Source of the DNA: Candidatus Doudnabacteria bacterium
Lineage (GTDB): Bacteria > Patescibacteriota > Doudnabacteria > UBA920
Length of the DNA stretch: 25,368 nt
Assembly: GCA_023245895.1 (NCBI GenBank)
Contig: JAHFJJ010000001.1
Location: 71,621-96,988, forward strand
Direction of reading: 5' to 3'
Part shown: positions 1-25,368 of the stretch, one piece after another
Layout of the letters: each line of letters begins with the position of its first letter
Numbering within the stretch: the stretch's first letter is position 1
Translations under genes and position numbers: made by a program
The notes under the pieces: generated by a model
The model's input: the letters and a program-made list of their open reading frames with translations, nothing else
Databases searched by the model: none
Told to the model about the DNA's origin: nothing

Positions 1-57
1 AGGTTAGTGACTTGAGAGGAAGACGGCCAGGTCTTAAAACTGAAAAAATTGTAGCCA
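1..57 (-). CDS. possible 5' end of an unidentified gene downstream of gap (partial, runs off window)
   Basis: An ATG at minus-strand position 57-55 opens a frame (MDFAVAGYNFFSFKTWPSSSQVTN...) that reaches the window edge. There is no recognisable homology and no clear SD. Confidence 0.2.
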
Positions 58-97
58 GCAACGGCAAAATCCATTCCCAATTGCTTAAGGCTCTCCG

Positions 98-1138
98 CTA
101 GCTTTTTTTCGCAATACGCCTGGCCAAATATTCCAGCAAGTAAACCATTTGCTGGACATAACCCCATTCGTTGTCGTACCAGGCTAAAACATTTATAAAA
201 TTTCCGTTTACAATCTCTGTGGAAAGCAGATCCACTATTGCCCCGTGCGGGTTGCCCCTAAAATCTATAGAAACCAAAGGCAAAGTAGAAGTACTCAAAT
301 GGCGGCTAAGCTCGCCTGAGGCGGCCTTTTGGAAAACTTTATTGAGCGCTTGAGGCGTAGCGCTTTTTTTTAATTGCGCGGTAAGCACTACCAGCGAAGG
401 GTTCACCACCGGCACCCGCAAAGAAATTGCGGACACCTTGCCTTTCAGTTGGGGGTAAAGTTTGGTTATGGTGTTAGAAACACCCGTGGAAGTCGGGATT
501 ATAGATTCCGTGGCCGAACGGGCCCTGCGCACGTCCTTGTGTGAGGAATCCAATAGTTGCTGGTCATTAGTGACGGCATGGATGGTGTTAATGTAAGCCT
601 GCCTAATACCGAAAGCTTCTTCCAAAACTTTTATGGTTAAGGTTGAACAGATGGTGGTGCAAGAGCCGCCGGAAATAATTTTGTGTACCTCGGGATCAAA
701 CTTGCCGTGGTTGGCGCCGTAAACAAAAGTTTCGTCCGCGTCGTCCATTGGCGCGCTGGCCATGACAAAGCGAGCGCCGGCGTCCAAATGCTTTTGCGCG
801 TCAACGCGCTTGGTAAACTTACCCGTGGCGTCCAGCACAAAATCCACGCCAATCTTTTTCCACGGCAAATGGCCGTCTGTGGAGCGGATATAGGGTACTT
901 CGACTTTATCTATTAATATTTTATTCCTTTTTACGGAAATAGCTTTTTCCCAAACGCCGTAAGTGGAATCGTACTTGAGCAAGTGGGCGTACTGCTCTGC
1001 CTCGCCGCGGCTATGAGCGGCGACAATTTCAAAATGTGGGTTGTTGTAGGCTATCCTTAAAAAAACGCGGCCAATCCGGCCCAGGCCGTTTAATGCTATC
1101 CTGACTTTCTTTGGCTTTGATGCTGATTTTACTTTCAT
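98..1138 (-). CDS. gap: glyceraldehyde-3-phosphate dehydrogenase (type I)
   Basis: 346-aa ORF with the N-terminal NAD-binding motif NGLGRIGR and the catalytic SCTT(I/N)C motif. It is full length relative to bacterial GapA. Confidence 0.93.
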   Translation of the reverse strand: MKVKSASKPKKVRIALNGLGRIGRVFLRIAYNNPHFEIVAAHSRGEAEQYAHLLKYDSTYGVWEKAISVKRNKILIDKVEVPYIRSTDGHLPWKKIGVDFVLDATGKFTKRVDAQKHLDAGARFVMASAPMDDADETFVYGANHGKFDPEVHKIISGGSCTTICSTLTIKVLEEAFGIRQAYINTIHAVTNDQQLLDSSHKDVRRARSATESIIPTSTGVSNTITKLYPQLKGKVSAISLRVPVVNPSLVVLTAQLKKSATPQALNKVFQKAASGELSRHLSTSTLPLVSIDFRGNPHGAIVDLLSTEIVNGNFINVLAWYDNEWGYVQQMVYLLEYLARRIAKKS

Positions 1139-1154
1139 AACTTTTTAAACCTCT

Positions 1155-1160
1155 ATTATA
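1155..1160 (-). promoter_or_regulatory. putative -10 box (TATAAT on the minus strand) for gap
   Basis: On the minus strand, TATAAT lies 16 nt upstream of the gap ATG, within the AT-rich intergenic region. No clear -35 is present. Confidence 0.25.
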
Positions 1161-1213
1161 ATTAATTTTAATGATACTACCACACTTCTTTAGAAAATAA
1201 AAGCTGTAAAATT

Positions 1214-1951
1214 TTAAATTAACTGCTCGGCTAAGGCCAAATCCTGGGGACTATTTATTCCCAAAACCTCTTTTGGCTCAACTAACAGGCTTTCCACCTT
1301 TTCGCCGTTAGCTATGGCAACTTCTACAATATCGGTTAAATAATATTCAGCCTGCGCGTTTTGGTTTTTTATTTTCTTGGCGTGTTCCCAAAGCCAGGCG
1401 GTATTAAACATATAAATATTGGGGTTTAGTTCCTTTATTTTCCTTTGTCCAATACTTGCGTCTTTATACTCTACTATTTTAATTATTTTTTTTTGCGTGT
1501 CCCTAATAACTCTTCCGTAATGCTCAAGCGGCGCGTAAATAGCCTTAAAATTCGGCGTTACGGCAGTAAGCATGCTAATGTTAGATTTTTTTGCCTGATG
1601 CATGGCCATTAATTTTTTCAGGCTAGCGGCTTTGGTCAGTGGGTGGTCGCCATTTACAACCAGGATGTTTTTACCTGTTACTTTATGCCTGGCCGAAAGC
1701 AAAGCATGCGCGGTGCCTAGTTGTTTGTCTTGGATGGCGTAAATATAATTATCGCCCAAAACCGCCTTAACCTTGGGGGCCATAAACCCCACTACTATTA
1801 TGGGTTTGGCTAACTGGTTAATTTTTTCCACTTCATCCAAAAGATGCAAGATAATCGGCTTGTTTTTTAGCATTACCAAAACTTTAGGGATGCTACTATT
1901 CCCCATTCTGGTGCCTTTGCCGGCTGCTAAAATGACAATTTGGCTGCGCAT
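1214..1951 (-). CDS. stand-alone GlmU N-terminal domain: UDP-N-acetylglucosamine pyrophosphorylase-type sugar-1-phosphate nucleotidyltransferase, lacking the LbH acetyltransferase domain
   Basis: 245 aa. It aligns along its whole length with the E. coli GlmU uridyltransferase domain (ILAAGKGTRM, LGTAHA, EYKDA, NAQAEYYLTDI). There is no C-terminal hexapeptide-repeat region, and the stop is 1 nt after the upstream gene's start. Confidence 0.85.
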   Translation of the reverse strand: MRSQIVILAAGKGTRMGNSSIPKVLVMLKNKPIILHLLDEVEKINQLAKPIIVVGFMAPKVKAVLGDNYIYAIQDKQLGTAHALLSARHKVTGKNILVVNGDHPLTKAASLKKLMAMHQAKKSNISMLTAVTPNFKAIYAPLEHYGRVIRDTQKKIIKIVEYKDASIGQRKIKELNPNIYMFNTAWLWEHAKKIKNQNAQAEYYLTDIVEVAIANGEKVESLLVEPKEVLGINSPQDLALAEQLI

Positions 1952-1952
1952 T

Positions 1953-2477
1953 CTAATTTGGTGATTCGTATCTTTGTTTAAATCTTTGGATTTCTTTAGT
2001 TAATCTTTCTCTGTCTTTAAGTATTTCTTCACTATCCCTTTCCCACTCTTCTAAAAGCTTCAACGAACGGGCCAGTCTTTTCCTATCAGACTCAATGTCT
2101 TGCCTCGTGTTACGTATTTCGTCATTTGCAATACCTTGATTGCCTAATTTTTCATCCATGGTCCGACTTAAGTCATCTTCAATATATTTTAACTCCTCTG
2201 CTAACTGCCGATTACCAGGATCAAGATTTTTTTCATCGCTGGTTTTTTTCCATTGCTCTAATAACTTACTAATATCTTCCTCAATCTTTTTTTGGCCTAG
2301 GTCCTCTGACTGGTTTTCAAGTAGTCCAACCAGCCGGCTTTCTGACTCATACAAAGACGCGCGAAGATTTTCAACATCCGCCTTTAGTTCTACTAAAAGC
2401 CGCTCCAGTTCCGCAAGCAAACTTTCATATTCCGAGAGCTGATTTTCATTTTGGCGCCTTTTAAAAAAATCTGGCAT
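1953..2477 (-). CDS. hypothetical coiled-coil protein
   Basis: 174 aa, rich in E, K, L and R in a heptad-like pattern, with no TM segment. It sits in an operon between the GNAT and the GlmU-like gene, with 1-6 nt spacers. Confidence 0.55.
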   Translation of the reverse strand: MPDFFKRRQNENQLSEYESLLAELERLLVELKADVENLRASLYESESRLVGLLENQSEDLGQKKIEEDISKLLEQWKKTSDEKNLDPGNRQLAEELKYIEDDLSRTMDEKLGNQGIANDEIRNTRQDIESDRKRLARSLKLLEEWERDSEEILKDRERLTKEIQRFKQRYESPN

Positions 2478-2483
2478 AATAAA

Positions 2484-2837
2484 TCACTTAAAGTCTACTC
2501 TATATTCTACCCCCCAAATGTTTAAACCGAATTTTTTGTAAAATTTTTGCAGTTCCGGCTTGGAATTCCTGCTGGTGGCAATTAATTTATAACAATTGCG
2601 CTTTTTGGCTTCGGCAACAGCTTGCTTTACGAGTTTGCTGCCCAAACCCTTGCTGCGGAACCGTGCGTCCACAAAAACATCTTCCAAAAGACCAAAGGGC
2701 CGTTTGTGCAAGTCATTGTTTATTACATACAAAAAAGCTCGGCCTATTTCCTTGCCTTTTTCTTCAAAGGTAATTTTTATCCCGTATAGGTTTTTTTTGA
2801 CTGCCTTTTTAATCTTCATAAGATTTTTATGCGTCAT
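2484..2837 (-). CDS. GNAT family N-acetyltransferase
   Basis: 117 aa with the acetyl-CoA binding motif (RSKGLGSKLVKQAVAEAKKRNCYKL). Confidence 0.8.
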   Translation of the reverse strand: MTHKNLMKIKKAVKKNLYGIKITFEEKGKEIGRAFLYVINNDLHKRPFGLLEDVFVDARFRSKGLGSKLVKQAVAEAKKRNCYKLIATSRNSKPELQKFYKKFGLNIWGVEYRVDFK

Positions 2838-2948
2838 TCCGAGGCGGTAGCATCCGAGCCGAGGAATCCCCTTATATCCGATTATTCATCAGCATTAAAG
2901 GGCTCCTCCACTCCCCTTCGGATGCACTCAGGGGTCGGTCGGGATGAC
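2833..2948. repeat. GC-rich imperfect long hairpin filling the yvcK-like/GNAT intergenic region, with its outer stem overlapping the GNAT start codon
   Basis: The outer arms gtcattccgag (2833-2843) and ctcaggggtcggtcgggatgac (2927-2948) are complementary. The inner arms gcatccga (2851-2858) and tcggatgc (2916-2923) are complementary too. The element is GC-rich relative to its flanks and shares cttcgg(c)gatg with the element at 21304-21331. Confidence 0.4.
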
Positions 2949-2950
2949 AC

Positions 2951-3919
2951 TTAGATTAAACCCCAAATTAATTTTGCCAATTTGTCCGAGTCATGGCGCA
3001 AAAAACTGCGCTTTAATTTGTCGCCGGCTTTCTTTTTTATTACTCCGTCAGACAATAAATCTTCGGCAATAGCCTCAACTTTGGTTTGGGCCAAGGCCTG
3101 AATGTCAGCTTCCACAAACTTTGCTTTTTCCGCTGAATACTTTTTCAAAATATCAGCTCCCGGTTTTTTGTTGTTTGCTAAAACAAGGTCTATTCTGCCA
3201 TTAAGGTATTTCTCCAAGGTCTTAACAAAATCAGAAGCCTTAAAACCATCTGTCTGGCCGAACTTGGTCATAATATTAGTGACAAGGATTTTTTTGGCTG
3301 GTGATTTATTTACCGCTTCGGCCACGCCTTTGACCAAAAGGCTGGGTAAAACGCTGGTAAACAAATCGCCCGGCCCAAAAATTATGGCATCGGCAGAATG
3401 TAGTGCCTTAAGAACTTTTGGATTGGCCGGCAAATTTGGTTTTAATCTTAAGTCTTTAATCTTTAATCTTGTGCGAGGTTCGTCTATATTATGTTCGCCA
3501 ATTACTTTTTTGCCGTTTTCTAAAAGAGCCATCAGAGTTGTAGGTTTCAATGTTACCGGCAAAACAGCCCCGCGGACATTAAGCAATTTGCCTGCCGCTT
3601 CCAGCGCCTGCTCGGGGTCGCCGGTAATTTTTTCCAGCGCGGCTAAAATTATGTTTCCCGCGGTGTGGCCTTCAAGCGAACCGGCAGTAAACCTGTAGGC
3701 AAAAAGCTGCTTGTAAATTTCATCGGTATAAGAAAGGCCAATTAAGCACTGCCGGTAGTCGCCGGGCGGTATAATGCCAAGTTCATACTTTAACCTGCCG
3801 CCGCTGCCGCCGTCGTCCGCGGTGGAAGCAATTACACTATTATTGGACGGATACTTCCTTAACCCCGACAGCAGGGTAAGCGTTCCCGTTCCCCCGCCGA
3901 TTATTACAATATTTTTCAT
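2951..3919 (-). CDS. YvcK/GlmR (UPF0052, CofD-like) family protein
   Basis: The N-terminal KNIVIIGGGTGTLTLLSGL and DDGGSGGRL motifs are typical of the YvcK/CofD family. The six-frame ORF extends to 3952 (TTG), but the ATG at 3919 just before the GGGTG motif is the more likely start. Confidence 0.8.
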   Translation of the reverse strand: MKNIVIIGGGTGTLTLLSGLRKYPSNNSVIASTADDGGSGGRLKYELGIIPPGDYRQCLIGLSYTDEIYKQLFAYRFTAGSLEGHTAGNIILAALEKITGDPEQALEAAGKLLNVRGAVLPVTLKPTTLMALLENGKKVIGEHNIDEPRTRLKIKDLRLKPNLPANPKVLKALHSADAIIFGPGDLFTSVLPSLLVKGVAEAVNKSPAKKILVTNIMTKFGQTDGFKASDFVKTLEKYLNGRIDLVLANNKKPGADILKKYSAEKAKFVEADIQALAQTKVEAIAEDLLSDGVIKKKAGDKLKRSFLRHDSDKLAKLIWGLI

Positions 3920-3947
3920 ATGTAGTGTTCTCAAATAAACAAATTTG

Positions 3948-4025
3948 GACAAATATACAAATCTTAATTATTTCCACAAATATACACAACCGACATTTGT
4001 ATATTTGTGTTGATTTGTATATTCG
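3948..4025. promoter_or_regulatory. cluster of four copies of the CAAATATACA half-site (two direct, two inverted): candidate operator/promoter for the yvcK-like operon
   Basis: Direct copies acaaatatacaa (3949-3960) and acaaatatacaca (3977-3989). Inverted copies tttgtatatttgtg (3996-4009) and tttgtatattcg (4014-4025). On the minus strand the cluster contains an extended -10-like TGTGTATATT. Confidence 0.35.
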
Positions 4026-4031
4026 CGATTA

Positions 4032-5315
4032 CTACTTAATTATTGCCATTTCCTTGCCCACCTCTTCAAAAGCCTTAACCGTACTGTCCATTTGCTCTTT
4101 GGTATGCGCTGATGATATTTGCACGCGAATCCTGGCCTTGCCCTTTGGCACTACAGGATAAGTGAACCCGCGGACGTAAATGCCTTTTTCAAAAAGCGCG
4201 CGGGCCATATTTGCCGCCAATTTTTCTTCAAACAACATCACGGGCGTAATCGCATGCTTACCGTCCCCTCCAAGTGTAAAGCCCAGCTTTTCCATTTCGC
4301 CCCTAAAATATTTGGTATTTTCTTCCAGCTGATTTCTATACTGCGCAAACTTGCTGTCAAAATTCTGTAATACATATAGGGCTGTGGCAGTAATCATAGG
4401 GGGCAAAGCATTGGAGAATAGTGTTGTACGAGAACGCTGATGGAGCACCTGGATTATTTCCTTCCTTCCGGCCGTAAAGCCTCCGCCCGCGCCGCCAAGG
4501 GCTTTTCCAAAAGTTGAAGTTAAAATATCTATCCTATCCATAACTCCGGCCTGTTCAATACTGCCACGGCCGTTCTTTCCCAGCACGCCGCTTGCATGGC
4601 TGTCGTCCACCATAACCAAAGCGCCGTACTTGTCGGCAAGGTCGCAAATTTCTTTGAGCTTGGCAGTAATGCCATCCATAGAAAACACGCCGTCTGTTGC
4701 AATCAATATCCGACGGGGCTTATATTTGCTCCCCTCTCCCCCCTTGTCCGCCATAGCTTTAGCGTCGGCGGATGGGAGAGGGGCCGGGGGTGAGGGTTTC
4801 TCTGGCCTCGATGTCGCCTCCTTTAACTGCCTTTCCAAGTCCCCCATATCCGAATTTTTAAACCTAAACCTTTCTGCCTTGCAAAGCCTAACGCCATCTA
4901 TAATAGAAGCATGATTCAACTCATCAGAAAAAATCGCATCCCCTTCCTTTAAAATAGTTTCAAACAAACCAGTGTTTGCGTCGAAACACGATGTATAACA
5001 AATGGCGTCTTCCTGCCCAAAAAACTTGGCAATTTCTTTTTCCAAATCTTTGTGCACAGTAAGCGTGCCGCAAATAAAACGTACGCTACCAGTACCATAC
5101 CCATATTTATCCAAAGCCTCTTTCGCGGCTCGGGTTAAATCATCGGATGATGCCAAACCTAGGTAGTTGTTGGCACAAAAGTTCAAAAGTGTCTTGTCGC
5201 CGACTTTAATTTCCGTCCCCTGTTTGCCTTCAATAACCCCTTCTTCTTTCCAGGTCCCTGCGTCCTTTATTTCTTTTAGTTCATCTTCAAATTGTTTTTG
5301 ATAGTTTGCGTACAT
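4032..5315 (-). CDS. kbl: 2-amino-3-ketobutyrate CoA ligase (glycine C-acetyltransferase)
   Basis: 427 aa. It aligns end to end with E. coli Kbl (NFCANNYLGL, VRFICGT, LIATDGVFSMDG, TFGKALGGAGGG, ARIRVQISSAHT). It carries a roughly 32-aa low-complexity insertion (RPEKPSPPAPLPSADAKAMADKGGEGSKYKP) that E. coli lacks. Confidence 0.92.
   Translation of the reverse strand: MYANYQKQFEDELKEIKDAGTWKEEGVIEGKQGTEIKVGDKTLLNFCANNYLGLASSDDLTRAAKEALDKYGYGTGSVRFICGTLTVHKDLEKEIAKFFGQEDAICYTSCFDANTGLFETILKEGDAIFSDELNHASIIDGVRLCKAERFRFKNSDMGDLERQLKEATSRPEKPSPPAPLPSADAKAMADKGGEGSKYKPRRILIATDGVFSMDGITAKLKEICDLADKYGALVMVDDSHASGVLGKNGRGSIEQAGVMDRIDILTSTFGKALGGAGGGFTAGRKEIIQVLHQRSRTTLFSNALPPMITATALYVLQNFDSKFAQYRNQLEENTKYFRGEMEKLGFTLGGDGKHAITPVMLFEEKLAANMARALFEKGIYVRGFTYPVVPKGKARIRVQISSAHTKEQMDSTVKAFEEVGKEMAIIK
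4729..4796. repeat. nested GC-rich palindromic element inserted in-frame in kbl
   Basis: The outer inverted repeat cccctctccc (4731-4740) / gggagagggg (4774-4783) is perfect. The inner pair tccgcc (4747-4752) / ggcgga (4767-4772) encloses the 14-nt loop atagctttagcgtc. The element coincides exactly with the extra peptide segment of Kbl. Confidence 0.55.
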
Positions 5316-5316
5316 A

Positions 5317-5949
5317 TTATTCCTTCATTTCCTGGACACGAAAAATATCTTCGTGCTCCAAGTCTATAAAACCTTCCCGGGTGAATACGGCTGCAATACC
5401 CTTTTCTTTTAATTCTCTAAAATATCTACTTAACAAACTGGCGGTTTCATTTTCTTCTTTATCAGGTGAAAGCAATTTTGCCTGACCTGATATTGTTGAC
5501 ATGAAATCTCTGGTTATTTTTTGCAGCAGCTCAATAGCTGAACTTTTTTGCTCCAAAGTTTGTGACTCCTTCAACTCAAAAATTGCCGGGATTGTGTAGC
5601 CGATACCCGGGGATTCGCCGGTAGCCATTTGCAGCTGATAAAATTTAAATTCCTGTAAAGTTTTTTTTCCAAGCCCGCTTTCCGGCTCTCCTGTTAGTGT
5701 TAAAGAAAAATCGCTTTCATGCTTACCCAACACTGTAAGTGAATCGTGGTTCCTGTATATGTCTTTGAGTACGGGCGGGCCCGCAGTACCGGCAACGAAC
5801 CCGCGGAATTCAATAAAAGAATCCGGGCCTGTCTTAAGGCTTAAGAGTTCTTCATATTGTTGTTTGCTTATGGTTGGGTAATTTTCCGCCTCCTCACTGA
5901 ACTCCCTGGAAATAGTCCGTTCAGCGCTATCTTGTTCAAACTCTTGCAT
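5317..5949 (-). CDS. hypothetical protein co-transcribed between the tdh-like gene and kbl
   Basis: 210-aa ORF with no recognisable motifs. Its stop is 1 nt from the kbl ATG and its start is 10 nt after the tdh stop. Confidence 0.55.
   Translation of the reverse strand: MQEFEQDSAERTISREFSEEAENYPTISKQQYEELLSLKTGPDSFIEFRGFVAGTAGPPVLKDIYRNHDSLTVLGKHESDFSLTLTGEPESGLGKKTLQEFKFYQLQMATGESPGIGYTIPAIFELKESQTLEQKSSAIELLQKITRDFMSTISGQAKLLSPDKEENETASLLSRYFRELKEKGIAAVFTREGFIDLEHEDIFRVQEMKE
5769..5789. repeat. GC-rich palindrome gtacgggcgggcccgcagtac inside the hypothetical gene
   Basis: A perfect 10-bp palindrome GCGGGCCCGC is flanked by inverted gtac. It encodes GTAGPPV and is far more GC-rich than the surrounding coding sequence. 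Confidence 0.35.
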
Positions 5950-5959
5950 ATAATTTAGG

Positions 5960-7219
5960 TTAAAATTGTATTAAAAACTTAGGGTGCTTTGCCATCATTT
6001 CCTCAAACCTTTCCTTAGTATACTCTTCTATAGGCAAAATTGTGTCTTGGCCTCTGTCTAAAATTACGTTGAATAATTTTTCCTGGACGCCGTTTTTCGT
6101 GTTTTCCATTAAAGAGCGGGTTGTTTCCCATGTCTGCCAAATTTGCCGGCCAATGACAGCGTGGAAAGTAAAACCGTTGACAATAAGGCGGTTAAAATCT
6201 TCAAACACAAAATCTCCCTGCTTAATCCCAAAAAGAACAACTTCCCCTCCCCTGCGCGTGGCATACAGGCAATTATTTACAGAGGAATTAAAACCGGCCA
6301 TTTCAAAACTAATGTCCACGCCCACGCCGTTGGTAATTTTTTTAATTTCGTCGGTGAGGGATGTGTCATGGATGTAGGGCAGGGCCTTGCCCTGCTTGTT
6401 GGGCAGGCCGGGGGCCTGCACTACATTATACAACGGGATGACATAATCTATTCCCAACTTCTTCGCCATATCCTGCGTAACCGGATTCGGGTCCACTCCT
6501 ATTATAGAGGAAGCGCCCATGCCTTTTAAAACAATGGTTAAAAACATGCCGATTGGGCCTAACCCAAATATGGCGACAGATTTTCCTTTAACATCCACTT
6601 TGCTTGCCGCGTGGACCGCGTTGCCAAACGGTTCCTGCATGGCCGCGACTTCGGGACGGATTTTGGAAGTGTCGGTCTTCCAGACAATATGGCTTGGAAC
6701 TTTTGCAAATTCCGCGAACCCGCCGTCATGGGAAATGCCTAATATCTTTTCATTGGTGCAGACTTCTTTTTGCCCACGCAAACACTGGTAGCACTTATTG
6801 CAAACCACGTGGGACTCGCAAGCCGCGAAGTCCCCGGGCTTTAAATTTTTTACTGCTGATCCGACTTTAATAATTTCGCCAAAAAATTCGTGGCCAATTA
6901 TGCGGTATGTTTTACTTGCTGAAACTGCGAGTGCGGCCGAAGCAGTCCCGTCTTGTTTCAAGATTGCTTCGCCTCCTGCACTCCTCGCAATTTCATCATC
7001 TTTATCTATGCTCCCCAAAATGACATCCCTAAAAGCCTGCCTGTTCCAAATGCCGCGGTCAGTCCCGCAAATGCCGGCGTAGTGGACTTTCATAATTACA
7101 TAATTGGCGTCACCAGGATTATTTTTTTCATCCAAAACCGGCTCGGGAATATTTACCAATTCAAACCCGTGCGATGTTTCCCAATCATATTTAGATTTAT
7201 CAAACACCAATGCTTTCAT
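5960..7219 (-). CDS. tdh: Zn-dependent medium-chain dehydrogenase, L-threonine 3-dehydrogenase-like
   Basis: 419 aa, with an MKAL start. It has the catalytic-Zn motif GICGTD and GHEFFGEI, the structural-Zn motif CESHVVCNKCYQC...C, the GLGPIG NAD motif and EPFGNAVHA. It is adjacent to kbl, as in tdh-kbl operons. It carries two insertions of roughly 35 aa and roughly 15 aa relative to E. coli Tdh. Confidence 0.72.
   Translation of the reverse strand: MKALVFDKSKYDWETSHGFELVNIPEPVLDEKNNPGDANYVIMKVHYAGICGTDRGIWNRQAFRDVILGSIDKDDEIARSAGGEAILKQDGTASAALAVSASKTYRIIGHEFFGEIIKVGSAVKNLKPGDFAACESHVVCNKCYQCLRGQKEVCTNEKILGISHDGGFAEFAKVPSHIVWKTDTSKIRPEVAAMQEPFGNAVHAASKVDVKGKSVAIFGLGPIGMFLTIVLKGMGASSIIGVDPNPVTQDMAKKLGIDYVIPLYNVVQAPGLPNKQGKALPYIHDTSLTDEIKKITNGVGVDISFEMAGFNSSVNNCLYATRRGGEVVLFGIKQGDFVFEDFNRLIVNGFTFHAVIGRQIWQTWETTRSLMENTKNGVQEKLFNVILDRGQDTILPIEEYTKERFEEMMAKHPKFLIQF
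6373..6425. repeat. nested GC-rich palindromic element inserted in-frame in the tdh-like gene
   Basis: The outer inverted repeat is tgtagggcagg / cctgcactaca. It encloses two 7-bp stem hairpins (gcagggc-ctt-gccctgc and gcaggcc-ggg-ggcctgc). It encodes VQAPGLPNKQGKALPY, which is absent from E. coli Tdh. Confidence 0.5.
6926..6989. repeat. second nested GC-rich palindromic element inserted in-frame in the tdh-like gene
   Basis: The outer pair is tgcgagtgc / gcactcctcgca and the inner pair is ggccgaagcag / ttgcttcgcc. The central palindrome is cttgtttcaag. The element encodes part of the roughly 35-aa insertion between the CGTD and GHE motifs. Confidence 0.5.
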
Positions 7220-7230
7220 AAATCTTTTAA

Positions 7231-7280
7231 ATCTTGTTCAATAATGGTCAATCTTGTCAATTAATCTGCTCTTGTCAAAA
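7231..7280. promoter_or_regulatory. three direct repeats of (a)tcttgt(t)caa spaced about 20 bp apart in the divergent tdh / small-ORF intergenic region
   Basis: The copies are atcttgttcaa (7231), atcttgtcaa (7251) and ctcttgtcaaaa (7269). The third overlaps the -35 of the plus-strand promoter. Confidence 0.3.
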
Positions 7281-7300
7281 ATCAGCGCTTTCATTATAAT
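7272..7300 (+). promoter_or_regulatory. sigma70-type promoter (TTGTCA-17 nt-TATAAT) for the small plus-strand gene
   Basis: -35 TTGTCA at 7272-7277, an exact 17-nt spacer, and a perfect -10 TATAAT at 7295-7300. AGGAGG follows at 7323-7328 and the ATG is at 7333. Confidence 0.6.
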
Positions 7301-7332
7301 TTGTGTGGTTAGTATGTTTAGAAGGAGGGGAT

Positions 7333-7659
7333 ATGTTTCGAAAAATTCTGCTGCTATTTCAGCACCAGCCCAAGAGAAAGGTGCTTTACCACGACCTTTT
7401 GTGCCAATATTGGCCAACAAAGATCAAGCACAGGACAAACCCTGTTACTGTGTTCGTCATTGGGCACGACGGGCGGATGCGGTCAATTCCATGCGGACTG
7501 GATCCCGGCCGCAACTTTTATAACCTTGTAAAAGAAGTGTTGGCCTACGAAGGCGTTGACTGTGAGAGAACACCCCTTGGTCATTGGCAGCTCGTCGATG
7601 TCATCACAGATAAACCCGGAGACGACATTGTCGTTTTACAAAGAGGAAAGGCGGCCTAA
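7333..7659 (+). CDS. small Cys-containing hypothetical protein (108 aa)
   Basis: It has a canonical promoter, an SD and an ATG. It is the only plus-strand gene among minus-strand genes here. A rho-independent terminator follows it. It contains five Cys (CQYW, PCGLD, DCERT). Confidence 0.6.
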   Translation: MFRKILLLFQHQPKRKVLYHDLLCQYWPTKIKHRTNPVTVFVIGHDGRMRSIPCGLDPGRNFYNLVKEVLAYEGVDCERTPLGHWQLVDVITDKPGDDIVVLQRGKAA

Positions 7660-7719
7660 GAATGGAACACTTGTTTTTGGGCAGTTTGTTGGAGATTCTT
7701 TCCGACGAACTGCCCTGCC

Positions 7720-7742
7720 CCCCCATCTTGATGGGTTTTTTA
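7720..7742 (+). terminator. rho-independent terminator for the small plus-strand gene
   Basis: The stem cccatc/gatggg (7722-7735) is followed by TTTTTTT (7736-7742). Confidence 0.6.
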
Positions 7743-7757
7743 TTTGTCAAAATACTT

Positions 7758-9572
7758 TTACTCAACTGTAACGCTCTTAGCCAAATTCCTTGGTCTATCG
7801 ACATCCCGGCCTAATGCTACTGATACATGATAGGCAAATAACTGGAGCGGGATGGTATTTAAAAGCGGTTCAAGCAGTTCCATAGTTTTTGGCAAATAAA
7901 TAATTTCATCAGCAACCTCTTTTGCCTCTTCATCGCCTTGTGTCGCGATAATTAAAGTTCTGGCCCCGCGGGCGCGGACTTCCTGGATGCTACTTTTCAT
8001 TTTTTCATATAACTGGTTTTTGGTCAAAATAGCCACCACCGGTACGTCTTTGCTTACTAACGCAAGCGGCCCGTGCTTTAGCGCGCCGCCAGCCAAGCCT
8101 TCGGCGTGGATGTAGGAAATTTCCTCAAGCTTCAAAGCGCCTTCCAAAGCCACGGGGTAATTTACGCCCCTGCCAATGAATAAAATATTTTTGTAATCTT
8201 TATAGATGTTGGCAATTTTTTTAATTTCTTCGTTCTGCTTTAAAATTTCATTCATCTTTTCGCTAATTTCCAAAAGCGATTGCAACATCCTCTGTCCTGT
8301 GGCCAGTGAGGTATGCTTAAGGCGTCCAAATTGTAAAGCGTACAATAGTAGAACCGCTGTCATGTTTGTATAGGCTTTAGTAGATGCCACCGCAAGCTCC
8401 GGGCCGGCGTGGATGTAAGTGCCGGCGCCGGTCTCGCGCGCAATGGTTGAGCCCACAACATTTACAATTCCCCTAACCTGCCCGCCCTTTCTTTTGGCTT
8501 CGCGCGCGGCCATTAGCGTGTCGGCGGTTTCTCCGGATTGCGAAATTACAAAAACCAAAGTGTCTTTGTTTACAATCGGGTCGCGGTAGCGGAATTCGGA
8601 TGAAAAATCCACTTCGGTGGGGATGTTCGCCAAACGTTCAAAAGCGTATTTGCCAATAAGCCCGGCATGCCTGGCCGTGCCTTCGGCAATTATCATTATC
8701 CTTTTGACTTTCCGCATTTCTTCTTCGGTCAAATTAAGCCCGCCCATTTTTGCCGTGCCTTCTTCCATGTCTATCCTGCCCCTAAGCGCGTCTTCAAAAA
8801 CTTCTTTCTGGTCAAAAATTTCCTTGAGCATAAAATTCTCAAAACCGCCTTTTTGCGCCTTAGCCTGGTCCCAGTCTATTTCCGTAATATTTTTGCTGAT
8901 GACTTCATTACGCAAGTTAAAAATTTTCAATTCAGAATTGATGGATGCAATCTCACCGTCATCTAAAAAGGTCACGCGCTTGGTAAACGGCAGCATTGGC
9001 GTTACATCGGACGCGATATAAAATTCATTTTCACCAATACCCACGGCCAAAGGACTGCCTAAACGCGCGGCGACCAGCTGGTGCGGATGGTCTGCGTGCA
9101 TAACTACAAGCCCGTATGTACCCCGAATTCCGGGTAAGGCATCTTTTACCGCCTGCACTAAATCGCCTTTATAATTTTGGTAAATCCATTTGGCCAAAAC
9201 CTCCGTGTCGGTTTGCGATTCGTAATTTTTGTCTTGGATTTTTTCTTTCAACTCCCGGTAATTTTCAATTATGCCATTATGGACAATAGCCATTCTGCCA
9301 TCCACAATATGCGGATGTGCATTAAATTCTGTCACTCCCCCGTGGGTTGCCCAGCGTGTGTGCGCGACGCCAATTGTTCCCGGCAACTTCTTGCCTTCCA
9401 GTTTTTGCGATAGCTTGTCCACCTTGCCCACTTCCCTAACGCGATCGATTTTCCCATTATCCAAAACCGCCACGCCAGCGCTGTCGTAGCCTCTATATTC
9501 CAAATCGCGCAATCCTTGTAAAAGGATAGGCAAAACCTGTTTATTTCCAACGTATCCGACTATACCGCACAT
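7758..9572 (-). CDS. glmS: glutamine--fructose-6-phosphate aminotransferase (isomerising)
   Basis: 604 aa. It has the N-terminal MCGIVGYVG Ntn-amidotransferase start with the nucleophile Cys2, two SIS domains, and the C-terminal ...VTVE tail. It is full length relative to E. coli GlmS (609 aa). Confidence 0.97.
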   Translation of the reverse strand: MCGIVGYVGNKQVLPILLQGLRDLEYRGYDSAGVAVLDNGKIDRVREVGKVDKLSQKLEGKKLPGTIGVAHTRWATHGGVTEFNAHPHIVDGRMAIVHNGIIENYRELKEKIQDKNYESQTDTEVLAKWIYQNYKGDLVQAVKDALPGIRGTYGLVVMHADHPHQLVAARLGSPLAVGIGENEFYIASDVTPMLPFTKRVTFLDDGEIASINSELKIFNLRNEVISKNITEIDWDQAKAQKGGFENFMLKEIFDQKEVFEDALRGRIDMEEGTAKMGGLNLTEEEMRKVKRIMIIAEGTARHAGLIGKYAFERLANIPTEVDFSSEFRYRDPIVNKDTLVFVISQSGETADTLMAAREAKRKGGQVRGIVNVVGSTIARETGAGTYIHAGPELAVASTKAYTNMTAVLLLYALQFGRLKHTSLATGQRMLQSLLEISEKMNEILKQNEEIKKIANIYKDYKNILFIGRGVNYPVALEGALKLEEISYIHAEGLAGGALKHGPLALVSKDVPVVAILTKNQLYEKMKSSIQEVRARGARTLIIATQGDEEAKEVADEIIYLPKTMELLEPLLNTIPLQLFAYHVSVALGRDVDRPRNLAKSVTVE

Positions 9573-9581
9573 ACTAGTTAT

Positions 9582-10298
9582 TTAAGTTAATTTTAAAGTT
9601 TTAAATGCCTCGTAAACAATTCTTTGTGAGGAAATTTTTTCTAATATTAATATCTTTTCATCCATAAGCGGCACCGGGCCGACTGGATCAACAAAATCTT
9701 TCAAACTAAATTCACCTAGTGATATAGATTTAATATTATTATACTGTTCGTGATCCTTCCCCCCTACAAAACCAACGATTCTACTTTGATATTGATGCTT
9801 CCCAATGTGTACCGAAGCTTCTCGCGCTATCACTTCGGTATCTACAAAGTCTTTTTTCCTTATTTCGCTTTCAGGAACGGCTACATTGATGCCTGACTCA
9901 GTCTGTAAGTTTATTATGGCCACAGCTCCGGGAGAATCAAAATCTTGCCTGTTCATTTTCTTGAAAGCATAAGAAGCAGCATACATAGCTCCAACATATA
10001 GTGAATTCAGTAGAACCTTTTTATCTTCAGGTCTTTCAAAAAAAGTTGTGACCATTAATGATCTGTCCTCTGTAGTATCTGTTTCCAAAGCTTTTATATG
10101 ATTAATTGCTCTATTTGAAGCTCCATGAAACCCAAAAAACGGAATAGGCCCTTTTTCCATAATTTGTAAAAAAAGACTGTCATTTGTTTCCGCAATTTCC
10201 CTAAGTCTGTCAAGTTCTAAATTATTAATTTCCTCAACTGAAGGAAAATTAAAATCGGTTGGATTTTTTAAATCACTATAACCAATCCTTTCGGGCAT
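9582..10298 (-). CDS. hypothetical protein between the TrmB regulator and glmS
   Basis: 238-aa ORF with no recognisable motif. The gap to glmS is 9 nt and its start overlaps the TrmB stop region, so it is probably in the same operon. Confidence 0.55.
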   Translation of the reverse strand: MPERIGYSDLKNPTDFNFPSVEEINNLELDRLREIAETNDSLFLQIMEKGPIPFFGFHGASNRAINHIKALETDTTEDRSLMVTTFFERPEDKKVLLNSLYVGAMYAASYAFKKMNRQDFDSPGAVAIINLQTESGINVAVPESEIRKKDFVDTEVIAREASVHIGKHQYQSRIVGFVGGKDHEQYNNIKSISLGEFSLKDFVDPVGPVPLMDEKILILEKISSQRIVYEAFKTLKLT

Positions 10299-10301
10299 AA
10301 A

Positions 10302-11054
10302 TTATAATTTATTCCAATTAAATTCAAAAACTAACTTCTGCGTTTCATAAATTGCCTCGTTCTGGATTACCACGCCAACGGGATTTTCTTTTTCATCCAG
10401 CCCCAAATGCGCCACTTTGCCGGCATAAATTATTTCGTGCGTGGATTTTACGTCTTTGCCGCCGGTAGGCATTTTTTTCCTTTCGTCCAGCCCGGCCAAC
10501 TGCCCGCCTTCGCCCAAAGAAATAATTTTCACGCTGATTTTTTTTGCAATCCTCTTTTTACTAAAATCAGGAATGCCTTCGTAAACGTTTTTCCTGTCTT
10601 TTACGGTGGAGGATGAGTATAAATAATAAGTCTTATCGGTTATTTTAGCAACTTCTTCCAAGACGTCTTCCAAAATTAACTTGATCCCCTTCGCGCCTTC
10701 GTATAATTTAACCGTTGGCTTGCCGCCCTGCTTTTCAAATAAGGTTTTAATGAGCGGTAAACTTTGTTCAATATGCCCCCGCACCTCATCCAAGTCTTCT
10801 TTTTTTTGGTCAATGGCGCTTAATAACTTTTCCGGAGGTTCGGCAATAAAATACTGTTTGGATTCCTTATTATAGTAAGAAACAATTCCGGTGCTCATCA
10901 GCGACTTTAAAATATCATAAGCCGTCCCGCGGTTAACCTTGGACTTGGCCGATATATCCCTAACCGACGAAGGTCCAAGTTCTATCAATGCCAAATATAC
11001 AGAGATTTCCTTTTCCGATAACCCAAAATTCTTTAAAATTACCTGGATTTCCAT
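10302..11054 (-). CDS. TrmB-family (sugar-responsive) transcriptional regulator
   Basis: It has an N-terminal winged-HTH (LSEKEISVYLALIELGPSSVRDISAKSKVNRGTAYDILKSLMSTGIV) and a roughly 170-aa C-terminal TrmB-like effector domain. Confidence 0.78.
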   Translation of the reverse strand: MEIQVILKNFGLSEKEISVYLALIELGPSSVRDISAKSKVNRGTAYDILKSLMSTGIVSYYNKESKQYFIAEPPEKLLSAIDQKKEDLDEVRGHIEQSLPLIKTLFEKQGGKPTVKLYEGAKGIKLILEDVLEEVAKITDKTYYLYSSSTVKDRKNVYEGIPDFSKKRIAKKISVKIISLGEGGQLAGLDERKKMPTGGKDVKSTHEIIYAGKVAHLGLDEKENPVGVVIQNEAIYETQKLVFEFNWNKL

Positions 11055-11061
11055 ATAAATG

Positions 11062-11090
11062 ATAATATACCCGATTTGTTAATTTGTCAA
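11062..11090 (-). promoter_or_regulatory. sigma70-type promoter (TTGACA-17 nt-TATTAT) for the TrmB operon, apparently leaderless
   Basis: On the minus strand: TTGACA (rc of 11085-11090), a 17-nt spacer, and TATTAT (rc of 11062-11067). The -10 ends 7 nt before the ATG at 11054, so the TSS should be at or beside the start codon. Confidence 0.5.
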
Positions 11091-11120
11091 GAATTTTCCT
11101 GCAAAAACTGTGCATAAATT

Positions 11121-11148
11121 AAAATATCCTTTAATTAAAGGATATTTT
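11121..11148. terminator. perfect 13-bp inverted repeat aaaatatccttta-att-aaaggatatttt: bidirectional terminator and/or operator
   Basis: A perfect palindrome with AT-runs on both sides. It lies directly after the stop of the 11182..11805 minus-strand gene and upstream of the TrmB promoter. Confidence 0.5.
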
Positions 11149-11181
11149 ATATATAAAAATAACTAAAATTTATCTGCAATA

Positions 11182-11805
11182 CTAGTTAATAGCTTGACTA
11201 CCCAGCTTTCTTATCGCCTTGTAGCCCTTAAAAAGATATATAGTCAAAAAGATTTTTACGAAAAGTCCCGCCACTATAGATCCGCCTCTTCCTGATTCAA
11301 GTGAAGCTTGAACGTAAAAAATTATGTCCAAGGCCAGCAATCCCGTTGCCGCGGCTGCTGCCCAAGCTTTATGCTTGGAAATAAAATAACCTAGAACTAA
11401 AAATATACCCCCTTCTACAGCCGCTGCGTAACCAACCCCTGCATTTAGTAATACTTCTACAGGAGCCAACTCCGCAACCAGGCCCAAAACCGCACTTAAT
11501 CCGCCAATAAAATAAGCCACGCCTTTGGCTTGCTTAATTTGTTCATAGGGGTCTGCGGCAGAACCTGCCAAAGGCTGCCCGTTCCTAAACAGCTGGATTT
11601 CATAACTCAAAAAAATCATTGCCAATTTTATTTTTAAAACCGACGCATCAGGCAACAAAAATTCCTTACCTTGCCTGGCTTCCTTGCCGGTACATTCACC
11701 CAAAACCGCGCCGTTTAATTTAGCTTCAAACTTAGTTTGCGAAAAATTCCAATTTAGCTCCAGCTGCCCTAAATTACCCCCTAAGTCATATTGTTTTTTT
11801 GGCAT
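11182..11805 (-). CDS. hypothetical membrane protein (soluble N-terminal roughly 90 aa plus about 4 TM helices)
   Basis: 207 aa. The C-terminal half is strongly hydrophobic (LSAVLGLVAELAPVEVLLNAGVGYAAAV..., LLALDIIFYV, IVAGLFVKIFLTIYLF). Confidence 0.55.
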   Translation of the reverse strand: MPKKQYDLGGNLGQLELNWNFSQTKFEAKLNGAVLGECTGKEARQGKEFLLPDASVLKIKLAMIFLSYEIQLFRNGQPLAGSAADPYEQIKQAKGVAYFIGGLSAVLGLVAELAPVEVLLNAGVGYAAAVEGGIFLVLGYFISKHKAWAAAAATGLLALDIIFYVQASLESGRGGSIVAGLFVKIFLTIYLFKGYKAIRKLGSQAIN

Positions 11806-11822
11806 ACAAATAGTTAATTTGC

Positions 11823-12353
11823 TTAATTTTTATAAACATAAATCTCATGTTGTTTGGGAAGATAATATTTTTCCGCGTGCGGCATATTGGGAAAAGGAAA
11901 ATCGCGGACAATGGCAATACTGCCAGGTTTCATTTCGGCTTTGAATTTGTCTTCGATTCTTTGCATTAATGGCGGGTATAAATAACAATAGATGATATTC
12001 GCACCTGACCAATTTTCTTTAAAAAAATTATGGCTGGAAAATTCCGCGCGCGATCCCGTCATCAGCTTTTGCAGCTTAGCCCACCAATGCGTCCATAAAG
12101 TCTGTTCAAAGCCTTTAACTTTTGCACCCGATAACTTCTCTACTAAAAATACCACCTTGCCGTTTCCAGAACCCAGGTCATAAAAAATATCTTTTGATGA
12201 TATTTTAAGTTTGTCTACAATAAATTTAACATCGCCGGCGTAAGTCGGCACAAAGGGCACGCGGGTAATTACGAAGCCTACGAAAGCGCTGGCGATTACA
12301 AAAAGCATAAACAGCGCGAACAACAGCATGGCAATAAGAAATACAGTCATCAT
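11823..12353 (-). CDS. membrane-anchored class I SAM-dependent methyltransferase
   Basis: It has an N-terminal TM helix (MMTVFLIAMLLFALFMLFVIASAFVGFVI) and then motif I DLGSGNGKVV of Rossmann-fold methyltransferases. Confidence 0.68.
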   Translation of the reverse strand: MMTVFLIAMLLFALFMLFVIASAFVGFVITRVPFVPTYAGDVKFIVDKLKISSKDIFYDLGSGNGKVVFLVEKLSGAKVKGFEQTLWTHWWAKLQKLMTGSRAEFSSHNFFKENWSGANIIYCYLYPPLMQRIEDKFKAEMKPGSIAIVRDFPFPNMPHAEKYYLPKQHEIYVYKN

Positions 12354-12360
12354 GTCTATA

Positions 12361-12369
12361 ATTATAACA
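12361..12369 (-). promoter_or_regulatory. extended -10 promoter (TGtTATAAT) for the methyltransferase operon, leaderless
   Basis: On the minus strand, TG-T-TATAAT ends 7 nt before the ATG at 12353. Confidence 0.4.
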
Positions 12370-12458
12370 AAAAAAATACTTTTAAGGCTTTAGGCTGATT
12401 TAAAATCGCCGGAGGTTTGGCTGGCGAAGATAAAAAAATATCGGGAGCATCAAAAAAA

Positions 12459-12487
12459 TTGACAAGAGGCTATAAATATGCTAATAT
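12459..12487 (+). promoter_or_regulatory. sigma70-type promoter (TTGACA-17 nt-TAATAT) upstream of the giant surface protein gene
   Basis: TTGACA at 12459-12464, a 17-nt spacer, and TAATAT at 12482-12487. This gives a 5' UTR of about 140 nt before the GTG at 12630. Confidence 0.45.
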
Positions 12488-12629
12488 TATTGTATATTTT
12501 GAATAAAATTCTGCCCAAAATAGTTCGTTAGTAATTAGAAATAAATTACAAATCAAAAACAGCAATGAGGTTCTTTCAGAATCAGCCTCAAGAATTTCAT
12601 CGCGCAAAGATTTTAAAGCAATCAAGTCT

Positions 12630-15600
12630 GTGAGAAACAATTCTAAAATAAAACACAATTTCAGAGCCGGGACTTTTAAAGTTTCATATAGTCCGTTTTT
12701 TAGATTAGGCCTGTTTTTAATGGTCTTTGTTATGCTGTTTCATATCAATCCACAGCAGGCCCAAGCAGCCAATTACACGTTTAGCCAATCCAGCTGGAGC
12801 GGTGGAACAACATCAAGCACAATGGTCCACCCGACTAACGAAACCGGCTGGACGCAGTATTCCACCAGTACCAATATTACCGCGGGCTCAACTATTACTC
12901 TCAATTCAAGCTTTGGAGCAGGCGGCTGGTACTCGACCGGAGGTACTTGGACTTACAGGAAAAAGATAACCATAGACCACACTAAAGTCAGCGGATCGAG
13001 CGCGCTGACTAATTTCCCAATGTTGTTTAACGTAACAGATTCGGATTTAAAATACACAGGCAGCGGAGGCGGGGTCGGCACTACATCTGGAAATGATATT
13101 TTATTTACTTCGTCAGACGGAACAACGCTTTTGAATTATGAAATAGAAAGCTACGCTTCCACTACCGGAGCTACCGCCGCCTGGGTTAATATTCCTTCCC
13201 TCTCCCCGACAACCGACACGACTATTTATATGTACTACGGTAATGCTTCAGCGGCGGCGGAAAGCGCCGGCAACATTACCGGCACTTGGGATTCCAATTT
13301 TAAAGGCGTATGGCACTTTCCCAGCACCACGACCTTGGGCGCTAATGATTCAACCAGCAACGCCAATAATGGATCTTCAACAACTACTACCGCCTCTACC
13401 GGCAAGATTGCTGGAAGCGCGAGTTTTAACGGCTCGGCTTTTATTTCCGTCGGCACCGGCTCGTCTTTGAATATTACTTCCCAGCCCGTTACTGTTTCAT
13501 CCTGGGTCAAACCAAGCAGCCAGCCTCCGACTTTCCAGATGATCTTTGATAAAGATGCTTCATACGCTTTTTTTCTCGACAGCAACAGCCCCCCAACAAA
13601 TTCTCTGGGGTTTAGGTCTAACATTAACGGGTCGATTGTTTACGCAAACAATAATATTATAACCACAGGCAGCTGGCAGCATGTAGCGGCAGTTTACGCT
13701 TCAAACACAGTTTCTTTTTACGTTAACGGCAGCCTGGCTTCAACCACAGCACTTTCAAACGCCTTTTCGTCTAACTCAAACGCGGCGGAAATTGGAAGGA
13801 GATTTACTAACGAACAGTTCTTTAATGGTGATATGGATGAAGTTAGGGTATCCTCTGCCGCCCGTTCCGCCGACTGGATTGCCACGGAATACGCCAACCA
13901 AAATTCGCCGTCAACTTTTCTTTCCGAAGCCTCGGCCGTAACTAATGTAAAAATGCTGGTTTCTTCGCCTTACGATTCCGGCAGTTCTAATAATATTTTA
14001 AACCAGGTTACCTGGACTGAAGATTCAACTTTGCCGGCCAATACTTCCGTGACCCTGGCCCTGCGCACGGGCAGTTCCACAACCACACTGGCCGCGGCAA
14101 GCTGGACCAATATTGCCACCAGCACGCCTTCCACCCTGACTTCCAACTGCAGCAAGGCTTCCGCGACAATTACCTGCAGCGCCGGCGCCATTGCCTCTTC
14201 TCTCAAAGACGGGTCCGGCGACGAATGGTTCCAGTACGCCGTAATTCTTAACAGCAGCGACGGAGTCTACACGCCCACAATTAGCGCGGTATCCGTGCAG
14301 TATGTGGTCAATGGCCCGCCGGATTTTAATTCCAACTACCCAACCGCCAGCGCCGGCGGAGTCTATGCTTACCAAAACGCGACCACCACAGACTCAAGTT
14401 TTGGCAAGGTAATAATCCAATACAGCGTTAGGGATACGGACTCAACCTCGGGCAACAGCACGCCCGGATATGTTACGCCTTCTTTCCAGTACAACATTGG
14501 CGGCAGCTGGACCAGCATAACTTCGGGCTACCTGGCATCTGGCGATTTGAACAACAAAGCCGTAAGCGAGTCCAGCTACACGACTTACCAGGCGACCTGG
14601 GACGCGAAAAGCCAAATCCCTACCAATTACCTGGCGACCGCGCAGGTAAGGGTGACTGTGAATGATAATGAGCTTGCGGGCAACACTGCCACACAAGCCT
14701 CAGCTAACTTTACCTTAGATACAACAAACCCTTCGGCCAGTATTCGTTTAGATGCCAGCAGCAACATAATTTATTCCACCTCAACCGACAGCAGCATTGT
14801 TTCATACTTGCTATCCAACAATTCCACCGGCACGCCCGATTCCTTAAATGCCATAAGCGGCATTTGGCAGTCTGCAAGCAGCACTTCGGTATCAACCTCT
14901 ACTGCCTGGACTTTTGCTTCAACCACTTATCCCACAGTCTACTTCCAGGCCCGCGACGCATACAATAACGGCGCCAGTACTACCGCGGTAGCCCCTTACG
15001 CGCCGACCAACATGGACATAAAAGATATTAGCAATACGGCTACAGGCGTGTACAGGGAATTTATTTCCTGGGGGGTTTATTCCGCAACTTCAAGCGCGGC
15101 CTTTTCCAAATATGAAATTTACCGTTCCACGGATGCCAGCAGCTATTCCCTGCTTAGCACAATTATTGACTCCTCCCTTAATTACTACGCCGACTCGGCG
15201 GTGGCCACTAGCAGCACTTATTACTACAAAATAAGAACGGTAGATACCGACACTGACAACTCCCCCTATTCTTCGGTTGTCAGCGATAAACCGGACGGCC
15301 AGGGCGGGACAGACATAACTGCCCCAACCATAAGCTCGGTAACCGTGGCGCAAACCCAGTCAACCTGGGCAACCATTACCTGGACCACGGATGAGCTGTC
15401 CAACTCCACGGTAGGATATTCCACGACTGCGGGCAGCTGGACATCAAGCCAGTCCTCAACCTCATTTTTGCTTAGCCATTCGGTGACAGTCTCCGGGCTT
15501 TTGCCAAATACCACCTACTACTTTAGGGTCCAGTCCTCGGACATTGTGGGCAACACGGCTACTGACAACAACGGCGGCAACGGATACAGTTTTACAACTG

Positions 15601-17591
15601 CCGGCGGTCCGACTATTTCCAATACCAGCGTTTCCGCGCAGGCCACCGGCGCTTCCATAACCTGGAATACGGACCGCAGTTCTGACTCCTACGTATATTA
15701 CTCCACCAATTCCAACCTTAGCTCGCCGCAAGTAGCCGGTAACGCGGCTTTGGTGTCAACAAGTTCAACTCCTTCAGTATTCCAGCATAGAGTCGACCTA
15801 ACAGGCTTGTCCGCGGCCACAACTTATTATTTCTACGTTAAATCCACGGACGGCAACAGCAATTCTTCCACGGACACCAATAACGGCAGTTACTATTCTT
15901 TCCGAACCGTGCTCGATACCCAGGCGCCGGTTATTTCGGGAATTTCAACGCCGGTAATTTCATCCACGGCCGCGGTAGTAGTATGGACTACGGACGAGCC
16001 GGCTACTTCAAGAGTTTCCCTGGGCACGGCTACCGGCAGCTACTCAACCAGCACTCCCGTTGACTCCACCTTAACCATAACCCATGTGGTCGCGCTCTCC
16101 GGTTTAACCGCCTCAACCAAATATTATTTCGTGGCCACTTCCCAGGACCAGGCGGGTAACTCCACCACCTCGGCCGAAAACACTTTTACTTCCGCCGATG
16201 CCAACGATATAATTTATATAGGCAGCGGGGGCGCGAGTGCCGGAGGCACAACCTCCGATATTACCCCGCCTGTCATTAGCAGCATTAAAACAGGAACGAC
16301 CACAGCCTTTAGCGTGACGGTTAGCTTCTCTACCAACGAATCGGCTGTTGGAATTGTTCAGTACGGGACTAGCGACAAATACGGCCAGTCAGGCGCTGAA
16401 TCAAGCTTTACTTCCACCCACAACATTAGCCTTACCGGCCTGCGCATGGGAACCAAATATCATTTTAAAGTTGTCGCCCTGGACAAAGCCGGCAACGAGG
16501 CTGATTCTGTAGACGGAACCTTTGAAACACAATTCTTGAGCGATGACTTAAGCAGCATAAATATCGATGACTTATACCAGTACCAGGAAGAAATTGAAAA
16601 CCAAATTGAATCAATCCTTCCCTCTATAGTCCCGCCGTTTATCGGCAAAGTAGCCATAAGTAACGTAAGCCAGGATTCAGCCGACATTTCCTGGCAGACT
16701 AACCTGAAAGCCTACTCCTCGGTTCAGTACGCTTCTGAAAACGACTACAATAAAGACAGCGAAAAGCCGTACCCAAGCGAAAGCGGCGACATTACCACCA
16801 AAGCCACCAACCATAGCCTAACTTTAACCGGGCTGACTCCCAACACCGTTTACCATTTTCGCGTTAAAGCCTACACCCTGCCCAAAGCCTCAAGCTCAAG
16901 CAAAGATATTTCTTTTACCACCAAGGCCGAGGATATTAAAGCCCACATTGCCGAGGTAAAAATCGATTCCTTCCGGGTGGTTTGGAGTACTGCAGACGCT
17001 TCAGATGCGGTAGTGGAATATAAAAATTTGAGCAACGGGCAGGTTAACCGTAAAGTAGATGAGCAAAAAAAGATTTTCCATGAAGTCACAATAGACAAAT
17101 TACCGTCCGGAACGACTTTTTTGGTAAAAGTTTCCAGCATCAACAATAAAGGCAACTTAACTGAAAATAAAGTGCCGCTTAAGGTAACTACCGGCACGGA
17201 CAACAACGCCCCCACAATTTCAGGACTGAAAATAGAAAGCACTTTGGTGCCGGGTAAACAAGACAAAGTCAGCACTTTAATCCGCTGGAACACGGATGAA
17301 CCGGCCAGTTCGGCTGTCTACTACGAAGAAGGCAGCGGCGCCCCTACCAACCAACACCTGGCCAATAAGGCTGTAGGCGACCAAAATGCTTTTGTAACCG
17401 ACCATGTGGTAGTGCTCGGCTCGCTGAAAGCCGGAGCTATTTACCGCATCCAGGTTGAATCCAGCGACTCGGCCGGCAACCTTACTGCGCCGACTATAAA
17501 AACCATTGTCGTGCCAAGACAAAGCCAATCGGTAACTGATATTATCTTTAAAAACTTTGAAGATTCCTTTAAGTTCCTAAACACGAAATAA
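12630..17591 (+). CDS. giant secreted/cell-surface protein: signal peptide, DUF2341-like domain, LamG/ConA-like lectin domain, Ig-like region, then about seven FN3/PAP-N-like repeats
   Basis: 1653 aa with a GTG start. It has a Sec-type signal (K/R-rich n-region, LGLFLMVFVMLF, AQA|AN). Residues 108-215 resemble DUF2341 (WTYRKKITIDHTKV...TTIYMYYGN). Residues 245-430 resemble LamG (WQHVAAVY...SFYVNGSL...FNGDMDEVRVSSAARSADWI). It has repeated ITWTTDE..S.V.Y....YYFRV.S.D..GN modules, an S/T/N-rich composition and many N-x-S/T sequons. Minus-strand ORFs inside it are spurious. Confidence 0.9.
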   Translation: MRNNSKIKHNFRAGTFKVSYSPFFRLGLFLMVFVMLFHINPQQAQAANYTFSQSSWSGGTTSSTMVHPTNETGWTQYSTSTNITAGSTITLNSSFGAGGWYSTGGTWTYRKKITIDHTKVSGSSALTNFPMLFNVTDSDLKYTGSGGGVGTTSGNDILFTSSDGTTLLNYEIESYASTTGATAAWVNIPSLSPTTDTTIYMYYGNASAAAESAGNITGTWDSNFKGVWHFPSTTTLGANDSTSNANNGSSTTTTASTGKIAGSASFNGSAFISVGTGSSLNITSQPVTVSSWVKPSSQPPTFQMIFDKDASYAFFLDSNSPPTNSLGFRSNINGSIVYANNNIITTGSWQHVAAVYASNTVSFYVNGSLASTTALSNAFSSNSNAAEIGRRFTNEQFFNGDMDEVRVSSAARSADWIATEYANQNSPSTFLSEASAVTNVKMLVSSPYDSGSSNNILNQVTWTEDSTLPANTSVTLALRTGSSTTTLAAASWTNIATSTPSTLTSNCSKASATITCSAGAIASSLKDGSGDEWFQYAVILNSSDGVYTPTISAVSVQYVVNGPPDFNSNYPTASAGGVYAYQNATTTDSSFGKVIIQYSVRDTDSTSGNSTPGYVTPSFQYNIGGSWTSITSGYLASGDLNNKAVSESSYTTYQATWDAKSQIPTNYLATAQVRVTVNDNELAGNTATQASANFTLDTTNPSASIRLDASSNIIYSTSTDSSIVSYLLSNNSTGTPDSLNAISGIWQSASSTSVSTSTAWTFASTTYPTVYFQARDAYNNGASTTAVAPYAPTNMDIKDISNTATGVYREFISWGVYSATSSAAFSKYEIYRSTDASSYSLLSTIIDSSLNYYADSAVATSSTYYYKIRTVDTDTDNSPYSSVVSDKPDGQGGTDITAPTISSVTVAQTQSTWATITWTTDELSNSTVGYSTTAGSWTSSQSSTSFLLSHSVTVSGLLPNTTYYFRVQSSDIVGNTATDNNGGNGYSFTTAGGPTISNTSVSAQATGASITWNTDRSSDSYVYYSTNSNLSSPQVAGNAALVSTSSTPSVFQHRVDLTGLSAATTYYFYVKSTDGNSNSSTDTNNGSYYSFRTVLDTQAPVISGISTPVISSTAAVVVWTTDEPATSRVSLGTATGSYSTSTPVDSTLTITHVVALSGLTASTKYYFVATSQDQAGNSTTSAENTFTSADANDIIYIGSGGASAGGTTSDITPPVISSIKTGTTTAFSVTVSFSTNESAVGIVQYGTSDKYGQSGAESSFTSTHNISLTGLRMGTKYHFKVVALDKAGNEADSVDGTFETQFLSDDLSSINIDDLYQYQEEIENQIESILPSIVPPFIGKVAISNVSQDSADISWQTNLKAYSSVQYASENDYNKDSEKPYPSESGDITTKATNHSLTLTGLTPNTVYHFRVKAYTLPKASSSSKDISFTTKAEDIKAHIAEVKIDSFRVVWSTADASDAVVEYKNLSNGQVNRKVDEQKKIFHEVTIDKLPSGTTFLVKVSSINNKGNLTENKVPLKVTTGTDNNAPTISGLKIESTLVPGKQDKVSTLIRWNTDEPASSAVYYEEGSGAPTNQHLANKAVGDQNAFVTDHVVVLGSLKAGAIYRIQVESSDSAGNLTAPTIKTIVVPRQSQSVTDIIFKNFEDSFKFLNTK

Positions 17592-17603
17592 AGAACCCTC
17601 CAA

Positions 17604-17637
17604 ATTCCCCCCGCCGATGGCAGGGGGAATTTTTTTG
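17604..17637 (+). terminator. rho-independent terminator of the giant gene
   Basis: The stem attccccccgcc/ggcagggggaat is followed by TTTTTTT. Confidence 0.7.
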
Positions 17638-17663
17638 TAAGAATGCTTTATTTTTGCTATATT
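17635..17663 (+). promoter_or_regulatory. putative promoter (TTGTAA-17 nt-TATATT) for the receiver/ABC operon
   Basis: TTGTAA at 17635-17640, a 17-nt spacer, and TATATT at 17658-17663. The ATG is at 17692. Confidence 0.35.
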
Positions 17664-17691
17664 TATAGAAGACTAATCCAAACAATCCCAA

Positions 17692-18126
17692 ATGAAACAA
17701 ATAAAAATTTTGATGGTGGACGAAAATGAAATTATGCGGTTTTACTTCCGCGACTCTTTCTGGCTGCATAGCGAACGGGACGAGTATGAATTGAGGTTTG
17801 CCAGTGATTTTGTCCAGGCACAGCAGATATTGCGGGAACCGGAAACATTTTTTGACATTATATTCCTGGATTTAGTTTTGCATATTACCCACAAAAACCG
17901 CTTGGTTCTGGACCCGGAAGCGGGCCTAAAGCTAATTGCCCAAATCCGCTCCATGCCTAAATTTAAAAATACCAAAATAGTAGTATTTTCTTCCAAGCAA
18001 TATTTCCATTTGTGGAAAAAAGCCAAAAAGCTGGGCGCTAACTTTTTCCTTAAAAGCGAAGAATACCTGCCCCGTTACCTGGTAAAATGGGTAGAAAAAA
18101 TCTTTAAAGAGAAATCCGCGCAATGA
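17692..18126 (+). CDS. stand-alone CheY-like receiver-domain protein (single-domain response regulator)
   Basis: 144 aa with the receiver signature positions: an acidic pair (VDEN), the phospho-acceptor Asp (IIFLDLVL), S (VVFSS) and K (FFLKS). It has no output domain. Its stop overlaps the ATPase start (ATGA). Confidence 0.75.
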   Translation: MKQIKILMVDENEIMRFYFRDSFWLHSERDEYELRFASDFVQAQQILREPETFFDIIFLDLVLHITHKNRLVLDPEAGLKLIAQIRSMPKFKNTKIVVFSSKQYFHLWKKAKKLGANFFLKSEEYLPRYLVKWVEKIFKEKSAQ

Positions 18127-19433
18127 ACACAATAATAGAATTAAAGCACGTCAATTTTTGGTACGACCGCGGCAAACCCACGGAAATGCAGGCTTTGCAC
18201 GACATTAATTTACAAATTGGCCAGGGAGAATATGTGGCTTTTTTCGGCCCTTCCGGCAGCGGCAAAACCACCCTGCTGTATTTGCTTTCAGGAACGGAAA
18301 TGTCCCAGGAAGGCGAAGTTATGGTCAACGGCAAAGACATTAGCAAACTGTCCAAAAGAGAAATGGCCATTTACCGGCAAATCGGGGTGGGCATGGTTTT
18401 CCAGCAGTTCAACCTTATTCCCAATTTAACCATACTGGAGAATGTCGGCTTGCCCATGGCTTTTTTAGGCGTTGGCGAAGACAAAAGAATAAAAGAAGCC
18501 AAGCTGCTGCTGGAACGGCTTAACCTGTCTGCCCTTGCCAAACGTTTTCCATATGAACTTTCCGGCGGACAGCAACAGAGAGTCGGCATAGCGCGCGCGC
18601 TGGCCAACAATGCGCCGATTATTGTCGCCGATGAGCCTATTGGCAACCTGGATTCCACCAACGCCAACAACGTGCTGGATTTTTTAAAGGAACTTTGTGA
18701 AAAGGACGGCAAAACTGTGGTTATGGTTACCCACGAAGCCTGGAGCTTAAGAGACGCCAAAAAAATCTTTTACCTGAAAGACGGCGTGGTGGAAAAAGTT
18801 GAAACCAACCACGCCAAACCGGCAACGCAAATCCTGGCGGAACAGCTATATAAACAAACAGCTCCCAAGCGGGCGCAGGAGTCCAAAGAACGGGCGGTGG
18901 CCAGCACCCTGGCCAATGTGCTTTTTCGCGGTTTTTCGGCTGAAGAAAACATGCGTTTCAGCGACTTTCTAACACAGCGCTTAACGGGACAAGTGGACCA
19001 GGTACAATTCCTAGAATTGCTCTATAAGCCTTTCCGCGAGGGCGGCGGAGGTTTGTGGAAAAAACGGGCGCTGGAAACCTCGCGCTACGTTGAAGGGATT
19101 ATCCAGGAGCATATGGACGTGGAAGGAATATGCCTGGAGCTGGAAAAAAATCCAACGGCTCCCCTGCTTCACGAAATTGGCAGTTTAATGGAATGGCTTT
19201 TAGACAGGAATAAAATCCGGCTGGATCAGCTACAGGAAAGCCGCTTCCGCCAAGTTACCACAGAAGTCCTCCGCAACGCTATTAAGCTGGAAGCCTTTAA
19301 AGAAGCGCTGTATTTGCCAAAGTCAAAACTGGGCGTGGGGCTGTCGCATAGGACAACTGAAAGAATTTATGAAAAATTTAAACTTGCTTTGGGTAATTTT
19401 GAACTTGAACCGCTCTCGCCTGAAAAAGCCTAA
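18123..19433 (+). CDS. MacB/LolD-type ABC transporter ATP-binding protein with a roughly 200-aa C-terminal extension of unknown function
   Basis: It has Walker A (GPSGSGKTT), the ABC signature (LSGGQQQRVGIARAL), Walker B (IIVADEPIGNLD) and an H-loop (VTHE). Residues from about 230 to 436 have no recognisable motif. Confidence 0.88.
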   Translation: MNTIIELKHVNFWYDRGKPTEMQALHDINLQIGQGEYVAFFGPSGSGKTTLLYLLSGTEMSQEGEVMVNGKDISKLSKREMAIYRQIGVGMVFQQFNLIPNLTILENVGLPMAFLGVGEDKRIKEAKLLLERLNLSALAKRFPYELSGGQQQRVGIARALANNAPIIVADEPIGNLDSTNANNVLDFLKELCEKDGKTVVMVTHEAWSLRDAKKIFYLKDGVVEKVETNHAKPATQILAEQLYKQTAPKRAQESKERAVASTLANVLFRGFSAEENMRFSDFLTQRLTGQVDQVQFLELLYKPFREGGGGLWKKRALETSRYVEGIIQEHMDVEGICLELEKNPTAPLLHEIGSLMEWLLDRNKIRLDQLQESRFRQVTTEVLRNAIKLEAFKEALYLPKSKLGVGLSHRTTERIYEKFKLALGNFELEPLSPEKA

Positions 19434-19437
19434 TAAT

Positions 19438-19598
19438 GGGTCTTCTGCCGAATGTCATTTTGACTGCAATTTCAAAATTTCGGCCATTCGACCCAAAAAA
19501 TTTATCCGCTTAACTAAAGTTAAACATCAAAATTTATTTGTGCCGACTGTCTCGAAATTTTGAAATTTCGTTACAAAAGCACATTCGGCAGAAGACCC
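19438..19598. repeat. 161-bp near-perfect inverted-repeat element (MITE-like or structured RNA) filling the ATPase-permease intergenic region
   Basis: The terminal 18-bp inverted repeat gggtcttctgccgaatgt (19438-19455) / acattcggcagaagaccc (19581-19598) is perfect. The inner 15-bp pair is aatttcaaaatttcg / cgaaattttgaaatt. The tip hairpin is ttaac-taaa-gttaa. The element ends 5 nt before the permease ATG. Confidence 0.6.
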
Positions 19599-19603
19599 AT
19601 ACA

Positions 19604-20809
19604 ATGAACAACCACCTAAGCCCTTTTGACCTTATAAAACTCTCCACCAGAGTCTTTTTCGTCAAGCCAACACGAACGCTTTTGACTATTTTAGGGACTT
19701 CTGTCGGCATTAGCGCGGTGGTATTTTTAGTTTCCCTGGGCTACGGCTTCCAGTACCTGCTTTTAGGCAAACTGGTTACAACCGAAGATTCTTTAATTAC
19801 GCTGGCGGCTTCCTACCCCAGTGAAAGCGGAGCGGTAATTTATCCCAAAACAATAGAGGAAATGGGCAAGCTGCCCGGGGCGTCGGAAACCAGCAGCATG
19901 GCTGAATTTTCGGGCGAAATTGACTACGAAAAATTAAGCGGGCTAATCTTGGTTAGAGAAGTAGAACCCAGCTACTTTCGGCTTTCCGGCTTTAACCCGG
20001 ACATTGGACAGGCGCCATCGGAAAAAAAGCCGGGCTTAGTGCTTACTAACCAGGCTTTGCGCCTGCTTAACTTAGCAGATGACCAAAATATCCTCGGCAA
20101 ACAAGCCGGTATAAAAGTTTATTATCAAAGCCAGGACCAAAGCCAGCCCAGCGAAGCAAACGCCTCTTCGCCCCTGCCCATTGTCGGCATAATCACCGAC
20201 GAGAACGAGCCTCCGGTAGTCTACGTTCTGGCTTCTTCCATTTCACAAGCGCCGCCTTTTTTTAAGGAGCTCTTACTTAAGGCTGACAAAATCGACAATG
20301 TAGAACCCCTTAGGGAAAAATTAAGCGACAAAGGATTTTTAATTTCTGCCAAGCTTGACTTGGTCACACAGGCCAGAAAAATTTTAAACGCGATTACCAT
20401 TGTGCTGGCTGTGTTCGGGATTACCGCCCTGGTGGTTTCCGCCATTGGCATGTTTAACACTATGATCGTGGGCTTTTTGGAAAGGATTTATGAGGTCGGG
20501 GTCATGAAGTCTTTAGGCGCCACCGATAGCGACGTGCGGAACCTATTTTTGATGGAATCCCTGCTCATGGGCCTTTGCGGCGGCATAGCGGGCGTAGCCA
20601 TTGGCATTGGGGCGGGCAAACTGCTAAATTTTGGCCTCAATGTGCTTGCCTCCCGCCTAGGAGGCAAAGCTTTAGAGCTCTTTATTACCCCTTGGTGGTT
20701 TATAGGTTTAATCTTGGCAACCTCGGCTTCCATTGGCCTGATTGCCGGTTTTTGGCCGGCCCACCGCGCTTCGACGCTTTCTCCCAAAGAAGCATTTTTG
20801 AGGAAATAA
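19604..20809 (+). CDS. ABC transporter permease, MacB/FtsX family
   Basis: It has an N-terminal TM (LLTILGTSVGISAVVFLVSLGYGF), a large periplasmic domain, and a C-terminal FtsX-type four-helix region (MKSLGATDSDVRNLFLMESLLMGLCGGIAGV...). The ATG at 19604 is preferred over the ORF-track start at 19538, which lies inside the inverted-repeat element. Confidence 0.85.
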   Translation: MNNHLSPFDLIKLSTRVFFVKPTRTLLTILGTSVGISAVVFLVSLGYGFQYLLLGKLVTTEDSLITLAASYPSESGAVIYPKTIEEMGKLPGASETSSMAEFSGEIDYEKLSGLILVREVEPSYFRLSGFNPDIGQAPSEKKPGLVLTNQALRLLNLADDQNILGKQAGIKVYYQSQDQSQPSEANASSPLPIVGIITDENEPPVVYVLASSISQAPPFFKELLLKADKIDNVEPLREKLSDKGFLISAKLDLVTQARKILNAITIVLAVFGITALVVSAIGMFNTMIVGFLERIYEVGVMKSLGATDSDVRNLFLMESLLMGLCGGIAGVAIGIGAGKLLNFGLNVLASRLGGKALELFITPWWFIGLILATSASIGLIAGFWPAHRASTLSPKEAFLRK

Positions 20810-20841
20810 AAAGTTTGTCCTATAAAAATTTATCGGATAAT

Positions 20842-20873
20842 AAAAAATCTCTCCGTTTAGGAGAGATTTTTTA
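20842..20873. terminator. bidirectional rho-independent terminator
   Basis: aaaaaa-atctctcc-gttt-aggagagat-tttttt. It has a perfect 8/9-bp stem with an A-run upstream and a T-run downstream. Confidence 0.75.
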
Positions 20874-20940
20874 TAGCCGCCAGCTCTCCTTGGCTAAAGC
20901 TTTGGAGGACTTATTCGATTATTTATATTCGTTAAAATAG

Positions 20941-20968
20941 AAAAACTCCCCTTTTTAAGGAGGAGTTG
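20941..20968 (-). terminator. rho-independent terminator of the rRNA operon
   Basis: On the minus strand, the hairpin aacuccucc-uuaaaaa-ggggaguu followed by UUUUU lies immediately 3' of the 5S rRNA. Confidence 0.5.
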
Positions 20969-20976
20969 ATCATATA

Positions 20977-21094
20977 GCGGGCAGCCGCCTACTTTTGCGC
21001 ATACATGCGTATGACTATCATTGGCCCGTGCGTGTTTTACTACTGAGTTCGGGATGGGATCAGGTAGGACCACGCTGGAAATGCCACCCTCGTC
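20977..21094 (-). rRNA. rrf: 5S ribosomal RNA
   Basis: The minus strand reads ...GUGGUCCUACCUGAUCCCAUCCCGAACUCAGUAGUAAAACACGCA..., matching the conserved 5S core (GGUCCCACCUGACCCCAUGCCGAACUCAGAAGUGAAAC). Terminal helix I pairs GAGGGUGGC with GCUGCCCGC. Confidence 0.8.
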
Positions 21095-21303
21095 GTACTT
21101 TATTCCGTGATTGGAGAATAAAAAACAAAGAGGGGGACACTTAGATCACTTATTATGGCTTAATTGCATTTACTGTGCCTTGAGTAAGGACGAAAAATCC
21201 GGCTGTTACTAAAAATATAATTAAAATAACCGCAAAAACCTTTAAGTGATGCTTCATTATAAGGGGGTAAATAAATTGTTATTGTACTGTTATGAACATT
21301 GTA

Positions 21304-21331
21304 CTATCCGCCTTCGCTAAAGCTTCGGCGG
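21304..21331. repeat. copy of the short palindromic core element (atccgcc-N14-ggcggat with loop cgctaaagct) in the 23S-5S spacer
   Basis: It has a 7-bp perfect stem atccgcc/ggcggat and a 14-nt loop ttcgctaaagcttc. The kbl insertion has the same stem and loop length and shares the 10-nt loop core cgctaaagct, in the opposite orientation. Confidence 0.45.
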
Positions 21332-21717
21332 ATGACTCTCTACTAAATAAATTATAGTGAGTCACAAATTGCTAGTCAATAGAAATAGAATTAAAATTTT
21401 CGGTTGATTAGTATTGCTCGGCTGAACACATTACTGTGCTTACACCTGCAACCTATAAAACGAGTGGTCAGTGATTAGTGTTTAGTGATTAGTATTGCTA
21501 CTATCCACTGCCCACTGCACACTATCCACTAGTTATGATACGGGGTAGTCTTCCCCGAACCTTTATTATGTATTGCTACATAAAACGAAACCTAGTTTCT
21601 TGGACGGCTTCACGCTTATATGCATTCAGCGCTTATCCTAACTAGACCTAGCTACCCCGCCATGCCGCGGACGCGACAACGGGTACACCAGAGGTCTATG
21701 CATCCCGGTCCTCTCGT

Positions 21718-22569
21718 CACATATTCTTCTGTCACCAGAAGTGCAGACTATATCTTCATCCTATCTTATACCTTAGGCTCCTGGGCCATAGTATTTTTTT
21801 ATGATAGGTGTCGGCGTATTATAGAAATAGTAGAAAGTATAAAGTTGAAAGTTTAAAGTAACTGCAATTGCAGTCCTTTTCACTTTCTACTTTTAACTTT
21901 TAACTACCTTCCATCTCCTCTTTCGAGTCAGTCGTTACGGGGTCAAACCTAAAATCTTAAATAATTCAAGTCCGGTTTTCTTTTTCCGAGTTGCGTAGTT
22001 ATTATTTTGAATTATTGTTATACAGCTTATAATTTTCCTGAGTTCAGATTGCGTAAAATTAGCAATCTTTTTCCCTTCCAGAATTCCGGCTGCTTTATAC
22101 AAAGCCGCAGCTTGTTGCTTCTTAAAACGTATAAATGGAATTAAATCTTTAAGAATGTTTTTAATTTGAGTCACCCCGTTTATACGAAGTTCGCTCATTC
22201 CGTCATTTCTGCGGGATAAGTACCCAATGCCTAAAACTTTCTTAATCCAGAAAAGTTCTGCTTCATGGCGGCTATCCTGATAAAAACAGATAGTGCACAT
22301 AAAACGAACTTTTTTCTTTCCATCTTTGCGCTTTTTGATTTGCAACATTAAGCTGCCGTCTCCGTCTAAAAAGCCGGCAATATAAGCTAAATCAATTTTA
22401 GATCGACTTCCCACGGTATTGTCTTAATATTCTTGGTCCTCAAGTAAATTGTACCATAACTGAAGAACCGTTACAATTATGGTTATCAACGGATGCAAAA
22501 TATATTAAGATTTCACCGTTATTAGCCGAATTTTCAAGGCAGATTACTCTGCCAAGTAGCAAACCCTTT
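21718..22569 (-). other. intron (group I-like, 852 nt) inserted in the 23S sarcin-ricin loop (E. coli U2656/A2657 equivalent)
   Basis: The 5' exon ends ...GCGCAUCCCUAGU (22570). The 3' exon starts ACGAGAGGACCGGGAU (21717). Joined, they restore the universal SRL CCUAGUACGAGAGGACC closed by the AUCCC/GGGAU stem. The intron starts with A after an exonic U and ends in G. Confidence 0.7.
21935..22414 (-). CDS. LAGLIDADG homing endonuclease (single-motif) encoded in the SRL intron
   Basis: It has the LAYIAGFLDGDGS motif near its N-terminus. It is 159 aa with a GTG start, and lies entirely within the intron. Confidence 0.85.
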   Translation of the reverse strand: MGSRSKIDLAYIAGFLDGDGSLMLQIKKRKDGKKKVRFMCTICFYQDSRHEAELFWIKKVLGIGYLSRRNDGMSELRINGVTQIKNILKDLIPFIRFKKQQAAALYKAAGILEGKKIANFTQSELRKIISCITIIQNNNYATRKKKTGLELFKILGLTP

Positions 22570-22699
22570 ACTAGGGATGCGCCCAATCAAGTTTCGAACA
22601 CCCACAGCAGATAAGGACCAAACTGTCTCACGACGTTTTGAACCCAGCTCGCGTACCACTTTAATATGCGAACAGCATAACCCTTGGGAGCTTCTTCAC

Positions 22700-22738
<39 letters not shown>

Positions 22739-23308
22739 TCTCGTCGATGTGGACTCTTGGAGAGGATCAGCCTGTTATCCCTAGAGTAACTTTTATCCGT
22801 TGGGCTTTGCGTCTTCCACTCGAACGCATCGGATCACTAACTTCCACTTTCGTGCCTGCGCGGGTCGCCGCCCTTGCAGTCAAGCATGCTTATGCGTTTG
22901 CACTATCAGCATGATTTCCATCCATGCCTAGCATACCTTAATAAACGCCTCCGTTACCATTTAGGAGGCAACCGCCCCAGTTAAACTACCCACGAGCCAC
23001 TGTCCCAAAGTAGGTTAGACTTTGGTTAGAATTAATATTTTTACAGAGTGGTATTTCACCTTTTGCCTCCATTTGAGCTGGCGCCCAAACTTCAAAGGCT
23101 CCCACCTAGGCTAAACAATAAAAGCATTAATTCAATGACACGCTATAGTAAAGCTTCATAGGGTCTTTCCGTCTTGCTGCGGGTAGACGGCATCTTTACC
23201 GCCACTGTAAGTTCATCGGAATGTTCGTTAAGACAGTTCTCTGCTCGTTATGCCATTCGTGCGGGTCGCAACTTACGCGACAAGGAATTTCGCTACCATA
23301 GGACAGTT

Positions 23309-24044
23309 CATAATGTTAGCTTCATGTTTCCATGAAGTTCAGACTATATCATTCCATCAATTGGATGGATTCGGCGTTTAGTCGTTGAGGGTTTTTACTA
23401 AATGATTCTTTAAAATTTGTTAAATTATGCTTTCGAGTTCTACCTTTTCCTTCATTTAAGTCCTCACGAAGTTTTACTATTTCTAGCAACCCTTCCTGAT
23501 TTAAATGTTGGCTTGCAAAAACTAATCTTGCAATTTTAGAGAATAACGAATAGTTTCTTTTTTTACTAGCGGACAAGAAACCGAACCGGTCAAAGAAAGG
23601 AATTATTTTTTCTTTGAGTGCTGTATGATTTTGGACAATATATTGATGCACGCCATCTTTCCTATGGTCAATGCGACCACAGCCTAAATGATGCTTCAAC
23701 AAAGCAAGTACGGTAATGTCTTTTTGAGCAACATTAAACGTTAATATTACTTGCCATAATACTTTACTGTCGTTTCGTTTACGAAGGGAAACATTAAAGC
23801 TTCCTTCTCCGTCTACAAAACCTGCAAAGTAATTTCCAATTTCAACAGGAATTTGCTTTAACCAATTTTGATCCATAAAGTTTCCTTCTGAATCTTTTAG
23901 TAAATCTTCCCTGCGGATTGACTGTATCTTGTAAATTTTTACTGTCAATTTAATGACGAGTATTACAAGCTTTAAGCACATCAAAGTCCTTTGTGTGCAC
24001 AGTTATTCCCGCAAATAGCCAAATTTTATAACTACAACATGTTC
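23309..24044 (-). other. group I-like intron (736 nt) in 23S helix 69 at the L1917-equivalent site
   Basis: The 5' exon ends ...GGCAGUAACUAU (U at 24045). The 3' exon starts AACUGUCCUAUGGUAGCGAAAUUCC (23308). Joined, they give the H69 loop UAACUAUAAC. The intron ends in G. The junction can slide by 3-4 nt because of the local repeat gaac...gaac. Confidence 0.65.
23349..23984 (-). CDS. LAGLIDADG homing endonuclease (single-motif) encoded in the L1917 intron
   Basis: It has the NYFAGFVDGEGSF motif. The likely true start is the internal Met at 23876 (MDQNWLKQIPVEIGNYFAGF...). The longer N-terminal extension probably reads through intron core sequence. Confidence 0.85.
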   Translation of the reverse strand: MMCLKLVILVIKLTVKIYKIQSIRREDLLKDSEGNFMDQNWLKQIPVEIGNYFAGFVDGEGSFNVSLRKRNDSKVLWQVILTFNVAQKDITVLALLKHHLGCGRIDHRKDGVHQYIVQNHTALKEKIIPFFDRFGFLSASKKRNYSLFSKIARLVFASQHLNQEGLLEIVKLREDLNEGKGRTRKHNLTNFKESFSKNPQRLNAESIQLME

Positions 24045-24814
24045 ATAGTTACTGCCGGCGTTCATCAGGGCTTGGCCGATCGGCTTGCGCCAACCGGTTT
24101 AACCTTCTGACACTGGCCAGGCATCAGCCCGTATACATCAGCTTGCGCTTTAGCACGGACCTAAGTTTTTGGTAAACAGTCGGAGGAGATCTTTCGCTGC
24201 GGCCCTGTACCATTCATTCGCTTACGCGAATTCAGGTGCAGGGCAAGGTATATACCGAAGGTACACCTGCTTTTTTGCCGAGTTCCTTAACGAACATTGG
24301 TCCGGACGCCTTGGGATTCTCTCCCCATCCACCTGTGTCGGTTTACGGTACGAGCACTTTATAACATGACTTCGACGCTTTTCTTGACACCTTGATTCAC
24401 ACTAATCTCCGTTGCCAGATTTTTTTATGCTTTCGAGATTACAATCGCATCAACCATCTCTTGCGAGGTAAGCTGATGTAATATAGGAACTCCGGATTTA
24501 CCTAAAGTTCCACCCTACGAGCACAACAACGCCAATAGTCAGATGACGCTAATGTTATCATGATGCGTCCCGCCTAAGATAATTATAAAGCGGTTATGGA
24601 ATATCAACCATATTTTCCATCGGGTGAACCCCTTGGGGCCCACTCTTAGGATCGACTAACCCAGGGACGACGATCGTTGCCCTGGAAACCTTGGATATTC
24701 GGCGAAGAGGATTCTCACCTCTATATATATTACTTATTCCAACATTCTTACTTGTACACTGTCCACGGCCGCTTACGCATACCGCTTCAGCCTGTGTACA
24801 ACACTCCTCTACCA

Positions 24815-24927
24815 CTTATGCGAAGCATAAGAACAATTAACTTTTAACAATTAACAATTGACCGGCTGCAGACTGCAGTAGTTAATCGTTAATCGTTAAT
24901 TGTTACCAGTTTTTATGCTTCGCATAA
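24815..24927 (-). repeat. 113-nt hairpin expansion segment in 23S (replacing the short helix after the GTPase-associated centre), built of tandem 7-10-nt repeats
   Basis: The base palindromes are cttatgcgaagcataag and tttatgcttcgcataaa. Tandem aacaattaac copies pair with tandem gttaatc copies around the central palindrome ctgcagactgcag. E. coli has only GCGGCAGCGACGCUUAUGCGUUGUUGGGUAG at this position. Confidence 0.5.
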
Positions 24928-25010
24928 ATCCACGTCTTCGGCACCTAGCTTAGCCCCTATATATTGTCGGCGCAGGATCGCTTGACCAGTGAGCTGTTAC
25001 GCTTTCTTTA

Positions 25011-25047
<37 letters not shown>

Positions 25048-25368
25048 GGGCAATCCCACATCCTTTGCACTATAGCTAGGATTTGGGGGCCTTAGACGGT
25101 GGTGTGGATTCTTCTCCATTTGTCTCGTGAAGCTTAGACCTCACGGACTGACTGCCAATTTCTTGACCTTTAGAATTCGGAGTTTGGTTGGAGCCTACCG
25201 CTTGCGCAGCAGGTTTCCATTCAGTGCTCTACCTCTAAAGGGAACAATTGACGCTAGCCCTAAAGCTATTTCGAGGAGAACCAGCTATCACCCGGTTCGA
25301 TTGGAATTTCTCCCCTACGCACAGCTCATCCCCTATTTTTGCAGCAATAGTGGGTTCGGACCTCCCGT

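Follow-up and report, generated by a model that had tools for sequence, protein, structure and literature searches.

The CGTC-tagged REPs include dRS3 of Neisseria, RPE-4 and RPE-6 of Rickettsia, and the alphaproteobacterial repeats CGTC-1 to CGTC-4 (Di Nocera et al. 2013, PMC3733652). A unit of these repeats is composed of a tag (CGTC, or TGTC/CCTC), a stem of 8-9 bp in which the first two pairs are A-T, a loop of 4-5 nt, and a short 3' tail with the consensus CCA. The units are mostly arranged as inverted dimers with a spacer of 20-100 nt, in-frame intragenic copies are known, REPs lie preferentially downstream of ORFs, and it was stated in 2013 that no dedicated enzyme was associated with the CGTC-tagged REPs (PMC3733652). 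Ssn GIY-YIG nucleases are small, single-domain proteins which bind hairpin units of single-stranded DNA (NTS/dRS3 in Neisseria) and cut just upstream of the stem (PMC11893778). The cognate Ssn binds and cuts the Ssn-related motifs (SRM) in single-stranded DNA, and on only one of the two strands. Two positions, the GTC of the tag and the C that follows the stem, are critical for binding and cleavage by SsnA, loop extensions are tolerated, and RNA is not a substrate; another feature of SRM is that the host genome encodes an Ssn homologue together with many motif copies (PMC11893778).

The element described here lies in a 25,368-nt stretch of a Candidatus Doudnabacteria genome (the window), between a yvcK/CofD-like gene and a GNAT acetyltransferase gene. 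It is very probably a gene-less copy of a dispersed repeat of the CGTC-REP/SRM kind, a passenger beside a GNAT gene that starts at 2819. The features of the region are as follows.

2951-3919, minus strand: yvcK/CofD-like gene; stop codon TAA at 2953-2951, with M12 of the longest ORF as its start; Pfam CofD, E = 1.9e-89
2832-2949: whole repeat element, 118 nt; two inverted stem-loop units with YGTC tags outward and a central stem-loop between them
2901-2949, minus strand: left unit, delimited by alignment to L016, L005, L056 and the closest listed copies L118, L142 and L196, and by box statistics
2949-2946, minus strand: tag TGTC of the left unit
2945-2941, minus strand: 5' stem half ATCCC of the left unit
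2940-2935, minus strand: GACCGA of the left unit
2934-2914, minus strand: variable mini-hairpin CCCCT..AGGGG of the left unit
2913-2907, minus strand: GAGTGGA of the left unit
2906-2902, minus strand: decayed 3' stem half GGAGC of the left unit (GGGAT in the family)
2901, minus strand: C of the left unit
2869-2900, minus strand: central variable stem-loop CUUUAAUGCUGAUGAAUAAUCGGAUAUAAGGG, differing in sequence and length among copies
2832-2868, plus strand: intact right unit, read from the sequence
2832-2835, plus strand: tag CGTC of the right unit
2836-2840 and 2863-2867, plus strand: stem ATTCC/GGAAT of the right unit, with adjoining tandem G.A
2868, plus strand: conserved C directly after the stem of the right unit
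2837-2835, minus strand: fortuitous in-frame ATG from the repeat end motif GGAATGACG, in the 3' arm
2819-2817, minus strand: second ATG, the likely true GNAT start (MKIKKAVKK...), from orthologue alignment
2484-2819, minus strand: gene for a GNAT acetyltransferase (111 aa with the likely start at 2819); Pfam Acetyltransf_1, E = 1e-13

The element starts 2 nt past the yvcK stop codon, and its ends were placed at YGTCA...TGACR by flank statistics on 129 copies among the matches listed. Its termini and internal boxes match those of more than 130 copies at other loci among the matches listed, the termini shared by the listed copies being YGTCATYCCGACCGA...CTCGGRATGACR, and a copy identical to it is found in two other assemblies (L001 and L208). 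The GC content over the element is 0.53-0.55 in 100-nt windows, compared with 0.44 for the whole window. Judged from its sequence, the window copy is a gene-less and partly decayed family member: the 3' stem half of the left unit was lost, and the right unit has both the GTC of the tag and the C next to its stem.

An earlier note on this DNA had described a GC-rich hairpin between the yvcK-like and GNAT genes, and this hairpin is real. The minus-strand RNA of 2831-2950 is predicted to fold into a single long imperfect hairpin of -53.5 kcal/mol, against -38.5 +/- 4.2 kcal/mol for shuffled sequences (z = -3.63), and 0 of 200 shuffles equalled it. The arms pair as had been described, with GUCAUCCCGACC (2948-2937, minus strand) opposite CCUCGGAAUGAC (2844-2833) through GUCAU/AUGAC and CCGA/UCGG around a single C.A mismatch, and the ATG at 2837-2835 is located in the 3' arm. 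The plus-strand RNA of the element gives a weaker fold (-43.5, z = -1.74). Folded as DNA, the minus strand reaches -21.7 kcal/mol (z = -2.6), and the right unit by itself forms a weak hairpin (-4.3 kcal/mol, z = 0.5).

The ATG at 2837-2835 is the start of the longest-ORF call (117 aa), and the note had taken it as the GNAT start codon, sequestered in the stem. A strong RNA hairpin with an in-frame ATG within its 3' arm would suit a translational gate, that is, a thermometer- or riboswitch-like cis-regulatory RNA which hides the GNAT start until a signal. However, the 42 GNAT orthologues point to the second ATG (2819-2817), which the stem does not include: 28 of them have their start aligned exactly with this codon, the remaining ones start within 2 codons of it, and none starts as far upstream as 2837. 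The AT-rich leader of ATG 2819-2817, gcataaaaatctt, is similar to other gene leaders in the window. The remark that no Shine-Dalgarno sequence is present was correct but uninformative, since genes in the window generally have AT-rich leaders without one. An ATG at the element end is present in all family copies among the matches listed, and in L016 the equivalent ATG meets a stop codon after 6 codons. Most likely, therefore, GNAT translation would start at 2819, with ATG 2837 lying inside the repeat; the annotated ORF should begin at 2819, and the six extra codons of the longer call derive from the repeat. Because all listed copies end in ...GGRATGAC, similar start mis-calls may recur wherever the repeat abuts a gene.

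To the start at 2819, the yvcK-GNAT spacer is 131 nt long and its final 12 nt (2831-2820) are outside the element, so the hairpin fills the whole gap, as had been claimed, only if the ORF starts at 2837. The element ends at 2832 and the last paired base is 2831. In favour of a gate, the 11 nt from the stem base to ATG 2819 (2830-2820) would place the stem within the 30S footprint, where it could lower initiation, and a ribosome that terminates at the yvcK stop codon, which the stem follows after 2 nt, would open the base of the stem. RNA thermometers and start-sequestering riboregulators such as ROSE and fourU likewise have a stem near, here formally overlapping, an in-frame AUG upstream of the coding region. 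Unlike them, the window element is not conserved at orthologous loci, and the AUG that it sequesters differs from the homologous start. It is moreover a dispersed repeat, and with 118 nt and about -50 kcal/mol it is far too stable to be melted by heat. It is carried by more than 130 unrelated loci among those listed, which have other neighbours and appear to show no strong strand bias (24 copies in the same orientation as the flanking genes and 15 in the opposite one, by crude ORF calls on the listed copies). No ligand-pocket-like conserved unpaired core specific to the locus was seen. An Rfam scan of the whole window at curated thresholds returned only 23S and 5S rRNA and nothing at the hairpin, and the scan of 15 loci with canonical copies returned tRNAs only. 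A match to RT-2, obtained in 2600-3200 by permissive Rfam settings, was rejected (21.8 bits against a cut-off of 40, with pairs outside the hairpin). A gate hiding the GNAT start is thus regarded as very unlikely.

The junction was then compared among relatives. YvcK homologues start at residue 12 of the longest ORF, the C-terminus of the window yvcK is intact in comparison with relatives, and the yvcK-GNAT adjacency is kept in about 45 loci. In the closest relative, whose YvcK is 77% identical, the two genes overlap by 20 nt, and in the closest relatives generally they overlap or are separated by 1-16 nt; 2832-2949 is therefore interpreted as an insertion into a short spacer. An empty-site-like comparison is provided by L060, which reads TAG-AACTCATCTTAAT-ATG where the window reads TAA-GT[116 nt]GCATAAAAATCTT-ATG. 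The two genes, formerly coupled, would have had an original spacer of roughly 16 nt. Among 44 syntenic yvcK-GNAT loci the gap is at most 16 nt in most, and about 21 carry unrelated palindromes. No conserved structure was found across the orthologous junctions, which are mostly without a spacer or else hold unrelated palindromes, and this also argues against a gate. At three other loci (L014, L016 and L056), yvcK is directly followed by a family copy or a close variant. Since such copies are somewhat commoner than random placement predicts, some room is left for a locus-related role.

The strong GC-rich stem directly after a stop codon could be taken for a factor-independent terminator or attenuator splitting the transcription of yvcK and GNAT. 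The earlier note had already held that the hairpin is no intrinsic terminator, and rightly: no U-tract follows it, consensus scans found neither a terminator nor a promoter at the element, no promoter-like site that would serve GNAT by itself is seen past the element, and the two genes are coupled in relatives. Such a function is extremely improbable. It could also be supposed that the hairpin is kept for the stability of the yvcK message against 3' exonucleases or for setting the yvcK:GNAT ratio, RNA-level roles of a kind described for the REPs of E. coli. The element is co-transcribed within a long same-strand gene run, the fold of its RNA is stronger on the minus strand than on the plus strand, some hairpin is present at about half of the yvcK-GNAT junctions of relatives, and its position agrees with the preferential location of REPs downstream of ORFs (PMC3733652). 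However, the junction hairpins are unrelated in sequence and are missing in the nearest relatives, the strict Watson-Crick pairs of the family fit both DNA strands rather than one RNA strand, and SsnA is inactive on RNA (PMC11893778). An RNA-level function of this type is considered unlikely.

A pattern scan of metagenome contigs (contig GC 0.33-0.71) retrieved at least 131 distinct copies of the repeat, all of them inverted dimers under a search pattern that required both element ends; singletons occur in L007, L018 and L026. One host is a Reyranellaceae-like alphaproteobacterium, as indicated by a neighbouring gene 94-95% identical, and other hosts of family copies are Patescibacteria. Among the matches listed, yvcK or GNAT is present in 0 of 121 metagenome loci with copies, the closest copies are 76-79% identical to the window element and lie at other loci, and tandem and nested copies occur. 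The base before GTC is T in 95 and C in 30 of 129 copies among the matches listed. The stem is followed immediately by C in 110 of 111 copies, with variable bases beyond it (CTC, CCC, CTT). Canonical sister copies, for example TGTCATTCCCGCGAAAGCGGGAATCCAG, are found in the same Patescibacteria loci and have the tail CCAG. An in-frame intragenic copy is located in the LeuRS gene of L161, and a crude ORF caller put 37 copies 'inside ORFs' in high-GC contigs. No second family copy was found by short-word blastn in the window, nor in the 25.4 kb plus a 3.4-kb extension. A look-alike tag match at 6442 was rejected as a second copy, being native coding sequence (DYVIP of Tdh). A resemblance to the 'VIPAKAGIQ / EILRFAQNDK' spurious peptides would be a lead only. 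With a canonical copy as query, blastn of a plasmid collection gave chance-level matches only, and the viral pattern scan gave 1 match in 2.9 million contigs. The suggestion of the earlier note that the hairpin belongs to a palindromic family was right in kind, and wrong as to the family it named, whose copies at 4747-4774 and 21306-21334 share only the short motif cttcgg(cg)gatg. This genome has small palindromic inserts, and several lie in frame within enzymes.

With inverted repeats at its ends, a length of about 100 nt, and copies that are dispersed as well as tandem or nested, the element could also be read as a DDE-type MITE. Against this, no target-site duplication of any length was detected in 129 listed copies (none of 3-8 nt, and 2-nt matches below chance). 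All-against-all clustering of 2,196 ORFs from the listed loci revealed no neighbour protein recurring in more than 5 loci and no recurrent transposase-like neighbour, and the only gene found inside an element among the matches listed is a GIY-YIG nuclease gene. Moreover, covariation is internal to each half of the element, and an inverted repeat acting as a duplex would have no need of it. We give the MITE reading almost no credence and return to the dispersed CGTC-REP/SRM-kind repeat, whose conserved structure was examined by this covariation.

A unit of the family has an unpaired tag YGTC and a short stem ATYCC/GGRAT continued by tandem G.A pairs; its loop tolerates nested mini-hairpins, and a conserved C directly follows the stem. 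In the listed copies, which are related sequences so that the events counted are not independent, the first variable pair of a four-way model is CG in 45 and UA in 33 with 3 exceptions, and the second one (the Y-R pair of the right-unit stem) is CG in 50 and UA in 30 with 1 exception. The pair B12-B'2 of the central stem-loop covaries as well (UA 61, CG 11 in the listed copies). When the same columns are paired as a long hairpin, they behave independently (CG 28, UG 22, UA 12, other 19). At the level of the alignment, covariation thus supports two inverted stem-loop units in a four-way junction, and the single long hairpin was rejected as the conserved fold although it is the predicted minimum-energy fold in 107 of 111 copies. 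The long hairpin is the calculated thermodynamic optimum and would be the expected RNA fold of the decayed window copy; the stems supported by covariation are only 4-5 bp, and single units are thermodynamically weak. The pairs of the family keep strictly to the Watson-Crick type, and G.U does not outnumber C.A in the left stem (1 against 2), a pattern that suits a structure formed by either strand of DNA.

Compared with the CGTC-tagged REPs, the window element has the expected tags (TGTC at 2949-2946 on the minus strand and CGTC at 2832-2835 on the plus strand). Family stems start with A-T pairs, inverted dimers with structured spacers predominate, the copies lie mostly after ORFs with one in frame (LeuRS of L161), and Alphaproteobacteria are among the hosts. 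The family differs in having a stem of 4-5 Watson-Crick pairs followed by G.A/A.G mismatches instead of 8-9 bp; its stem halves are at least 12 nt apart, mostly with a mini-hairpin nested between them, where the REPs have a loop of 4-5 nt. Its host range reaches Patescibacteria, and, contrary to the 2013 statement that no dedicated enzyme was associated, ssn genes lie inside or beside some of its copies. With the SRM, including Neisseria NTS CGTCATTCCCGCGMAVGCGGGAATCYRG (Chenal et al. 2025, PMC11893778), the family shares the YGTC tag upstream of a stem AT(Y)CC...GG(R)AT, the conserved C after the stem, the inverted unit pairs, and units flanking ssn genes in L106, L174, L179, L091 and L207. 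It differs from them in the Watson-Crick stem (4-5 bp against about 8) and in the 'loop', which is at least 12 nt long, contains nested mini-hairpins and has GACCGA/GAGYGGA (tandem G.A) conserved. The published SRM pattern, HGTCWYN(0-2)YYVSBRHN(0-5)WNVSBRGN(0-2)RNCYNB (PMC11893778), has 0 matches in the window and matches 0 of 131 listed family copies; as a positive control, it gave 9 matches in 2.7 kb around gonococcal ssnA. This pattern thus misses a family that is abundant in metagenomes and ranges from low-GC Patescibacteria to high-GC Alphaproteobacteria, and surveys using the pattern would therefore under-count Ssn-type repeats. REPINs and GTAG-type REPs (RAYT; IS200/IS605-like) are also inverted doublets of short hairpins folding into a long hairpin, non-autonomous and without target-site duplications, and the form in which REPINs are recognised is a single-stranded DNA hairpin bearing a short unpaired tag. 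In contrast to them, the tag of the family is YGTC and not GTAG, the associated gene encodes a GIY-YIG nuclease and not a Y1 HUH transposase, and no RAYT-like neighbour of family copies was found among the clustered ORFs of the listed loci.

The link to GIY-YIG genes was found by a targeted motif/HMM search of family loci. GIY-YIG ORFs (PF01541) are flanked by family units in L106, L174, L179 and L091, and in L161 such an ORF is near a copy; in L207, a Patescibacteria MAG, ssn is flanked by such units. The proteins are 94-100 aa long with PF01541 as the only domain, and the five from metagenomes are 39-51% identical to gonococcal SsnA (E = 2e-18 to 4e-31), the orthologue whose gene sits among 16 dRS3/NTS copies. 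NCBIfam gave no family above threshold for these proteins, and a PDB search gave a weak UPF0213 match only. No ssn gene is present in 28.8 kb of the source genome (the 25.4-kb window plus the 3.4-kb extension). The ssn-containing copies offer a concrete candidate for the enzyme partnering CGTC-tagged REPs, as well as cognate pairs of enzyme and site for assays in vitro.

The window element looks like a deletion derivative of an ssn-carrying element, and its intact right unit would be a putative Ssn substrate on the plus strand. Spread may have taken a hairpin-dependent route through single-stranded DNA, without duplicating the target site. As part of the yvcK-GNAT mRNA, the hairpin is probably a passenger, which may protect the upstream mRNA and may lower or uncouple GNAT translation; any such influence on GNAT translation would be a putative by-product of the repeat. 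A wider proposal can be made only tentatively: the GTCATYCCGACCGA...CTCGGRATGAC family may be an undescribed, very widespread SRM variant, and its gene-less dimers may derive from IS-like elements of the form unit-ssn-inverted unit that are, or formerly were, spread by Ssn. If this is true, Ssn GIY-YIG nucleases spread, or once spread, CGTC-type REPs without target duplication, and the intermediate of spread would be a four-way junction or a hairpin on single-stranded DNA. Patescibacteria genomes are tiny, and these bacteria presumably rely on the uptake of DNA; under the same proposal, the repeats would mark DNA for cutting in uptake or recombination in Patescibacteria too. For the window, a false regulatory lead is removed. 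Reduced Patescibacteria genomes tolerate selfish palindromes much like Rickettsia, which matters for gene and protein annotation.

The minus-strand RNA of the junction between the yvcK/CofD-like gene and the GNAT acetyltransferase gene is predicted to form a single long, imperfect hairpin (2950-2831), which begins 2 nt past the stop codon of yvcK and stops 11 nt short of the GNAT start codon. Its energy was -53.5 kcal/mol, compared with -38.5 +/- 4.2 for dinucleotide-preserving shuffles (n=200; z = -3.63), and none of the 200 shuffles folded as well. The plus-strand RNA of the element was weaker (-43.5, z = -1.74), and DNA parameters gave -21.7 kcal/mol for the minus strand (z = -2.6). The hairpin described in the earlier note was confirmed: both arms exist and form the stated pairing, interrupted by one C.A mismatch. 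The U-run is indeed absent after the hairpin, the consensus scan found no terminator and no promoter at the element, and no family corresponding to the element was found in Rfam.

Codons at the yvcK-GNAT junction
2953-2951, minus strand: stop codon (TAA) of the yvcK/CofD-like gene
2837-2835, minus strand: first ATG of the longest GNAT ORF

The second ATG of the window gene (2819-2817, MKIKK...) aligned exactly with an in-frame ATG in 28 of 42 orthologues, and the remaining 14 had one at most two codons away; a start six codons upstream of 2819 was found in 0 of the 42. Gene leaders in the window are AT-rich and lack a Shine-Dalgarno sequence, a pattern to which the leader of 2819 conforms and the "leader" of 2837 does not. 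The ATG at 2837 is a piece of the repeat's terminal motif GGAATGACG, and in L016 (L numbers denote fetched comparison loci) the equivalent repeat-end ATG reaches a stop codon after six codons. Judged by these alignments, the ATG sequestered in the stem (2837) is not the start of the GNAT gene.

By its YvcK homologues, the source organism is a Candidatus Doudnabacteria-type member of the Patescibacteria. In the closest available relative (L002-L004; YvcK 77% identity), the GNAT gene overlaps yvcK by 20 nt. The adjacency of the two genes is kept in about 45 of 84 fetched loci. Of the 44 junctions inspected, about half show an overlap or a gap of 1-16 nt, and about 21 have hairpin-forming spacers of 40-140 nt, most of them mutually unrelated. 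The junction of L060 (70% identity) reads TAG-AACTCATCTTAAT-ATGGAAATTAAAAAA and that of the window TAA-GT[116 nt]GCATAAAAATCTT-ATGAAGATTAAAAAG; from this comparison, the element therefore occupies a short former spacer and is an insertion at the yvcK-GNAT junction. The earlier note had proposed that the hairpin could be a translational gate on the GNAT AUG, a reading it tied to a conserved structure and to a start inside the stem, or else a diverged member of a palindromic element family. Given the insertion and the start-codon evidence, the gate reading was rejected: the orthologue-supported start lies outside the stem, and no structure is common to the orthologous junctions.

Family copies or close variants also lie just past the yvcK stop in L014 (+4 nt), L016 (+14) and L056 (+37 and +46), where they belong to different sub-lineages and have different insertion offsets. 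Such copies are a little more frequent than random placement among junctions would give, an excess that is not fully explained. Because about half of all relatives have some palindrome there, permissiveness of the junction accounts for these copies better than a conserved function does, and the site seems to accept landing palindromes readily. The palindromes following the yvcK stop in relatives among L005-L084 come from several unrelated families. One type, TTCACGGCCGTGAA (L007, L053), is also present in the source genome (L208, 8321-8374 and 8922-9004). The kbl-yvcK gap of the window (3919-4038) holds an AT-rich inverted repeat in which ATTTGTATA is frequent and the 44-nt arms are 77% complementary; it resembles the AT-rich palindromes at the yvcK-GNAT junctions of L011, L039, L045 and L048.

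The element is one copy of a dispersed repeat family. Homologous elements were found in relatives at the same junction (L016), just past yvcK (L056) and elsewhere (L005). The metagenome collection was searched with the two-arm pattern GTCATYCCGACCGA-N(65-95)-CTCGGRATGAC, and its contigs yielded at least 131 distinct full copies (GC 0.33-0.71), including nested partial duplications and tandem arrays, such as five copies of about 107 nt each in L189 (983-1592). Neither a YvcK nor a GNAT protein was found in the metagenome loci carrying the family (0/121 among the matches listed). One high-GC host is Reyranellaceae-like, its adjoining acyl-CoA dehydrogenase being 94-95% identical to proteins of that family. 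Among the matches listed, the copies nearest to that of the window (L118, L142 and L196; 76-79% identity) are all at other loci; half-elements of its sub-lineage occur in L007 and L018, which are Doudnabacteria-type genomes. The family was absent from plasmids of cultured bacteria, and the viral collection contained one copy only. In L161 a copy (~4397-4512) lies in frame within the leucyl-tRNA synthetase gene (1210-aa LeuRS ORF; ...RHSDRPQGAEESR...RDPSTS...ARDD...).

Parts of the element, in order, and its stems
Box A, (Y)GTCATYCCGACCGA: first in order in all copies
Variable mini-hairpin: between A and B
Box B, GAGYGGAGGRATC: after the first mini-hairpin
Variable central stem-loop: between B and B'
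Box B', GATYCCTCGRCTC: after the central stem-loop
Second variable mini-hairpin: between B' and A'
Box A', CTCGGRATGAC(R): last in order
Stems S1 and S3: TYCC/GGRA, then tandem G.A in each
Outer stem, YGTCA/TGACR: joins the element ends
Central stem: begins at B12-B'2

Each full copy is a dimer of two inverted units, a unit being one short stem-loop with a YGTC tag. Among the matches listed, the Y of A pairs with the R of B (CG 60, TA 48, other 3) and the Y of B' with the R of A' (CG 69, TA 41, other 1), and the long-hairpin partners A and A' behave as independent (CG 33, TG 33, CA 27, TA 13). Pairs were also counted on 81 distinct box alignments among the matches listed. The four-way-junction model had 98.5% of cells paired, with compensatory CG 45 / UA 33 and CG 50 / UA 30; the long-hairpin model gave CG 28 / UG 22 / UA 12 / other 19 and GC 29 / GU 17 / AU 13 / other 22 for the same columns. 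Energy minimisation nevertheless predicts the long hairpin for 107 of 111 copies among the matches listed, and in the window copy this fold is preferred by about 10 kcal/mol. Because the variable positions covary within units and not between A and A', the conserved object is, on the evidence of covariation, a pair of inverted short stem-loops. The base preceding GTC (T 95 and C 30 of 129 copies among the matches listed) covaries with the base following GAC, and the same 129 listed copies show no target-site duplication of any length. Where pairs covary, G.U does not outnumber C.A, a pattern that weakly favours structure on both DNA strands over a one-strand RNA. The window copy retains an intact right unit (plus strand, 2832-2868), and its left unit (minus strand, 2901-2949) has lost the 3' stem half, with GGAGC instead of GGGAT.

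Palindromic repeats (REPs) with a CGTC, TGTC or CCTC tag were defined by Di Nocera et al. (2013; PMC3733652). They have an 8-9 bp stem with A-T pairs first, a loop of 4-5 nt and a 3-nt tail, form mostly inverted dimers, include in-frame intragenic copies and have no associated transposase; the superfamily takes in Neisseria dRS3 and Rickettsia RPE-4/-6 (PMC3733652). The window's family agrees with them in its tag, in a stem that starts with A-T, in its dimer layout and in having intragenic copies (L161 LeuRS), but its stem is shorter and its "loop" much larger and structured. Patescibacteria-type loci that carry the family also contain canonical CGTC members, e.g. TGTCATTCCCGCGAAAGCGGGAATCCAG. 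Chenal et al. (2025; PMC11893778) showed that SsnA, a GIY-YIG nuclease of 94 aa with a single domain, has the dRS3-containing Neisseria site (NTS) as its hairpin site in single-stranded DNA. Binding needs a C after the stem and cutting needs three bases before it; loop identity is irrelevant, loop extensions are tolerated, and duplex DNA and RNA are not substrates (PMC11893778). Such motifs typically flank ssn genes, and Neisseria Ssn enzymes restrict the integration of motif-bearing incoming DNA (PMC11893778). The published Ssn-related motif (SRM) pattern matched 0 of 131 family copies among the matches listed; the same pattern recovered the gonococcal control, as well as 18 canonical sites within Patescibacteria-type loci. 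In its sequence features, the window's element is a variant of the CGTC-REP / Ssn-related motifs that published motif definitions miss.

Family units are associated with Ssn-family genes. By motif and HMM search over all fetched DNA, small GIY-YIG ORFs were found associated with family units in 5 of 121 metagenome loci among the matches listed.

ssn genes and neighbouring family units
L106, ORF 563-850: unit directly upstream, full dimer 28 nt downstream (layout span 520-989)
L174, ORF 4601-4912: left unit directly upstream, right units downstream (layout span 3584-4912)
L179, ORF 190-507: between two dimers (layout span 12-714)
L091, ORF 151-381: between left and right units (layout span 1-700)
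L161, ORF 1220-1612: family copy about 2.8 kb off (4397-4512)
L207 (Patescibacteria MAG), 2920-3420: ssn version of the repeat, gene between or beside inverted units

The five metagenome proteins have PF01541 as their sole domain match and are 39-51% identical to the gonococcal SsnA orthologue (E = 2e-18 to 4e-31), all surpassing the homology criterion of E < 1e-10 used by Chenal et al. (PMC11893778). This orthologue was identified by tblastn as a 94-aa ORF amid 16 dRS3/NTS copies. Its sources, NZ_CP119140.1 and NZ_CP119142.1 (2.17 Mb each), are filed as Neisseria gonorrhoeae plasmids and are evidently chromosomes. A Patescibacteria-labelled homologue, P0321 (78-kb MAG contig), has as its flanking repeats a TGTCATTTCGAGCG...GAGTCGAGGAATCTAG unit and an inverted unit that is decayed, and L036 contains an ssn pseudogene. 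L174 also has, at a distance of 1 kb, a complete dimer lacking the gene, whose left unit is near-identical to the one before ssn; this suggests that gene-less dimers derive from gene loss. No ssn gene was found by motif and HMM in the 28.8 kb examined of this genome. The arrangement of ssn between or beside inverted units in L174, L179, L091, L106 and L207 is IS-like. Small GIY-YIG ORFs of a UPF0213/YhbQ-like clade, with a weak SsnA match, occur in L011 (15741-16010) and L048 (17696-17947 and 16711-16977). Ahead of these ORFs lie GCGAAGC...TAGCTTTAGCGAAG palindromes resembling window 4747-4774 and 21306-21334, in what may be a second nuclease-repeat pairing.

Several other inserts were observed in the window. 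Kbl (2-amino-3-ketobutyrate CoA ligase; ORF 4032-5315, minus strand) has an in-frame 30-aa insert (residues 171-200, PEKPSPPAPLPSADAKAMADKGGEGSKYKP; 4716-4805) that is missing in the PDB homologue 3tqx and is coded by a GC 0.72 palindrome. The palindrome core, TCCGCCATAGCTTTAGCGTCGGCGGATG, recurs with 82% identity in the 5S-23S rRNA gene spacer (21306-21334), and the insert resembles Rickettsia RPE-type in-frame palindromic inserts. Compared with PDB 2dfv, threonine dehydrogenase (ORF 5960-7219, minus strand) has two in-frame inserts (6380-6433 and 6923-7042). The first, LYNVVQAPGLPNKQGKAL, is a GC-rich palindrome of about 18 aa, and the second has about 40 aa (residues 60-99). An inverted repeat at 19436-19600 (27-nt arms, 93% complementary, around 111 nt) takes up the whole space from ORF 18123-19433 to ORF 19538-20809 and extends over the predicted start of the second; its sequence is unrelated to the yvcK-GNAT element. 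The 23S rRNA gene (22523-25368, minus strand) has 2,846 nt for 2,161 model positions, i.e. about 685 nt of insertions, including an inverted repeat with 47-nt arms (24816-24927). A 211-aa ORF (23349-23984) inside it may be an intron-encoded protein.

Taken together, the hairpin is real, and the element belongs to a palindromic repeat family as an ordinary copy in partial decay. Hairpins of this kind are single-stranded-DNA substrates that Ssn enzymes bind and cut (PMC11893778), and the right unit of the window is a predicted Ssn substrate. Cuts 5' of each stem would coincide with the two boundaries of the element, because the two tags point outward on opposite strands, and the repeat would spread in a hairpin-dependent, duplication-free manner. 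The predicted long RNA hairpin probably breaks the ancestral yvcK-GNAT translational coupling, and it may lower initiation or shield the upstream message; on the modelled fold, such RNA-level effects would be side effects. The locus itself is of modest import, and the family of somewhat greater import, since its ssn-containing copies supply testable enzyme-site pairs and a candidate enzyme behind CGTC-type REPs.

Follow-up and report, generated by a model that had tools for sequence, protein, structure and literature searches.

The window, the whole stretch of 25,368 nt of DNA that was analysed, carries the operon partners kbl and tdh on its minus strand. The features of kbl that concern the analysis are as follows.

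4032-5315, minus strand: kbl, encoding glycine C-acetyltransferase / 2-amino-3-ketobutyrate CoA ligase (427 aa, from the ORF list)
4719-4811, minus strand: whole extra in-frame segment of kbl, codons ~169-199, RPEKPSPPAPLPSADAKAMADKGGEGSKYKP, the gap between the blocks aligned with solved Kbl structures
4731-4783, strand not assigned: outer hairpin element, arms CCCCTCTCCC / GGGAGAGGGG, common to orthologue P0002, length about 40 nt
4743-4772, minus strand: inner 30-nt hairpin unit TCCGCCGACGCTAAAGCTATGGCGGACAAG, encoding SADAKAMADK, within the 3-nt apical loop of the outer hairpin

The kbl product matches solved structures in the PDB (3tqx, E = 4e-148; 1fc4, E = 4e-134), and its homologues, from Patescibacteria or Doudnabacteria, are annotated as glycine C-acetyltransferase. 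The alignment of this product with E. coli Kbl (1FC4) falls into two parts, its residues 4-168 matching 1FC4 residues 7-172 and its residues 200-426 matching 176-400, and the surplus between these blocks amounts to ~31 residues relative to the solved Kbl structures (window ~4719-4811). The description of this protein in the initial annotation, E. coli Kbl plus one extra segment, is borne out by this alignment. The segment of ~93 nt is strongly palindromic, is flanked by two conserved blocks and is richer in GC than the surrounding gene, as had been claimed (0.60 at 4700-4849 vs 0.35-0.50 elsewhere in kbl). Folded as single-stranded DNA, its 66-nt core reaches -17.9 kcal/mol (z = -2.7), and 0/200 shuffles were as stable. 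In an AlphaFold model of Kbl, which is only moderate (mean pLDDT 71) and was used solely for the location and the disorder of the insert, the insert is predicted to follow a helix (residues 157-168) and to precede a strand (203-208), while residues 177-195 have a pLDDT below 50, which is consistent with the surface-loop location considered in the initial annotation.

The arms of the outer hairpin (4731-4740 and 4774-4783) are 10 nt long and 100% complementary, while the inner arms, TCCGCC at 4747-4752 and GGCGGA at 4767-4772, enclose a loop of 14 nt. The closest orthologue with DNA compared, L121 (P0002), is 92% identical outside the loop. It contains the outer hairpin, CCCTCTCCC-AGG-GGGAGAGGG, and exactly 30 nt (TCCGCCGACGCTAAAGCTATGGCGGACAAG) are absent from its 3-nt apex. 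The sequence common to the window and L121 runs from CCCTCTCCCA directly into GGGGGAGAGGGG, the 30 surplus nt of the window lying at this junction, and no microhomology was seen at the junctions of the unit in kbl. Upstream of the apex, three 1-nt homopolymer indels between the window and L121 shift the frame and then restore it, giving the peptide KPSPPAPLP in the window vs NPHPGPLP in L121. Judging from this comparison of sequences, the kbl segment is two nested elements, the 30-nt unit at the apex being younger than the outer hairpin around it. Hence, the "three-tier palindrome" of the initial annotation stands as regards the nested complementary arms, but these appear to belong to two separate elements of different age. 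It is at the DNA rather than the protein level that the 30-nt unit is conserved.

Hypervariability of the Kbl loop

In Patescibacteria, sequences turn over fast at the Kbl site, which is a hypervariable hotspot. Among 120 homologues, the length of the loop ranges from 0 to ~45 aa. Many relatives have no insert and display the base state LENQLKAAGERRRKLIAT; together with L121, which lacks exactly the inner 30 nt, they supply the orthologues free of all or part of the segment that an insertion, as put forward in the initial annotation, implies. The loop content differs even between kbl genes that are 92-97% identical outside the loop. For example, P0021 and P0039 (94% nt identity) differ by an extra composite of ~84-98 nt, in which three types of element are combined, a variant of the unit and a GTAG REP among them, and the loops of L128, L134, L138, L129 and L127 are independent strong hairpins.

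A second clean event, independent of the first, is seen in L122 and L131, compared with L123. Their common sequence is CTCCCCCCT followed by CAAGGGGGAGG, and at this junction L122 has 30 surplus nt, CCCTCCTTCGCTAAAGCTTCGGAGGACAGG. This unit has a compensatory stem (TCCTCC/GGAGGA) and lies at the apex of a different outer hairpin; L122 and L131 are two assemblies with the same insertion and differ by 1 nt. Unit-bearing loops are found in three Kbl lineages (P0001, P0021 and P0033), the nearest neighbours of which (P0003 and P0002; P0039; P0023) have no unit. The outer hairpins of the unit-bearing Kbls are different, and their units differ at 8/30 positions.

Two in-frame palindromic inserts are also found in tdh, where the orthologue alignment has two hypervariable sites.

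5960-7219, minus strand: tdh, L-threonine 3-dehydrogenase, operon partner of kbl (419 aa, with PDB TDH matches)
6372-6426, minus strand: insert at tdh site ii, ATGTAG...CTACAT, encoding VVQAPGLPNKQGKALPY, GTAG-tagged and REP-like
6926-6989, minus strand: insert at tdh site i, a long imperfect palindrome, EIARSAGGEAILKQDGTASAALAV, at a variable site in the orthologue alignment

The insert at site ii, absent from solved TDHs, encloses two hairpins (GCAGGCC/GGCCTGC and GCAGGGC/GCCCTGC), and its DNA folds at -17.7 kcal/mol (z = -4.2, 0/200 shuffles). Its GTAG-GCAGGCC element also occurs in the Kbl loop of L129 and L158. At site i, the fold of the DNA reaches -15.5 kcal/mol (z = -3.1, 1/200 shuffles). 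In the window, in-frame repeat inserts are found in tdh and kbl only. Strong folds in other coding sequences of the window (cofD at 3301-3370, an ABC ATPase at 18751-18820 and 19021-19090, and others) were discarded as ordinary coding sequence and not dispersed repeats; that in cofD corresponds to a conserved-looking protein motif.

Copies and dispersal of the 30-nt unit

The pattern TCCGCCNNCGCTAAAGCTNNGGCGGA matches exactly two places in the window, 4747-4772 on the minus strand and 21307-21332 on the plus strand, and 0/100 shuffles gave a match. With the covariance model R1, which scores the inner kbl unit at 45.5 bits (E = 4.5e-9), three copies are found in the 25-kb window, two of them in the rRNA operon:

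21307-21336, plus strand: second full copy of the unit, TCCGCCTTCGCTAAAGCTTCGGCGGATGAC, non-coding, in the 23S-5S spacer (R1 46 bits, E = 3.5e-9)
20886-20907, plus strand: degenerate third copy, CTCCTTGGCTAAAGCTTTGGAG, downstream of 5S (R1 17.9 bits, E = 0.019)

Beyond a LAGLIDADG intron, the 3′ exon of the 23S rRNA starts near 21720 and has its end near 21450, and the 5S rRNA occupies 20976-21091. The spacer copy reported in the initial annotation is present, although its limits of 21304-21331 were a few bases off. The kbl and spacer copies differ at four loop-flank positions and in the tail, and the stem of the third copy (CTCC/GGAG) is compensatory. When Rfam 15 was run on the window, the gathering score was reached by rRNAs only and no match at E <= 1 overlapped 21307-21336; a known RNA family was rejected as an identity for the unit, on which the Rfam gathering and E-value thresholds gave nothing. 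The ORFs of the window match no transposase family, and there is no HUH transposase in the window.

The consensus of 122 full-length copies, taken from the genome-scan matches listed, is Y-CCGCC-14-nt loop-GGCGG-R-CARG, in its fuller form 5′-Y CCGCC NN CGCTAAAGCT NN GGCGG R CARG-3′ and with its loop Y-CCGCC-NNCGCTAAAGCTNN-GGCGG-R-CARG. The unit is made of a 6-bp stem, a conserved 14-nt loop and an unpaired 4-nt tail. The scan gave at least 120 loci, with 32 in named CPR lineages among the matches listed, a raw count that is no proof alone because 18 fixed bases in genomes of 65% GC could produce on the order of 100 chance matches. Hence, the case for a family rests on the bias at free positions in the 122 copies (C8 93%, T17 98%), on the covarying closing pair (T-A in 54 copies, C-G in 51) and on the tail (C 70%, A 58%, G 63%). 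In the position matrix of the 122 copies, the composition of the flanks is flat up to -1 and from +30 onward, and there is no conserved target motif. Target-site duplications were not found either, 112 of the 123 sites being without a direct repeat of >= 2 nt. Flanking inverted repeats were considered as a general rule and rejected: the best stems that the flanks of the 123 copies can form did not surpass those of permuted controls, stems of >= 6 bp occurring in 4 copies vs ~1.8 expected, with a maximum of 6. Because most copies elsewhere have no flanking inverted repeats, apex targeting is not a general rule.

About one quarter of the copies among the matches listed lie within long open frames, and six are confirmed by Pfam inside genes (TGT twice, Pyr_redox_2, Nuo51, CysRS and a P-type ATPase). 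The in-frame copies occur in both orientations, encoding AFAKASADK or SAEALAKAG. About one fifth of the copies listed are located within 300 nt of tRNA genes, making 26 unit-tRNA pairs. The kbl 30-mer is identical (30/30) to a copy in the C-terminal tail of NusA in a Microgenomates genome (L077), where one unit is nested in the loop of another, and in L111 the units are arranged head-to-tail with at most 1 base between them and a period of 31. A CRISPR repeat was rejected, the copies being solitary or head-to-tail and no arrays with unique spacers being seen. A further ~12 divergent copies were found in 238 kb of mostly CPR DNA, about one extra per 20 kb near the seeds. An intergenic filled/empty pair (L148/L149 vs L150/L151) was set aside, the difference being a 69-nt composite (unit plus GAATGCC repeats) and not a clean 30-nt event.

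Family members are also present in the genomes of isolates (Bradyrhizobium, Terrimonas, Flaviaesturariibacter and a complete Maricaulis chromosome) and in viral contigs, with 34 matches, ~20 of which have the full unit and tail. Rather than being confined to CPR bacteria, the inner family extends over many phyla and into viral contigs. The records of cultured phages gave no match and those of plasmids only partial matches on Thermus plasmids, so the family is not ubiquitous. The initial annotation had argued for a dispersed family from two copies; three in the window, at least 120 loci in the public genome scan and six confirmed intragenic copies agree with it.

Relation to known repeats and origin of the unit

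Rickettsia palindromic elements RPE-1 to RPE-8 were reportedly described by Ogata et al. in 2000 and 2002. RPE-1 is about 100-150 bp long and restricted to Rickettsia. The initial annotation had likened the kbl segment to these elements, and the likeness, which is one of behaviour and not of compared sequence, holds for the in-frame insertion: a palindromic repeat lies in frame in housekeeping genes, its peptide falls in a tolerated region and copies are also non-coding. It does not hold for size, the unit being much shorter (30 nt, and ~40 nt for the outer element), and unlike RPEs the unit occurs in many phyla and has a CARG tail (CYTG on the other strand). In PMC3733652, RPE-4 and RPE-6 are equated with CGTC-tagged REPs.

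Similar to REP/BIME sequences, the unit is an imperfect palindrome of 20-40 nt able to form a stem-loop. According to Di Nocera et al. 2013 (PMC3733652) and to work on REPINs (PMC3116915), REPs have a short unpaired tag at one end and occur as singletons, dimers and clusters forming mosaics; the former adds that they are mostly intergenic, with intragenic cases in Opitutus terrae, R. conorii, Thauera and others that encode 20-30 aa. The inner unit has neither the GTAG nor the CGTC tag given there, and its tail is CARG/CYTG, whereas the elements at tdh site ii and in the Kbl of P0021, L129 and L158 carry GTAG as REPs do. Also unlike REPs, the inner unit combines a short stem (6 bp) with a large conserved loop (14 nt) and is nearly sequence-identical across phyla, while REPs are usually lineage-specific. 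REPs typically exceed 100 copies per genome and are associated with a RAYT/TnpA-REP gene; the unit has three copies in the 25 kb of the window, the ORFs of which match no transposase family. Patescibacteria are not mentioned in the REP survey PMC12306157, by term search, nor in the sections of PMC3733652 that were consulted.

The hairpin-defined ends and the lack of target-site duplication recall the derivatives of IS200/IS605 (PATEs) and the RAYT/TnpA-REP system, which move through single-stranded DNA (PMC8266576, PMC2817692). Such movement would fit insertion in hairpin loops and at highly transcribed loci. However, the insertion sites of IS200/IS605 elements adjoin a specific tetra- or pentanucleotide, while here the flanks are flat and the window holds no HUH transposase. 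IS1397 and ISKpn1 are complete insertion sequences that encode transposases and use the loops of REP palindromic units as insertion sites. They share with the unit the apical loop of an existing palindrome as target, but the incoming DNA is here a 30-nt hairpin. MITEs, among them Correia and Nezha, are small non-autonomous repeats found in or overlapping genes (PMC10969869, PMC2229807); they measure 50-500 bp and have terminal inverted repeats and target-site duplications, whereas the 30-nt unit has neither feature. No paper was found with the exact unit sequence strings or the encoded peptides, and a search of the literature on CPR/Patescibacteria and palindromic or REP elements gave nothing relevant.

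The kbl segment is most probably a mosaic of non-autonomous REP-like hairpin elements in a permissive loop, kept since the frame is unbroken. Its older layer would be the outer hairpin, CCCTCACCCC..CCCTCTCCC / GGGAGAGGG, common to some close orthologues, into the 3-nt apical loop of which the 30-nt unit would have inserted after the split from the P0002 lineage. We infer mobility from the filled and empty sites and from the dispersal, gain having been preferred to precise loss by parsimony and not from a dated tree. The unit would move at the DNA level, its probable form being a single-stranded hairpin mobilised in trans, and a RAYT or IS200/IS605-type HUH enzyme is the favoured, if tentative, candidate for the mobiliser. 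Its targets would be transiently single-stranded spots, e.g., hairpin loops and heavily transcribed stable-RNA loci. Selection may then filter the survivors, as 30 nt make 10 codons, with 4/6 frames open and a hydrophilic, Ala- and Lys-rich peptide. The near identity of the unit across phyla, unusual for REPs, could instead indicate that the hairpin has a conserved function in the cell. Counted against mobility were the window without transposase, its three copies in 25 kb, the flat flanks without an IS200/IS605-like tetranucleotide, the lack of flanking inverted repeats at most copies elsewhere, and the absence of the family from records of cultured phages and its near-absence from those of plasmids.

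The 30-nt unit may be an undescribed ultra-small mobile hairpin, a possibility that we put forward with reserve. Such an element would have remained near-unchanged in Patescibacteria, Bacteroidota, Verrucomicrobiota, Alphaproteobacteria, Acidobacteriota, Planctomycetota and some phages. It would insert without target duplication, preferring single-stranded spots, i.e., hairpin apices (including those of its own copies) and the flanks of tRNA and rRNA genes, and its length (10 codons) and loop (AKA or ALA) would be tuned for harmless translation.

Hairpin loops are classic sites of template-switch mutation, and the 30 nt could instead have been copied, with no need of an enzyme, from another genomic copy (e.g., that of the rRNA operon) by gene conversion or by template switching during replication, with the extruded outer hairpin as the priming site. 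In both clean Kbl events, the point of insertion is precisely the apical loop of a GC-rich hairpin that already existed, with neither a target-site duplication nor a conserved target, and the genome has further copies while the window has no transposase. Nevertheless, we consider this origin unlikely: the differences between the kbl and spacer copies, and the 30/30 identity of the former with the NusA copy of Microgenomates, mean that the spacer copy was not the donor; identical sharp boundaries at >100 unrelated sites are difficult to explain unless there is a defined step of excision or cleavage; and junction microhomology is not visible. Palindromes are also prone to deletion. An ancestral unit, lost from relatives by precise deletion of the hairpin, would agree with this, with the quick turnover of the loop and with the presence of the unit in three Kbl lineages. 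It is very improbable, since these lineages are not mutual nearest relatives and have neighbours without the unit, different outer hairpins and divergent units, no flanking direct repeats could drive a precise deletion, and the deletion would have to match the 30-nt boundaries of the family exactly, which itself implies a discrete element.

The hairpin could also be a functional signal of stable-RNA genes, for RNA processing, stability or protein binding, selected in kbl because it regulates the tdh-kbl mRNA or supplies a useful peptide linker. The proximity to tRNA genes, the location of 2/3 window copies in the rRNA operon and the conservation of loop and stem across phyla, with covariation, would suit such a role, as would the loop of the complementary strand, which might form tandem purine-purine pairs that a GC mini-stem closes. 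On the other hand, intragenic copies lie in unrelated genes and in both orientations, the closest relatives have no unit, the spacer copy has no Rfam match at E <= 1, the T-run for termination is absent and the peptide is predicted to lie in a disordered loop, which together make this role distinctly unlikely. Finally, the source organism is uncultured and repeats can mis-assemble, so a chimera in the MAG was considered. Its probability is negligible, as the identical 427-aa Kbl, unit included, is found on two more independently assembled contigs (L194 and L195), three in all, the parallel insertion is present in two assemblies (L122 and L131) and the family has members in isolate genomes.

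Odd insertions are a known trait of the proteins of CPR/Patescibacteria, whose genomes are considered streamlined, with little mobile DNA. On the preferred reading of the kbl segment as a mosaic of REP-like hairpins, at least some of these insertions are hairpin repeat DNA that colonises permissive loops. The loop elements turn over much faster than the host genes, as loops differ between genes that are 92-97% identical. The clean filled and empty sites of the 30-nt element give exact boundaries and a landing at hairpin apices without duplication, so that the spread of REP-like sequences, a long-open question, can be tested directly. A further question is raised by the occurrence of one unit in many phyla and viral contigs: which machinery or selection keeps the 30-mer near-constant over such distances? 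In practice, the inserts inflate protein length and create spurious "hypothetical protein" similarities through peptides such as FAKATADK, PLPxGEG and VVQAPGLP, and they can mislead alignments and phylogenies of CPR genes. If the unit is truly an ultra-small mobile hairpin, it would act as a general source of short in-frame insertions for the housekeeping proteins of bacteria with small genomes.

The extra segment of Kbl and its nested hairpins

In alignments to solved Kbl structures, glycine C-acetyltransferase (Kbl) of Candidatus Doudnabacteria matches the E. coli enzyme (1FC4) in two blocks (residues 4-168 to 7-172 and 200-426 to 176-400), leaving about 31 extra residues, encoded at roughly 4719-4811. 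A palindromic, GC-rich addition to an otherwise collinear Kbl had been proposed in the initial annotation and is confirmed with small corrections to its coordinates:

4032-5315, minus strand: kbl, 427 aa
4731-4740 and 4774-4783: arms of the outer inverted repeat, 10 nt each, perfect
4747-4752 and 4767-4772: arms of the inner inverted repeat, 6 nt each, 14-nt loop

As single-stranded DNA, the core of the insert folds at -17.9 kcal/mol, which was equalled by none of 200 shuffles, and the GC content of the segment is 0.60 against 0.35-0.50 elsewhere in kbl. An AlphaFold model of moderate quality (mean pLDDT 71) places the insert between helix 157-168 and strand 203-208; residues 177-195 have a pLDDT below 50, consistent with a tolerated, disordered loop. 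An identical 427-aa Kbl, with the inner hairpin, is present on two more independent assemblies, hence the insert is not an assembly artefact. The nearest homologues are from MAGs of Patescibacteria (CPR) and Doudnabacteria, and relatives keep the gene order glmS, tdh, small variable ORF, kbl, cofD, GNAT, nucleotidyltransferase, gap.

The segment consists of two nested elements. A codon-level comparison with L121, the DNA encoding P0002, the closest orthologue compared at the nucleotide level, revealed that both genes carry the outer hairpin, GGCCCTCTCCCA followed by GGGGGAGAGGGG, at the junction of which the window has exactly 30 nt more, TCCGCCGACGCTAAAGCTATGGCGGACAAG. Upstream of the apex, inside the outer element (window 4784-4811, L121 3500-3530), three 1-nt homopolymer indels (AAA/AA, CCCCC/CCCC and CCCC/CCC, window versus L121) shift and then restore the frame, so that the same DNA is read as KPSPPAPLP in the window and NPHPGPLP in L121. 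Here the DNA is conserved and the peptide is not, the total frame alone being kept. In a second, independent case, L123 (encoding homologue P0085) joins CTCCCCCCT directly to CAAGGGGGAGG, without the unit, while L122 (encoding P0033) gains 30 nt at this junction, CCCTCCTTCGCTAAAGCTTCGGAGGACAGG, retaining the unit architecture with a compensatory stem, TCCTCC/GGAGGA; a further locus, L131, carries the same 30 nt with one base changed. Discrete 30-nt gains thus occur at hairpin apices. The single nested palindrome originally described therefore stands as to its nesting and not as to its unity, and the predicted in-frame insertion is borne out.

The Kbl loop as a hotspot and its extension into tdh

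Among 120 homologues (70-100% identical), the site between LKE..SR and RR.LIATDGVFS contains from 0 to about 45 inserted residues, with recurrent peptide types (PENPHPGPLPGGEG, PSPQPSPAGGEG, NTDKETDEHG, VVQA[TP]GLPPRG and TPSFSKEGVGG). In the DNA of metagenomic orthologues, these inserts are strong hairpins independent of one another: nested in L128 (-50 kcal/mol), two in L134, one in L138, GTAG-tagged in L129 and two, repeated, in L127. The base state, LENQLKAAGERRRKLIAT, has no hairpin insert. Orthologues lacking the segment, as expected if it was inserted, are thus found, L121 lacking exactly the inner 30 nt. Outside the loop, the window Kbl shares 94% identity with P0003, whose loop is of another type, and 92% with P0002. 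Similarly, P0021 is 97% identical outside the loop to P0039, which has no insert (94% nucleotide identity), and is longer by about 84-98 nt, a composite built from a TDK..HG-type element, a 30-nt unit variant, CCCTCCTCCGCCAAGGCTAGGGAGGACAGG, and a GTAG hairpin, GTAGCGCAGGCCCCTGGCCTGCTAC. Loop content is at odds with the gene tree; turnover is fast at permissive loops, where frame is conserved and peptide is not.

The operon partner tdh (L-threonine 3-dehydrogenase) carries two in-frame palindromic inserts, both in places where orthologues are hypervariable:

5960-7219: tdh, 419 aa, the matched solved enzymes having 343-350 aa
6926-6989: site i, long imperfect palindrome (z = -3.1)
6372-6426: site ii, ATGTAG...CTACAT around two hairpins (z = -4.2, 0 of 200 shuffles)

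Other CPR genomes have the GTAG-GCAGGCC element of site ii in their Kbl loop; the kbl segment belongs to a hotspot mosaic that reaches into tdh as well. Other strongly folding coding stretches of the window were rejected as repeat inserts, being ordinary coding sequence.

Several neighbouring features were recorded. The ORF between tdh and kbl (5317-5949, minus strand, 210 aa) has no Pfam match; genes called in this interval encode 155 aa in L121, 337 aa in L122 and 114 aa in L123, and L158, another relative, has none. At the same junction, an intergenic 69-nt composite present in L148 and L149 and absent from their close relatives L150 and L151 comprises a reverse-oriented unit variant, CTTGTCCGCCGTAGCCTTGGCGAAGGCGGA, with GAATGCC(GA) repeats on either side. 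In the AT-rich kbl-cofD intergenic region (3949-4023), a 14-bp inverted repeat, ACAAATATACAAAT / ATTTGTATATTTGT, is accompanied by additional copies of ACAAATATAC; in L121 and L122 a Trp-repressor-family gene lies between kbl and cofD, where the window has none. Further along, 12630-17591 (plus strand) encodes what is probably a large surface protein, of 1653 aa, in which DUF2341, LamG-like and repeated FN3 / purple-acid-phosphatase-N domains were recognised; after its stop codon there is a perfect hairpin of 10 bp (17602-17632).

A dispersed family of 30-nt units

The inner hairpin pattern has exactly two matches in the window, in kbl and at 21307-21332, and none in shuffles. R1, a covariance model of the unit, finds three copies, for which Rfam has no matching family:

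4743-4772, minus strand: unit in kbl, 45.5 bits
21307-21336: copy in the 23S-5S spacer, 46 bits
20886-20907: degenerate copy with a compensatory stem, just downstream of the 5S gene, 17.9 bits (E = 0.019)

The second copy is the one anticipated in the rRNA spacer. The gap of 1.4 kb that seems to separate 23S from 5S is mostly intron and 3' exon. The 23S gene houses two LAGLIDADG homing-endonuclease ORFs (21938-22414 and 23352-23984, both minus strand) together with group I intron-like signals (21725-21858 and 22237-22579). Its Rfam match stops at 22523, and the real 3' exon, identified from the sarcin-ricin sequence GACGAGAGGACCGG, starts again near 21720 and extends to around 21450, which places the second copy genuinely in the spacer. 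Two hairpins flank the third copy: one resembles an rRNA terminator (about 20935-20960), the other, perfect over 15 bp, a bidirectional terminator (20840-20874).

A scan with the pattern CCGCCNNNGCTAAAGCNNNGGCGG, one genome per species, found at least 120 loci, in line with the dispersed family first suggested. Because chance matches could be many in GC-rich genomes, this count is not decisive by itself; the decisive evidence is the copies themselves. Among the matches listed, composition is flat through position -1 and from +30 onward, pattern-free positions are biased (C8 93%, T17 98%, T6 79%, C19 75%), as is the tail (C 70%, A 58%, G 63%), and the pair immediately outside the fixed stem covaries (T-A in 54 copies, C-G in 51). 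These features define a unit of 30 nt, Y-CCGCC-14-GGCGG-R-CARG, with sharp boundaries that delimit exactly the piece gained by kbl. No target-site duplication was found among the matches listed, and flank complementarity showed no excess over permuted controls. Hosts include at least 32 named CPR lineages and, among the matches listed, Bacteroidota, Verrucomicrobiota, Alphaproteobacteria (Bradyrhizobium isolates and one complete Maricaulis chromosome), Acidobacteriota, Planctomycetota and Nitrospirota. Viral contigs gave 34 matches, about 20 with the full unit and tail; cultured-phage and plasmid collections gave essentially none. The inner unit is therefore a member of a cross-phylum family.

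Units are dispersed both inside and outside coding sequence, and in either orientation. Among the matches listed, 33 of 124 copies lie within long open frames. Pfam domains span the unit in all six intragenic cases checked (TGT of Doudnabacteria and of Azambacteria, Pyr_redox_2, Nuo51, CysRS and a P-type ATPase), and similar in-frame units were seen by eye in IleRS, PheRS-beta, RlmN, RumA and others. One orientation gives peptides of the form [SP]AFAKA[ST]A[DG]K, the opposite one xSAEALAKAG or RRSFSEGG, which speaks for an element at the level of DNA and against an mRNA signal. In the Microgenomates locus L077, the NusA C-terminal tail has units at 3732-3794 and 3948-3977 and includes the exact 30-mer of the window in frame (KSADAKAMADKK); upstream of it, another unit carries a diverged, oppositely oriented unit-like hairpin inside its own loop.

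Among the matches listed, there are 26 unit-tRNA pairs with a spacing of up to 300 nt, several units abutting or overlapping acceptor ends, by a rough estimate several-fold above the expectation from tRNA-gene density. Acceptor-end contacts occur in loci L003, L036, L038, L057, L069, L071, L082, L112 and others. tRNA-Ser recurs, its 3' end (...TCCGCC) being the left arm of the unit. Downstream units are mostly opposite to the tRNA in orientation, upstream ones mostly the same.

Relation to known elements and possible transfer

The proposed likeness to Rickettsia palindromic elements holds for behaviour, a palindromic insert kept in frame within a gene, but not for length. The behaviour also matches that of the intragenic REPs of Di Nocera et al. 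(PMC3733652). The two REP superfamilies are marked by a GTAG/CGTC tag; the inner unit lacks this tag and the tdh element has it. The unit is not a MITE, being too short and without terminal inverted repeats and duplication. In the paper library searched, neither the unit sequence and its peptides nor an account of elements of this type from CPR was found. With these refinements, the initial interpretation holds in essentials.

The unit is probably a non-autonomous hairpin element that spreads in the form of DNA. The route tentatively favoured is single-stranded transfer by an HUH-type enzyme acting in trans, a mechanism established for IS200/IS605 and proposed for REP/RAYT (PMC8266576, PMC2817692), because the hairpin has an asymmetric tail, duplication is lacking and transiently single-stranded places are preferred. 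On the other side, no such enzyme was found among the window ORFs and no conserved target was seen at the flanks of the matches listed. The insertions that survive would be explained by selection: 30 nt amount to ten codons, four of the six frames are open, and hydrophilic, Ala- and Lys-rich peptides are encoded by the commonest ones.

Follow-up and report, generated by a model that had tools for sequence, protein, structure and literature searches.

An in-frame palindrome in a tdh-like gene of Candidatus Doudnabacteria is probably a translated GTAG-tagged REP doublet

RESULTS

The tdh-like locus and the anatomy of its palindrome

The window analyzed in this study, i.e., the whole stretch of 25,368 nucleotides (25 kb) from a Candidatus Doudnabacteria genome, contains a tdh-like gene which adjoins kbl and carries palindromic in-frame inserts at two sites, here called site 1 and site 2 (Table 1). 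The element at site 2 is composed of two inverted hairpin units, each tagged with GTAG, with the tags facing outward. Both units are 22 nt long and fall within the range of GTAG-type REPs (20 to 40 bp, with stems of 5 to 13 bp). TGTAG at 6373-6377 pairs with CTACA at 6421-6425, and the outer pairing becomes ATGTAG/CTACAT when positions 6372 and 6426 are counted. Compared with unit 2, the stem of unit 1 (GCAGGGC/GCCCTGC) shows a compensatory swap of C-G to G-C, which is present in other family members too. An assembly artefact was ruled out, since a second assembly, obtained from another sample, contains the element with identical sequence on a 3.9-kb contig (L081, 99.97% identity).

Table 1. 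Coordinates of the tdh-like locus and of the parts of the site 2 element in the window
Feature	Position	Strand	Description
kbl	4032-5315	-	adjoins the tdh-like gene; 580 bits vs cutoff of 460
tdh-like host gene	5960-7219	-	zinc-dependent L-threonine 3-dehydrogenase-like MDR dehydrogenase, 419 aa, intact
Widest extent of family consensus	6372-6426		AT-GTAG ... CTAC-AT; contains outer stem TGTAG/CTACA
Whole palindrome	6373-6425	+	TGTAG-G-GCAGGGC-CTT-GCCCTGC-TTGTTGG-GCAGGCC-GGG-GGCCTGC-A-CTACA
REP doublet (REPIN-like)	6374-6424		51 nt = 17 codons, V266-Y282, VVQAPGLPNKQGKALPY on minus strand
Unit 1	6374-6395	+	GTAG-G-GCAGGGC-CTT-GCCCTGC; perfect 7-bp stem, 3-nt loop
Unit 1, parts		+	GTAG 6374-6377; GCAGGGC 6379-6385; loop CTT; GCCCTGC 6389-6395
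Spacer	6396-6402		TTGTTGG, 7 nt (CCAACAA on the coding strand)
Unit 2	6403-6424	-	GTAG-T-GCAGGCC-CCC-GGCCTGC read on the minus strand
Unit 2, parts		+	GCAGGCC 6403-6409; loop GGG; GGCCTGC 6413-6419; CTAC 6421-6424
Second palindromic in-frame tdh insert (site 1)	6921-6994		peptide EIARSAGGEAILKQDGTASAALAVS; separate repeat family

The GC content peaks at 78% (40-nt window) at the element, compared with 46% for the tdh-like gene and 44% for the whole window, and the element is the strongest GC island of the 25 kb. Perfect GC-rich 7-bp hairpins occur five times in the window against an expectation of 0.77, two of them at the element, and the pattern GCAGGSCNNNGSCCTGC has three matches against 0.29 expected, all at the element. 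As coding-strand RNA, the element folds at −30.3 kcal/mol (z = −3.5), with the outer stem enclosing both hairpins; as DNA, it forms a single long hairpin at −20.2 kcal/mol (z = −4.5), and none of 200 shuffled sequences folded as well. The nested palindrome with two perfect 7-bp stems, the GC island, and the strong fold of the segment, which an earlier note had claimed or put forward for checking on the basis of the letters alone, were thus found exactly so. No Rfam family reached its gathering score at the element, the sole match scoring 19 bits (E value of 0.4) where the gathering score is 79.

The element occupies a length-variable loop of the host enzyme

The element is in frame in the ORF on the minus strand, and its peptide was absent from all 119 other Tdh homologues examined. 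Site 2 of these homologues is hypervariable in both length and sequence: the archaeal TDH structures have a gap of 18 to 20 residues opposite the element peptide, and in the short-form orthologues of the clade this loop is shorter by 10 residues and its DNA is AT-rich and unstructured. The long site 2 inserts of other lineages are also GC-rich palindromes, of differing sequence (z = −3.5 to −7). The earlier note had put the extra segment at about 15 residues with the frame preserved; this is the right order of magnitude, the frame is indeed kept, and the peptide was not found to be conserved over non-palindromic DNA in divergent orthologues, which the note had named as the observation that would speak against it. 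The net gain over the clade short form is about 10 residues because the CTAC at the end of the element falls on the Pro-Tyr codons that are conserved in the host. The invariant Tyr282 is kept, and an A-to-C change makes the HY of the family into PY. In an AlphaFold model of mediocre quality (mean pLDDT of 67, 32 sequences), which was used for the loop assignment alone, residues 266 to 278 have a pLDDT below 50 and lie between a strand (259 to 262) and a helix (286 to 295).

No clean empty site was found among the orthologues compared (L206, L207, L005, L004, and others), the nearest of which share 77 to 79% protein identity. Codon-level comparison revealed the place of the loop expansion but defined no insertion point or target-site duplication, the site 2 loop being too diverged for base-by-base alignment, and no direct repeat flanks the element. 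A 9.7-kb contig from another sample (L204) matches the window with 100% identity for about 6.1 kb and then shows 56 differences in 223 nt beside site 2, where the contig ends. The closest relative in the genome-contig scan (L020, 77% identity) stops just short of site 2. An intein, an intron, and a programmed frameshift were ruled out, as the reading frame runs through without interruption, the addition amounts to just 17 codons, and splicing motifs are lacking.

The insert at site 1 shows the same phenomenon as the element at site 2, and a stretch of 30 nt in it recurs with 100% identity in an in-frame glmS insert of a related MAG (L001). The earlier note had also seen the same pattern in kbl. 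The kbl element is of the same general kind, an in-frame GC-rich palindrome, but it belongs to a different repeat family.

A dispersed family of hairpin units

The family unit can be written as GTAG-N-GCAGGSC-NNN-GSCCTGC. Unit 2 is an exact match to the 19-base pattern, which recovered at least 120 metagenome stretches, a set that was chosen with a pattern taken from the element itself and in which part of the high-GC matches are ordinary coding sequence. Viral contigs had no match to the unit, giving no sign of phage carriage, and the 25-kb window holds no second copy of the family. Low-GC Patescibacteria-like contigs contain near-identical doublets of 50 to 51 nt with the same architecture, both between genes (L085 and L118) and at a RAYT-like gene (L123). 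Counted by hand, the element is about 88% identical to the intergenic doublets of L085 and L118 and shares 43 of 51 positions with the L123 doublet located at the RAYT-like gene's stop codon. L001 carries a unit identical at 24 of 25 positions in the spacer between glmS and tdh, and five units lie within 7.3 kb of L118.

In the other copies, the spacer between the units reads CAAAAA, CTAATGA, or similar. According to the listing as read by eye, AT precedes GTAG in most low-GC copies, and A follows CTAC in about 9 of 11 doublets. GTAG and CTAC are kept in the partner units of all 11 aligned family members. In the partner hairpins, 96% of the cells pair and two of the seven pairs show compensatory (double) changes; the stems of the family co-vary while the loops drift.

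The unit flanks RAYT-like transposase genes

The unit flanks a Y1 transposase gene in three contigs (L123, L202, and L203). The ORF of L123 was located with an E. coli YafM/TnpA_REP sequence, possibly inexact, that served solely as a probe for this purpose, and its identity was then checked independently with Pfam, NCBIfam, and PDB. It exceeds the cutoff of Pfam Y1_Tnp (33.9 bits) and matches the NCBIfam "REP-associated tyrosine transposase" with an E value of 7e-19, compared with 2e-3 for IS200, at 68 bits and therefore under the equivalog cutoff of 80; its best PDB match is 4er8, TnpA_REP. This gene has a unit on either side, and its stop codon is supplied by the GTAG of the doublet. There are 508 homologues, with source names of RayT and labels of Patescibacteria or Parcubacteria. 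No RAYT gene was found in the 25-kb window.

Each RAYT subfamily apparently carries, in the loop after the HUH motif, an in-frame GTAG...CTAC hairpin that may represent its own REP type. The match of this internal hairpin to the flanking REP was shown for one subfamily only; the subfamily of L205 has the internal hairpin and no flanking REPs within about 60 nt.

In-frame copies in other genes

The unit was found in frame in PyrF, PurD, PurL, UvrD, GyrB, AspRS, BipA, and a glycosyltransferase, and it is almost always read as VVQAxGLP or QAxGLHY. Each of the 10 host ORFs tested proved to be a real gene (PyrF, PurD, UvrD, PurL, BipA twice, AspRS, GyrB, an AddA-like gene, and GT4). The glycosyltransferase of L118 contains two 66-nt doublets, translated as VVQATGLP...KQAGGLHY, and the in-frame units of PyrF persist over the related genomes L103, L151, and L189. 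The doublets within ORFs measure 51, 51, 57, 57, 66, and 66 nt, plus one of 52 nt, and the intergenic ones 50, 50, 51, 51, and 51 nt. By a strict criterion, 26 to 27 of about 60 units lie within long ORFs. This corresponds to 44% of the units compared with 55% of random positions, and the avoidance of coding DNA by the family is, by this crude test, weak.

DISCUSSION

GTAG-type REPs, REP doublets (REPINs), and RAYT/TnpA_REP transposases have been described previously (PMC2817692, PMC3116915, PMC3479197, PMC3733652). We suggest that the segment in tdh is, with high probability, a GTAG-tagged REP doublet lying inside a gene, i.e., a REPIN-type non-autonomous element. The doublet comprises two copies, in inverted orientation, of a hairpin unit dispersed in Patescibacteria-like genomes. 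What goes beyond the earlier note is that the element can be assigned, on sequence grounds, to a dispersed GTAG-tagged REP family whose members are both intergenic and intragenic and flank RAYT-like genes.

A RAYT working in trans on the hairpin in its folded, single-stranded form would have copied or moved the doublet into tdh, probably after the lineage had split from the relatives with 77 to 79% protein identity. The transposition of REPINs by RAYTs has itself been inferred in the literature. We speculate that the C-CTAC of the host, at its Pro-Tyr codons, was the insertion target. The copy may have survived because its 51 nt make 17 codons and preserve the frame, because the frame GTA-GTG-CAG-GCC is free of stops, whereas the frame reading TAG in GTAG would truncate the protein, because the strand-to-helix loop of the NAD-binding domain was already variable in length, and because the C-CTAC at its end provides the invariant Pro-Tyr codons or overlaps with them. 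These 17 residues would then be translated as a surface loop, which the model predicts to be disordered. No host function would be needed, and whatever the mRNA hairpin (−30 kcal/mol) did to translation or to mRNA decay would be incidental.

An alternative is that the palindrome arose locally, through template switching, hairpin-templated repair, or slippage in a loop that was variable beforehand, and that no mobility was involved. This would agree with site 2 being a hot spot at which many lineages carry different palindromes, with the resemblance of the two hairpins to a diverged duplication of each other, and with the finding of no target-site duplication or empty site among the compared orthologues. 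However, the likeness to other copies would then have to be convergence, which is unlikely because the unpaired positions would not be reproduced, whereas the element is 84 to 88% identical over 51 nt to copies at unrelated loci of other contigs, a likeness that takes in the non-pairing GTAG tags, the placing of the spacer, and the A/T on the flanks. Considering also that the unit occurs in ten different genes and around transposase genes, we regard a local origin as very improbable. Homologous recombination or gene conversion could also have brought in the loop from a different allele or species, with the element as a passenger of a mosaic tdh. The abrupt loss of identity of L204 beside site 2 and the end of L020 just before it are in line with this proposal, but the end of L204 may be an assembly chimera of co-occurring strains, none of the further homologues has the insert, and the question would only shift to the donor allele, in which an insertion would still be required. 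There is hardly any likelihood that recombination is the explanation.

It is also conceivable that the segment is a selected feature of tdh, perhaps recruited from a repeat, that acts as an mRNA element (ribosome pausing or decay) or as a peptide loop. REPs of E. coli affect mRNA stability, and in the tdh-like gene both stems are perfect, the mRNA fold is strong, and the frame and the invariant Tyr282 are kept, with HY changed to PY by the A-to-C change; the persistence of the in-frame units in PyrF points in the same direction. Against this, the insert is absent from every other homologue, its peptide region is predicted to be disordered, and the same sequence is present in unrelated proteins and in intergenic DNA, and the element's own needs account equally well for the conservation of the stems. 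A selected function in tdh is an unlikely explanation.

In its behavior, the family resembles the Rickettsia palindromic elements (RPEs), reportedly described by Ogata et al. in 2000, as both are palindromic selfish DNA lying in frame in housekeeping genes, where they add surface segments in a consistent reading frame. The RPEs run from RPE-1, which is about 100 to 150 bp long, to RPE-8 and are restricted to Rickettsia. That the tdh element is an RPE was ruled out, since its tag is GTAG and not CGTC, there is no sequence similarity, and the hosts are Doudnabacteria/Patescibacteria; the behavior alone is alike. Short RPEs are CGTC tagged and have no dedicated transposase (PMC3733652). MITEs such as Correia/NEMIS, RUP, Nezha, and ERIC are likewise small, non-autonomous palindromic repeats which are now and then found in frame inside genes, but they are 70 to 300 bp long, with TIRs of 15 to 30 bp, an origin from DDE-type ISs, and target-site duplications (PMC10969869, PMC3184786). 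This identity was also ruled out, as the element has 51 to 55 nt, two hairpins, and no flanking direct repeat.

The likeness to GTAG REPs and REPINs lies in the 5′ GTAG, the GC-rich hairpin with its 7-bp stem and short variable loop, and the inverted arrangement of the units, which can form one long hairpin. In related contigs, the likeness to REPIN-RAYT systems extends to the dispersed copies, the unit-flanked transposase genes of L123, L202, and L203, and a Y1/HUH protein that is nearer to RAYT than to IS200. GTAG REPs, their dimers, REP-flanked RAYT genes, and the use of GTAG as a stop codon have all been described (PMC3733652). In contrast to classical REPs, the copy in tdh is intragenic and translated instead of extragenic, although exceptions have been documented (PMC3733652), and with its 51 nt the doublet does not reach the length of classical REPINs. 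Furthermore, the hosts differ from the known REP hosts, being low-GC CPR/Patescibacteria with tiny intergenic spaces, and we found no report on REP/RAYT or intragenic REPs in CPR/Patescibacteria in the literature.

Intragenic REP dimers that encode 20 to 30 residues were reported by Di Nocera et al. in 2013 (PMC3733652), where such REPs are considered to be neutral insertions in loops. The intragenic GTAG/CGTC REPs of Opitutus terrae, Thauera, and Rickettsia conorii in that study are single or dimeric and lie wholly inside ORFs of known function, as is the case here; their hosts are often replication or repair genes, and UvrD, GyrB, and the AddA-like gene are among the hosts of the present family. 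The differences are the phylum, the unit sequence, and the fact that a cognate RAYT-like gene, which itself contains an in-frame unit, has been identified here for the family. As intragenic GTAG REP dimers have been known since 2013 (PMC3733652), what stands out here is the phylum of the hosts and the fact that coding DNA is only weakly avoided. The puzzling feature of tdh and its neighbors is probably explained by ordinary selfish DNA and not by a new coding or regulatory device.

As a more tentative proposal, which we consider possible but rather doubtful, RAYT-REP systems may colonize the coding DNA of CPR/Patescibacteria, in which intergenic space is nearly absent, almost as freely as the spacers, and may be a main source of the hypervariable, GC-rich, low-complexity loops of their housekeeping enzymes; in addition, the hairpin inside RAYT could be a device of self-recognition or autoregulation. 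If this is true, the loops concerned would be those of tdh sites 1 and 2, kbl, glmS, gyrB, uvrD, aspS, and others, and the in-frame palindromic selfish DNA of the Rickettsia type would gain a system with an identifiable transposase. The family is tractable: its unit is short, a RAYT-like gene can be identified for it, and its in-frame copies are many. It could serve to study the entry of hairpin elements into coding DNA, the frames and loops in which they are tolerated, and a possible displacement of such elements into genes by genome streamlining. For annotation, CPR proteins with GC-rich insertions of the form VVQAxGLP...QAxGLHY should be taken as the products of intact genes carrying translated REPs. 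It is worth mentioning that assemblies tend to break at in-frame REP sites.

Structure of the element and its host gene

The nested palindrome that the earlier note described in the tdh-like gene was confirmed: the element at tdh site 2 contains two hairpins, each with a perfect 7-bp stem and a loop of 3 nt, which differ by one compensatory swap and lie together inside an outer pairing of 5 bp. The mRNA (minus strand) has a folding energy of −30.3 kcal/mol (z = −3.5), and the DNA can also adopt a single long hairpin (−20.2 kcal/mol, z = −4.5). The proposed GC island is also present, with 78% GC over 40 nt compared with 44% for the window, and is among the two strongest islands. Five perfect GC-rich 7-bp hairpins occur in the 25 kb (0.77 expected), two of them within this element. 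An independent assembly, built from a different sample, contains the same sequence (L081, 99.97% identical).

As had been noted, the reading frame is preserved. The host ORF encodes a zinc-dependent threonine-dehydrogenase-like MDR enzyme, for which the best PDB matches are archaeal TDHs (E = 2e-56), and sits two genes upstream of a bona fide kbl. Its NCBIfam Tdh scores are under the cutoffs, an effect due in part to the insertions. The ORF between tdh and kbl has a single weak Pfam match, below cutoff; it is missing in the relative L206, in which tdh and kbl are adjacent, and present in contig L207 (208 aa).

Table. Features of the window and of comparison contigs (L numbers)
Feature	Contig	Position	Sequence or remark
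tdh site-2 element	window	6373-6425	TGTAG-G-GCAGGGC-CTT-GCCCTGC-TTGTTGG-GCAGGCC-GGG-GGCCTGC-A-CTACA; V266-Y282, VVQAPGLPNKQGKALPY
tdh site-1 palindromic in-frame insert	window	6921-6994	EIARSAGGEAILKQDGTASAALAVS; no GTAG tag
kbl insert	window	4731-4822	core CTTGTCCGCCATAGCTTTAGCG; peptide ...SADAKAMADK...
tdh-like ORF	window	5960-7219(-)	419 aa
ORF between tdh and kbl	window	5317-5949	210 aa
glmS	window	7758-9572(-)	
5S rRNA	window	20976-21091	
23S rRNA	window	22523-25368(-)	truncated at window end
LAGLIDADG ORF inside 23S rRNA	window	23349-23984	
Second LAGLIDADG ORF	window	21935-22414	
Tdh site 1		after 'SIDxE'	length hot spot
Tdh site 2		between 'DYVIPL' and 'KPYAHN'	length hot spot; holds the studied element
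In-frame glmS insert	L001	8105-8182	EIARSASDEAIPAKHPGTASAALAVS
glmS-tdh spacer	L001	9840-9990	
kbl-type core	L001	9843-9864; 10894-10915; 13853-13867	intergenic spacer; tdh site 2; third place
Segment with mismatches	L204	1-223	= window 6364-6142
Contig end at site 2	L020	10804	
Intergenic doublet	L085/L118		GTAGTGCAGGGCATTGCCCTGC-TTTTT-GGCAGGCCGATGGCCTGCACTAC; ~88% identical to site-2 element
Doublet	L123		43/51 identical to site-2 element
Doublets, same architecture	L143, L105, L114, L104, L144, L136		
PyrF in-frame unit	L103; L151; L189	1111-1132; 822-843; 379-400	VVQAxGLP
RAYT internal hairpin	L123; L202; L203; L205; L208	793-814; 7045-7066; 10246-10267; 3271-3298; 10262-10288	
RAYT internal stem			GCAGGCC; peptide QAxGLHY; same family as REPs flanking those genes
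RAYT internal stem			GGGACAGGTC; peptide VGTGRDLSL
RAYT internal stem	L086 (also intergenic)	700-722	GGGGCGGAT; peptide VGADIIRPY

Site 2 as an insertion hot spot

The Tdh homologues, which come from Candidatus Doudnabacteria and further Patescibacteria, are 374-478 aa long, and an alignment of 32 homologues confined the length variation to two hot spots. At site 2, archaeal TDH structures have a gap of 18-20 aa, and the extra segment claimed earlier is borne out by 17 codons in the window vs 7 in the short forms of the clade (L005, L004, L206, and others). The AlphaFold model, only moderate overall, gives pLDDT < 50 for residues 266-278, which are flanked in the NAD-binding domain by a strand (259-262) and a helix (286-295) that are both modelled with confidence; this fits a flexible loop at the surface. 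The presence of the element within this variable loop is lineage-specific.

The insertion reading survived the refutation check set in the earlier note, a search for protein-level conservation with non-palindromic DNA, and therefore stands, as the VVQAxGLP insert is absent from the other 119 Tdh homologues. The orthologue comparison revealed neither an insertion event nor an empty site for the element. Long site-2 inserts (L001, L002, L006, L010, and L017) are GC-rich relative to their own genes and fold with z of −3.5 to −7 against shuffles; folding the orthologue DNA of the 9-10 aa short forms showed no structure. The inserts are unlike in sequence, so this loop has received several element families, each independently. 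Site 2 is also the break point of contigs from two other assemblies, L204 and L020. In L204, a terminal segment beside site 2 holds all 56 mismatches to the window, with 100% identity otherwise over ~6.1 kb; this mosaic reflects either a tract recombined between strains or a chimeric assembly at a repeat.

A dispersed family of GTAG-type REP units

In the related MAG L001 (Tdh 63% identical), the intergenic spacer upstream of tdh contains ATGTAGTGCAGGCCCTCGGCCTGCC, 24/25 identical to the right unit of the site-2 element, which belongs to a dispersed family. Scanning metagenome contigs for GTAGTGCAGGCCNNNGGCCTGC gave at least 120 matching stretches, and the scan of viral contigs for the unit pattern gave none. 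The matches listed include 52 unit-bearing low-GC contigs (0.39-0.53 GC, like the window), some of which carry doublets with the exact architecture of the site-2 element. From this shared architecture, the family unit is (AT)GTAG-N-GCAGGSC-NNN-GSCCTGC, and the site-2 element is two inverted family units with their GTAG tags outward. The hairpin is conserved, with 96% of cells paired in partner hairpins and double changes in 2 of 7 pairs; compensatory stem variants occur (GCAGGCC, GCAGGGC, and GCAAGCC), and the loops vary freely. Soil contigs of 60-70% GC (such as L089, L096, L102, L147, L176, and L198) carry the same GTAGTGCAGGCC-loop-GGCCTGC unit with the partner GCGGACC...GGTCCGC-ACTAC, in places as tandem arrays (L147 and L188). 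These units are either convergent or a related REP family of other phyla. Some other high-GC matches are plain coding sequence.

GTAG-type REPs are defined by a GTAG tag and a short GC-rich hairpin, often as inverted dimers, and an inverted REP doublet is a REPIN (PMC3733652, PMC3116915); the site-2 element shares the tag, the hairpin, and the inverted doublet. GTAG REP families and their dimers, RAYT 'REPtrons', stop codons derived from GTAG, and REPs wholly inside ORFs (in Opitutus terrae, Thauera, and Rickettsia) were all described by Di Nocera et al. (2013), so the element belongs to a known kind; GTAG REPs were recorded at that time only for Proteobacteria, Cyanobacteria, Chloroflexi, and the PVC group (PMC3733652). 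None of the papers covered by our literature search tied REP, REPIN, or RAYT to CPR/Patescibacteria. For palindromic DNA inserted in frame, the classical example is the rickettsial RPEs. We rejected assignment of the element to the RPEs, as its tag is GTAG rather than CGTC and the hosts differ, and to the MITEs, as it is without long terminal inverted repeats or target duplications.

Association with RAYT-like genes

The diagnostic companion of such repeats, a RAYT-like gene flanked by REP units, was found in related contigs. These contigs also provide the evidence on copy number. The protein from L123 (161-167 aa, with HUH and Tyr motifs) matches Pfam Y1_Tnp over the cutoff (33.9 bits) and the NCBIfam model 'REP-associated tyrosine transposase' with E = 7e-19 (68 bits, under the equivalog cutoff of 80), compared with E = 2e-3 for the IS200 model, and its sole PDB match is E. 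coli TnpA_REP (4er8). The gene is immediately preceded by one unit on its own, and its stop codon is the TAG of a GTAG at which a full doublet starts. Homologues with longer context, L202 and L203, are flanked by the same units; L203 and the tdh orthologue L014 belong to one MAG. In total, 508 homologues were retrieved at E <= 1e-10, with source labels of RayT and of Patescibacteria or Parcubacteria.

In RAYT-like genes of Patescibacteria-type contigs, from three subfamilies, the loop directly following the HUH motif contains a GTAG...CTAC hairpin in frame, with a stem differing by subfamily; E. coli TnpA_REP has an 8-aa gap at this position. In the subfamily that goes with the site-2 element, this stem matches that of the flanking REPs. 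The internal hairpin could mark a hot spot, or it could serve self-recognition or autoregulation.

Intragenic copies and the proposed mechanism

The units are tolerated in frame in many genes. In the low-GC contigs among the matches listed, 26-27 of ~60 exact units lie within long open frames (>= 450 nt, with >= 120 nt on each side of the unit), and 10 of 10 host ORFs tested are real genes: PyrF, PurD, UvrD, PurL, BipA (twice), AspRS, GyrB, an AddA-like helicase-nuclease, and GT4. Nearly all in-ORF units read VVQAxGLP or, in the opposite orientation, xQAxGLHY, and the frame that reads TAG inside GTAG is necessarily absent. A glycosyltransferase of L118 carries two in-frame 66-nt doublets encoding VVQATGLP...KQAGGLHY, in the same frame as the site-2 element. 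Doublets in ORFs measure 51, 51, 57, 57, 66, and 66 nt, plus one of 52, and intergenic doublets 50, 50, 51, 51, and 51 nt. In a comparison that is crude, given short contigs that had been selected by way of the element itself, the in-ORF share was 44% for units vs 55% for random 22-nt windows of the same contigs (p = 0.12), so the family avoids coding DNA little. Related contigs share in-frame units at the same site of PyrF and, in L138, L162, and L201, at a common site of another protein (RSAGHRPA, in a second frame), differing in the loop triplet only. Intragenic units are thus passed on vertically for some evolutionary time, and some insertions persist through speciation.

We infer RAYT-mediated mobility here, as in the literature. 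A RAYT acting in trans on a folded single strand would have put the doublet into tdh, and the survivors would be only those insertions that preserved the reading frame, did not fall in the one with TAG, and landed in a permissive loop. At the right end of the element, C-CTAC-A overlaps invariant Pro-Tyr codons of the host (window CCC TAC ATC CAT GAC vs CCY TAY GCN CAY RAY in orthologues). Either the element replaced host codons and selection then adjusted them, or a CTAC already present in the gene served as one end. Where the family consensus is CAC TAC (HY), the window shows CCC TAC (PY), and some orthologues have a native CCC TAC, thus containing CTAC.

Other palindromic families and the rRNA genes

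The likeness to the kbl insert held insofar as both are in-frame GC-rich palindromes, but the kbl insert, like that at tdh site 1, comes from a family other than that of the site-2 element. Both families also occur in L001 at non-homologous sites: 30 nt of the site-1 insert are 100% identical to the in-frame glmS insert of L001, which the window glmS is without, and the kbl core, which is a third dispersed family, recurs at three places. In L206, a relative without inserts, Kbl has 401 aa vs 427 in the window and Tdh 386 vs 419. In the glmS-tdh spacer of L001, at least three different palindromic element families adjoin one another as a mosaic: the kbl-type core, a GGGACAnnnTGTCCC-type hairpin, a GTAG REP unit of the site-2 family, and a GTAGCGCGCCGAT...ATCGGC unit.

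Introns are frequent in CPR rRNA genes. The 23S rRNA gene of the window has ~685 nt beyond the model positions covered, probably an intron, and a LAGLIDADG ORF lies inside the gene. A second LAGLIDADG ORF lies between the 23S 3' end and the 5S rRNA.

Follow-up and report, generated by a model that had tools for sequence, protein, structure and literature searches.

The threonine dehydrogenase-like gene (tdh) of this Candidatus Doudnabacteria bacterium raises the question of what the extra segment between the catalytic cysteine and the GHE motif of its product is, and how a segment that is encoded by a nested palindrome came to lie within a housekeeping gene. The window refers here to the whole stretch of DNA that was analysed (25,368 nt). 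The 419-aa product of the host gene has the Pfam domains ADH_N and ADH_zinc_N. Pyrococcus/Thermococcus TDHs are its best PDB matches by both sequence and predicted fold, and its closest solved relatives are archaeal and bacterial L-threonine 3-dehydrogenases. The MDR fold, the catalytic Cys, and the GHE motif of the Zn-dependent TDHs were all found, together with linkage to a kbl-like aminotransferase gene (4032..5315) that is located two genes downstream of tdh. On these sequence features, the gene is predicted to encode an L-threonine 3-dehydrogenase or a similar enzyme. The segment lies in frame between C51-G-T-D and G109-H-E. The coordinates of the gene, the segment, and the palindrome are shown in Table 1.

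The size of the insert was determined from the distance between Cys and GHE, which is 61 aa in the window Tdh. Among non-CPR relatives (about 45% identity; 80 genome loci), this distance is 34 aa in all but a few; the Polyangiaceae/delta-proteobacterial relatives have 40 aa. Since nearly all non-CPR relatives have 34 aa, this was taken as the ancestral spacing of the TDH subfamily, and the insert is therefore 27 aa or 81 nt, with boundaries that are accurate to about one codon. The initial annotation had given a length of about 35 aa. That figure was too long because it was measured against E. coli Tdh that does not have the helix extension common to the subfamily, and the other residues that are extra with respect to E. 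coli or Pyrococcus TDH are ancestral to the TDH subfamily of the window. It had also been asked whether orthologues carry the segment uniformly. They do not, as the site is variable among 120 close homologues from Candidatus Doudnabacteria and other Patescibacteria, in roughly half of which the distance is minimal (34-38 aa), the others having 40-87 aa. No near-identical pair of genomes with a filled site in one and an empty site in the other was found.

Table 1. Coordinates of the tdh host gene, the inserted element, and the parts of its palindrome in the window.
Feature	Position	Strand	Description
tdh host gene	5960..7219	(-)	419 aa; Zn-dependent L-threonine 3-dehydrogenase-like (predicted); tdh - ORF210 - kbl gene cluster
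Inserted element	about 6917..6997	(-)	81 nt, codons ~75-101 of Tdh (DEIARSAGGEAILKQDGTASAALAVSA); copy of a dispersed palindromic repeat
Outer arm, 5' in mRNA sense	6984..6994	(-)	GAAATTGCGAG; variant of the canonical terminus GTCATTGCGAG, from the sequence and the alignment with 11 other copies
Outer arm, 3' in mRNA sense	6921..6931	(-)	CTCGCAGTTTC; variant of the canonical terminus CTCGCAATGAC
Inner-stem arm	6964..6973	(-)	GGCGAAGCAA in mRNA sense; counterpart of the conserved family block GAAGCAATC
Inner-stem arm	6935..6945	(-)	CTGCTTCGGCC in mRNA sense; counterpart of the family block GATTGCTTC (window: GACTGCTTC)
Central palindrome (cttgtttcaag)	6952-6962		

The nested palindrome that had been described at 6926-6989 is present, and its outer arms reach a few bases further than described. 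The two outer arms pair with each other through two compensated positions and one G-U. The RNA of 6916-6999 in mRNA sense folds with a minimum free energy of -37.0 kcal/mol compared with -21.2 +/- 2.8 kcal/mol for dinucleotide shuffles (z -5.6), where none of the 200 shuffles was equally stable. The same palindrome folded as DNA has a z of -4.5, and the pairing thus passes the shuffle test that had been proposed for it. The z of the 81-nt element ranges from -5.1 to -5.6 across foldings. The GC content of the element is 0.54 by direct measurement compared with 0.44 for the window, and the composition profile at 60-nt resolution exhibits no sharp GC anomaly at the tdh insert.

The palindrome is one copy of a family of dispersed repeats. 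The canonical termini of this family are (C/T)GTCATTGCGAG...CTCGCAATGAC(G/A) with the inner stem GAAGCAATC/GATTGCTTC, and the repeats are about 65-95 nt long, or up to about 126 nt where they enclose a second, nested element. DNA was compared for eleven orthologues whose inserts look similar. Ten of these inserts have the canonical termini and the inner stem, and the eleventh (L082) has variant termini. The window copy likewise has inverted 11-nt termini, in the variant form GAAATTGCGAG/CTCGCAGTTTC, and an inner stem. An nhmmer profile that was constructed from the copies at other loci matches the window at 6916-6993 (E 7e-15) and identified 20 further distinct copies in CPR loci; the same profile had no match below E 0.1 in about 55 non-CPR tdh loci. 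The 25-kb window contains a single copy of the GTCATTGCGAG...CTCGCAATGAC family, which is the one in tdh. All 20 copies that were folded (the window copy and 19 others) form long hairpins (z -3.1 to -8.2), and the 11-bp outer stem is kept with compensated changes in all 12 aligned copies.

The copies in CPR loci are located at tdh site B (the Cys-GHE loop), at tdh site A (after DYVIPL), in glmS, and in acs. All 20 distinct copies and the window's own are inside genes, a proportion that is not in itself significant because the CPR sample was chosen around tdh loci and consists of about 90% coding sequence. In the protein database, fragments of ATP synthase gamma and beta carry the element peptide in the same frame. 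A scan for the exact termini of the canonical family matched at least 120 IMG/VR viral contigs, and the copies among the matches listed are mostly located between ORFs or at ORF ends. The contexts of the family are thus unrelated to one another (tdh, glmS, acs, ATP synthase, the leader of rplK, and at least 120 viral contigs). These findings show that the window insert belongs to a dispersed DNA family whose copies are spread over different genes and non-coding DNA, over several phyla, and over many viral contigs.

The protein database was also searched with a peptide profile using a doubled peptide as the query, where the best 8000 candidates (the most word-rich) were scored, which does not amount to a census of hosts. 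Most of what was found among these 8000 candidates were short spurious ORFs. The many short 'hypothetical proteins' with VIARSxSDEAI..IASS..LLAMT in metagenome catalogues are ORFs that were called on copies of the family. No Rfam family matches the element when the whole window is searched at gathering thresholds, and searches of the element and a canonical copy at permissive E-values returned only meaningless miRNA-like hairpin matches.

The window copy belongs to a subfamily with the compensated termini GAAATTGCGAG...CTCGCAGTTTC, together with the L082 copy at the same site of tdh and a copy in glmS of another genome (L001:1104-1184). All three copies share stem changes on both arms (U-A to A-U and C-G to A-U) as well as a pair that has turned into G-U. 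The identity of the window copy is 81% with the glmS copy and 78% with the L082 copy in tdh. Outside the element, the tdh genes of the window and L082 are 64% identical at the nucleotide level and 43% identical at third codon positions. A non-coding copy with the termini GAAATTGCGAG...CTCGCAATTTC is located just upstream of rplK in an AT-rich genome (L211:2553-2625). Since the subfamily variant occurs in tdh, in glmS, and in the non-coding leader of rplK, what is shared is a DNA element and not a protein segment specific to Tdh. The exact-pattern scan of metagenome contigs for the termini of this subfamily gave no match, so the variant of the window is not abundant.

The stability of the hairpin could indicate that it has been co-opted as a cis-acting RNA element within the ORF, for instance as a ribosome pause, an RNase III/RNase E target, or an mRNA stabiliser. 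The hairpin of the sense strand has a high stability (-37 kcal/mol), the G-U pair of its arms is valid only in sense RNA and is common to all three subfamily copies, and REP hairpins are known to affect mRNA decay (PMC3733652). However, the G-U pair represents one inherited change, no Rfam family matches, the orthologues function with other inserts or with none, and the presence of the element is tied to no particular gene class. We therefore regard a co-opted RNA function as unlikely and the insertion of a dispersed repeat as the better explanation of the segment.

The distribution of inserts in Tdh is consistent with such insertion at a recurrent site. A neighbour-joining tree of the 120 proteins was constructed without the insert columns, and the different states of site B are intermingled in it. 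The nearest neighbours of the window in this tree have a canonical VIA..LAMT insert (P0002), inserts of unrelated families (P0004 and P0003), or an empty site (P0005 and P0018). At least five other types of insert occur in the same loop (TPSA..PPL..GEGVG, PPL.KG..GGV, SASSDSASPPKGE, TRNLTRKDAE, and NSKQQT tandem repeats), and nested or adjacent combinations were also found, such as those in P0068 and P0046. Since one loop is occupied by this family, by unrelated palindromic families, by nests, or by nothing depending on the lineage, the Cys-GHE loop of Tdh is shown to be an insertion hotspot and not the site of a single old event. Part of the distribution at site B could reflect old inheritance followed by loss instead of repeated insertion, and the events are not exactly countable because some shared states may be inherited. 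A comparable site in GlmS (after GKVD.L.KK) is filled in three genomes, once by the subfamily of the window, and is empty in the window.

Several families have also contributed to the operon of the window. The initial annotation had described three related elements in this operon. Several in-frame palindromic inserts are indeed present in it, but those at tdh site B, at tdh site A, and in kbl belong to different families. In kbl, two other families are nested in the insert (about 4715-4800), with CCCCTCTCCC...GGGGAGAGGGG surrounding TCCGCCGACGCTAAAGCTATGGCGGA, and a non-coding member of the TCCGCCGACGCTAAAGCTATGGCGGA family lies in the 23S-5S spacer (21306-21332). Both the element that had been placed at 21304-21331 and the kbl element are thus members of other repeat families and not kin of the tdh insert. 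The motif gcttcggc, which had been offered as the link between the three inserts, was rejected in this role given its weak enrichment and the different families of the inserts. It occurs four times in the window compared with 1.07 expected, and 2 of 100 shuffles reach four. Of these sites, two fall in coding sequence that is unrelated, and among the three outside the tdh insert a single one is part of a repeat element; the sequence at 2916-2930, where the motif had been reported, does not contain it.

The AlphaFold2 model of Tdh was built with the 120-sequence alignment and has a mean pLDDT of 91. Residues 85-98 are below 50, and apart from them confidence is weak only at 268-272, the position of tdh site A. 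In the model, the native helix (64-74) continues through the first third of the insert. Superposition on Pyrococcus TDH (2dfv) gives a TM of 0.90 (normalised to the target), and the model retains the TDH fold. The insertion site is predicted to be compatible with the fold, and the insert is modelled there as a low-confidence loop. The model fits an insert that is a tolerated surface excursion, predicted as a floppy loop of 27 residues.

The same model bears on the explanation that the insert is a lineage-specific functional loop of the protein that serves regulation, oligomerisation, or interaction with a partner, and that the palindrome is incidental. The reading frame of the insert is always the same and gives a recognisable peptide, V/E-I-A-R/S...E-A-I...I/T-A-S...L-A-M/V, and the first third of the insert is predicted to extend a native helix, as a loop under protein-level selection might. 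Against this, model confidence is low across the insert, conservation tracks the base-paired arms with compensated changes, and the nearest Tdh relatives have unrelated inserts or none at the same position. The same DNA with its inverted termini is also found in unrelated genes, outside coding sequence, and in other frames. A functional protein loop is thus very unlikely.

The reading of the insert was examined across the family. All CPR copies in genes lie within long ORFs and are read in the one frame that gives the peptide above. The length between the 11-nt termini is 2 mod 3 in 12 of 13 intragenic CPR copies. Frame 0 is open in all 13, and stops occur in frame 1 of all 13 and in frame 2 of 11. 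Among the matches listed, the 158 viral-contig copies, which were an unselected sample, are distributed over the three length classes at 57:53:48 (chi-square p 0.68), and stops close each frame in roughly half of them. The family is mostly extragenic outside CPR, and neither the frame nor the length is constrained there. The contrast between the CPR copies and the viral-contig copies is the signature that is expected if selection filters intragenic insertions for copies that are readable and preserve the frame. Judged from their shared length class and open frame, the CPR copies are probably translated through, and the predicted product in the window is a 27-residue segment rich in Ala and Ser.

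The strict rule of length and frame also makes splicing unlikely, because only translation would impose it. CPR genomes carry introns in rRNA. The window itself has LAGLIDADG ORFs in and beside the 23S gene, and an intervening sequence (a mini-intron, an rRNA-like IVS, or an intein) that is removed after transcription or translation, leaving the mature enzyme without it, is a candidate for this reason. However, 81 nt is far below the sizes of group I and group II introns and of inteins, no Rfam or Pfam signal matches, and a segment that is removed from the RNA would not need a constant length mod 3 with one open frame. The size and the frame rule contradict an intron, IVS, or intein, and we consider the chance of any such removal extremely small. 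Repeats can mis-assemble in a metagenome-assembled genome such as this one, but the probability that the segment is an artefact of assembly or sequencing (a chimeric join or a collapsed repeat) is negligible, since two contigs that were assembled independently (NCBI, 96,988 bp; ENA k141_6876982) encode an identical 419-aa protein, the frame is intact, and homologous inserts occur in many other assemblies.

The ends of the copies bear on how the element is related to known repeats. The position before GTC is C in 66% and T in 30% of copies, with T in 92% of the CPR copies, and this is mirrored at the other end. The palindrome is thus one pair longer, with C/T before GTC and G/A after GAC, and its ends are CGTC or TGTC. 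The subfamily of the window has lost this terminal tag (ATGAAATT...). No target-site duplication was found at 143 of 156 viral-contig copies among the matches listed or at any of 13 CPR copies, and, apart from the Y/R pair by which the palindrome is lengthened, the junctions have no conserved target sequence. In another genome (L212), half-units (TGTC-ATTGC...GCAAT-CC) are found both singly and clustered, and the copies are dimers everywhere else. The stem of the half-unit starts with ATTGC/GCAAT, which is followed by CC. About 5 bp are paired around a loop of about 12 nt within the half-unit, and stems of 8-11 bp join the two halves. No transposase or other mobilising gene was found among the ORFs of the window, and the analysis linked no such gene to the family.

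The absence of target-site duplication together with the CGTC/TGTC tag makes the CGTC-tagged REP dimers and the Rickettsia palindromic elements (RPE) the nearest known systems. The CGTC-tagged REP superfamily includes RPE-4, RPE-6, and Neisseria dRS3 (Di Nocera et al. 2013, PMC3733652). As described in that paper, TGTC variants are common, inverted dimers predominate, the tail is short (CCA), no dedicated transposase is known, and intragenic dimers encode 20-30 aa. Both those REPs and the family of the window have a (C/T)GTC tag at both ends, stems that start with A-T, A-T, and CC after the half-unit, and both occur as singletons and as inverted dimers that form one long hairpin without target-site duplication. 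The likeness is incomplete, as in the present family a half-unit pairs over about 5 bp around a loop of about 12 nt, compared with 8-9 bp and 4-5 nt in the CGTC-tagged REPs (PMC3733652). It was drawn from the published description, and PMC3733652 has no report of the family in CPR.

Palindromic repeats that are in frame in genes were described in Rickettsia (Ogata et al. 2000, as summarised in PMC10969869 and PMC3733652). According to these summaries, the RPEs are similar to the window element in being short palindromes that lie in frame in unrelated housekeeping genes and are translated at sites compatible with the fold, in having non-coding copies too, and in residing in a small, gene-dense host genome. 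The window insert likewise lies in a conserved ORF that has orthologues without it, keeps the frame, and has no stop codon. At about 80 nt, it is shorter than RPE-1 (about 100-150 nt in the same summaries). It differs from the RPEs in its sequence family and its phylum (CPR/Patescibacteria), and the two are likened by description. A further difference is that one protein loop has been struck here repeatedly by several families and nested copies.

REPINs are doublets of REPs that form hairpins and are mobilised by RAYT tyrosine transposases (Y1 HUH). The family of the window is similar to them in being a dispersed, imperfect palindrome of about 70-110 nt that consists of two inverted units and a spacer, without target duplication. 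However, the REPs of REPINs have a GTAG tag and are almost entirely extragenic, whereas the termini of this family are YGTC and not GTAG. Assignment to the REPIN/RAYT system was rejected on these termini and on the ORFs of the window, none of which is a transposase. The window element also resembles MITEs, as it is small, non-coding alone, and multi-copy with terminal inverted repeats, and some MITEs create in-frame fusions (PMC10969869). The whole window element is a hairpin and not a pair of terminal inverted repeats around an unrelated core, and a MITE was rejected on the absence of target-site duplication reported above.

The segment is very probably a small non-autonomous palindromic repeat, REP-dimer-like or RPE-like, that was inserted in tdh and has been kept as an in-frame, stop-free insert in a tolerant loop. 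The element would spread as DNA, probably via its hairpin form and without target duplication, as has been proposed for REP/REPIN. Selection would then remove the insertions that break the frame or the fold, and in a gene-dense genome permissive loops would be left as the main refuge. The encoded peptide most likely persists as neutral baggage. Translation or mRNA decay may be affected incidentally by the stable mRNA hairpin, for which no function needs to be invoked.

In-frame palindromic repeats have been known since the work on Rickettsia, and intragenic REPs are described in several phyla (PMC10969869, PMC3733652). The searchable literature has no report of the GTCATTGCGAG...CTCGCAATGAC family or of in-gene palindromic repeats in CPR. 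Selfish palindromic DNA in genes is not a rickettsial oddity and is also found in the candidate phyla radiation, where genes harbour a repeat family that lies outside genes in other bacteria and is frequent on viral contigs. This explains the large length differences of CPR orthologues as well as the spurious 'hypothetical proteins' in metagenome catalogues. Such inserts should not be taken as functional domains or as phylogenetic characters.

As a tentative suggestion that we are somewhat inclined to doubt, CPR may harbour a guild of at least five or six palindromic families for which genes are the main niche. Translation-compatible forms of these families would recolonise, nest in, and replace one another at a few permissive loops of housekeeping enzymes, would be a major, so far undescribed source of variation in protein length, and would perhaps be moved by a hairpin-recognising enzyme that acts across phyla and is carried by phages. 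The families that would make up this guild are exemplified by VIA..LAMT, FAKATADK-like, PPL..KG..GGV, TPSA..GEGVG, SASSDSASPPKGE, and TRKDAE. The translation-compatible forms proposed for it have one open frame, a fixed length class, and peptides rich in Ala, Ser, and Lys, and the loops proposed are Tdh sites A and B and those of GlmS, Kbl, and ATP synthase. The Cys-GHE loop of Tdh and the GlmS loop after GKVD.L.KK are defined hotspots where filled and empty alleles could reveal the mobilising enzyme. Given that in-gene palindromes are themselves already known, the multi-family hotspot and the strict usage of one frame are the more interesting aspects of these repeats in CPR.

The kbl gene carries an in-frame insert of its own (coordinates of this and the other features are listed in the table below), which consists of two palindromes, one nested in the other, and both belong to families other than VIA..LAMT, the dispersed palindromic repeat that is named by its encoded peptide and occupies site B of the threonine dehydrogenase-like gene tdh. 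The outer palindrome is CCCCTCTCCC...GGGGAGAGGGG and the inner palindrome is TCCGCCGACGCTAAAGCTATGGCGGA. The overall fold of the insert acquires a z (stability relative to shuffled sequence, more negative being more stable) of only -1.8. The non-coding copy of the inner palindrome in the rRNA spacer forms a hairpin with z of -3.6. The family of the inner palindrome (F/YAKATSDRS-type) is also found nested within VIA..LAMT elements of other genomes (comparison loci L083, L088, and L010).

Features of the window
Feature	Position	Strand	Location or description
CCTTCGGATGCACTC...GGGATGACA	2905-2950		directly downstream of cofD-like gene (2951..3952)
Second in-frame insert PEKPSPPAPLPSADAKAMADKGGEGSK	~4715-4800	(-)	within kbl (4032..5315)
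210-aa ORF	5317..5949	(-)	between tdh and kbl
tdh site A	6365-6430	(-)	second variable Tdh loop, after DYVIPL, residues ~264-285
glmS	7758..9572	(-)	loop after GKVD.L.KK, around residues 50-66
Inverted repeat, 27 nt, 93% complementary	19436-19462 / 19574-19600		spans gap from ABC-transporter ATPase gene to FtsX-like permease gene
Non-coding copy of kbl inner palindrome	21306-21332		23S-5S rRNA spacer, 82-85% identity
23S rRNA / 5S gene region	22523-25368 and 20976-21091	(-)	
LAGLIDADG ORF	23349..23984		inside 23S rRNA
Second LAGLIDADG ORF	21935..22414		between 23S 3' end and 5S gene
Inverted repeat, 47-nt arms, 81% complementary	24816-24927		inside 23S rRNA gene

Site A of tdh is a hotspot among orthologues, several of which have VIA..LAMT copies there. 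The window's site A is occupied by a short, GC-rich stretch containing two small hairpins (z of -3.7), and residues 268-272 show low pLDDT in the predicted model. The GlmS loop is empty in the window and is filled by VIA..LAMT-family inserts in three other CPR genomes, once by the window's own subfamily, whose termini are compensated variants. The sequence next to the cofD-like gene is similar to the right arm of VIA..LAMT (CCCTCGGATGCACTCGGGCTCGCAATGACA) and may be a decayed half copy of the family; it has no fold stability beyond shuffles (z of 0.0). A second occurrence of GACACTTAGAT is located at 21136. The ORF between tdh and kbl matches no Pfam family above threshold. In relatives, tdh and kbl either lie next to each other or have other small, unrelated ORFs in between (L084, L087, L088, and L089).

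The 23S rRNA is incomplete at the window end and about 685 nt longer than the model span. This excess length and the two LAGLIDADG ORFs look like typical CPR rRNA insertions. The inverted repeat inside the gene, in which CAATTAAC repeats are abundant, may be another hairpin insertion.

The canonical VIA..LAMT-family repeat, with exact 11-nt termini, was identified on predicted viral contigs of IMG/VR, at least 120 in all, some of which have two to three copies. The loci from these contigs (L091-L170) have a mean GC of 0.60, so their hosts are not CPR-like. The family could be carried from one phylum to another by phages or prophage regions.

Follow-up and report, generated by a model that had tools for sequence, protein, structure and literature searches.

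The locus analysed here raises three questions: what a very large secreted protein does for a bacterium with a small genome, how it is kept at the cell, and whether its gene is native. The window (the whole stretch of DNA analysed, 25,368 nt) had been described from its sequence as carrying a compositionally distinct, possibly horizontally acquired gene for a protein suited to host-cell attachment. The gene product is best explained as a Sec-exported fibrillar cell-surface protein of a Patescibacteria (CPR) bacterium, the surface location being predicted. The small-genome origin proposed earlier is supported by the labels of stalk homologues, all of them Patescibacteria where informative, and by the 23S rRNA, which contains LAGLIDADG/group-I-like insertions. 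The most informative features, all absent from the earlier description, are the C-terminal motif, the architecture of a variable head on a constant stalk, and an operon in which the gene is linked, across species, to a type VII ABC transporter.

Gene and domain organisation

The ORF was recovered at the predicted position and length, with no interruption in frame. It encodes an acidic protein (pI ~4.7, mass ~170 kDa). The best promoter match (10 of 12 positions, a consensus match only) is located ~145 nt 5' of the start codon. The gene has the following features.

12459..12487 (+), best match to a sigma-70-like promoter, TTGACA-17-TAATAT with TG
12630-17591 (+), single uninterrupted ORF of the giant protein, 1653 aa
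12630..12767 (+), signal peptide, aa 1-46, with GTG start, basic n-region, hydrophobic core FFRLGLFLMVFVMLF and a cleavage site between AQA and AN
12768..12941 (+), conserved mature N-terminal cap, aa 47-104 (ANYTFSQSSWSGG...), with a motif common to members with different heads
12942..13304 (+), DUF2341 beta-sandwich, aa ~105-225, Pfam PF10102, pLDDT 90-98
13305..13937 (+), LamG/concanavalin-A-like lectin jelly roll, aa ~226-436, ending in a conserved DEVRxS...RSxDWIxTEYxNQ helix
13938..14309 (+), middle beta domain, aa ~437-560 (…WFQYAVILNSSDG.YTPTISAVSVQY), conserved in the family, with no Pfam model, pLDDT 50-60
14310..16529 (+), stalk part 1, aa 561-1300, with 2-3 unassigned Ig-like domains, one classical fn3 and four Pur_ac_phosph_N-type FN3 domains
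16530..16646 (+), acidic helical linker within the stalk, aa ~1301-1339 (…DDLYQYQEEIENQIESILPSIVPPF), conserved in the homologue P0002
16647..17525 (+), stalk part 2, aa 1340-1632, three FN3 domains, pLDDT 90-96
17526..17591 (+), C-terminal tail, aa 1633-1653 (PRQSQSVTDIIFKNFEDSFKFLNTK), and stop codon; 17-residue helix at the extreme C-terminus

The predicted signal peptide was confirmed. Homologues have an identical signal-peptide layout, followed by A-T-Y-T-F-T-Q-x-x-W-S-G-G. The NCBI copy of the protein begins at M31 (12720), and the n-region would be missing from it. The N-terminal cap had a pLDDT of <50, and its structure was not resolved in the model.

In an HMM search of the protein, 11 Pfam families were found, and the DUF2341, LamG and FN3/PAP-N domains of the original prediction all scored above curated cut-offs. 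DUF2341 (PF10102) reached 51.5 bits against a gathering cut-off of 23.4 (aa 154-219), and Laminin_G_3 (PF13385) 98.1 bits against 27.6 (aa 278-418). In the head model, the DUF2341 sandwich packs on the LamG jelly roll with a pLDDT of 90+ across both. Carbohydrate-binding modules and toxin receptor-binding lectin domains were the nearest solved folds of the LamG part (fold search). For DUF2341, profile search returned no solved sequence homologue and no characterised relative, and fold searches were dominated by the LamG half. The two domains form a fixed unit of ~340 residues, repeated elsewhere 2-11 times per protein; modules 45-48% identical to that of the window were found in proteins of unrelated architecture from several bacterial and archaeal phyla (by source names). 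It is similarity of fold that suggests binding of a glycan or surface ligand by the head, and with such structural neighbours the predicted role in attachment to a host or surface is plausible.

The stalk comprises about eleven Ig/FN3-like domains in total, broken once by the short acidic helix. Its assignment to FN3/Pur_ac_phosph_N was based on HMM matches (Pur_ac_phosph_N, 128 bits over six stretches; fn3, 85 bits over three stretches) and on four FN3 sandwiches modelled at pLDDT 90+. About seven modules had been expected; the count obtained here was ~8 FN3-type domains, besides 2-3 extra beta-sandwich domains matched by no model. In stalk part 1, domain linkers of the type AP.IS occur at aa 898, 1099 and 1213, and the strands of the fourth PAP-N-type domain were placed at model residues 36-119. 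The linker helix corresponds to residues 135-149 of the stalk model. Stalk part 2 is the best-conserved region of the family and holds the signature [VI]Q[TA][IV][IV][SR]W[KN]T[DN]. An NCBIfam match to MXAN_2561 within the stalk was weak and below cut-off. No metallophos match was present among the 11 Pfam families, i.e. only the non-catalytic N-domain type of purple acid phosphatases was found.

C-terminal tail

The C-terminus had been described as lacking a TM segment and a sortase signal. This part of the description was correct: there was no TM segment beyond the first 60 residues and no C-terminal LPXTG, PEP motif or lipobox, and the sole loose LPXTG-like match (LPKAS, aa 1417) is internal. 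Anchoring by sortase, PEP-CTERM or lipoprotein routes was rejected on these grounds. What had been overlooked is a strongly conserved C-terminal helix motif of ~20 residues, ES[IV]xD[VI]IxKNFExTF[GK][FW], which was seen in each of the 84 family ORFs examined. A single Phe never varies, and Ile, Ser, Asn and W/F are almost as constant. The helix was predicted at model residues 455-471 with moderate confidence (pLDDT ~60), and its amphipathicity is modest (muH 0.36 versus 0.21 +/- 0.11 in shuffles). None of the curated models in the NCBIfam search covers the tail. Judged from sequence conservation, the invariant or near-invariant polar and aromatic residues (S, N, F, G, W/F) would point to contact with a particular protein more than to unspecific attachment to membranes.

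Family across Patescibacteria

Together with the FN3 stalk, this tail defines a large family, apparently restricted to Patescibacteria. The window protein has the diagnostic combination of a terminal FN3 signature followed by ES[IV]xD[VI]I..NF...F[GK][FW] within ~10 residues of the C-terminus. Stalk, C-terminal helix and first mature residues are the constants of the family, and the head is exchanged: DUF2341-LamG, Kelch, RCC1, LVIVD, discoidin, Fib_succ_major and ALK-type glycine-rich heads were found on this stalk. P0002, for instance, is 47% identical across the stalk, yet has a Kelch/discoidin head.

The 107 genomic matches were reduced to 80 loci. Of these, 57 have a Patescibacteria-type name, 10 are named 'bacterium' only and 13 have other labels (10 'Gammaproteobacteria', 2 'Bdellovibrionales' and 1 'Thermoplasmata'), which were attached to automated bins or to a 1.4-kb contig. 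The 13 labels are probably mislabelling. Three of these 13 loci, L044 (to L039) and L059 and L065 (both to L079), had tails near-identical to those of named CPR genomes; L034 and L035 have identical tails. Several loci have a Saccharibacteria label, which is provisional.

The best match among GTDB representatives was 49% identical. An exhaustive search of representatives yielded 2,580 clusters at E <= 1e-30, which is an upper bound for the family because the search also collects unrelated multi-FN3 proteins; the tail was at the extreme C-terminus in at least 70 of the 146 top representatives. Some of the unrelated multi-FN3 matches had C-termini which resembled T9SS sorting domains by eye. Search of a word-indexed database with the C-terminal alignment profile returned only 21 short fragments.

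Nucleotide composition and sequons

The GC-richness that had prompted the suspicion of horizontal acquisition was reproduced (0.494 in the gene versus 0.443 in the window). The excess is located mainly at codon position 2 (0.518 versus 0.24-0.40 in other genes), owing to Ser/Thr/Ala/Gly codons; GC at position 1 is lower, not higher. GC3 is 0.552, matching the values for GAPDH, ABC ATPase and permease (0.545-0.549) and the value predicted by native codon usage (0.557; five genes, amino acids controlled). Comparison of codon usage with 16 reference genes gave a synonymous-codon divergence excess of 0.030 nats per codon (z = 10, length-matched nulls). This detectable difference speaks for a foreign gene, as do the uneven GC3 along its length and the occurrence of similar DUF2341-LamG modules in other phyla, by which the head could have been exchanged. 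Yet the divergence is within the range of the neighbours, several of which show an effect of equal size, and is four times smaller than that of the ORF at 9582-10298. No tRNA, integrase, transposase or other mobile-element gene was found near the giant gene, and stalk, tail and operon are typical of the lineage. With amino-acid content controlled, codon usage is native-like by this comparison, a horizontally acquired island was rejected, and acquisition of the whole gene from elsewhere is largely refuted.

The 'dozens' of N-x-S/T sequons noted originally do exist (36), but they are not enriched: global and local shuffles of the protein gave 32.8 +/- 4.7 (z = 0.7). Bacterial-type D/E-x-N-x-S/T sequons were absent from the protein, and no oligosaccharyltransferase (STT3/PglB) or glycosyltransferase family was detected within the window, so that a PglB-type N-glycoprotein was rejected as well. 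A compositionally foreign gene encoding an N-glycosylated product is therefore very improbable. In Ser/Thr-rich proteins, neither high GC nor an abundance of N-x-S/T sequons should be taken to indicate gene transfer or glycosylation.

Operon with a type VII ABC transporter

The giant gene forms an operon with a receiver gene and the genes of a type VII ABC transporter, which are listed below.

17692..18126 (+), stand-alone receiver (CheY-like) protein, 144 aa, with a 4-nt overlap between its stop and the start of the ATPase
18123..19433 (+), ABC ATPase, 436 aa, with a MacB/LolD/FtsE-like NBD (aa 1-225) and a helical C-terminal extension
19604..20809 (+), MacB_PCD and FtsX-type permease, 401 aa from ATG, with a large extracytoplasmic domain; the ORF opens with TTG at 19538

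The receiver protein scored 30.0 bits for Pfam Response_reg, slightly below the cut-off of 30.2, and a receiver gene was present at the equivalent position in 11 loci. Assignment of the neighbouring genes to the type VII (MacB/FtsX-type) class follows from the MacB_PCD and FtsX domains of the permease and the MacB/LolD/FtsE-like NBD (PF12704, 40.9 bits; PF02687, 68.7 bits; ABC_tran, 121.7 bits). YtrF, MacB, LolC/E and FtsX were the nearest solved chains of the permease. The helical extension of the ATPase (~200-210 aa) is unusual and lineage-specific; it is conserved in 38 loci and in >120 Patescibacteria proteins at 50-58% identity. The transporter missed all NCBIfam equivalog cut-offs for FtsE, LolD, MacB, LolC/E and FtsX. 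Identity with FtsEX (FtsE 195.8 bits versus 264.85; FtsX models 25-43 versus 225-255) and with LolCDE (LolD 190 bits versus 307.75; lolCE 50 bits versus 362) was rejected. In a related genome, a true FtsE and FtsX_ECD pair co-exists with the extended-ATPase transporter.

Of 31 fully flanked loci in other species, 19 have the transporter adjacent to the giant gene (16 of 23 where the giant has >= 1000 aa). This adjacency occurs in four arrangements of gene order and across deep divergence. Within 1.2 Mb of loci, 39 of 41 MacB_PCD/FtsX permeases were located <= 3 kb from a giant gene. The median gap from the giant stop codon to the next module gene is ~24 nt, with 4-nt overlaps in some loci. In the reverse test, a giant FN3 gene was directly upstream of two of three ATPase homologues chosen regardless of their neighbours. 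One MAG contains two full copies of the three-gene module, with all three genes 52-54% identical between copies, and they appear to have been duplicated together. Distances between giant C-termini track those between permease extracytoplasmic domains (r = 0.83; partial r = 0.47 given the NBD, p = 0.0005, mirror-tree/partial Mantel test); this evidence is weak, as the effect of shared phylogeny is only partly taken out.

The remaining ~40% of fully flanked loci (12/31) had no transporter within 10 kb. Loci of this kind include a whole Moranbacteria-like group as well as L005 and L017, which are among the closest relatives of the window protein. One Wolfebacteria genome contains a REC-ABC-permease module without an adjacent giant gene; the module can stand alone, beside L10/L12 and mraZ.

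Proposed function and alternative explanations

The reading preferred here, tentatively and with somewhat less than an even chance of being correct, is a lectin-headed adhesin fibril functionally coupled to a mechanotransmitting type VII ABC transporter, the coupling being inferred. On a host cell or substrate, the head would bind a glycan or surface ligand, and the stalk would hold the head roughly 40-50 nm away from the cell. The C-terminal helix would keep the fibril at the surface by docking to the extracytoplasmic domain of the permease or to the adjacent membrane. Hydrolysis of ATP, gated by the receiver protein, would be passed mechanically across the membrane, and the fibril could thereby be deployed, tensioned or released. 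This transmission is proposed by analogy to FtsEX, LolCDE and YbbAP, which act in this way on extracytoplasmic partners; type VII ABC systems work through such partner proteins (PMC12646458, PMC7668044). The geometry of the fibril would be reversed if the conserved N-terminal segment, and not the C-terminus, were the cell-proximal end. A bolder version is possible but rather unlikely: a phylum-wide, hitherto undescribed surface machine in which a type VII ABC transporter, its extended ATPase gated by the receiver, grips the giant fibril by the conserved C-terminal helix and mechanically actuates it; the exchangeable head would set the host or surface that is bound. Such a machine would be an ATP-driven, signal-controlled attach-and-release device for episymbiosis, and the gene in the window its DUF2341-LamG-headed version.

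The protein might instead be an ordinary secreted or envelope adhesin, or an S-layer-like protein, whose helix binds membrane or wall, the ABC transporter being merely co-transcribed and occupied with a separate job, e.g. peptide/antimicrobial efflux or lipid extraction. In PBP5-type penicillin-binding proteins, a C-terminal amphipathic helix binds the membrane surface in this manner, and the tail helix is somewhat amphipathic. The domain content is also typical of adhesins, and Patescibacteria giants with FN3, ConA-like and DUF2341 domains have already been reported as putative adhesins (PMC11809585, PMC13059738). An unrelated transporter would moreover be consistent with the 12 of 31 loci in which it is not adjacent and with the stand-alone modules near L10/L12 and mraZ. 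However, adjacency far exceeds chance, as the 39 of 41 permeases within 3 kb illustrate, and it outlasts reordering and deep divergence with intergenic gaps near zero. The apparent joint duplication of the three genes and the invariant or near-invariant S, N, F, G and W/F of the tail also favour a specific partner, so that the ordinary adhesin is considered doubtful, though a real possibility.

In other systems, giant adhesins are secreted through an ABC transporter encoded alongside them. The conserved motif at the extreme C-terminus and the shared operon would fit export of the giant protein by its neighbour, with the motif as secretion signal as in type I secretion of RTX/LapA adhesins. Against this, the giant protein and most of its relatives have a classical N-terminal Sec signal peptide with an AxA site, and the transporter is of the MacB/FtsX type and not of the HlyB type. 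MacB/FtsX-type transporters act on substrates already outside the cytoplasm. Pfam searches of protein and window found no RTX repeats and no membrane-fusion or outer-membrane component; a type I secretion substrate was rejected, and export by this transporter is improbable. No better placed is the idea that the protein serves a type IV pilus-like filament as its tip or accessory adhesin, as suggested by COG/arCOG annotation of DUF2341 proteins. Archaeal type IV pilus loci include genes for such proteins, for which a role at the pilus tip in adhesion was proposed (PMC4858521), DUF2341 was annotated likewise in Patescibacteria giants (PMC11809585), and type IV pili drive episymbiosis in Saccharibacteria (PMC11623550). 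The signal peptide, however, is of the Sec type with an AxA site and not a class III (prepilin) peptide, and neither the window nor the homologous loci examined contained a gene for a pilin, PilB/C/T or prepilin peptidase. DUF2341-LamG is moreover one among many heads on this type of stalk; membership in a pilus was rejected and is improbable as well.

Apart from type IV pili, it is little understood how ultrasmall CPR/Patescibacteria recognise and hold their hosts. A fibril that combines one stalk and tail with many heads is a natural candidate for a host-range determinant. Its operon with an ABC transporter and a receiver makes regulated, energy-dependent adhesin deployment or release a genetically testable hypothesis.

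Comparison with known systems

LamG-type modules comparable to the head include AbnA domain 4 (5hon), CBM40, the clostridial neurotoxin HCN lectin-like domain and pentraxins; in contrast to these, the jelly roll of the window protein and a DUF2341 sandwich together make up one fixed unit. DUF2341 is shared with proteins of archaeal type IV pilus loci and with MotA/ExbB-like stator proteins that bear the domain (PMC4858521, PMC12505986). In those systems it is attached to envelope machines, whereas the window locus is devoid of pilus and stator genes.

Giant surface proteins with FN3, ConA-like, DUF2341 or FhaB domains were reported for Patescibacterium danicum and Absconditicoccaceae (PMC11809585, PMC13059738). 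They belong to the same phylum-level lineage and are likewise very large, with signal peptide, DUF2341/FN3 domains and proposed host contact; the reports provide domain content only, and their authors recovered no full-length homologues. No description of the conserved C-terminal helix, the constant stalk with exchangeable heads or the MacB/FtsX ABC link was found in the literature searched. For the giant-protein/ABC link in Patescibacteria, the search returned nothing relevant within its coverage, which did not extend to subscription journals.

Giant RTX/LapA adhesins are likewise repetitive, with a long Ig-like stalk that bears the ligand-binding region, a conserved element at the extreme C-terminus and a co-encoded ABC transporter. 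The window protein differs in its N-terminal Sec signal and in having no RTX repeats, and its locus is devoid of an HlyB-type ABC, of a membrane-fusion protein and of an outer-membrane channel. The bacterium itself is presumably monoderm.

The closest parallel to the transporter is provided by the type VII systems FtsEX-EnvC/PcsB/CwlO, LolCDE-LolA, MacAB-TolC, YbbAP-TesA and YtrEF (PMC12646458, PMC7668044, PMC8060467), which have like permease and ATPase domains. The encoding of the transporter beside an extracytoplasmic protein with helical elements fits their theme of mechanotransmission. Here, however, the candidate partner is an adhesin-like fibril of 1,500-6,000 residues and not a hydrolase activator, chaperone or adaptor, and the ATPase has a C-terminal extension of ~210 residues, often with a receiver-domain gene ahead. 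If the link holds, the C-terminal motif would be a simple signature for finding these proteins in metagenomes, and the fibril would be a fifth kind of partner for type VII ABC transporters, after hydrolase activators, lipoprotein chaperones, efflux adaptors and lipid hydrolases.

Giant protein and its domains

The giant gene and the three genes behind it were placed as follows.

12630-17591 (+): giant gene, 1653 codons with no interruption
17692-18126: stand-alone receiver-domain gene, downstream of the giant gene
18123-19433: ABC ATPase gene, its start overlapping the stop of the receiver gene by 4 nt
19604-20809: permease gene with MacB_PCD and FtsX domains

The domains named in the original prediction were recovered above the curated Pfam cut-offs: DUF2341 (51.5 bits, aa 154-219), LamG (Laminin_G_3, 98.1 bits, aa 278-418) and FN3/PAP-N (Pur_ac_phosph_N, 128 bits in six stretches; fn3, 84.9 bits in three). 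Its estimate of about seven FN3 modules was roughly right. Approximately 8 FN3-type domains were counted from sequence and structure model; a further 2-3 Ig-like domains and a "middle" beta domain have no assignment. The Pfam search gave no catalytic domain.

As anticipated, the N-terminus is of Sec type, with a basic n-region, the hydrophobic core FFRLGLFLMVFVMLF and a site between AQA and AN. Likewise, no TM-like segment occurs beyond the first 60 residues, and the C-terminal end carries no LPXTG sortase signal (the sole loose match, LPKAS at aa 1417, is internal). Neither PEP nor lipobox motifs were detected by motif scan. The mature protein has 1607 aa (~170 kDa, pI 4.7, Ser plus Thr ~30%). 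Its public NCBI copy (P0001, 1623 aa) begins at Met31 (nt 12720) and thereby loses the signal-peptide n-region. Because homologues have the full signal peptide, the GTG at 12630 is the better start.

The head was modelled for aa 47-570 from a 29-sequence alignment. DUF2341 and LamG reached pLDDT values of 90-98; the first 52 residues and the middle domain were poorly modelled. Likenesses of the head model include pentraxins and the heparin-binding N-domain of thrombospondin. Profile searches returned solved relatives for the LamG half and none for the DUF2341 half. Both halves form a single ~340-residue unit, which recurs 2-11 times per protein elsewhere, in several bacterial and archaeal phyla according to source names; the predicted recurrence of the pairing was thus borne out. 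In the stalk model (aa 1181-1653), four FN3 sandwiches are predicted (pLDDT 90+). A short acidic helix separates the fourth PAP-N-type domain from the fifth, and the extreme C-terminus forms a helix of 17 residues (pLDDT ~60).

Constant stalk and tail, exchangeable heads

In the best full-length relatives (35-47% identity), four features of the window protein recur: its middle domain, its entire FN3 stalk, its linker and its C-terminal sequence ...TP[RK]xxES[IV]xD[VI]I[IFV]KNFExTF[GK][FW].... The closest relative, P0002 (47% identity over 73% of the query), carries Kelch-like repeats and a discoidin domain in place of DUF2341-LamG. Other relatives carry 1, 2 or 3 DUF2341-LamG units.

For the family scan, the C-terminal 215 residues were compared with one genome per species. 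107 places matched, and 80 loci were fetched. Their labels, automated for many bins, comprised 57 Patescibacteria-type names, 10 reading only "bacterium" and 13 others. All 13 came from automated bins or a 1.4-kb contig; named CPR genomes have near-identical tails for 3 of them and an identical tail for 1.

All 84 family ORFs examined close with the tail motif and 0-8 further, mostly basic residues. Within the motif, one Phe never varies; Ile, Ser, Asn and the W/F at its end are almost constant. No curated NCBIfam or Pfam model covers this tail. The heads of other members include two LamG domains, Kelch, RCC1 and LVIVD propellers, Fib_succ_major and an ALK-type glycine-rich domain; for several heads, Pfam gave no match. 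The first mature residues, A-[TN]-Y-T-F-[TS]-Q-x-x-W-S-G-G (window 12768-12810), are common to members with unrelated heads (homologous loci L003, L006, L010, L012-L014, L017, L039, L044 and L057). With both protein ends conserved, the exchanged part is therefore the segment between this cap and the stalk.

An exhaustive search of 1.84 billion representatives gave 2,580 clusters at E <= 1e-30, a count that takes in unrelated FN3 proteins. Among the top 146 clusters, at least 70 bear the tail at the extreme C-terminus (median 2,350 aa, maximum 6,321 aa). The other hits are multi-FN3 proteins outside the family, and by eye the C-termini of some resemble T9SS sorting domains.

A shorter subfamily (~640-710 aa; L031, L032, L036, L045, L048, L058, L060, L062, L066, L067 and L072) has the same terminal FN3 domain and a variant tail, …ESII.IIM.ILE.TFGWMKK... 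Its genes are not adjacent to the transporter.

Large surface proteins of Patescibacteria with FN3, ConA and DUF2341 domains have been reported as likely adhesins (PMC11809585, PMC13059738), and the window gene is seen as belonging among them. The searchable literature yielded no description of exchangeable heads on a constant stalk and tail, of the C-terminal motif of the FN3-stalk family, or of a conserved operon that includes a distinct type VII ABC transporter with an extended ATPase.

Operon and transporter

No terminator-like site was found between the giant gene and the three following genes, and the strongest promoter match precedes the giant gene. The closest solved relatives of the permease are YtrF, MacB, LolC/E and FtsX. 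The nucleotide-binding domain (NBD) of the ATPase is FtsE/LolD/MacB-like, yet scores below every equivalog cut-off. The ATPase has a helical C-terminal extension of ~210 residues (aa 226-436, window 18798-19433), kept at 50-58% identity in >120 Patescibacteria proteins and without a Pfam or NCBIfam match. By eye, it consists of two tandem ~90-residue repeats, each with an HTH-like stretch at its end.

The order giant-receiver-ABC-permease recurs in L003; L001 and a JGI contig show ABC-permease-giant. Of the 80 loci, 32 have the transporter downstream and 4 upstream on the strand of the giant gene; in 2 it is upstream on the opposite strand, and in 1 it overlaps. In 1.2 Mb of fetched sequence, 39 of 41 permease genes are within 3 kb of a giant gene. 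In the 31 loci flanked by 3 kb or more on each side, the transporter is adjacent in 19; for fully flanked giants of at least 1000 aa, the figure is 16/23. Other flanking genes vary from locus to locus, and the receiver gene is present in a subset of operon loci. The distance from the giant stop to the next module gene has a median of ~24 nt (<=50 nt in 22 of 36 loci), with 4-nt overlaps in some.

For the reverse test, three ATPase homologues were selected because their contigs are long. In two cases a giant FN3 gene lies directly upstream, and its stop overlaps the next start. The third homologue, in Wolfebacteria (L084/L085, 1039-2681 and 9474-12556), lies in a receiver-ABC-permease set without an adjacent giant gene, between L10/L12 and mraZ. 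The same genome encodes a separate, genuine FtsE and FtsX (FtsX_ECD) pair 8 kb upstream; the module is therefore distinct from cell-division FtsEX, and that assignment was rejected.

A Nomurabacteria MAG (CALRDB01; contigs L064 and L081) contains two full copies of the three-gene unit of tail-bearing protein, extended ATPase and permease, 52-54% identical in all three genes. This suggests duplication of the whole module, a chimeric bin being possible. Distances between giant C-termini and between permease extracytoplasmic domains are correlated (r = 0.83; partial r = 0.47 controlling for the NBD, p = 0.0005). The correlation indicates co-inheritance and is at best a weak sign of co-evolution.

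Composition and sequons

The giant gene is more GC-rich than the window (0.494 vs 0.443), as originally noted. The excess is in codon position 2 (0.518 vs 0.24-0.40 in the other 16 protein genes), reflecting Ser/Thr/Ala/Gly/Pro codons, in line with the S/T/A/G source proposed; GC1 is below that of the neighbours. The amino-acid sequence with the neighbours' codon usage predicts a GC of 0.475, so that ~3 of the 5 percentage points of excess come from composition. GC3 is 0.552, equal to that of GAPDH (0.549), ABC ATPase (0.546) and permease (0.546), and 0.557 was expected from the codon usage of five native genes (GAPDH, GlmS, ADH, ATPase, permease). With only the 16 genes of the window as reference, synonymous-codon divergence is 0.030 nats per codon (z = 10), formally significant because the gene is long. 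Native neighbours bracket this value (aminotransferase 0.028, ATPase 0.040, TrmB-like 0.044, 207-aa ORF 0.060), and it is one quarter of that of a 238-aa ORF at 9582-10298 (0.121, GC3 0.257). No tRNA, integrase or transposase is located near the giant gene. Because codon usage is neighbour-like and these elements are absent, the suggested horizontal acquisition is unsupported.

Taken in 150-codon blocks, the giant gene varies in GC3: the head (codons 2-451) has 0.47-0.49, the central stalk (452-1201) 0.56-0.63 and the C-terminal third 0.51-0.54. Recombination that exchanged heads might account for these differences, as might codon preferences in Ser/Thr-rich repeats. The gene that truly departs from the window's composition is the 238-aa ORF on the minus strand, which has no Pfam match (GC3 0.257 vs ~0.47; codon-usage excess 0.12 nats per codon, z = 6) and adjoins a TrmB-like regulator (10302-11054).

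The dozens of N-x-S/T sequons ascribed to the protein are present (36 counted), but not enriched: composition alone predicts 32.8 +/- 4.7. The protein has no extended sequon of the bacterial type, D/E-x-N-x-S/T, and no oligosaccharyltransferase or glycosyltransferase families were found in the window.

Organism and remaining window

The window holds 5S rRNA and most of the 23S rRNA, in a minus-strand region (20976-25368).

20976-21091 (-): 5S rRNA
21725-21858: group-I-like match, paired with the second LAGLIDADG ORF
21935-22414: second LAGLIDADG ORF, between the reported 23S 3' end and 5S
22523-25368 (-): 23S rRNA, truncated by the window end
23320-23528: group I intron match inside 23S, sub-threshold
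23349-23984: LAGLIDADG endonuclease ORF inside 23S

Because the second LAGLIDADG/group-I pair precedes 5S, the true 23S 3' end may be further downstream than in the model alignment. Such insertions are frequent in CPR rRNA genes. Stalk homologues with an informative label are all Patescibacteria (Wolfe-, Nomura-, Kaiser-, Taylor-, Buchanan-, Falkow-, Moran- and Shapirobacteria, Paceibacterota and Saccharibacteria-labelled bins). From these labels and the rRNA insertions, the small-genome episymbiont context assumed at the outset was judged reasonable.

A CofD/YvcK-family gene (2951-3952, minus strand; PF01933, 300 bits) is grouped with genes for GlmS, an aminotransferase of class I/II, a nucleotidyltransferase and a GNAT acetyltransferase, perhaps a small cluster for sugar-nucleotide or cell-envelope precursors.

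Proposed function and comparison with known systems

The window protein combines an export signal, a lectin-like head, a long stalk and a conserved terminal helix. It belongs to a head-swapping, lineage-wide family and is encoded in a tight, widespread type VII operon. Tentatively, and at slightly less than an even chance, giant fibril and transporter act together as a coupled machine. Rather unlikely, though alive because 12 of the 31 fully flanked loci have no neighbouring transporter, is a conventional adhesin or envelope protein that attaches by its tail directly to membrane or wall and is co-transcribed with an unrelated transporter; the adjacency in the other 19 loci favours the coupled machine.

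Export of the giant protein by the transporter, with the C-terminal motif as secretion signal, would also account for the operon; it is contradicted by the Sec signal and the MacB-type architecture and is quite improbable. DUF2341 has been tied by context to archaeal type IV pili and MotA/ExbB-like proteins (PMC4858521, PMC12505986). A type IV pilus accessory adhesin is nevertheless very improbable, as the protein has no prepilin signal and no pilus genes occur in the window or the homologous loci examined. Least probable of all is the original reading of a horizontally acquired glycoprotein: its GC-richness and sequons are real, and codon usage and sequon statistics speak against it.

In the putative coupled mechanism, the fibril would be the extracytoplasmic partner of the co-encoded transporter, and its C-terminal helix the docking element; the variable head would therefore point away from the cell, by our estimate ~40-50 nm from it (approximately eleven domains of 3.5-4 nm plus the head). 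The transporter, controlled by the receiver protein and the ATPase extension, would anchor, tension, reposition or release the fibril. The head would bind a glycan or other surface ligand, and head diversity in the family would tune target specificity. Type VII ABC transporters move no substrates across the cytoplasmic membrane; ATP drives a large extracytoplasmic domain, which acts on an outside partner, as in the known pairs FtsEX-EnvC/PcsB, LolCDE-LolA, MacAB-TolC and YbbAP-TesA (PMC12646458, PMC7668044).

Follow-up and report, generated by a model that had tools for sequence, protein, structure and literature searches.

The stretch of Candidatus Doudnabacteria DNA analysed here (25,368 nucleotides, hereafter the window) contains one copy of a four-part, Patescibacteria-wide gene module that comprises a giant surface protein, a receiver, a long ABC ATPase and a permease. 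We tentatively read this module, with slightly less than even confidence, as a dedicated type VII ABC mechanotransducer that acts with the giant surface protein. The features of the region are as follows:

12630..17591, + strand: giant secreted surface protein, 1653 aa, with an N-terminal signal/anchor, a head composed of DUF2341 and LamG, an array of FN3/Pur_ac_phosph_N repeats and, at the C-terminus, a conserved tail (Pfam)
13089..13883, + strand: variable head of the giant protein (DUF2341 aa 154-219, LamG aa 278-418; Pfam), lineage-specific and outside the conserved core
13953..17588, + strand: conserved core of the giant protein, aa ~442-1653 (orthologue alignments)
17514..17588, + strand: conserved C-terminal amphipathic tail peptide PRQSQSVTDIIFKNFEDSFKFLNTK (alignment of orthologue C-termini)
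17602..17636, + strand: inverted repeat AAATTCCCCCC...GGGGGAATTT that forms a terminator-like hairpin with a T-run after it, in the spacer that separates the receiver gene from the giant gene
17692..18126, + strand: receiver-like ORF, 144 aa, a stand-alone divergent REC
18123..18126, + strand: ATGA stop/start overlap of receiver and ATPase (sequence and ORF coordinates)
18123..19433, + strand: ABC ATPase ORF, 436 aa
18123..18806, + strand: ABC nucleotide-binding domain (NBD), aa 1-228, of the LolD/MacB/FtsE/MJ0796 class (PF00005, E 4.5e-35)
18807..18878, + strand: disordered linker, aa ~229-252 (pLDDT <50 for aa 231-252; low conservation)
18879..19400, + strand: predicted all-helical C-terminal domain made of two four-helix units in tandem, aa 253-426
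19436..19600, + strand: 165-nt near-perfect hairpin (inverted repeats) that fills the ATPase-permease spacer
19604..20809, + strand: type VII ABC permease, 401 aa, with TM1, a MacB-like extracytoplasmic domain of ~200 aa and TM2-4 (FtsX domain)

Conservation of the gene neighbourhood in relatives, a check suggested by the first-pass annotation of this DNA, proved to be strong. Homologues of the full-length ATPase number more than 120 and measure 420-460 aa (50-90% identity, 95-100% coverage), with named sources solely among the Patescibacteria, and module loci were confirmed in approx. 130 species-level genomes, nearly all of them patescibacterial. When all ORFs from 85 loci were clustered, only four families were recurrent, i.e., the permease (85 loci), the ATPase (84), the receiver (66) and the giant protein (56); the fifth-ranked family reached 14 loci. 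The permease gene lies immediately 3' of the ATPase gene in 76 of 77 loci, and the receiver gene immediately 5' of it in at least 54 of 76, with three further loci in which the receiver comes after the permease. An orthologue of the giant protein is part of 50 of 67 loci, divergent and downstream arrangements included, and is absent within 10 kb in 17. Linkage between the module and the giant protein is kept across phylum-level groups despite changes in gene order and orientation; Yonath- and Wolfebacteria include genomes in which the long ATPase, the receiver and the giant protein are not linked. A reciprocal scan that started from the C-terminal tail of the giant protein covered 75 metagenome loci. 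The module came directly after the giant gene in 41 of them, and 33 of these tail-selected loci had no module within 6 kb downstream. Because the module usually stands beside the giant surface protein, it probably serves this protein. The hairpin in the window, the loci without the giant protein, the tail-selected loci without the module and the loci in which an ATPase with the C-domain motifs has no adjacent receiver count against the mechanotransducer reading, and the cell-wall neighbours described below point to another possible role. A literature search found no published description of the module, although its coverage was incomplete and the result is thus absence of evidence only.

The shared partner is an orthologous FN3-array giant protein rather than a DUF2341 protein, as had been supposed from the sequence of the window. 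Giant orthologues are collinear from aa ~442 onwards and their alignments are co-terminal, with coverage along the core climbing from 59% to 94%; the head region (aa ~100-440) is covered by only approx. 10% of orthologues (8-11% of 50 at query positions 101-400), and DUF2341 was rejected as the defining partner on this ground. The family consensus of the tail is ESIxDVIFKNFExTFxFL (46 and 42 orthologue C-termini aligned), and the motif S[IV]xD[VI]I[FLV][KNR]NF retrieved at least 363 metagenome relatives. Judged from these alignments, the tail peptide is a candidate docking or anchoring signal. Besides one weak internal segment, the only above-threshold hydrophobic segment of the giant protein is located at aa ~18-41, and the protein has neither a C-terminal hydrophobic or TM anchor nor an LPXTG motif.

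The properties of the giant protein also bear on another reading, in which the module is a Lol-like extractor or exporter. It would either free or transfer a part of the giant protein that is embedded in the membrane (the amphipathic tail, or a signal anchor left uncleaved), or export a lipid or glycan for wall attachment. LolCDE, which is likewise a type VII system and acts on the membrane-associated part of a secreted protein, is a precedent in that it extracts its substrates from the outer leaflet. The same module-giant linkage data apply to this reading, the tail is amphipathic and contains no TM helix, and LolC/E and DevA-type matches occur among the homologues. However, reading of the giant protein reveals no lipobox, and its signal peptide has AQA at its end, which resembles a site for signal peptidase I; in contrast to LolCDE, the module also has a setting without an outer membrane. 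Furthermore, no glycosyltransferase or lipid-synthesis gene is conserved near the module in the 85 loci, and the NCBIfam scores are far under their cut-offs (LolD, 190.4 vs. 307.75; lolCE, 50 vs. 362.45). A Lol-like role appears unlikely.

The ATPase begins with a complete NBD that matches MJ0796 (PDB 1f3o) with an E value of 4e-54 and whose structure is predicted with pLDDT >90. Its Walker A (G42-K48), Q-loop (Q94), signature (L146-Q150), Walker B (D170-E171) and H-loop (H204) are invariant in 121 homologues, and the long ATPases are marked by the motif MVTHEAWSLRD. As the first-pass annotation had described, the NBD is followed by a C-terminal extension of approx. 200 aa, predicted to be helical and without a known motif (residues ~229-436). 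The C-domain within this extension is confidently predicted to have an all-helical fold, in which a four-helix unit is duplicated in tandem, each copy with a Gly-x-Gly hairpin (GGGGLW; LGVGLS). A mundane homologue of the extension was looked for in Pfam, NCBIfam, PDB sequences and PDB folds, and none was found; aa 253-426 show no similarity to the C-terminal regulatory domains of the MalK/MetN/ModC type or to any solved fold. In an exhaustive HMMER search, the C-domain alone retrieved 60 representatives and was C-terminal in all of them. The zero matches returned by a word-indexed search with the C-extension alone were thus a false negative, and the notion of an orphan extension was rejected because the full-length search and the exhaustive HMMER search recovered the family. 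A frameshift or gene-fusion artefact was likewise rejected, since the more than 120 homologues share length and architecture. An HPt- or DHp-like phosphotransfer role of the four-helix units was discarded because their invariant columns contain no His or Asp, and MRS2-like Pfam matches in 9 of 25 C-domains (23.2 bits vs. a cut-off of 27, over a single helical stretch) were treated as compositional. Some loci keep the C-domain motifs in the absence of an adjacent receiver, so this domain cannot be solely a receiver dock.

The top NCBIfam match of the NBD is FtsE, and it should be considered whether the module is an envelope growth or division device, i.e., a second FtsEX-like pair that controls a peptidoglycan hydrolase or synthase, with the giant protein as no more than a co-regulated component of the envelope. 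Several neighbouring genes point in this direction. In Wolfebacteria, the module is directly upstream of MraZ-RsmH-PBP-Mur genes, and the gene directly upstream of the ATPase encodes a coiled-coil SLT lytic transglycosylase in loci L053 and L079 and a D-Ala-D-Ala ligase (Ddl) in L063 and L065, whereas FtsE-FtsX genes occupy this position in L069. However, each cell-wall neighbour is present in at most 14 of the 85 loci, compared with 56 for the giant protein, and the FtsE score (195.8) lies below its cut-off of 264.85, as does the FtsX equivalog score (43.1 vs. 255; NCBIfam). In addition, the ectodomain is MacB_PCD and not FtsX_ECD, and true FtsEX coexists in the same loci (separate FtsE and FtsX with FtsX_ECD in L003 and L069). 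A division role is improbable.

The receiver of the window is divergent, scoring 30.0 bits against Pfam Response_reg (PF00072; gathering cut-off 30.2, E 6e-7) and giving no significant match in a PDB sequence search; its orthologues at the same position pass PF00072 and are annotated as Response_reg. Its acidic pair D10/E11, phospho-acceptor D60, S100 and K121 occupy the canonical positions. Among 68 aligned orthologues, D/E is found in 67, S/T in 68 and K in 65, and the phospho-acceptor position is Asp in 54 and Gly in 14, such that approx. 20% of the family has no acceptor Asp; the family is also marked by an FWIHG motif. The earlier description of the machine as phospho-regulated does not hold in general, because of these Gly-containing receivers and because no kinase is conserved nearby. 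It is correct that no ORF of the window is a histidine kinase; the 85-locus clustering did not reveal a conserved kinase family near the module either. Five kinase-like ORFs emerged when 2.1 Mb of locus sequence were scanned for motifs; two of them, in L053 and L079, are Pfam-confirmed 7TM kinases and lie upstream of the module at a distance of approx. 3 kb. It should also be noted that the receiver has no output domain and that no DNA-binding regulator is conserved nearby. Within this context, the proposal of the first-pass annotation that receiver, ATPase, permease and giant protein form a functional unit survives in part: the linkage is conserved and the extension of the ATPase has no mundane homologue, but the DUF2341 partner and general phospho-regulation have to be abandoned.

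The coupling of receiver and ATPase through an ATGA overlap, which had been noticed previously, is confirmed, with positions 18123-18126 shared by the two ORFs. The receiver gene had also been placed directly downstream of the giant gene; the two are indeed adjacent, but the terminator-like hairpin (-20.3 kcal/mol, z -2.5) intervenes. The much larger hairpin at 19436-19600 (dG -65.8 kcal/mol, z -10.7) has no Rfam match and is missing in a 90%-identical relative, where the spacer is 6 nt, and in a 73% relative, where the genes overlap by 4 nt. By sequence comparison, this hairpin is a lineage-specific insertion that breaks the tight ATPase-permease coupling of relatives. The TTG start listed for the permease (19538) is probably wrong and should be replaced by the ATG at 19604, because homologues and called genes point there.

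In the numbering of the longer, 423-aa ORF, the permease matches PF12704 at aa 47-263 and PF02687 at aa 292-416. The four hydrophobic segments of the 401-aa permease are 24-58, 253-293, 313-341 and 359-386. The protein thus has the type VII layout: of its four TM helices, the first is separated from the second by a large extracytoplasmic domain, and the FtsX domain is C-terminal. The nearest solved chains are YtrF (E 1e-25), MacB, Spr0695 and LolC/E. The module resembles the MacB superfamily (MacAB-TolC; S. pneumoniae Spr0694-0695; B. subtilis YtrEF) in the class of its NBD and in a 4-TM permease that has MacB_PCD between its first two TM helices and ends in an FtsX domain. It differs in that NBD and permease are separate polypeptides and a MacA-like adaptor is not conserved (no gene for such a membrane-fusion adaptor in the window and no such family in the 85 loci), as well as in the extra 175-aa helical C-domain of the ATPase, for which no counterpart was found, in the coupling to a receiver and in the linkage to a giant surface protein. 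The term "exporter" for the ATPase-permease pair is a class label only.

Database names of homologues include "Macrolide export ATP-binding/permease protein MacB", and Bce-type type VII transporters operate with two-component systems. From this standpoint, the module could be an ordinary efflux or antimicrobial-peptide resistance pump (MacB/Bce-like), with the receiver as a two-component remnant and the giant protein adjacent by chance. BceAB-BceRS is indeed a type VII transporter functionally tied to two-component signalling proteins; however, BceB has 10 TM helices and signals to a kinase and a DNA-binding regulator, whereas the module has a 4-TM permease, a stand-alone receiver lacking an output domain and no conserved kinase. 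A DNA-binding regulator and a membrane fusion protein are likewise not conserved nearby, the C-domain of the ATPase is not known from drug pumps, and the linkage to the giant protein holds across phylum-level groups and gene rearrangements. We consider an ordinary pump very unlikely.

The reading that we prefer, a type VII mechanotransducer acting with the giant protein, builds on the fact that type VII ABC systems such as MacB, LolCDE and FtsEX pass the motion of a cytoplasmic ATPase to extracytoplasmic partners. The ATPase-permease pair would accordingly be a "mechanotransmission" device and not a solute pump, in which ATP binding and hydrolysis in the cytoplasm would move the extracytoplasmic domain of the permease. 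This domain may hold, deploy or actuate the giant protein at its conserved C-terminal end, which would be the one closest to the cell. The giant protein, taken to be Sec-secreted, has neither an LPXTG motif nor a TM anchor at this end. The receiver would tune the ATPase, probably via the helical C-domain, which would lie under the NBD dimer. Receivers that retain the acceptor Asp would do so through phosphorylation, and those that have lost it through binding only. Gene content, gene linkage, the intact catalytic motifs, the topology and the novelty of the C-domain are observed, whereas we infer every physical contact between the components and the direction of action. The working analogy is FtsEX with EnvC/PcsB/CwlO/RipC, a type VII pair that controls an anchorless extracytoplasmic partner and transports no solute; in contrast to FtsEX, the module has a MacB_PCD ectodomain, a putative partner that is an FN3 array of 1600-3000 aa and not a coiled-coil hydrolase, and a receiver and C-domain with no FtsEX equivalent. 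A functional analogy only may be drawn with the Lap system (LapA, LapBCE, LapD/LapG), in which a giant repetitive adhesin lies beside a dedicated ABC system and a cytoplasmic signal decides surface retention. Lap relies on a type I secretion exporter, an outer membrane, c-di-GMP and a periplasmic protease, and homology with it is confined to the NBD.

Patescibacteria (CPR) represent a large share of bacterial diversity, and most of them are believed to spend their lives on the surface of other microbes. Little is known about the means and the control of this attachment. Giant surface proteins of these bacteria have repeatedly been proposed as adhesins, without associated machinery (PMC11809585, PMC13059738). 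The module is a concrete and widely conserved candidate for such machinery, in which an ATPase, a signalling input and a membrane mechanotransducer are genetically tied to one orthologous giant protein. Its C-domain is a confidently predicted accessory domain of an ABC ATPase without a known homologue, and the output of its stand-alone receiver would be an ABC motor, not transcription. This turns an "adhesin" annotation into testable questions about protein-protein interactions and ATPase regulation. A bolder and rather doubtful extension is that the module is a previously unrecognised, Patescibacteria-specific machine, in which a type VII ABC motor, gated by a receiver through a new helical domain appended to the NBD, would hold an FN3 fibre of several thousand residues at the C-terminal tail and mechanically extend, retract or release this fibre. 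If true, the episymbiotic lifestyle would be served by an attachment organelle that is powered by ATP and controlled by a signal.

The receiver, the long ABC ATPase and the MacB-type permease form a conserved module that is strongly, though not universally, linked to giant secreted proteins of a single orthologous group. In the window, the locus and its surroundings are laid out as follows:

12630..17591, + strand: giant surface protein, 1653 aa
17602-17636: terminator-like hairpin (14-bp stem and T-run) in the giant gene-receiver spacer
17692..18126, + strand: receiver (ORF 1), 144 aa
18123..19433, + strand: ATPase (ORF 2), 436 aa
19436-19600: near-perfect 165-nt hairpin in the ATPase-permease spacer (dG -65.8 kcal/mol, z -10.7)
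19604..20809, + strand: permease (ORF 3), 401 aa, with the ATG start of its homologues
20976-21091, - strand: 5S rRNA, downstream of the module
22523-25368, - strand: 23S rRNA, downstream of the module, cut by the window end and interrupted by an intron ORF

As the first-pass annotation had it, the receiver TGA and the ATPase ATG overlap in an ATGA (18123-18126), and both the ORF table and the sequence agree with its coordinates. The TTG at 19538, given as the permease start in a mechanical ORF list, is probably not the true one: the homologues without exception, and the genes called on public contigs of identical sequence, begin at the ATG at 19604. ORF 2 matches Pfam ABC_tran (E 4.5e-35), ORF 3 matches MacB_PCD and FtsX, and ORF 1 reaches 30.0 bits against Response_reg (cut-off 30.2, E 6e-7); the upstream protein carries DUF2341, LamG and numerous FN3/Pur_ac_phosph_N repeats. 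The remaining ORFs of the window encode GAPDH, a nucleotidyltransferase, GNAT, CofD, an aminotransferase, ADH, GlmS, a TrmB-like regulator, a methyltransferase-like protein and LAGLIDADG endonucleases; as previously noted, none is a histidine kinase. On the minus strand (20976-25368), one LAGLIDADG ORF (23349-23984) lies inside the 23S match and a second (21935-22414) in the 23S-5S spacer, which is unusually long at approx. 1.4 kb. The rRNA genes and the names of the homologues together assign the window to Patescibacteria/CPR.

The first-pass annotation had suggested that these genes may work as a unit and that neighbourhood conservation would be a check, and a conserved neighbourhood is indeed present in relatives. 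Using the distal part of the ATPase, 80 loci were fetched from species-representative genomes (130 confirmed), together with the loci of individual homologues. All-against-all ORF clustering of 85 loci yielded four recurrent families, namely the permease (85), the ATPase (84), the receiver (66) and the giant protein (56), the next family occurring in only 14/85.

Gene arrangement in related loci (owing to crude ORF calling, positional counts are lower bounds)
Permease directly downstream of ATPase: 76/77
Receiver directly upstream of ATPase: 54/76
Receiver behind permease: 3 additional loci
Giant orthologue in the locus, among loci with at least 2.5 kb upstream: 50/67
Order giant-receiver-ATPase: 25
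Order giant-ATPase: 4
Giant in divergent orientation: 5
Giant downstream: 1
Giant elsewhere within 10 kb: 15
Locus without giant: 17

The linkage is kept through changes of order and orientation (ATPase-permease-receiver-giant, for example, in the related loci L053, L063 and L065), which argues for function over inherited synteny. What unites the giant proteins is orthology and not just richness in FN3: they align collinearly with the window protein from its residue ~442 through to its C-terminus, a span covered by 59-94% of them. The DUF2341 feature by which the partner was initially described does not hold for the family, since the DUF2341/LamG region (aa 100-440) is common to only 8-11%. 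The orthologues terminate in a conserved, amphipathic tail (...RTIITPxQxESIxDVIFKNFExTFxFL...) without a hydrophobic anchor. A reciprocal scan of metagenome contigs with this tail found >363 relatives, and 75 loci with at least 700 nt downstream were kept. In 41/75, the module follows immediately (31 with receiver, 9 without, 1 cut by the contig end); one is divergent, and 33 have nothing within 6 kb, a flank outside which divergent arrangements would fall. Complete giant-receiver-ATPase-permease loci also occur in two bins labelled as non-Patescibacteria (L031, Thermoplasmata archaeon; L037, Burkholderiales), most likely through mis-binning of contigs and not through transfer.

Residues 1-228 of the ATPase align end to end with the nucleotide-binding domains (NBDs) of MJ0796, MacB, LolD and FtsE (top match 1f3o, E 4e-54). 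Every score against the NCBIfam equivalogs is under its cut-off; thus, the domain belongs to this class but to no named orthologue group. Walker A, Q-loop, signature, Walker B and H-loop residues are invariant in 121 aligned sequences, and so are G270, E275, G308, G310, W358, G404 and G406 of the extension. The NBD is therefore complete, as first described, and the ATPase looks catalytically competent. The extension (residues ~229-436), reported earlier as mostly helical and without a known motif, matched nothing in Pfam, NCBIfam or PDB sequences, whether the query was the sequence itself or a profile; no mundane homologue was found there. The full-length query found >120 homologues (420-460 aa, 50-90% identity, 95-100% coverage), those named all belonging to patescibacterial lineages (Wolfe-, Yonath-, Doudna- and Magasanikbacteria, Paceibacterota). 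The extension alone, in an exhaustive HMMER search, found 60 representatives at 50% clustering and was C-terminal in every full-length match (proteins of ~430 aa). An 'orphan' status, suggested by an empty word-indexed search with the 212-aa extension, was a false negative exposed by these searches; with a short divergent query, that method missed identical and 90%-identical full-length proteins in the collection, and its null is unsafe. AlphaFold2 models the NBD with confidence, followed by a disordered linker (aa 231-252) and an all-helical C-domain (aa 253-426), which, modelled alone, has eight helices (pLDDT 90.3, pTM 0.79). Its halves, each made of four helices and bearing a Gly-x-Gly hairpin, are mutually homologous (hhalign probability 95.4%, E 2e-8). 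Given this family, its invariant residues, the model and the half-to-half homology, the extension is real, conserved, internally duplicated and predicted to be structured, without a described relative in Pfam, NCBIfam or PDB.

Although the window receiver has no significant match among PDB sequences, it aligns well with 68 non-identical orthologues taken from related loci. Position 10 is D/E in 67/68, position 11 is mostly D, S/T100 is kept in 68/68 and the Lys in 65/68; the family is further marked by F-W-x-H-G in helix 1 and by a lengthened loop past strand 3. Judged by these residues, its members are genuine but divergent receivers. At the phospho-acceptor position, 54/68 have Asp, D60 of the window among them, and 14/68 have Gly; phosphorylation thus cannot be obligatory for the receiver role everywhere. 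Most Gly receivers belong to Yonathbacteria-type loci, which also lack an adjacent giant gene (L021, L027, L029, L034, L036, L039, L042, L044, L047 and L049, upstream of the ATPase). These still retain the DD pair, Ser and Lys and may be pseudo-receivers acting without phosphorylation. When 2.1 Mb of related loci were scanned for kinase motifs, no more than five kinase-like ORFs emerged; the two checked against Pfam are 7TM kinases and lie, in L053 and L079, ~3 kb upstream of the module.

The hairpin and T-run at 17602-17636 contrast with many relatives, in which the giant-receiver spacer measures only 11-80 nt or the genes overlap. Transcriptional organisation therefore differs between lineages, and the window module may use read-through or its own promoter. 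The 165-nt hairpin, with 27-nt outer arms, begins 2 nt past the ATPase stop, ends 3 nt short of the permease ATG and breaks the tight coupling of the two genes; no other copy of it occurs in the window, and Rfam has no match. Its absence from a 90%-identical relative (6-nt spacer) and a 73% relative (4-nt overlap) marks it as a recent insertion, MITE-like or a regulatory palindrome. A 69%-identical relative (L167, 6242-6358) carries an unrelated ~100-nt palindromic hairpin at the same junction (dG -46.2 kcal/mol, z -4.2), which suggests either that palindromic elements land repeatedly in this junction or that selection favours a hairpin there.

Additional genes accompany the module in some loci. 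In L053 (4908-9383) and L079 (5649-9434), it is preceded by the 7TM histidine kinase, ribosomal protein L25 and an SLT-domain lytic transglycosylase (470-500 aa), the N-terminal part of the L079 copy being coiled-coil-like and reminiscent of FtsEX partners. The upstream gene is a D-Ala-D-Ala ligase in L063 and L065 and FtsE-FtsX in L069, and in Wolfebacteria (L003), a dcw cluster follows. In one sub-clade, an additional multi-pass membrane protein of 630-650 aa is encoded between giant gene and receiver (L045 2717-4627, L073 845-2737, L074 3661-5613; also L091, L093, L127, L131 and L137), with a carboxypeptidase-regulatory-like motif judged by eye; this protein may be a fifth component. An FtsEX-like cell-wall role, for which the occasional dcw, Ddl, SLT and FtsEX neighbours speak, is unlikely.

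Type VII ABC systems and receiver domains are, as kinds of component, already known. Their combination here differs from MacAB, FtsEX, LolCDE and BceAB in the features that define those systems: the receiver stands alone and is coupled to a type VII ABC ATPase, the helical C-domain is new and duplicated, and the module is linked to a tail-bearing giant FN3 protein. The Patescibacteria literature treats giant FN3/DUF2341 proteins as putative adhesins and mentions FtsEX as a transporter; a description of the four-gene module was not found in its searchable part. Lol-like extraction or export of an attachment substrate appears rather improbable, and ordinary efflux very unlikely. The permease has type VII topology and the NBD-appended domain is novel. 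Mechanotransmission is established for MacB, LolCDE and FtsEX, and by analogy the ATPase-permease pair may act in this way on an extracytoplasmic partner, most parsimoniously the giant protein at its conserved and cell-proximal C-terminal end, with cytoplasmic control supplied by the receiver and the C-domain. This mechanism is proposed tentatively, as the likeliest of the readings; the weaker claim, that the four genes constitute one functional unit, is highly probable.

Follow-up and report, generated by a model that had tools for sequence, protein, structure and literature searches.

In a 25.4-kb window (the whole stretch of DNA analysed here) from an uncultivated lineage of Patescibacteria (Parcubacteria group), a 165-bp palindrome lies between two genes of an ABC transporter operon, for the ATPase and the permease, which overlap or nearly abut in most related lineages. 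We explain it, with moderate confidence, as a lineage-specific, MITE-like foldback insertion between two translationally coupled genes, the RNA hairpin of which would affect translation of the permease. The anatomy of the element, the comparison of its insertion site among relatives, the search for further copies and the calculated accessibility of the permease start are presented below, together with the other origins and functions that could be proposed for it.

Anatomy of the palindromic element

The coordinates of the element and of its surroundings are given in Table 1. The 18-nt terminal repeat GGGTCTTCTGCCGAATGT, which had been noted in the preliminary description of this DNA, was found at 19438-19455 (forward strand) and 19581-19598 (reverse strand), and these are the only two matches in the window at up to three mismatches (0.03 matches expected by chance). 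The terminal repeat is in fact perfect over 20 bp, and it lengthens to 27 nt at 93% identity (19436-19462 and 19574-19600, repeat finder). The inner 15-bp repeat and the hairpin at the tip, both of which had also been described, were recovered as well, the latter as a short stem in the predicted fold. The same description presented the whole as a 161-bp near-perfect inverted repeat. An inverted repeat is present exactly there, but only its ends are near-perfect, the self-reverse-complement identity of the element being 78.6% overall (blastn). When one arm is aligned with the other, 69 matches, 8 mismatches and about six indels are obtained.

The ends of the palindrome are significantly better preserved than its interior: the interior carries ~0.22 changes per position, and at that rate 20 unchanged positions in a row at the termini would occur with a probability of ~0.007. 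The ends also differ in composition from the core (50% vs 32% GC), and the element as a whole is poorer in GC than the window (36% vs 44%). The longest open frame within it has 41 codons.

On the sense strand, the element was predicted to fold with 65 pairs and −65.8 kcal/mol (z = −10.7), as compared with −27.1 ± 3.6 kcal/mol for dinucleotide shuffles, none of which (0 of 200) was as stable. This fold consists of a basal 20-bp helix, an inner 15-bp helix, several short helices and the 5-bp tip. The antisense strand reaches −78.7 kcal/mol (z = −10.9), which is 13 kcal/mol better than the sense strand.

Table 1. Features of the palindromic element and of the surrounding operon (positions in the window).
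Feature	Position	Strand	Description
Fn3-rich surface protein	before the response-regulator-like gene		1653 aa
Response-regulator-like gene	upstream of the ATPase gene		144 aa; 4-nt overlap with the ATPase gene
ABC-transporter ATPase	18123-19433	+	436 aa; ABC_tran at residues 25-173; C-terminal half without Pfam match; TAA at 19431-19433
Whole palindromic (foldback) element	19436-19600	.	165 bp; 161-bp core at 19438-19598 with AT flanking each side
Left terminal inverted repeat	19436-19455		20 bp, perfect; ATGGGTCTTCTGCCGAATGT; 50% GC
Inner inverted repeat, left arm	19468-19482		AATTTCAAAATTTCG; 15/15 with the right arm
Tip hairpin	19510-19523		stem 19510-19514 / 19519-19523; 5 bp, TTAAC/GTTAA; 4-nt loop
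Inner inverted repeat, right arm	19553-19567		CGAAATTTTGAAATT; 15/15 with the left arm
Right terminal inverted repeat	19581-19600		20 bp, perfect; ACATTCGGCAGAAGACCCAT; on the mRNA, −23 to −4 relative to the permease start
MacB/FtsX-type permease	19604-20809	+	401 aa; MacB_PCD + FtsX; ATG at 19604-19606
5S rRNA and 23S rRNA with LAGLIDADG endonuclease ORFs	downstream	other strand	

The ATPase-permease junction in related lineages

The best homologs of the permease all belong to Patescibacteria (Liptonbacteria, Doudnabacteria and the Parcubacteria group), and the order of the module, i.e., a giant fn3 protein, a response-regulator-like protein, the ATPase and the permease, is conserved in the relatives. 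Both genes that border the palindrome are undamaged, the C-terminus of the ATPase and the N-terminus of the permease being alignable with those of the relatives.

We compared the junction between the two genes across seven related lineages, in which the permeases are 60-74% identical to that of the window. Six of the seven, among them one of the two closest, lack the palindrome, their ATPase and permease genes overlapping or almost touching. The distance between the genes is −4 nt in the relative represented by a JGI contig (gene table only; permease identity 74%), 0 nt in L021 (67%), where the TAA abuts the ATG, −14 nt in L004 (65%), +11 nt in L006 from Liptonbacteria (63%), −4 nt in L018 (62%) and +1 nt in L019 (60%), as against +170 nt in the window. 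The remaining lineage, L003 (73%), has a spacer of +117 nt with unrelated sequence. By parsimony, this distribution indicates that the ancestral junction is one of overlapping or abutting genes, and that the palindrome is a derived insertion specific to one lineage. The preliminary description had proposed such a comparison, and its suggestion that the element landed between two normally adjacent or overlapping genes is borne out. Gene overlap and abutment have been linked to termination-reinitiation coupling and are enriched among the subunits of heteromeric complexes (PMC10666635).

The ancestral arrangement also bears on the earlier remark that the element exactly fills the gap, starting 5 nt after the ATPase stop and ending 5 nt before the permease ATG. 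The 161-bp core leaves 4 nt on the ATPase side, so that the distance given holds on the permease side only, and the complete 165-bp palindrome ends 2 nt from the stop codon and 3 nt from the start codon. The fit is real, but it follows automatically from the fact that the ATPase and permease genes abut ancestrally.

The 117-nt spacer of L003 forms a single long imperfect hairpin (−48.5 kcal/mol, z = −5.1), which begins at the stop codon and ends 13 nt short of the ATG, and it is GC-richer than the element in the window. No homology was detected between this spacer and the element, their global alignment being no better than that of shuffled sequences (z = −0.25). The window, L003 and the JGI relative are approximately equidistant (73, 74 and 69% pairwise permease identity). 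The junction has therefore been occupied independently by two unrelated palindromes.

A further long palindrome, unique in sequence, lies at another gene junction of the window (3920-4031) and has the same stop-stem-start geometry as the element at 19436-19600. The palindrome at the ATPase-permease junction of L003 (positions 5884-5987 of that locus) is also unique in sequence. A second hairpin was sought in a 77% relative; the upstream synteny differs there, and the 145-nt spacer is unstructured.

Copy number and relation to bacterial MITEs

No second copy of the element was detected by sensitive blastn in the window and 3.4 kb more of the same genome, a total of 28.8 kb that represents at most about 3-5% of the source genome (~1 Mb by estimate), a result compatible with a low copy number, nor did blastn find one in the loci retrieved from relatives. 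An exact match to the 18-nt terminal repeat has four hits in 185,579 GTDB species genomes, seven in JGI metagenomes and none in IMG/VR; these scans retrieve exact matches only, and diverged repeats would escape them. All 11 hits are lone, unpaired matches of 18-22 nt in unrelated, mostly high-GC contexts, and none of them falls in a Neisseria species genome. The element's own copy was not returned, hence the three collections do not contain the source genome. No match to the element was found among PLSDB plasmids and INPHARED phages (blastn, distant mode). Six-frame peptides of the element were searched against 5.8 billion protein clusters, a search meant to catch copies read into ORFs of ENA or Logan assemblies, and gave nothing at E <= 10. 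We found no transposase or IS with the ends of the element (GGGTCTTCTGCC), and no transposase adjoins the terminal-repeat matches. In the literature, the terminal-repeat sequence was encountered only in an unrelated biosensor paper, and a search for papers dealing with MITEs in Patescibacteria returned none.

The sole direct repeat that adjoins the element is the dinucleotide AT (19436-37 and 19599-600), which is self-complementary. Because AT is itself palindromic, a target-site duplication and a longer terminal repeat are indistinguishable here.

Bacterial MITEs are small elements with terminal inverted repeats around a non-coding core that give rise to a long RNA stem-loop (Delihas 2011, PMC3184786). 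The element shares these features: it has 165 bp, contains no transposase gene, carries terminal inverted repeats around its core and forms a long RNA stem-loop. It is also similar to bacterial MITEs in its size below 200 bp, its intergenic location and its AT-rich composition. It differs from them in being palindromic throughout, and neither a second copy, nor a cognate autonomous IS or transposase with matching terminal repeats, nor a scorable target duplication was found in our searches. The element is thus MITE-like in its sequence anatomy, while its status as a MITE is unproven. Of the two options offered in the preliminary description, the MITE one is upheld in the insertion between abutting genes and in the anatomy, the label itself being unproven. 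As the outcome that would speak against a MITE, that description had named single-copy occurrence together with a structure conserved in distant relatives; a second copy was not seen in the sequence searched, and the structure is not conserved.

The palindrome could instead have a local, non-transposon origin, for example if a short piece of foreign or slipped DNA was captured and then duplicated in inverted orientation through template switching or hairpin-primed repair, its middle decaying later. The effects on the mRNA would be the same as for a MITE-like insertion. We regard this origin as rather unlikely, although several observations fit it: a single copy is detectable in the searched collections, the palindrome extends over the full length of the element and is not confined to its ends, the target-site duplication is ambiguous, and the palindromes at 3920-4031 of the window and at 5884-5987 of L003 are likewise unique, none of them being alike. 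However, neither arm is similar to local sequence, nor did the ancestral junction offer a spacer that could have been duplicated, so that foreign DNA would be needed anyway. With their perfect match and higher GC content, the 20-bp ends resemble functional terminal repeats that enclose a decayed, AT-rich core. Low-copy and orphan MITEs are common, and the sequence examined is a small part (at most about 3-5%) of the source genome.

Predicted effect on translation of the permease

Not even a 4-nt SD core precedes 15 of the 17 genes in the window, and the majority of the starts are located in A/T-rich leaders. The lack of an SD upstream of the permease, which had been pointed out in the preliminary description, is therefore true but not distinctive. 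In such a nearly SD-less genome, accessibility of the start is expected to matter most. We calculated the cost of opening the region from −20 to +13 in free mRNA and obtained 29.2 kcal/mol for the permease, 1.3-15.9 kcal/mol (median about 8) for the 16 other genes, and 3.4 kcal/mol for a reconstructed empty site, in which one AT was kept to give a plausible 7-nt spacer. For the shorter region from −12 to +13 of the permease, the cost is 16.2 kcal/mol in free mRNA and drops to 4.0-2.9 kcal/mol when a ribosome on the ATPase stop codon covers 12-15 nt downstream, because the right arm then loses its pairing partner. The helix brings the two codons together at its base, with 5 unpaired nt between stop and start.

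These calculations, combined with the anatomy and the junction comparison, suggest the following scenario for the MITE-like insertion. A non-coding foldback element of 161-165 bp would have inserted into the few-nt junction of the ATPase and permease genes, sparing both reading frames; with its perfect, GC-richer 20-bp terminal repeats and a palindromic core that is AT-rich and has partly decayed, it is probably the relic of a small mobile element. The transcript would run through the element and form a hairpin of ~65 bp. Co-transcription of the two genes is most probable because the element has no promoter and no terminator tail, neither a promoter-like nor a terminator-like site having been found in a scan of 19436-19600. 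The hairpin would bury positions −4 to −23 relative to the permease start, in a genome that depends on unstructured leaders in place of SD sites, and free 30S initiation would therefore be strongly disfavoured. Permease synthesis would then rely on ribosomes that have finished the ATPase and that open the foot of the stem, thereby uncovering the start; coupling would be retained in part, probably with a lower yield. The hairpin could also be cut by RNase III, for which a perfect 20-bp helix is, by analogy, a plausible substrate.

On this model, the hairpin very probably alters translation of the permease as a side-effect of the insertion, and the most economical reading of the calculated energies is that translation of the permease now depends on that of the ATPase via unmasking. 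By analogy with other systems, the net effect may be a lowered output of the permease. It has been reported that a linear spacer of ~20 nt nearly abolishes termination-reinitiation (PMC10666635) and that, in E. coli, a stable hairpin just after the stop codon insulates against re-initiation (PMC7518266). These published spacer and hairpin experiments predict a loss of coupling, and the rescue by unmasking is a calculation.

Comparison with known palindromic elements

The Correia elements of Neisseria (CREE/NEMIS) are close to our element in length (153-157 bp vs 161-165 bp) and have terminal repeats of a comparable size (~20-26 bp). They are often co-transcribed with genes, and their RNA hairpin is a substrate of RNase III, which results in a post-transcriptional change of expression (PMC2649163). 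On the other hand, CREE are described as being present in 100 to >250 copies, restricted to Neisseria and characterized by the 26-bp Correia repeat, the creation of promoters and IHF binding (PMC2649163), whereas our element was found in a single copy in a different phylum, is apparently unrelated in sequence and has no promoter-like site. Set apart in this way by the description of CREE, it is implausible as a member of that family, the likeness being one of size and likely action only.

Palindromic extragenic elements of the REP/BIME type are also located between cistrons of ABC transporters, for example in the malE-malF intercistronic region, where they, like the element described here, could change expression via mRNA stability. 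For the REP in the hisJ-hisQ intercistronic region, an influence on relative expression through mRNA stability is ascribed to Higgins 1982 and Stern 1988, as these are cited in PMC3184786. REPs are GC-rich sequences of 21-65 bp that occur in hundreds of copies and are mobilised by RAYT transposases, and a REPIN consists of two inverted REPs (PMC3184786). We rejected assignment to REP, BIME or REPIN: the element is 165 bp long, has a GC content of 36%, a terminal repeat that is not itself palindromic, and was found in a single copy. In addition, REPs typically part a highly expressed binding-protein gene from genes for membrane components, while here the ATPase is parted from the permease.

The third system is the ribosome termination structure (RTS; Chemla et al. 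2020, PMC7518266), with which the element shares a stable structure right after the stop codon and a predicted hindrance of re-initiation. RTSs are short and local; their signal is centred ~5 nt downstream of the stop, averages about −8 kcal/mol per folding window across the genome, and is a statistical feature of many genes that is enriched at gaps of at least 25 nt (PMC7518266). By position, the element falls under this definition (stem 2 nt after the TAA, gap of 170 nt), its function as an insulator being a prediction. Unlike RTS, it is a single hairpin of 65 bp and −66 kcal/mol that came from an insertion, and its 3' arm holds the start of the next gene.

Overall, the probable action of the element is, by analogy, most like that of a co-transcribed MITE of the Correia/NEMIS or ERIC type, and its position is like that of REPs in ABC operons. 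The element thus appears to be a so far orphan case of a known class, the small palindromic insertion elements, and a member of no named family.

Is the element a regulatory RNA?

No Rfam family matched the element at its gathering score; the hairpin models of plant miRNA precursors gave 14-43 bits vs gathering scores of 80-195. An intrinsic terminator or attenuator was rejected, as the stem is followed by ACAAUGAAC and no U-tract is present. An integron attC site was rejected as well: the element has the ends ATGGGTC ... GACCCAT, GCTTAAC/GTTAAAC-like motifs are present only at its tip, 4 nt apart, and the flanking genes form a conserved operon and are not cassettes.

Of the eight positions at which the arms are mismatched, six are transversions. 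The other two read A·C in the sense RNA, where no G·U pair occurs among the eight, and G·U in the antisense RNA, which accounts for the better fold of the latter. The arm comparison gives no evidence for upkeep of a sense-RNA helix beyond the DNA palindrome itself.

The second option of the preliminary description was an RNA structure that controls the stoichiometry of ATPase and permease. In MacB-type transporters, ATPase and permease subunits are present in equal number, and it is not obvious why a device that makes their output unequal should exist. Judging from the sequences compared, a conserved or evolved stoichiometry RNA is not supported; what speaks against it is that the structure is not conserved in relatives, the Rfam result, the missing terminator tail and the absence of a wobble bias on the sense strand.

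A broader version of this idea is a selected cis-regulatory RNA, namely an RNase III site, a barrier to 3'-exonucleases or a translational insulator, which, whatever its origin, would lower the permease relative to the ATPase and would have been kept for that reason. We consider it improbable. Such a role would be consistent with the presence of independent long hairpins at the same junction in two sister lineages, with the stem base being perfectly conserved between the arms and with the strong masking of the permease start, and it would have precedents in REP (in the works as cited in PMC3184786), CREE (PMC2649163) and RTS hairpins (PMC7518266). However, the hairpin is absent in six of the seven related lineages, one of the two closest among them, and where a hairpin does recur, in L003, it is not homologous to that of the window (z = −0.25). 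The distribution of mismatches on the sense strand, the better fold of the antisense strand, the negative Rfam search and the lack of a terminator tail also speak against it. Furthermore, a lower output of the permease would be without obvious benefit, and the ancestral overlap argues for equal output (PMC10666635).

Assembly support and occurrence in the population

Amplification and mis-assembly of metagenomes are known to produce palindromic junctions. For this element, an artefact of either kind (e.g., a chimeric inverted join) is nevertheless virtually out of the question, since the same 165 nt were found in the same context on two other, independently assembled ENA contigs from different samples, and a third contig (gene positions only) shows a gap of 170 nt as well. 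In addition, the arms differ by mismatches and indels, and the flanking genes are intact and in register. Among the sampled contigs, there are two SNPs in 5 kb, none of them in the element, and no empty site was seen. The element is real and fixed in the sampled population. Because this population is almost clonal, its polymorphism is uninformative on constraint or mobility.

Biological meaning

A far-reaching reading, which we put forward as a speculation with rather low probability, is that junctions of coupled genes are 'safe harbours' for palindromic insertions in the SD-less, gene-dense Patescibacteria, where the hairpin preserves coupling. If this were true, the folded insert would keep the stop and start codons 5 nt apart and the subunits at ~1:1 despite the 170-nt insertion, although in experiments coupling is lost with a linear spacer of such a length, the two palindromes at the ATPase-permease junction and the one at 3920-4031 would be recurrent outcomes of the same filter, and the element would be the first representative of a MITE-like element family described in Patescibacteria.

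As a lineage-specific, MITE-like foldback insertion, the element is a neat case of a type of event that is already known, and not a conserved regulatory RNA. In other respects it would be an ordinary, probably near-neutral insertion that is mainly useful for annotating the operon. If this interpretation is right, it would give an initial view of the small non-autonomous elements that the highly compact genomes of Patescibacteria contain. It would also offer a natural experiment in an almost SD-less host, in which three roughly equidistant lineages (permeases 69-74% identical) have the same operon with genes that overlap by 4 nt, genes parted by a 117-nt palindrome and genes parted by a palindrome in a gap of 170 nt, and which asks directly whether a hairpin can replace physical proximity in translational coupling.

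Palindromes, homing endonucleases and the conserved gene module

Coordinates of the features described in this section
Feature	Sequence	Position	Strand	Size	Remarks
Second long palindrome	window	3920-4031	- (sense)	112 nt	fills gap between two genes
Four-gene module	window; loci L003-L006, L018, L019	12630-20809 (window)			conserved in Parcubacteria-group genomes
LAGLIDADG homing-endonuclease ORF	window	21935-22414	-	159 aa	
Region with this ORF and intron match	window	21725-22414	-		
LAGLIDADG homing-endonuclease ORF	window	23349-23984	-	211 aa	
Region with this ORF and intron match	window	23320-23984	-		
Palindrome	window	24816-24927		112 nt	within 23S rRNA region; arms 47 nt at 81%
Imperfect palindrome	L003	5884-6000		117 nt	ATPase-permease junction; relative 73% identical
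Perfect palindrome	L020	8329-8362		34 nt	core TTCACGGCCGTGAA
Perfect palindrome	L020	8912-8947		36 nt	core TTCACGGCCGTGAA

Palindromes and translation starts

The second long palindrome of the window is unrelated in sequence to the main element, the 165-bp palindrome between the ABC ATPase and permease genes. It exactly fills the gap from the aminotransferase stop codon (4034-4032) to the ATG of a CofD/YvcK-like gene (3919). Its arms (3919-3962 and 3995-4038) span 44 nt at 77% identity, and the predicted fold has an energy of -33.7 kcal/mol (z -4.6). The stem base contains the aminotransferase stop codon and the CofD/YvcK-like ATG lies 3 nt past the stem; this stop-stem-start geometry is that of the main element. 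At the corresponding locus of a 77% relative (L023), the upstream gene is a different one and the 145-nt spacer lacks structure.

Judging by all 17 gene starts of the window, the source genome is nearly devoid of Shine-Dalgarno motifs: at 15 of them not so much as a 4-nt core is present. The leaders of the window's genes are A/T-rich. The permease starts of five relatives are likewise without the motif.

Two palindromes that resemble each other flank a PaaX-like regulator gene on contig L020 of the source genome, approximately 2-3 kb past the left edge of the window. The pair may serve as operators or may belong to a short repeat of REP-like type; their core motif was not found in the 25,368 nt of the window.

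The rRNA region

The palindrome within the 23S rRNA region contains many AATTAAC/GTTAAT repeats, has a generic miRNA-hairpin model as its sole model match, and may represent a hairpin expansion or an insertion within the rRNA. One of the two LAGLIDADG ORFs interrupts the 23S rRNA. The other is located in the unusually long stretch of 1431 nt that separates the 5S rRNA (21091) from the 3' end of the 23S (22523). Group I intron matches adjoin or overlap both ORFs, with scores of 30 and 36 bits that are below the gathering score of 50.

Divergence at the end of contig L020

The window and L020 are identical over approximately 6.1 kb of their overlap, whereas the end of the contig (L020 16-218, window 6142-6344) has 47 differing positions in ~200 nt, mostly spaced by 3 nt and located within an alcohol-dehydrogenase-like gene. 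Sequence comparison thus points to a second strain, or to a recombinant or chimeric contig end.

The conserved gene module and its ATPase-permease junction

The module comprises a giant surface protein rich in fn3/purple-acid-phosphatase-N domains (1338 to >2500 aa), a small response-regulator-like protein (missing from L004 and L018), an ABC ATPase (425-444 aa in total, including an unassigned C-terminal extension of ~200 aa), and a MacB/FtsX permease. The L003 palindrome (predicted fold -48.5 kcal/mol, z -5.1) occupies the identical junction, is GC-richer than the main element and is unrelated to it in sequence. The presence of unrelated palindromes at one junction in sister lineages indicates that they were acquired independently.

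Follow-up and report, generated by a model that had tools for sequence, protein, structure and literature searches.

A hairpin in the 23S-5S rRNA spacer of a Doudnabacteria genome as a probable copy of a small, REP-type mobile element

The hairpin in the 23S-5S rRNA spacer of the analyzed DNA (the window, meaning the whole stretch of 25,368 nucleotides) was probably a copy of a non-autonomous, REP-type mobile element of about 30 nt, which we named the "tagged hairpin" and which was likely to be read, in single-stranded form, through its loop. The same unit was present in inverted orientation inside the kbl gene of the window, it was found in about ten bacterial phyla and in phages, and a comparison of related kbl genes revealed it as a clean insertion.

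The spacer hairpin and the unit it represents

The spacer hairpin was located on the minus strand at positions 21306-21333. On the rRNA strand the sequence was AUCCGCC GAAGCUUUAGCGAA GGCGGAU, in which a loop of 14 nt is closed by a 7-bp stem, and the plus strand of the same positions was ATCCGCC-TTCGCTAAAGCTTC-GGCGGAT. The initial annotation of this DNA had described such a palindrome in the spacer, correctly for both the stem and the loop, and had placed it at 21304-21331, which was 2 nt too low. The hairpin folded on either strand, with energies of -15.3 and -14.2 kcal/mol on the two strands (z = -3.1 and -3.5), and in this it agreed with the definition of REPs as imperfect palindromes of 20-40 nt that can form a stem-loop. 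Together with its 5' tail GTCAT, the 30-nt family unit of the spacer copy extended from 21336 to 21307. Rfam 15 had no match with E <= 1 at 21306-21333, and its scan of the window returned only the 23S, the 5S and group I intron fragments, leaving the hairpin unmatched at the gathering as well as the E-value thresholds. A tRNA scan of the window found none.

The second copy in the window was the hairpin GTCCGCC-ATAGCTTTAGCGTC-GGCGGAT in kbl (plus strand, 4746-4773). Since it was on the opposite strand, the kbl copy was inverted relative to the spacer copy. The pattern TCCGCC-NN-AGCTTTAGCG-NN-GGCGGA matched the window at these two sites only, whether or not three mismatches were allowed, and had no matches across 100 dinucleotide shuffles. 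Thus, with all 22 specified bases in common, the two sites were inverted copies of one element, and the earlier proposal that a single palindromic element linked a coding and a non-coding copy was borne out. A covariance model, which the initial annotation had recommended, was built from the copies of other organisms; it scored the kbl copy at 47.9 bits and the spacer copy at 46.6 bits, both with E ~1e-9, where the E-values of the model were rough.

The 9-mer GCTAAAGCT from the loop occurred in the window a third time. This occurrence had been noticed before but was assigned to 20905-20913, while its actual position was 20893-20901. Three occurrences were indeed more than the shuffle mean of 0.34; however, this rarity was weaker than had been claimed (about 0.2 expected), since 2 of the 100 shuffles also contained three. 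The third site was located between the terminator of the rRNA operon and the terminator of an FtsX-like gene. It was a probable decayed copy (20885-20910, minus strand, gt-CCTCC-AAAGCTTTAGCCAA-GGAGA) of a subfamily with the compensated stem CCTCC/GGAGG, from which it differed by three changes, and taken alone it was not significant under the covariance model (11.3 bits, E = 0.64).

Alignment of 121 copies produced the consensus g-CTTG-Y-CCGCC-G-(A/T)-AGCTTTAGCG-(A)-A-GGCGG-R. The order of the unit was a 5' tail CTTGY, a G+C-rich stem of 6-7 bp, the loop G-N-AGCTTTAGCG-N-A and the closing stem. The 5-nt tail, CTTGY in the consensus, was GTCAT in the lineage of the window. In the logo of the 121 copies the 5' CTTG was kept, and there was no conservation on the 3' side of the stem past R. 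The seventh stem pair (Y/R) covaried between T-A and C-G and was paired in 95% of copies with G.T counted, or in 88% under strict Watson-Crick rules. One way to draw the 14-nt loop, G-N-A-G-C-T-T-T-A-G-C-G-N-A, was as a purine-rich mismatch (3x3) with two G-C pairs and a YTTR tetraloop.

The stem was far more variable than the loop. In the CCTCC/GGAGG version, which was found at 15 viral loci, a G-C pair was replaced by a compensated T-A pair, and the loop and the tail were unchanged. A scan of the loci anchored on the loop (..AGC[CT]T[CT][AG]GCG.. plus at least four flanking pairs) recovered 206 hairpins, compared with one in shuffled sequence, and these had more than 20 unrelated stems (for example, GCCTGCC, CCCGGC, TACGCT, ACTGAC and AATTCGCC). 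Since the loop was constant and more than 20 stems covaried, the loop was the conserved feature and the stem needed only to pair. This agreed with the initial annotation, which had pointed out the conserved loop and had proposed a protein- or RNA-recognized hairpin; a conserved loop on freely covarying stems fits recognition by a protein. Among stem positions 1-6 the mismatched pair G.T was observed 36 times and A.C 12 times, and this excess showed that the hairpin was selected on the CTTG-tagged strand.

Insertion sites and distribution of the unit

The unit moved as one discrete block of 30 nt, its target sites were not duplicated, and it entered the single-stranded apical loops of pre-existing hairpins. 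In kbl, the canonical unit (4743-4772, plus strand, CTTGT-CCGCC-ATAGCTTTAGCGTC-GGCGG-A) was antisense to the gene, and its in-frame translation was SADAKAMADK. It was situated within an outer palindromic element (4731-4796) with the arms CCCCTCTCCCCC (4731-4742) and GGGAGAGGGG (4774-4783), followed by CCGG-GGGTGAGGG. The outer palindrome was the older of the two, and the 30-nt unit entered its apical loop. The closest Kbl relative among the matches listed (P0002 from locus L142, 89% amino acid identity) had a kbl gene in which the outer palindrome, CCCTCTCCC-AG-GGGGAGAGGGG, was present and the inner hairpin was absent. Accordingly, the DNA alignment of the window with L142 contained a clean 30-nt insertion, CTTGTCCGCCATAGCTTTAGCGTCGGCGGA, at 4743-4772 on the plus strand. 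Its boundaries were exactly those of the consensus unit, it was placed in the apical loop of the outer palindrome, and no target duplication accompanied it. The comparison of filled and empty sites consisted of this one clean pair plus the nested cases described below.

The outer palindrome and the 30-nt unit together encoded an extra Kbl loop of about 30 amino acids at residues 171-200, the same 30 residues that the Kbl of the window had in addition to PDB 3tqx. Kbl proteins of Patescibacteria possessed a hypervariable loop immediately N-terminal of the conserved RILIATDG motif, and the Kbl length ranged from 372 to 465 aa among the 120 homologues listed, some of which were incomplete. The closest homologues with a named source, among the matches listed, were from Patescibacteria or Doudnabacteria. 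Two other Kbl lineages had acquired independent units in the same protein loop: the unit of L224 was CCTGT-CCTCC-GAAGCTTTAGCGAA-GGAGG inside a different outer palindrome, and the unit of L225 had the loop variant CTAGCCTTGGCGGA. The family can be considered as a marker of insertion hotspots such as this Kbl loop, which was hit three times independently.

Nested insertions were found at other loci as well. In L140 the 30-nt block was inserted into another family member, at GAAGCTTT^AGCGTA, in L026 it was nested at GTAGCTTT(A)^GCG, and in L007 a REP-like repeat beside a RAYT-like gene held a variant unit at CGCACTTT^AGTGC. Of the four apical-loop insertions that were resolved, three were at TTT^AG, the element's own loop among them. 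Another candidate (L007, 1660-1689) was set aside and not counted as nested, because AGCTTT^AGC may occur by chance in the Ala/Lys-rich coding repeat to which it belonged. Across 142 copies there was no signal of target duplication, and the identity and complementarity matrices were flat past the seventh stem pair, with neither a target duplication nor a longer outer pairing. Outer stems of at least 7 bp surrounded 12.7% of the copies versus 7.0% of the controls, so nesting in another hairpin was common but not the rule. The orientation of copies relative to the local GC skew had a bias of 51:72 (p = 0.07, or 0.03 for loci with a clear skew), which was too weak to use and added little.

Copies also landed exactly at the borders of tRNA genes: 9 of the 124 were no more than 5 nt away from a tRNA end, far above chance, and they occurred on both sides and in both orientations. 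In general, they survived where ten extra codons or an extra RNA stem were tolerated. One copy was found in place of the P3 stem-loop in the RNase P RNA of Sphingorhabdus (Rfam RF00010, E = 1.5e-20), and half of all copies (62/124) were located in open frames of at least 150 aa. The unit was equal to ten codons and was open in four of the six frames, with the frame peptides AEALAKA, RRSFSEGG, AFAKASA and PPSLKLRR; copies within open frames of at least 200 aa used all four of them. There was no orientation preference relative to genes, with 27 sense and 35 antisense copies, and this lack of bias in transcribed regions argued against an RNA function of the family. The suggestion of the initial annotation that the element could be a small ncRNA family was therefore unlikely, given the ORF copies in both orientations and the lack of an Rfam match.

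The exact core CCGCC-NN-AGCTTTAGCG-NN-GGCGG was identified at no fewer than 120 loci, each in a different species genome and on a different contig. The scan covered one genome per species (185,579 species, 596 Gb), and about one match was expected by chance for the 20 fixed bases. The hosts of these loci represented about ten phyla altogether, including many lineages of Patescibacteria, Alpha-, Gamma- and Deltaproteobacteria, Bacteroidota, Verrucomicrobiota, Planctomycetota, Acidobacteriota, Nitrospirota, Armatimonadota and others. Bradyrhizobium, Terrimonas and Flaviaesturariibacter were cultured hosts, and the core was also present on a complete Maricaulis chromosome. Bacillota, Actinomycetota, Cyanobacteriota and Enterobacterales did not appear among these matches (at least 120 listed). 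The initial annotation had made its proposal depend on further copies and on conservation of the loop elsewhere, and the many copies with the loop kept answered this decisively.

The family was also found in viral DNA: the exact core was on 21 viral contigs, and the CCTCC/GGAGG version was on 15 more. A single 41-kb phage contig carried 12 copies in both orientations, with related but different stems, mostly in short intergenic gaps right after stop codons. So many different stems in a single phage indicated that some copies were old or functionally constrained rather than recently transposed. For comparison, the density in the 25-kb window was two to three copies. The exact core seemed to be low-copy per genome, where the copies were those collected by a strict pattern and many of the hosts were MAGs. 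BLAST searches with the unit in PLSDB (plasmids) and INPHARED (phages) returned no full-length match and only partial 23-nt matches, in Thermus plasmids (PLSDB) and in the syn9 helicase gene (INPHARED). This absence from the plasmid and cultured-phage records was probably the reason why the family had been missed so far. In the literature we found no description of the string as DNA or RNA or of the four encoded peptides, a conceptual search was likewise empty, and the RepRanger paper contained nothing on the tagged-hairpin sequence.

The possible local role in the spacer and the proposed mobilizing enzyme

The window came from a low-G+C bacterium of the Patescibacteria, and outside the rRNA operon it consisted of ordinary housekeeping genes. 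The 23S rRNA gene (21388-25368, minus strand) was present with its 3' two thirds, its 5' part being beyond the end of the window, and it was interrupted by group I introns with LAGLIDADG ORFs. We take its 3' end to be at about 21388, as placed against the 3' end of the E. coli 23S. A spacer of about 300 nt separated it from the 5S rRNA gene (20976-21091, minus strand, 71.2 bits), and the intrinsic terminator of the operon was at 20944-20967 (minus strand) according to the terminator scan. The spacer hairpin itself was considered as an intrinsic terminator and rejected: the sequence that came next was AGTACAATG, without a T-run, and the terminator scan reported 20944-20967 only.

Directly 3' of the 23S end was a sigma-70-like promoter match (21351-21379, minus strand, TTGACT-17 nt-TATAAT, 11/12). 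This block, TTGACTAGCAATTTGTGA, was identical or one base off (TTAACT...) in seven related spacers, and alternatively it could be part of a 23S processing stem. As the hairpin started 17 nt past the -10 box, a transcript with the microprotein ORF and perhaps the 5S would carry it close to its 5' end. This conserved ORF of 34 aa (21153-21257, minus strand, MKHHLKVFAVILIIFLVTAGFFVLTQGTVNAIKP), located between the hairpin and the 5S gene, encoded a predicted single-span microprotein with no Pfam match. It was found in all seven close relatives as a hydrophobic protein of 34-37 aa with many synonymous differences.

With such surroundings, the hairpin might have been primarily a functional RNA element of the operon. 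It would act either as a 5' stem-loop stabilizing or regulating the transcript of the microprotein mRNA and the 5S, or as a structure for RNase III/RNase E processing or protection of the 23S 3' end. We considered this unlikely, although the position of the hairpin 17 nt past a conserved -10 box and ahead of a conserved ORF favored it. The relatives examined were 62 metagenomic loci with the identical last 21 nt before the 23S 3' terminus, and three of them (L167, L166 and L171) had the hairpin at the same spacer position, with the 15-nt loop GAAGCTTTATGCGAA. Between the window and these three loci the 31-32 nt hairpin differed by one inserted T only, while the flanks had diverged: the 28 nt upstream were about 68% identical (window versus L166) and the downstream sequence was unalignable. 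The hairpin was better conserved than its flanks in the four lineages that had it, which might point to a local function instead of a passenger, and the preference for G.U-compatible pairs on the rRNA strand was in line with an RNA role. On the other hand, 59 of the 62 relatives lacked the hairpin, which means that it was not a general rRNA-processing signal, and the RNase target proposed by the initial annotation was thus unlikely as a general role in rRNA maturation. Among these 59 were L153, L184 and L193, which were similarly related and kept both the promoter block and the ORF but had other palindromes or unrelated sequence at the hairpin site. Moreover, the same sequence was present in ORFs both ways round, in phages and in unrelated phyla, and the spacer hairpin had neither a T-run, as a terminator would, nor an Rfam match. 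The spacer copy of the mobile unit was probably a passenger that was kept in a small clade and may have been co-opted as a 5' stem-loop afterwards.

A single-stranded DNA hairpin recognized by a protein was indicated by several features taken together: the loop was conserved, the hairpin was selected on one strand, there was a short tag at the stem foot, targets were not duplicated, and insertions were into single-stranded loops. The selected form would be the single-stranded hairpin, with its loop read by a trans-acting protein. The most likely kind of protein would be a nuclease or transposase of the HUH type that acts on single-stranded DNA (RAYT/IS200-like or Rep-like), cutting and joining at or near the loop. 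By analogy, an HUH enzyme was a possible mobilizer, and we propose this class tentatively. Because of the CTTG tag, the copies that were not extragenic and the RAYT-like gene that was beside other repeats, the enzyme was inferred rather than found.

The searches for such an enzyme had the following results. No IS200/IS605, TnpB or other transposase gene was detected by Pfam among the ORFs of the window. Among 120 ORFs flanking the copies, no Pfam family occurred more than three times, and there were no transposase families among the 25 displayed of the 149 matched. With E. coli RayT as the query, phmmer had two hits among all ORFs of about 1.9 Mb of loci, and neither of these RayT-like ORFs was flanked by the tagged hairpin in the manner of a REPtron. 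The repeats flanking the intact one (L007, 3920-4471) had a GTAAC tag and a different sequence, and the nested variant unit was in one of them. Therefore, the association with IS200/IS605 or TnpB that the initial annotation had put forward was not found in the window, nor did any transposase recur beside the copies. The search for an associated transposase that it had advised was negative in the window, and in related loci it led to the two RAYT-like genes flanked by other repeats.

Accordingly, it was very improbable that the copies were the ends or solo remnants of an insertion sequence of the IS200/IS605 type (TnpA/TnpB). Like the ends of IS200/IS605 elements and like REPs, the unit had a short tag 5' of the hairpin foot and made no target duplication. 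However, the corresponding gene was absent from the window ORFs, no transposase family recurred in the 120 flanking ORFs, the mobile block was the 30-nt hairpin itself, and the intact RayT-like gene was bordered by a different repeat. For the window, this reading was already largely refuted. Finally, a chance similarity of two G+C-rich hairpins was practically ruled out: the count of the 9-mer alone was marginal, as 2 of 100 shuffles reached three occurrences, but the 22-base pattern was never obtained by shuffling even with three mismatches permitted, the covariance model gave E ~1e-9, and hundreds of copies were known elsewhere.

A more far-reaching version of the mobile-element reading was that the tagged hairpin represents an undescribed pan-bacterial class of mobile DNA. 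In this version, a 30-nt hairpin defined by its loop would be spread over about ten phyla and phages by a conserved single-strand DNA enzyme that copies it into TTT^AG loops and tRNA borders and recognizes, or perhaps cuts, AGCTTT^AGCG. We regard this as a speculative and rather doubtful proposal. If it were true, ten-residue protein loops (AEALAKA, RRSFSEGG, AFAKASA, PPSLKLRR) and extra stems in structural RNAs, such as RNase P RNA, would be by-products of its spread. If the family was as broad as the scans suggested, it was among the smallest and most widely common mobile sequences of bacteria. It would account for recurrent low-complexity inserts of ten residues in the predicted proteins of environmental bacteria, as well as for odd stems beside tRNAs and within RNase P RNA. 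In genome annotation, its copies should be masked before ncRNAs, terminators and domain boundaries are called in Patescibacteria and other environmental genomes. Moreover, the invariant loop and the reproducible TTT^AG insertion point made the search for the mobilizing enzyme directly testable.

Comparison with known systems

REPs are palindromic repeats with a GTAG or CGTC tag that are mobilized or maintained by RAYT tyrosine (HUH) transposases (Di Nocera et al. 2013, PMC3733652, where RPEs are mentioned as well). The GTAG-3 and GTAG-14 REPs have non-complementary di- or trinucleotides between the stem and a short, G-C-flanked loop, and Bradyrhizobium has GTAG-14 units with "GCGG/CCGC type loops" of up to 27 bp (PMC3733652). 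The latter may be the tagged hairpin nested in the loop of a REP. Similar to REPs, the tagged hairpin was an imperfect palindrome of 20-40 nt in which one foot of the stem bore a short conserved tag, and similar to GTAG-3 and GTAG-14 it had a mismatch bubble and a G-C-flanked loop. Other shared features were subfamilies with compensatory stem changes, G.T pairs, the occurrence as singletons, dimers and tandem clusters, occasional intragenic copies and the lack of target duplication.

There were also clear differences from REPs. The tag was CTTG(Y), or GTCAT in the spacer copy, rather than GTAG or CGTC, and the loop rather than the stem was the conserved part. While REPs are extragenic, about half of the tagged-hairpin copies were in ORFs, with the kbl copy in frame. 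REPs number tens to hundreds per genome, whereas the exact core of the tagged hairpin seemed low-copy, and the intact RAYT-like gene was bordered by repeats other than the tagged hairpin. The 24-nt core was common to about ten phyla and phages. REPs are thought to co-evolve vertically with their RAYT, and therefore the identity of the core across phyla counted against the REP type.

The Rickettsia palindromic elements (RPEs), which Ogata and colleagues reportedly described in 2000, are said to be about 100-150 bp long and to occur only in Rickettsia and its relatives. Like them, the tagged hairpin was palindromic selfish DNA found in frame in protein genes (kbl and many ORFs) and in RNA genes (P3 of RNase P RNA), where surface loops tolerate it. 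Compared by length and host, it differed from RPEs in being 30 nt long and in occurring in many phyla. The small dispersed repeats (SDRs) of heterocystous cyanobacteria, reportedly presented by Elhai and colleagues in 2008 as "very small mobile repeated elements", were another similar case. SDRs (about 21-27 nt) and the tagged hairpin were both hairpin-forming mobile units without coding capacity, with nested insertions and with presence or absence at orthologous sites. However, SDRs belong to one cyanobacterial group and have a different sequence, and there was no cyanobacterial genome among the tagged-hairpin loci (at least 120).

Several other candidates, namely a tmRNA-tag relic, an ops/RfaH site, boxA, a parS-like double-stranded DNA site, an integron attC and a K-turn, were rejected because either their sequence or the pattern of a constant loop on variable arms did not fit. 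The origins of HUH Rep proteins include the nonanucleotide stem-loops of geminiviruses and circoviruses and the origins of phiX174 and pC194 (CTTG^ATA). With these origins the tagged hairpin shared a G+C-rich covarying stem, an invariant loop, which bears the cleavage site in the origins, and the CTTG motif. Unlike the origins, which are single-copy beside a rep gene, its copies were dispersed and without an associated gene. Thus, the tagged hairpin followed the same logic as REP/RAYT systems, the ends of IS200/IS605 and the invariant-loop origins of Rep proteins. It was best filed among REP-like miniature mobile DNA, as a variant that is defined by its loop, carries a CTTG tag and has an unusually wide range of hosts.

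Coding and promoter-like sequences in the rRNA operon

The spacer between the 23S and 5S rRNA genes contained a conserved hydrophobic ORF of 34-37 aa on the minus strand, which is also the rRNA strand (21153-21257). Its orthologues were present in seven related loci (L167, L153, L171, L166, L184, L193 and L165), and many of the differences between them were synonymous changes. The predicted product was MKHHLKVFAVILIIFLVTAGFFVLTQGTVNAIKP in the window, MRQHLKVFGLVLLIMLVTAAFFALTQGTVNAIKP in L167 and MFKHNLKILGLMLIILAVTAAFYCLSLGTVNALKP in L171; a comparison with Pfam gave no match. The ORF looks like a genuine gene for a predicted single-span microprotein located within the rRNA operon.

Directly 3' of the 23S end, on the same strand, there was a promoter-like block (TTGACT-17-TATAAT, 11/12 match; 21351-21379). 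This block, TTGACTAGCAATTTGTGA, was found unchanged or with one base changed (TTAACT...) in 7 related spacers. Possible roles are an internal promoter serving the microprotein and the 5S rRNA, or a piece of the 23S processing stem; the 5' flank of the 23S gene lies beyond the window. In two relatives, L167 (~2290-2340) and L184 (~2455-2505), the 23S end was separated from the TTGACT block by further palindromic units, CTCCGAC-loop-GTCGGAG and CCCGAC-TTTAC-GTCGGGG.

Group I introns, at least two in number, interrupted the 23S gene itself on the minus strand and contained ORFs for LAGLIDADG homing endonucleases (intron and ORF segments at 21935-22414, 23349-23984, 21725-21858 and 23320-23528). 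Both ORFs shared a 36-nt stretch with 81% identity (22350-22385 and 23797-23832). Additionally, an inverted repeat with 47-nt arms and many TTAACAATTAAC motifs (24816-24927) formed a large expansion of a 23S helix at model position ~1218, an insertion relative to the bacterial 23S consensus.

Insertion sites of palindromic repeats

Hairpin repeats of several families land in the 23S-5S spacer, and in the Kbl proteins of Patescibacteria the loop preceding RILIATDG is an insertion hotspot. We compared this loop (4716-4805, minus strand) with the Kbl homologues P0001-P0120. Among the 120 homologues listed, some of them truncated, the protein length varied from 372 to 465 aa, and the translated inserts read PSPxPLPxGEG, PSFSKEGxGG, INTDKETDEHG and similar. 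These inserts are footprints of several distinct palindromic repeat families. The outer palindrome of the window kbl gene (4731-4796), CCCCTCTCCCCC...GGGAGAGGGG-CCGG-GGGTGAGGG, was another repeat type, which also occurred around copies of the 30-nt hairpin unit in Alphaproteobacteria and Armatimonadota (L027, L057, L058 and L074).

In one relative, L225, a gene with 23S_rRNA_IVP / bAvd Pfam matches (1647-1905) adjoined kbl; bAvd is the accessory protein of diversity-generating retroelements. The window had two further long inverted repeats: one lying between cofD and kbl, with A+T-rich arms of 44 nt (3919-3962 / 3995-4038), and one spanning the start of an FtsX-like gene (19436-19462 / 19574-19600; 27-nt arms, 93% complementary, 111 nt between them).

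Hairpins on a phage contig and beside a RAYT-like gene

The phage contig IMGVR_UViG_3300017528_000210 (41,235 nt; L217, L208, L209 and L219) had 12 loop-conserved hairpins, most with stop codons directly beside them. Their 3-4 stem types were stepwise compensated (xCCTCC, xCCTGC, xACTGC).

Within the region 3700-4560 of the Parcubacteria MAG locus L007 there was a gene for a protein similar to REP-associated tyrosine transposases (RAYT), with E = 1.5e-9 to E. coli RayT. The gene was flanked by GTAAC-tagged repeats, GTAACGCACT-AAAG-TGCGTCATTCC and GGAACGACAGAC-TTTA-GTCTGTTAC, one of which contained a nested variant of the 30-nt unit. This arrangement looks like a REPtron, a RAYT gene flanked by repeats, in the CPR.
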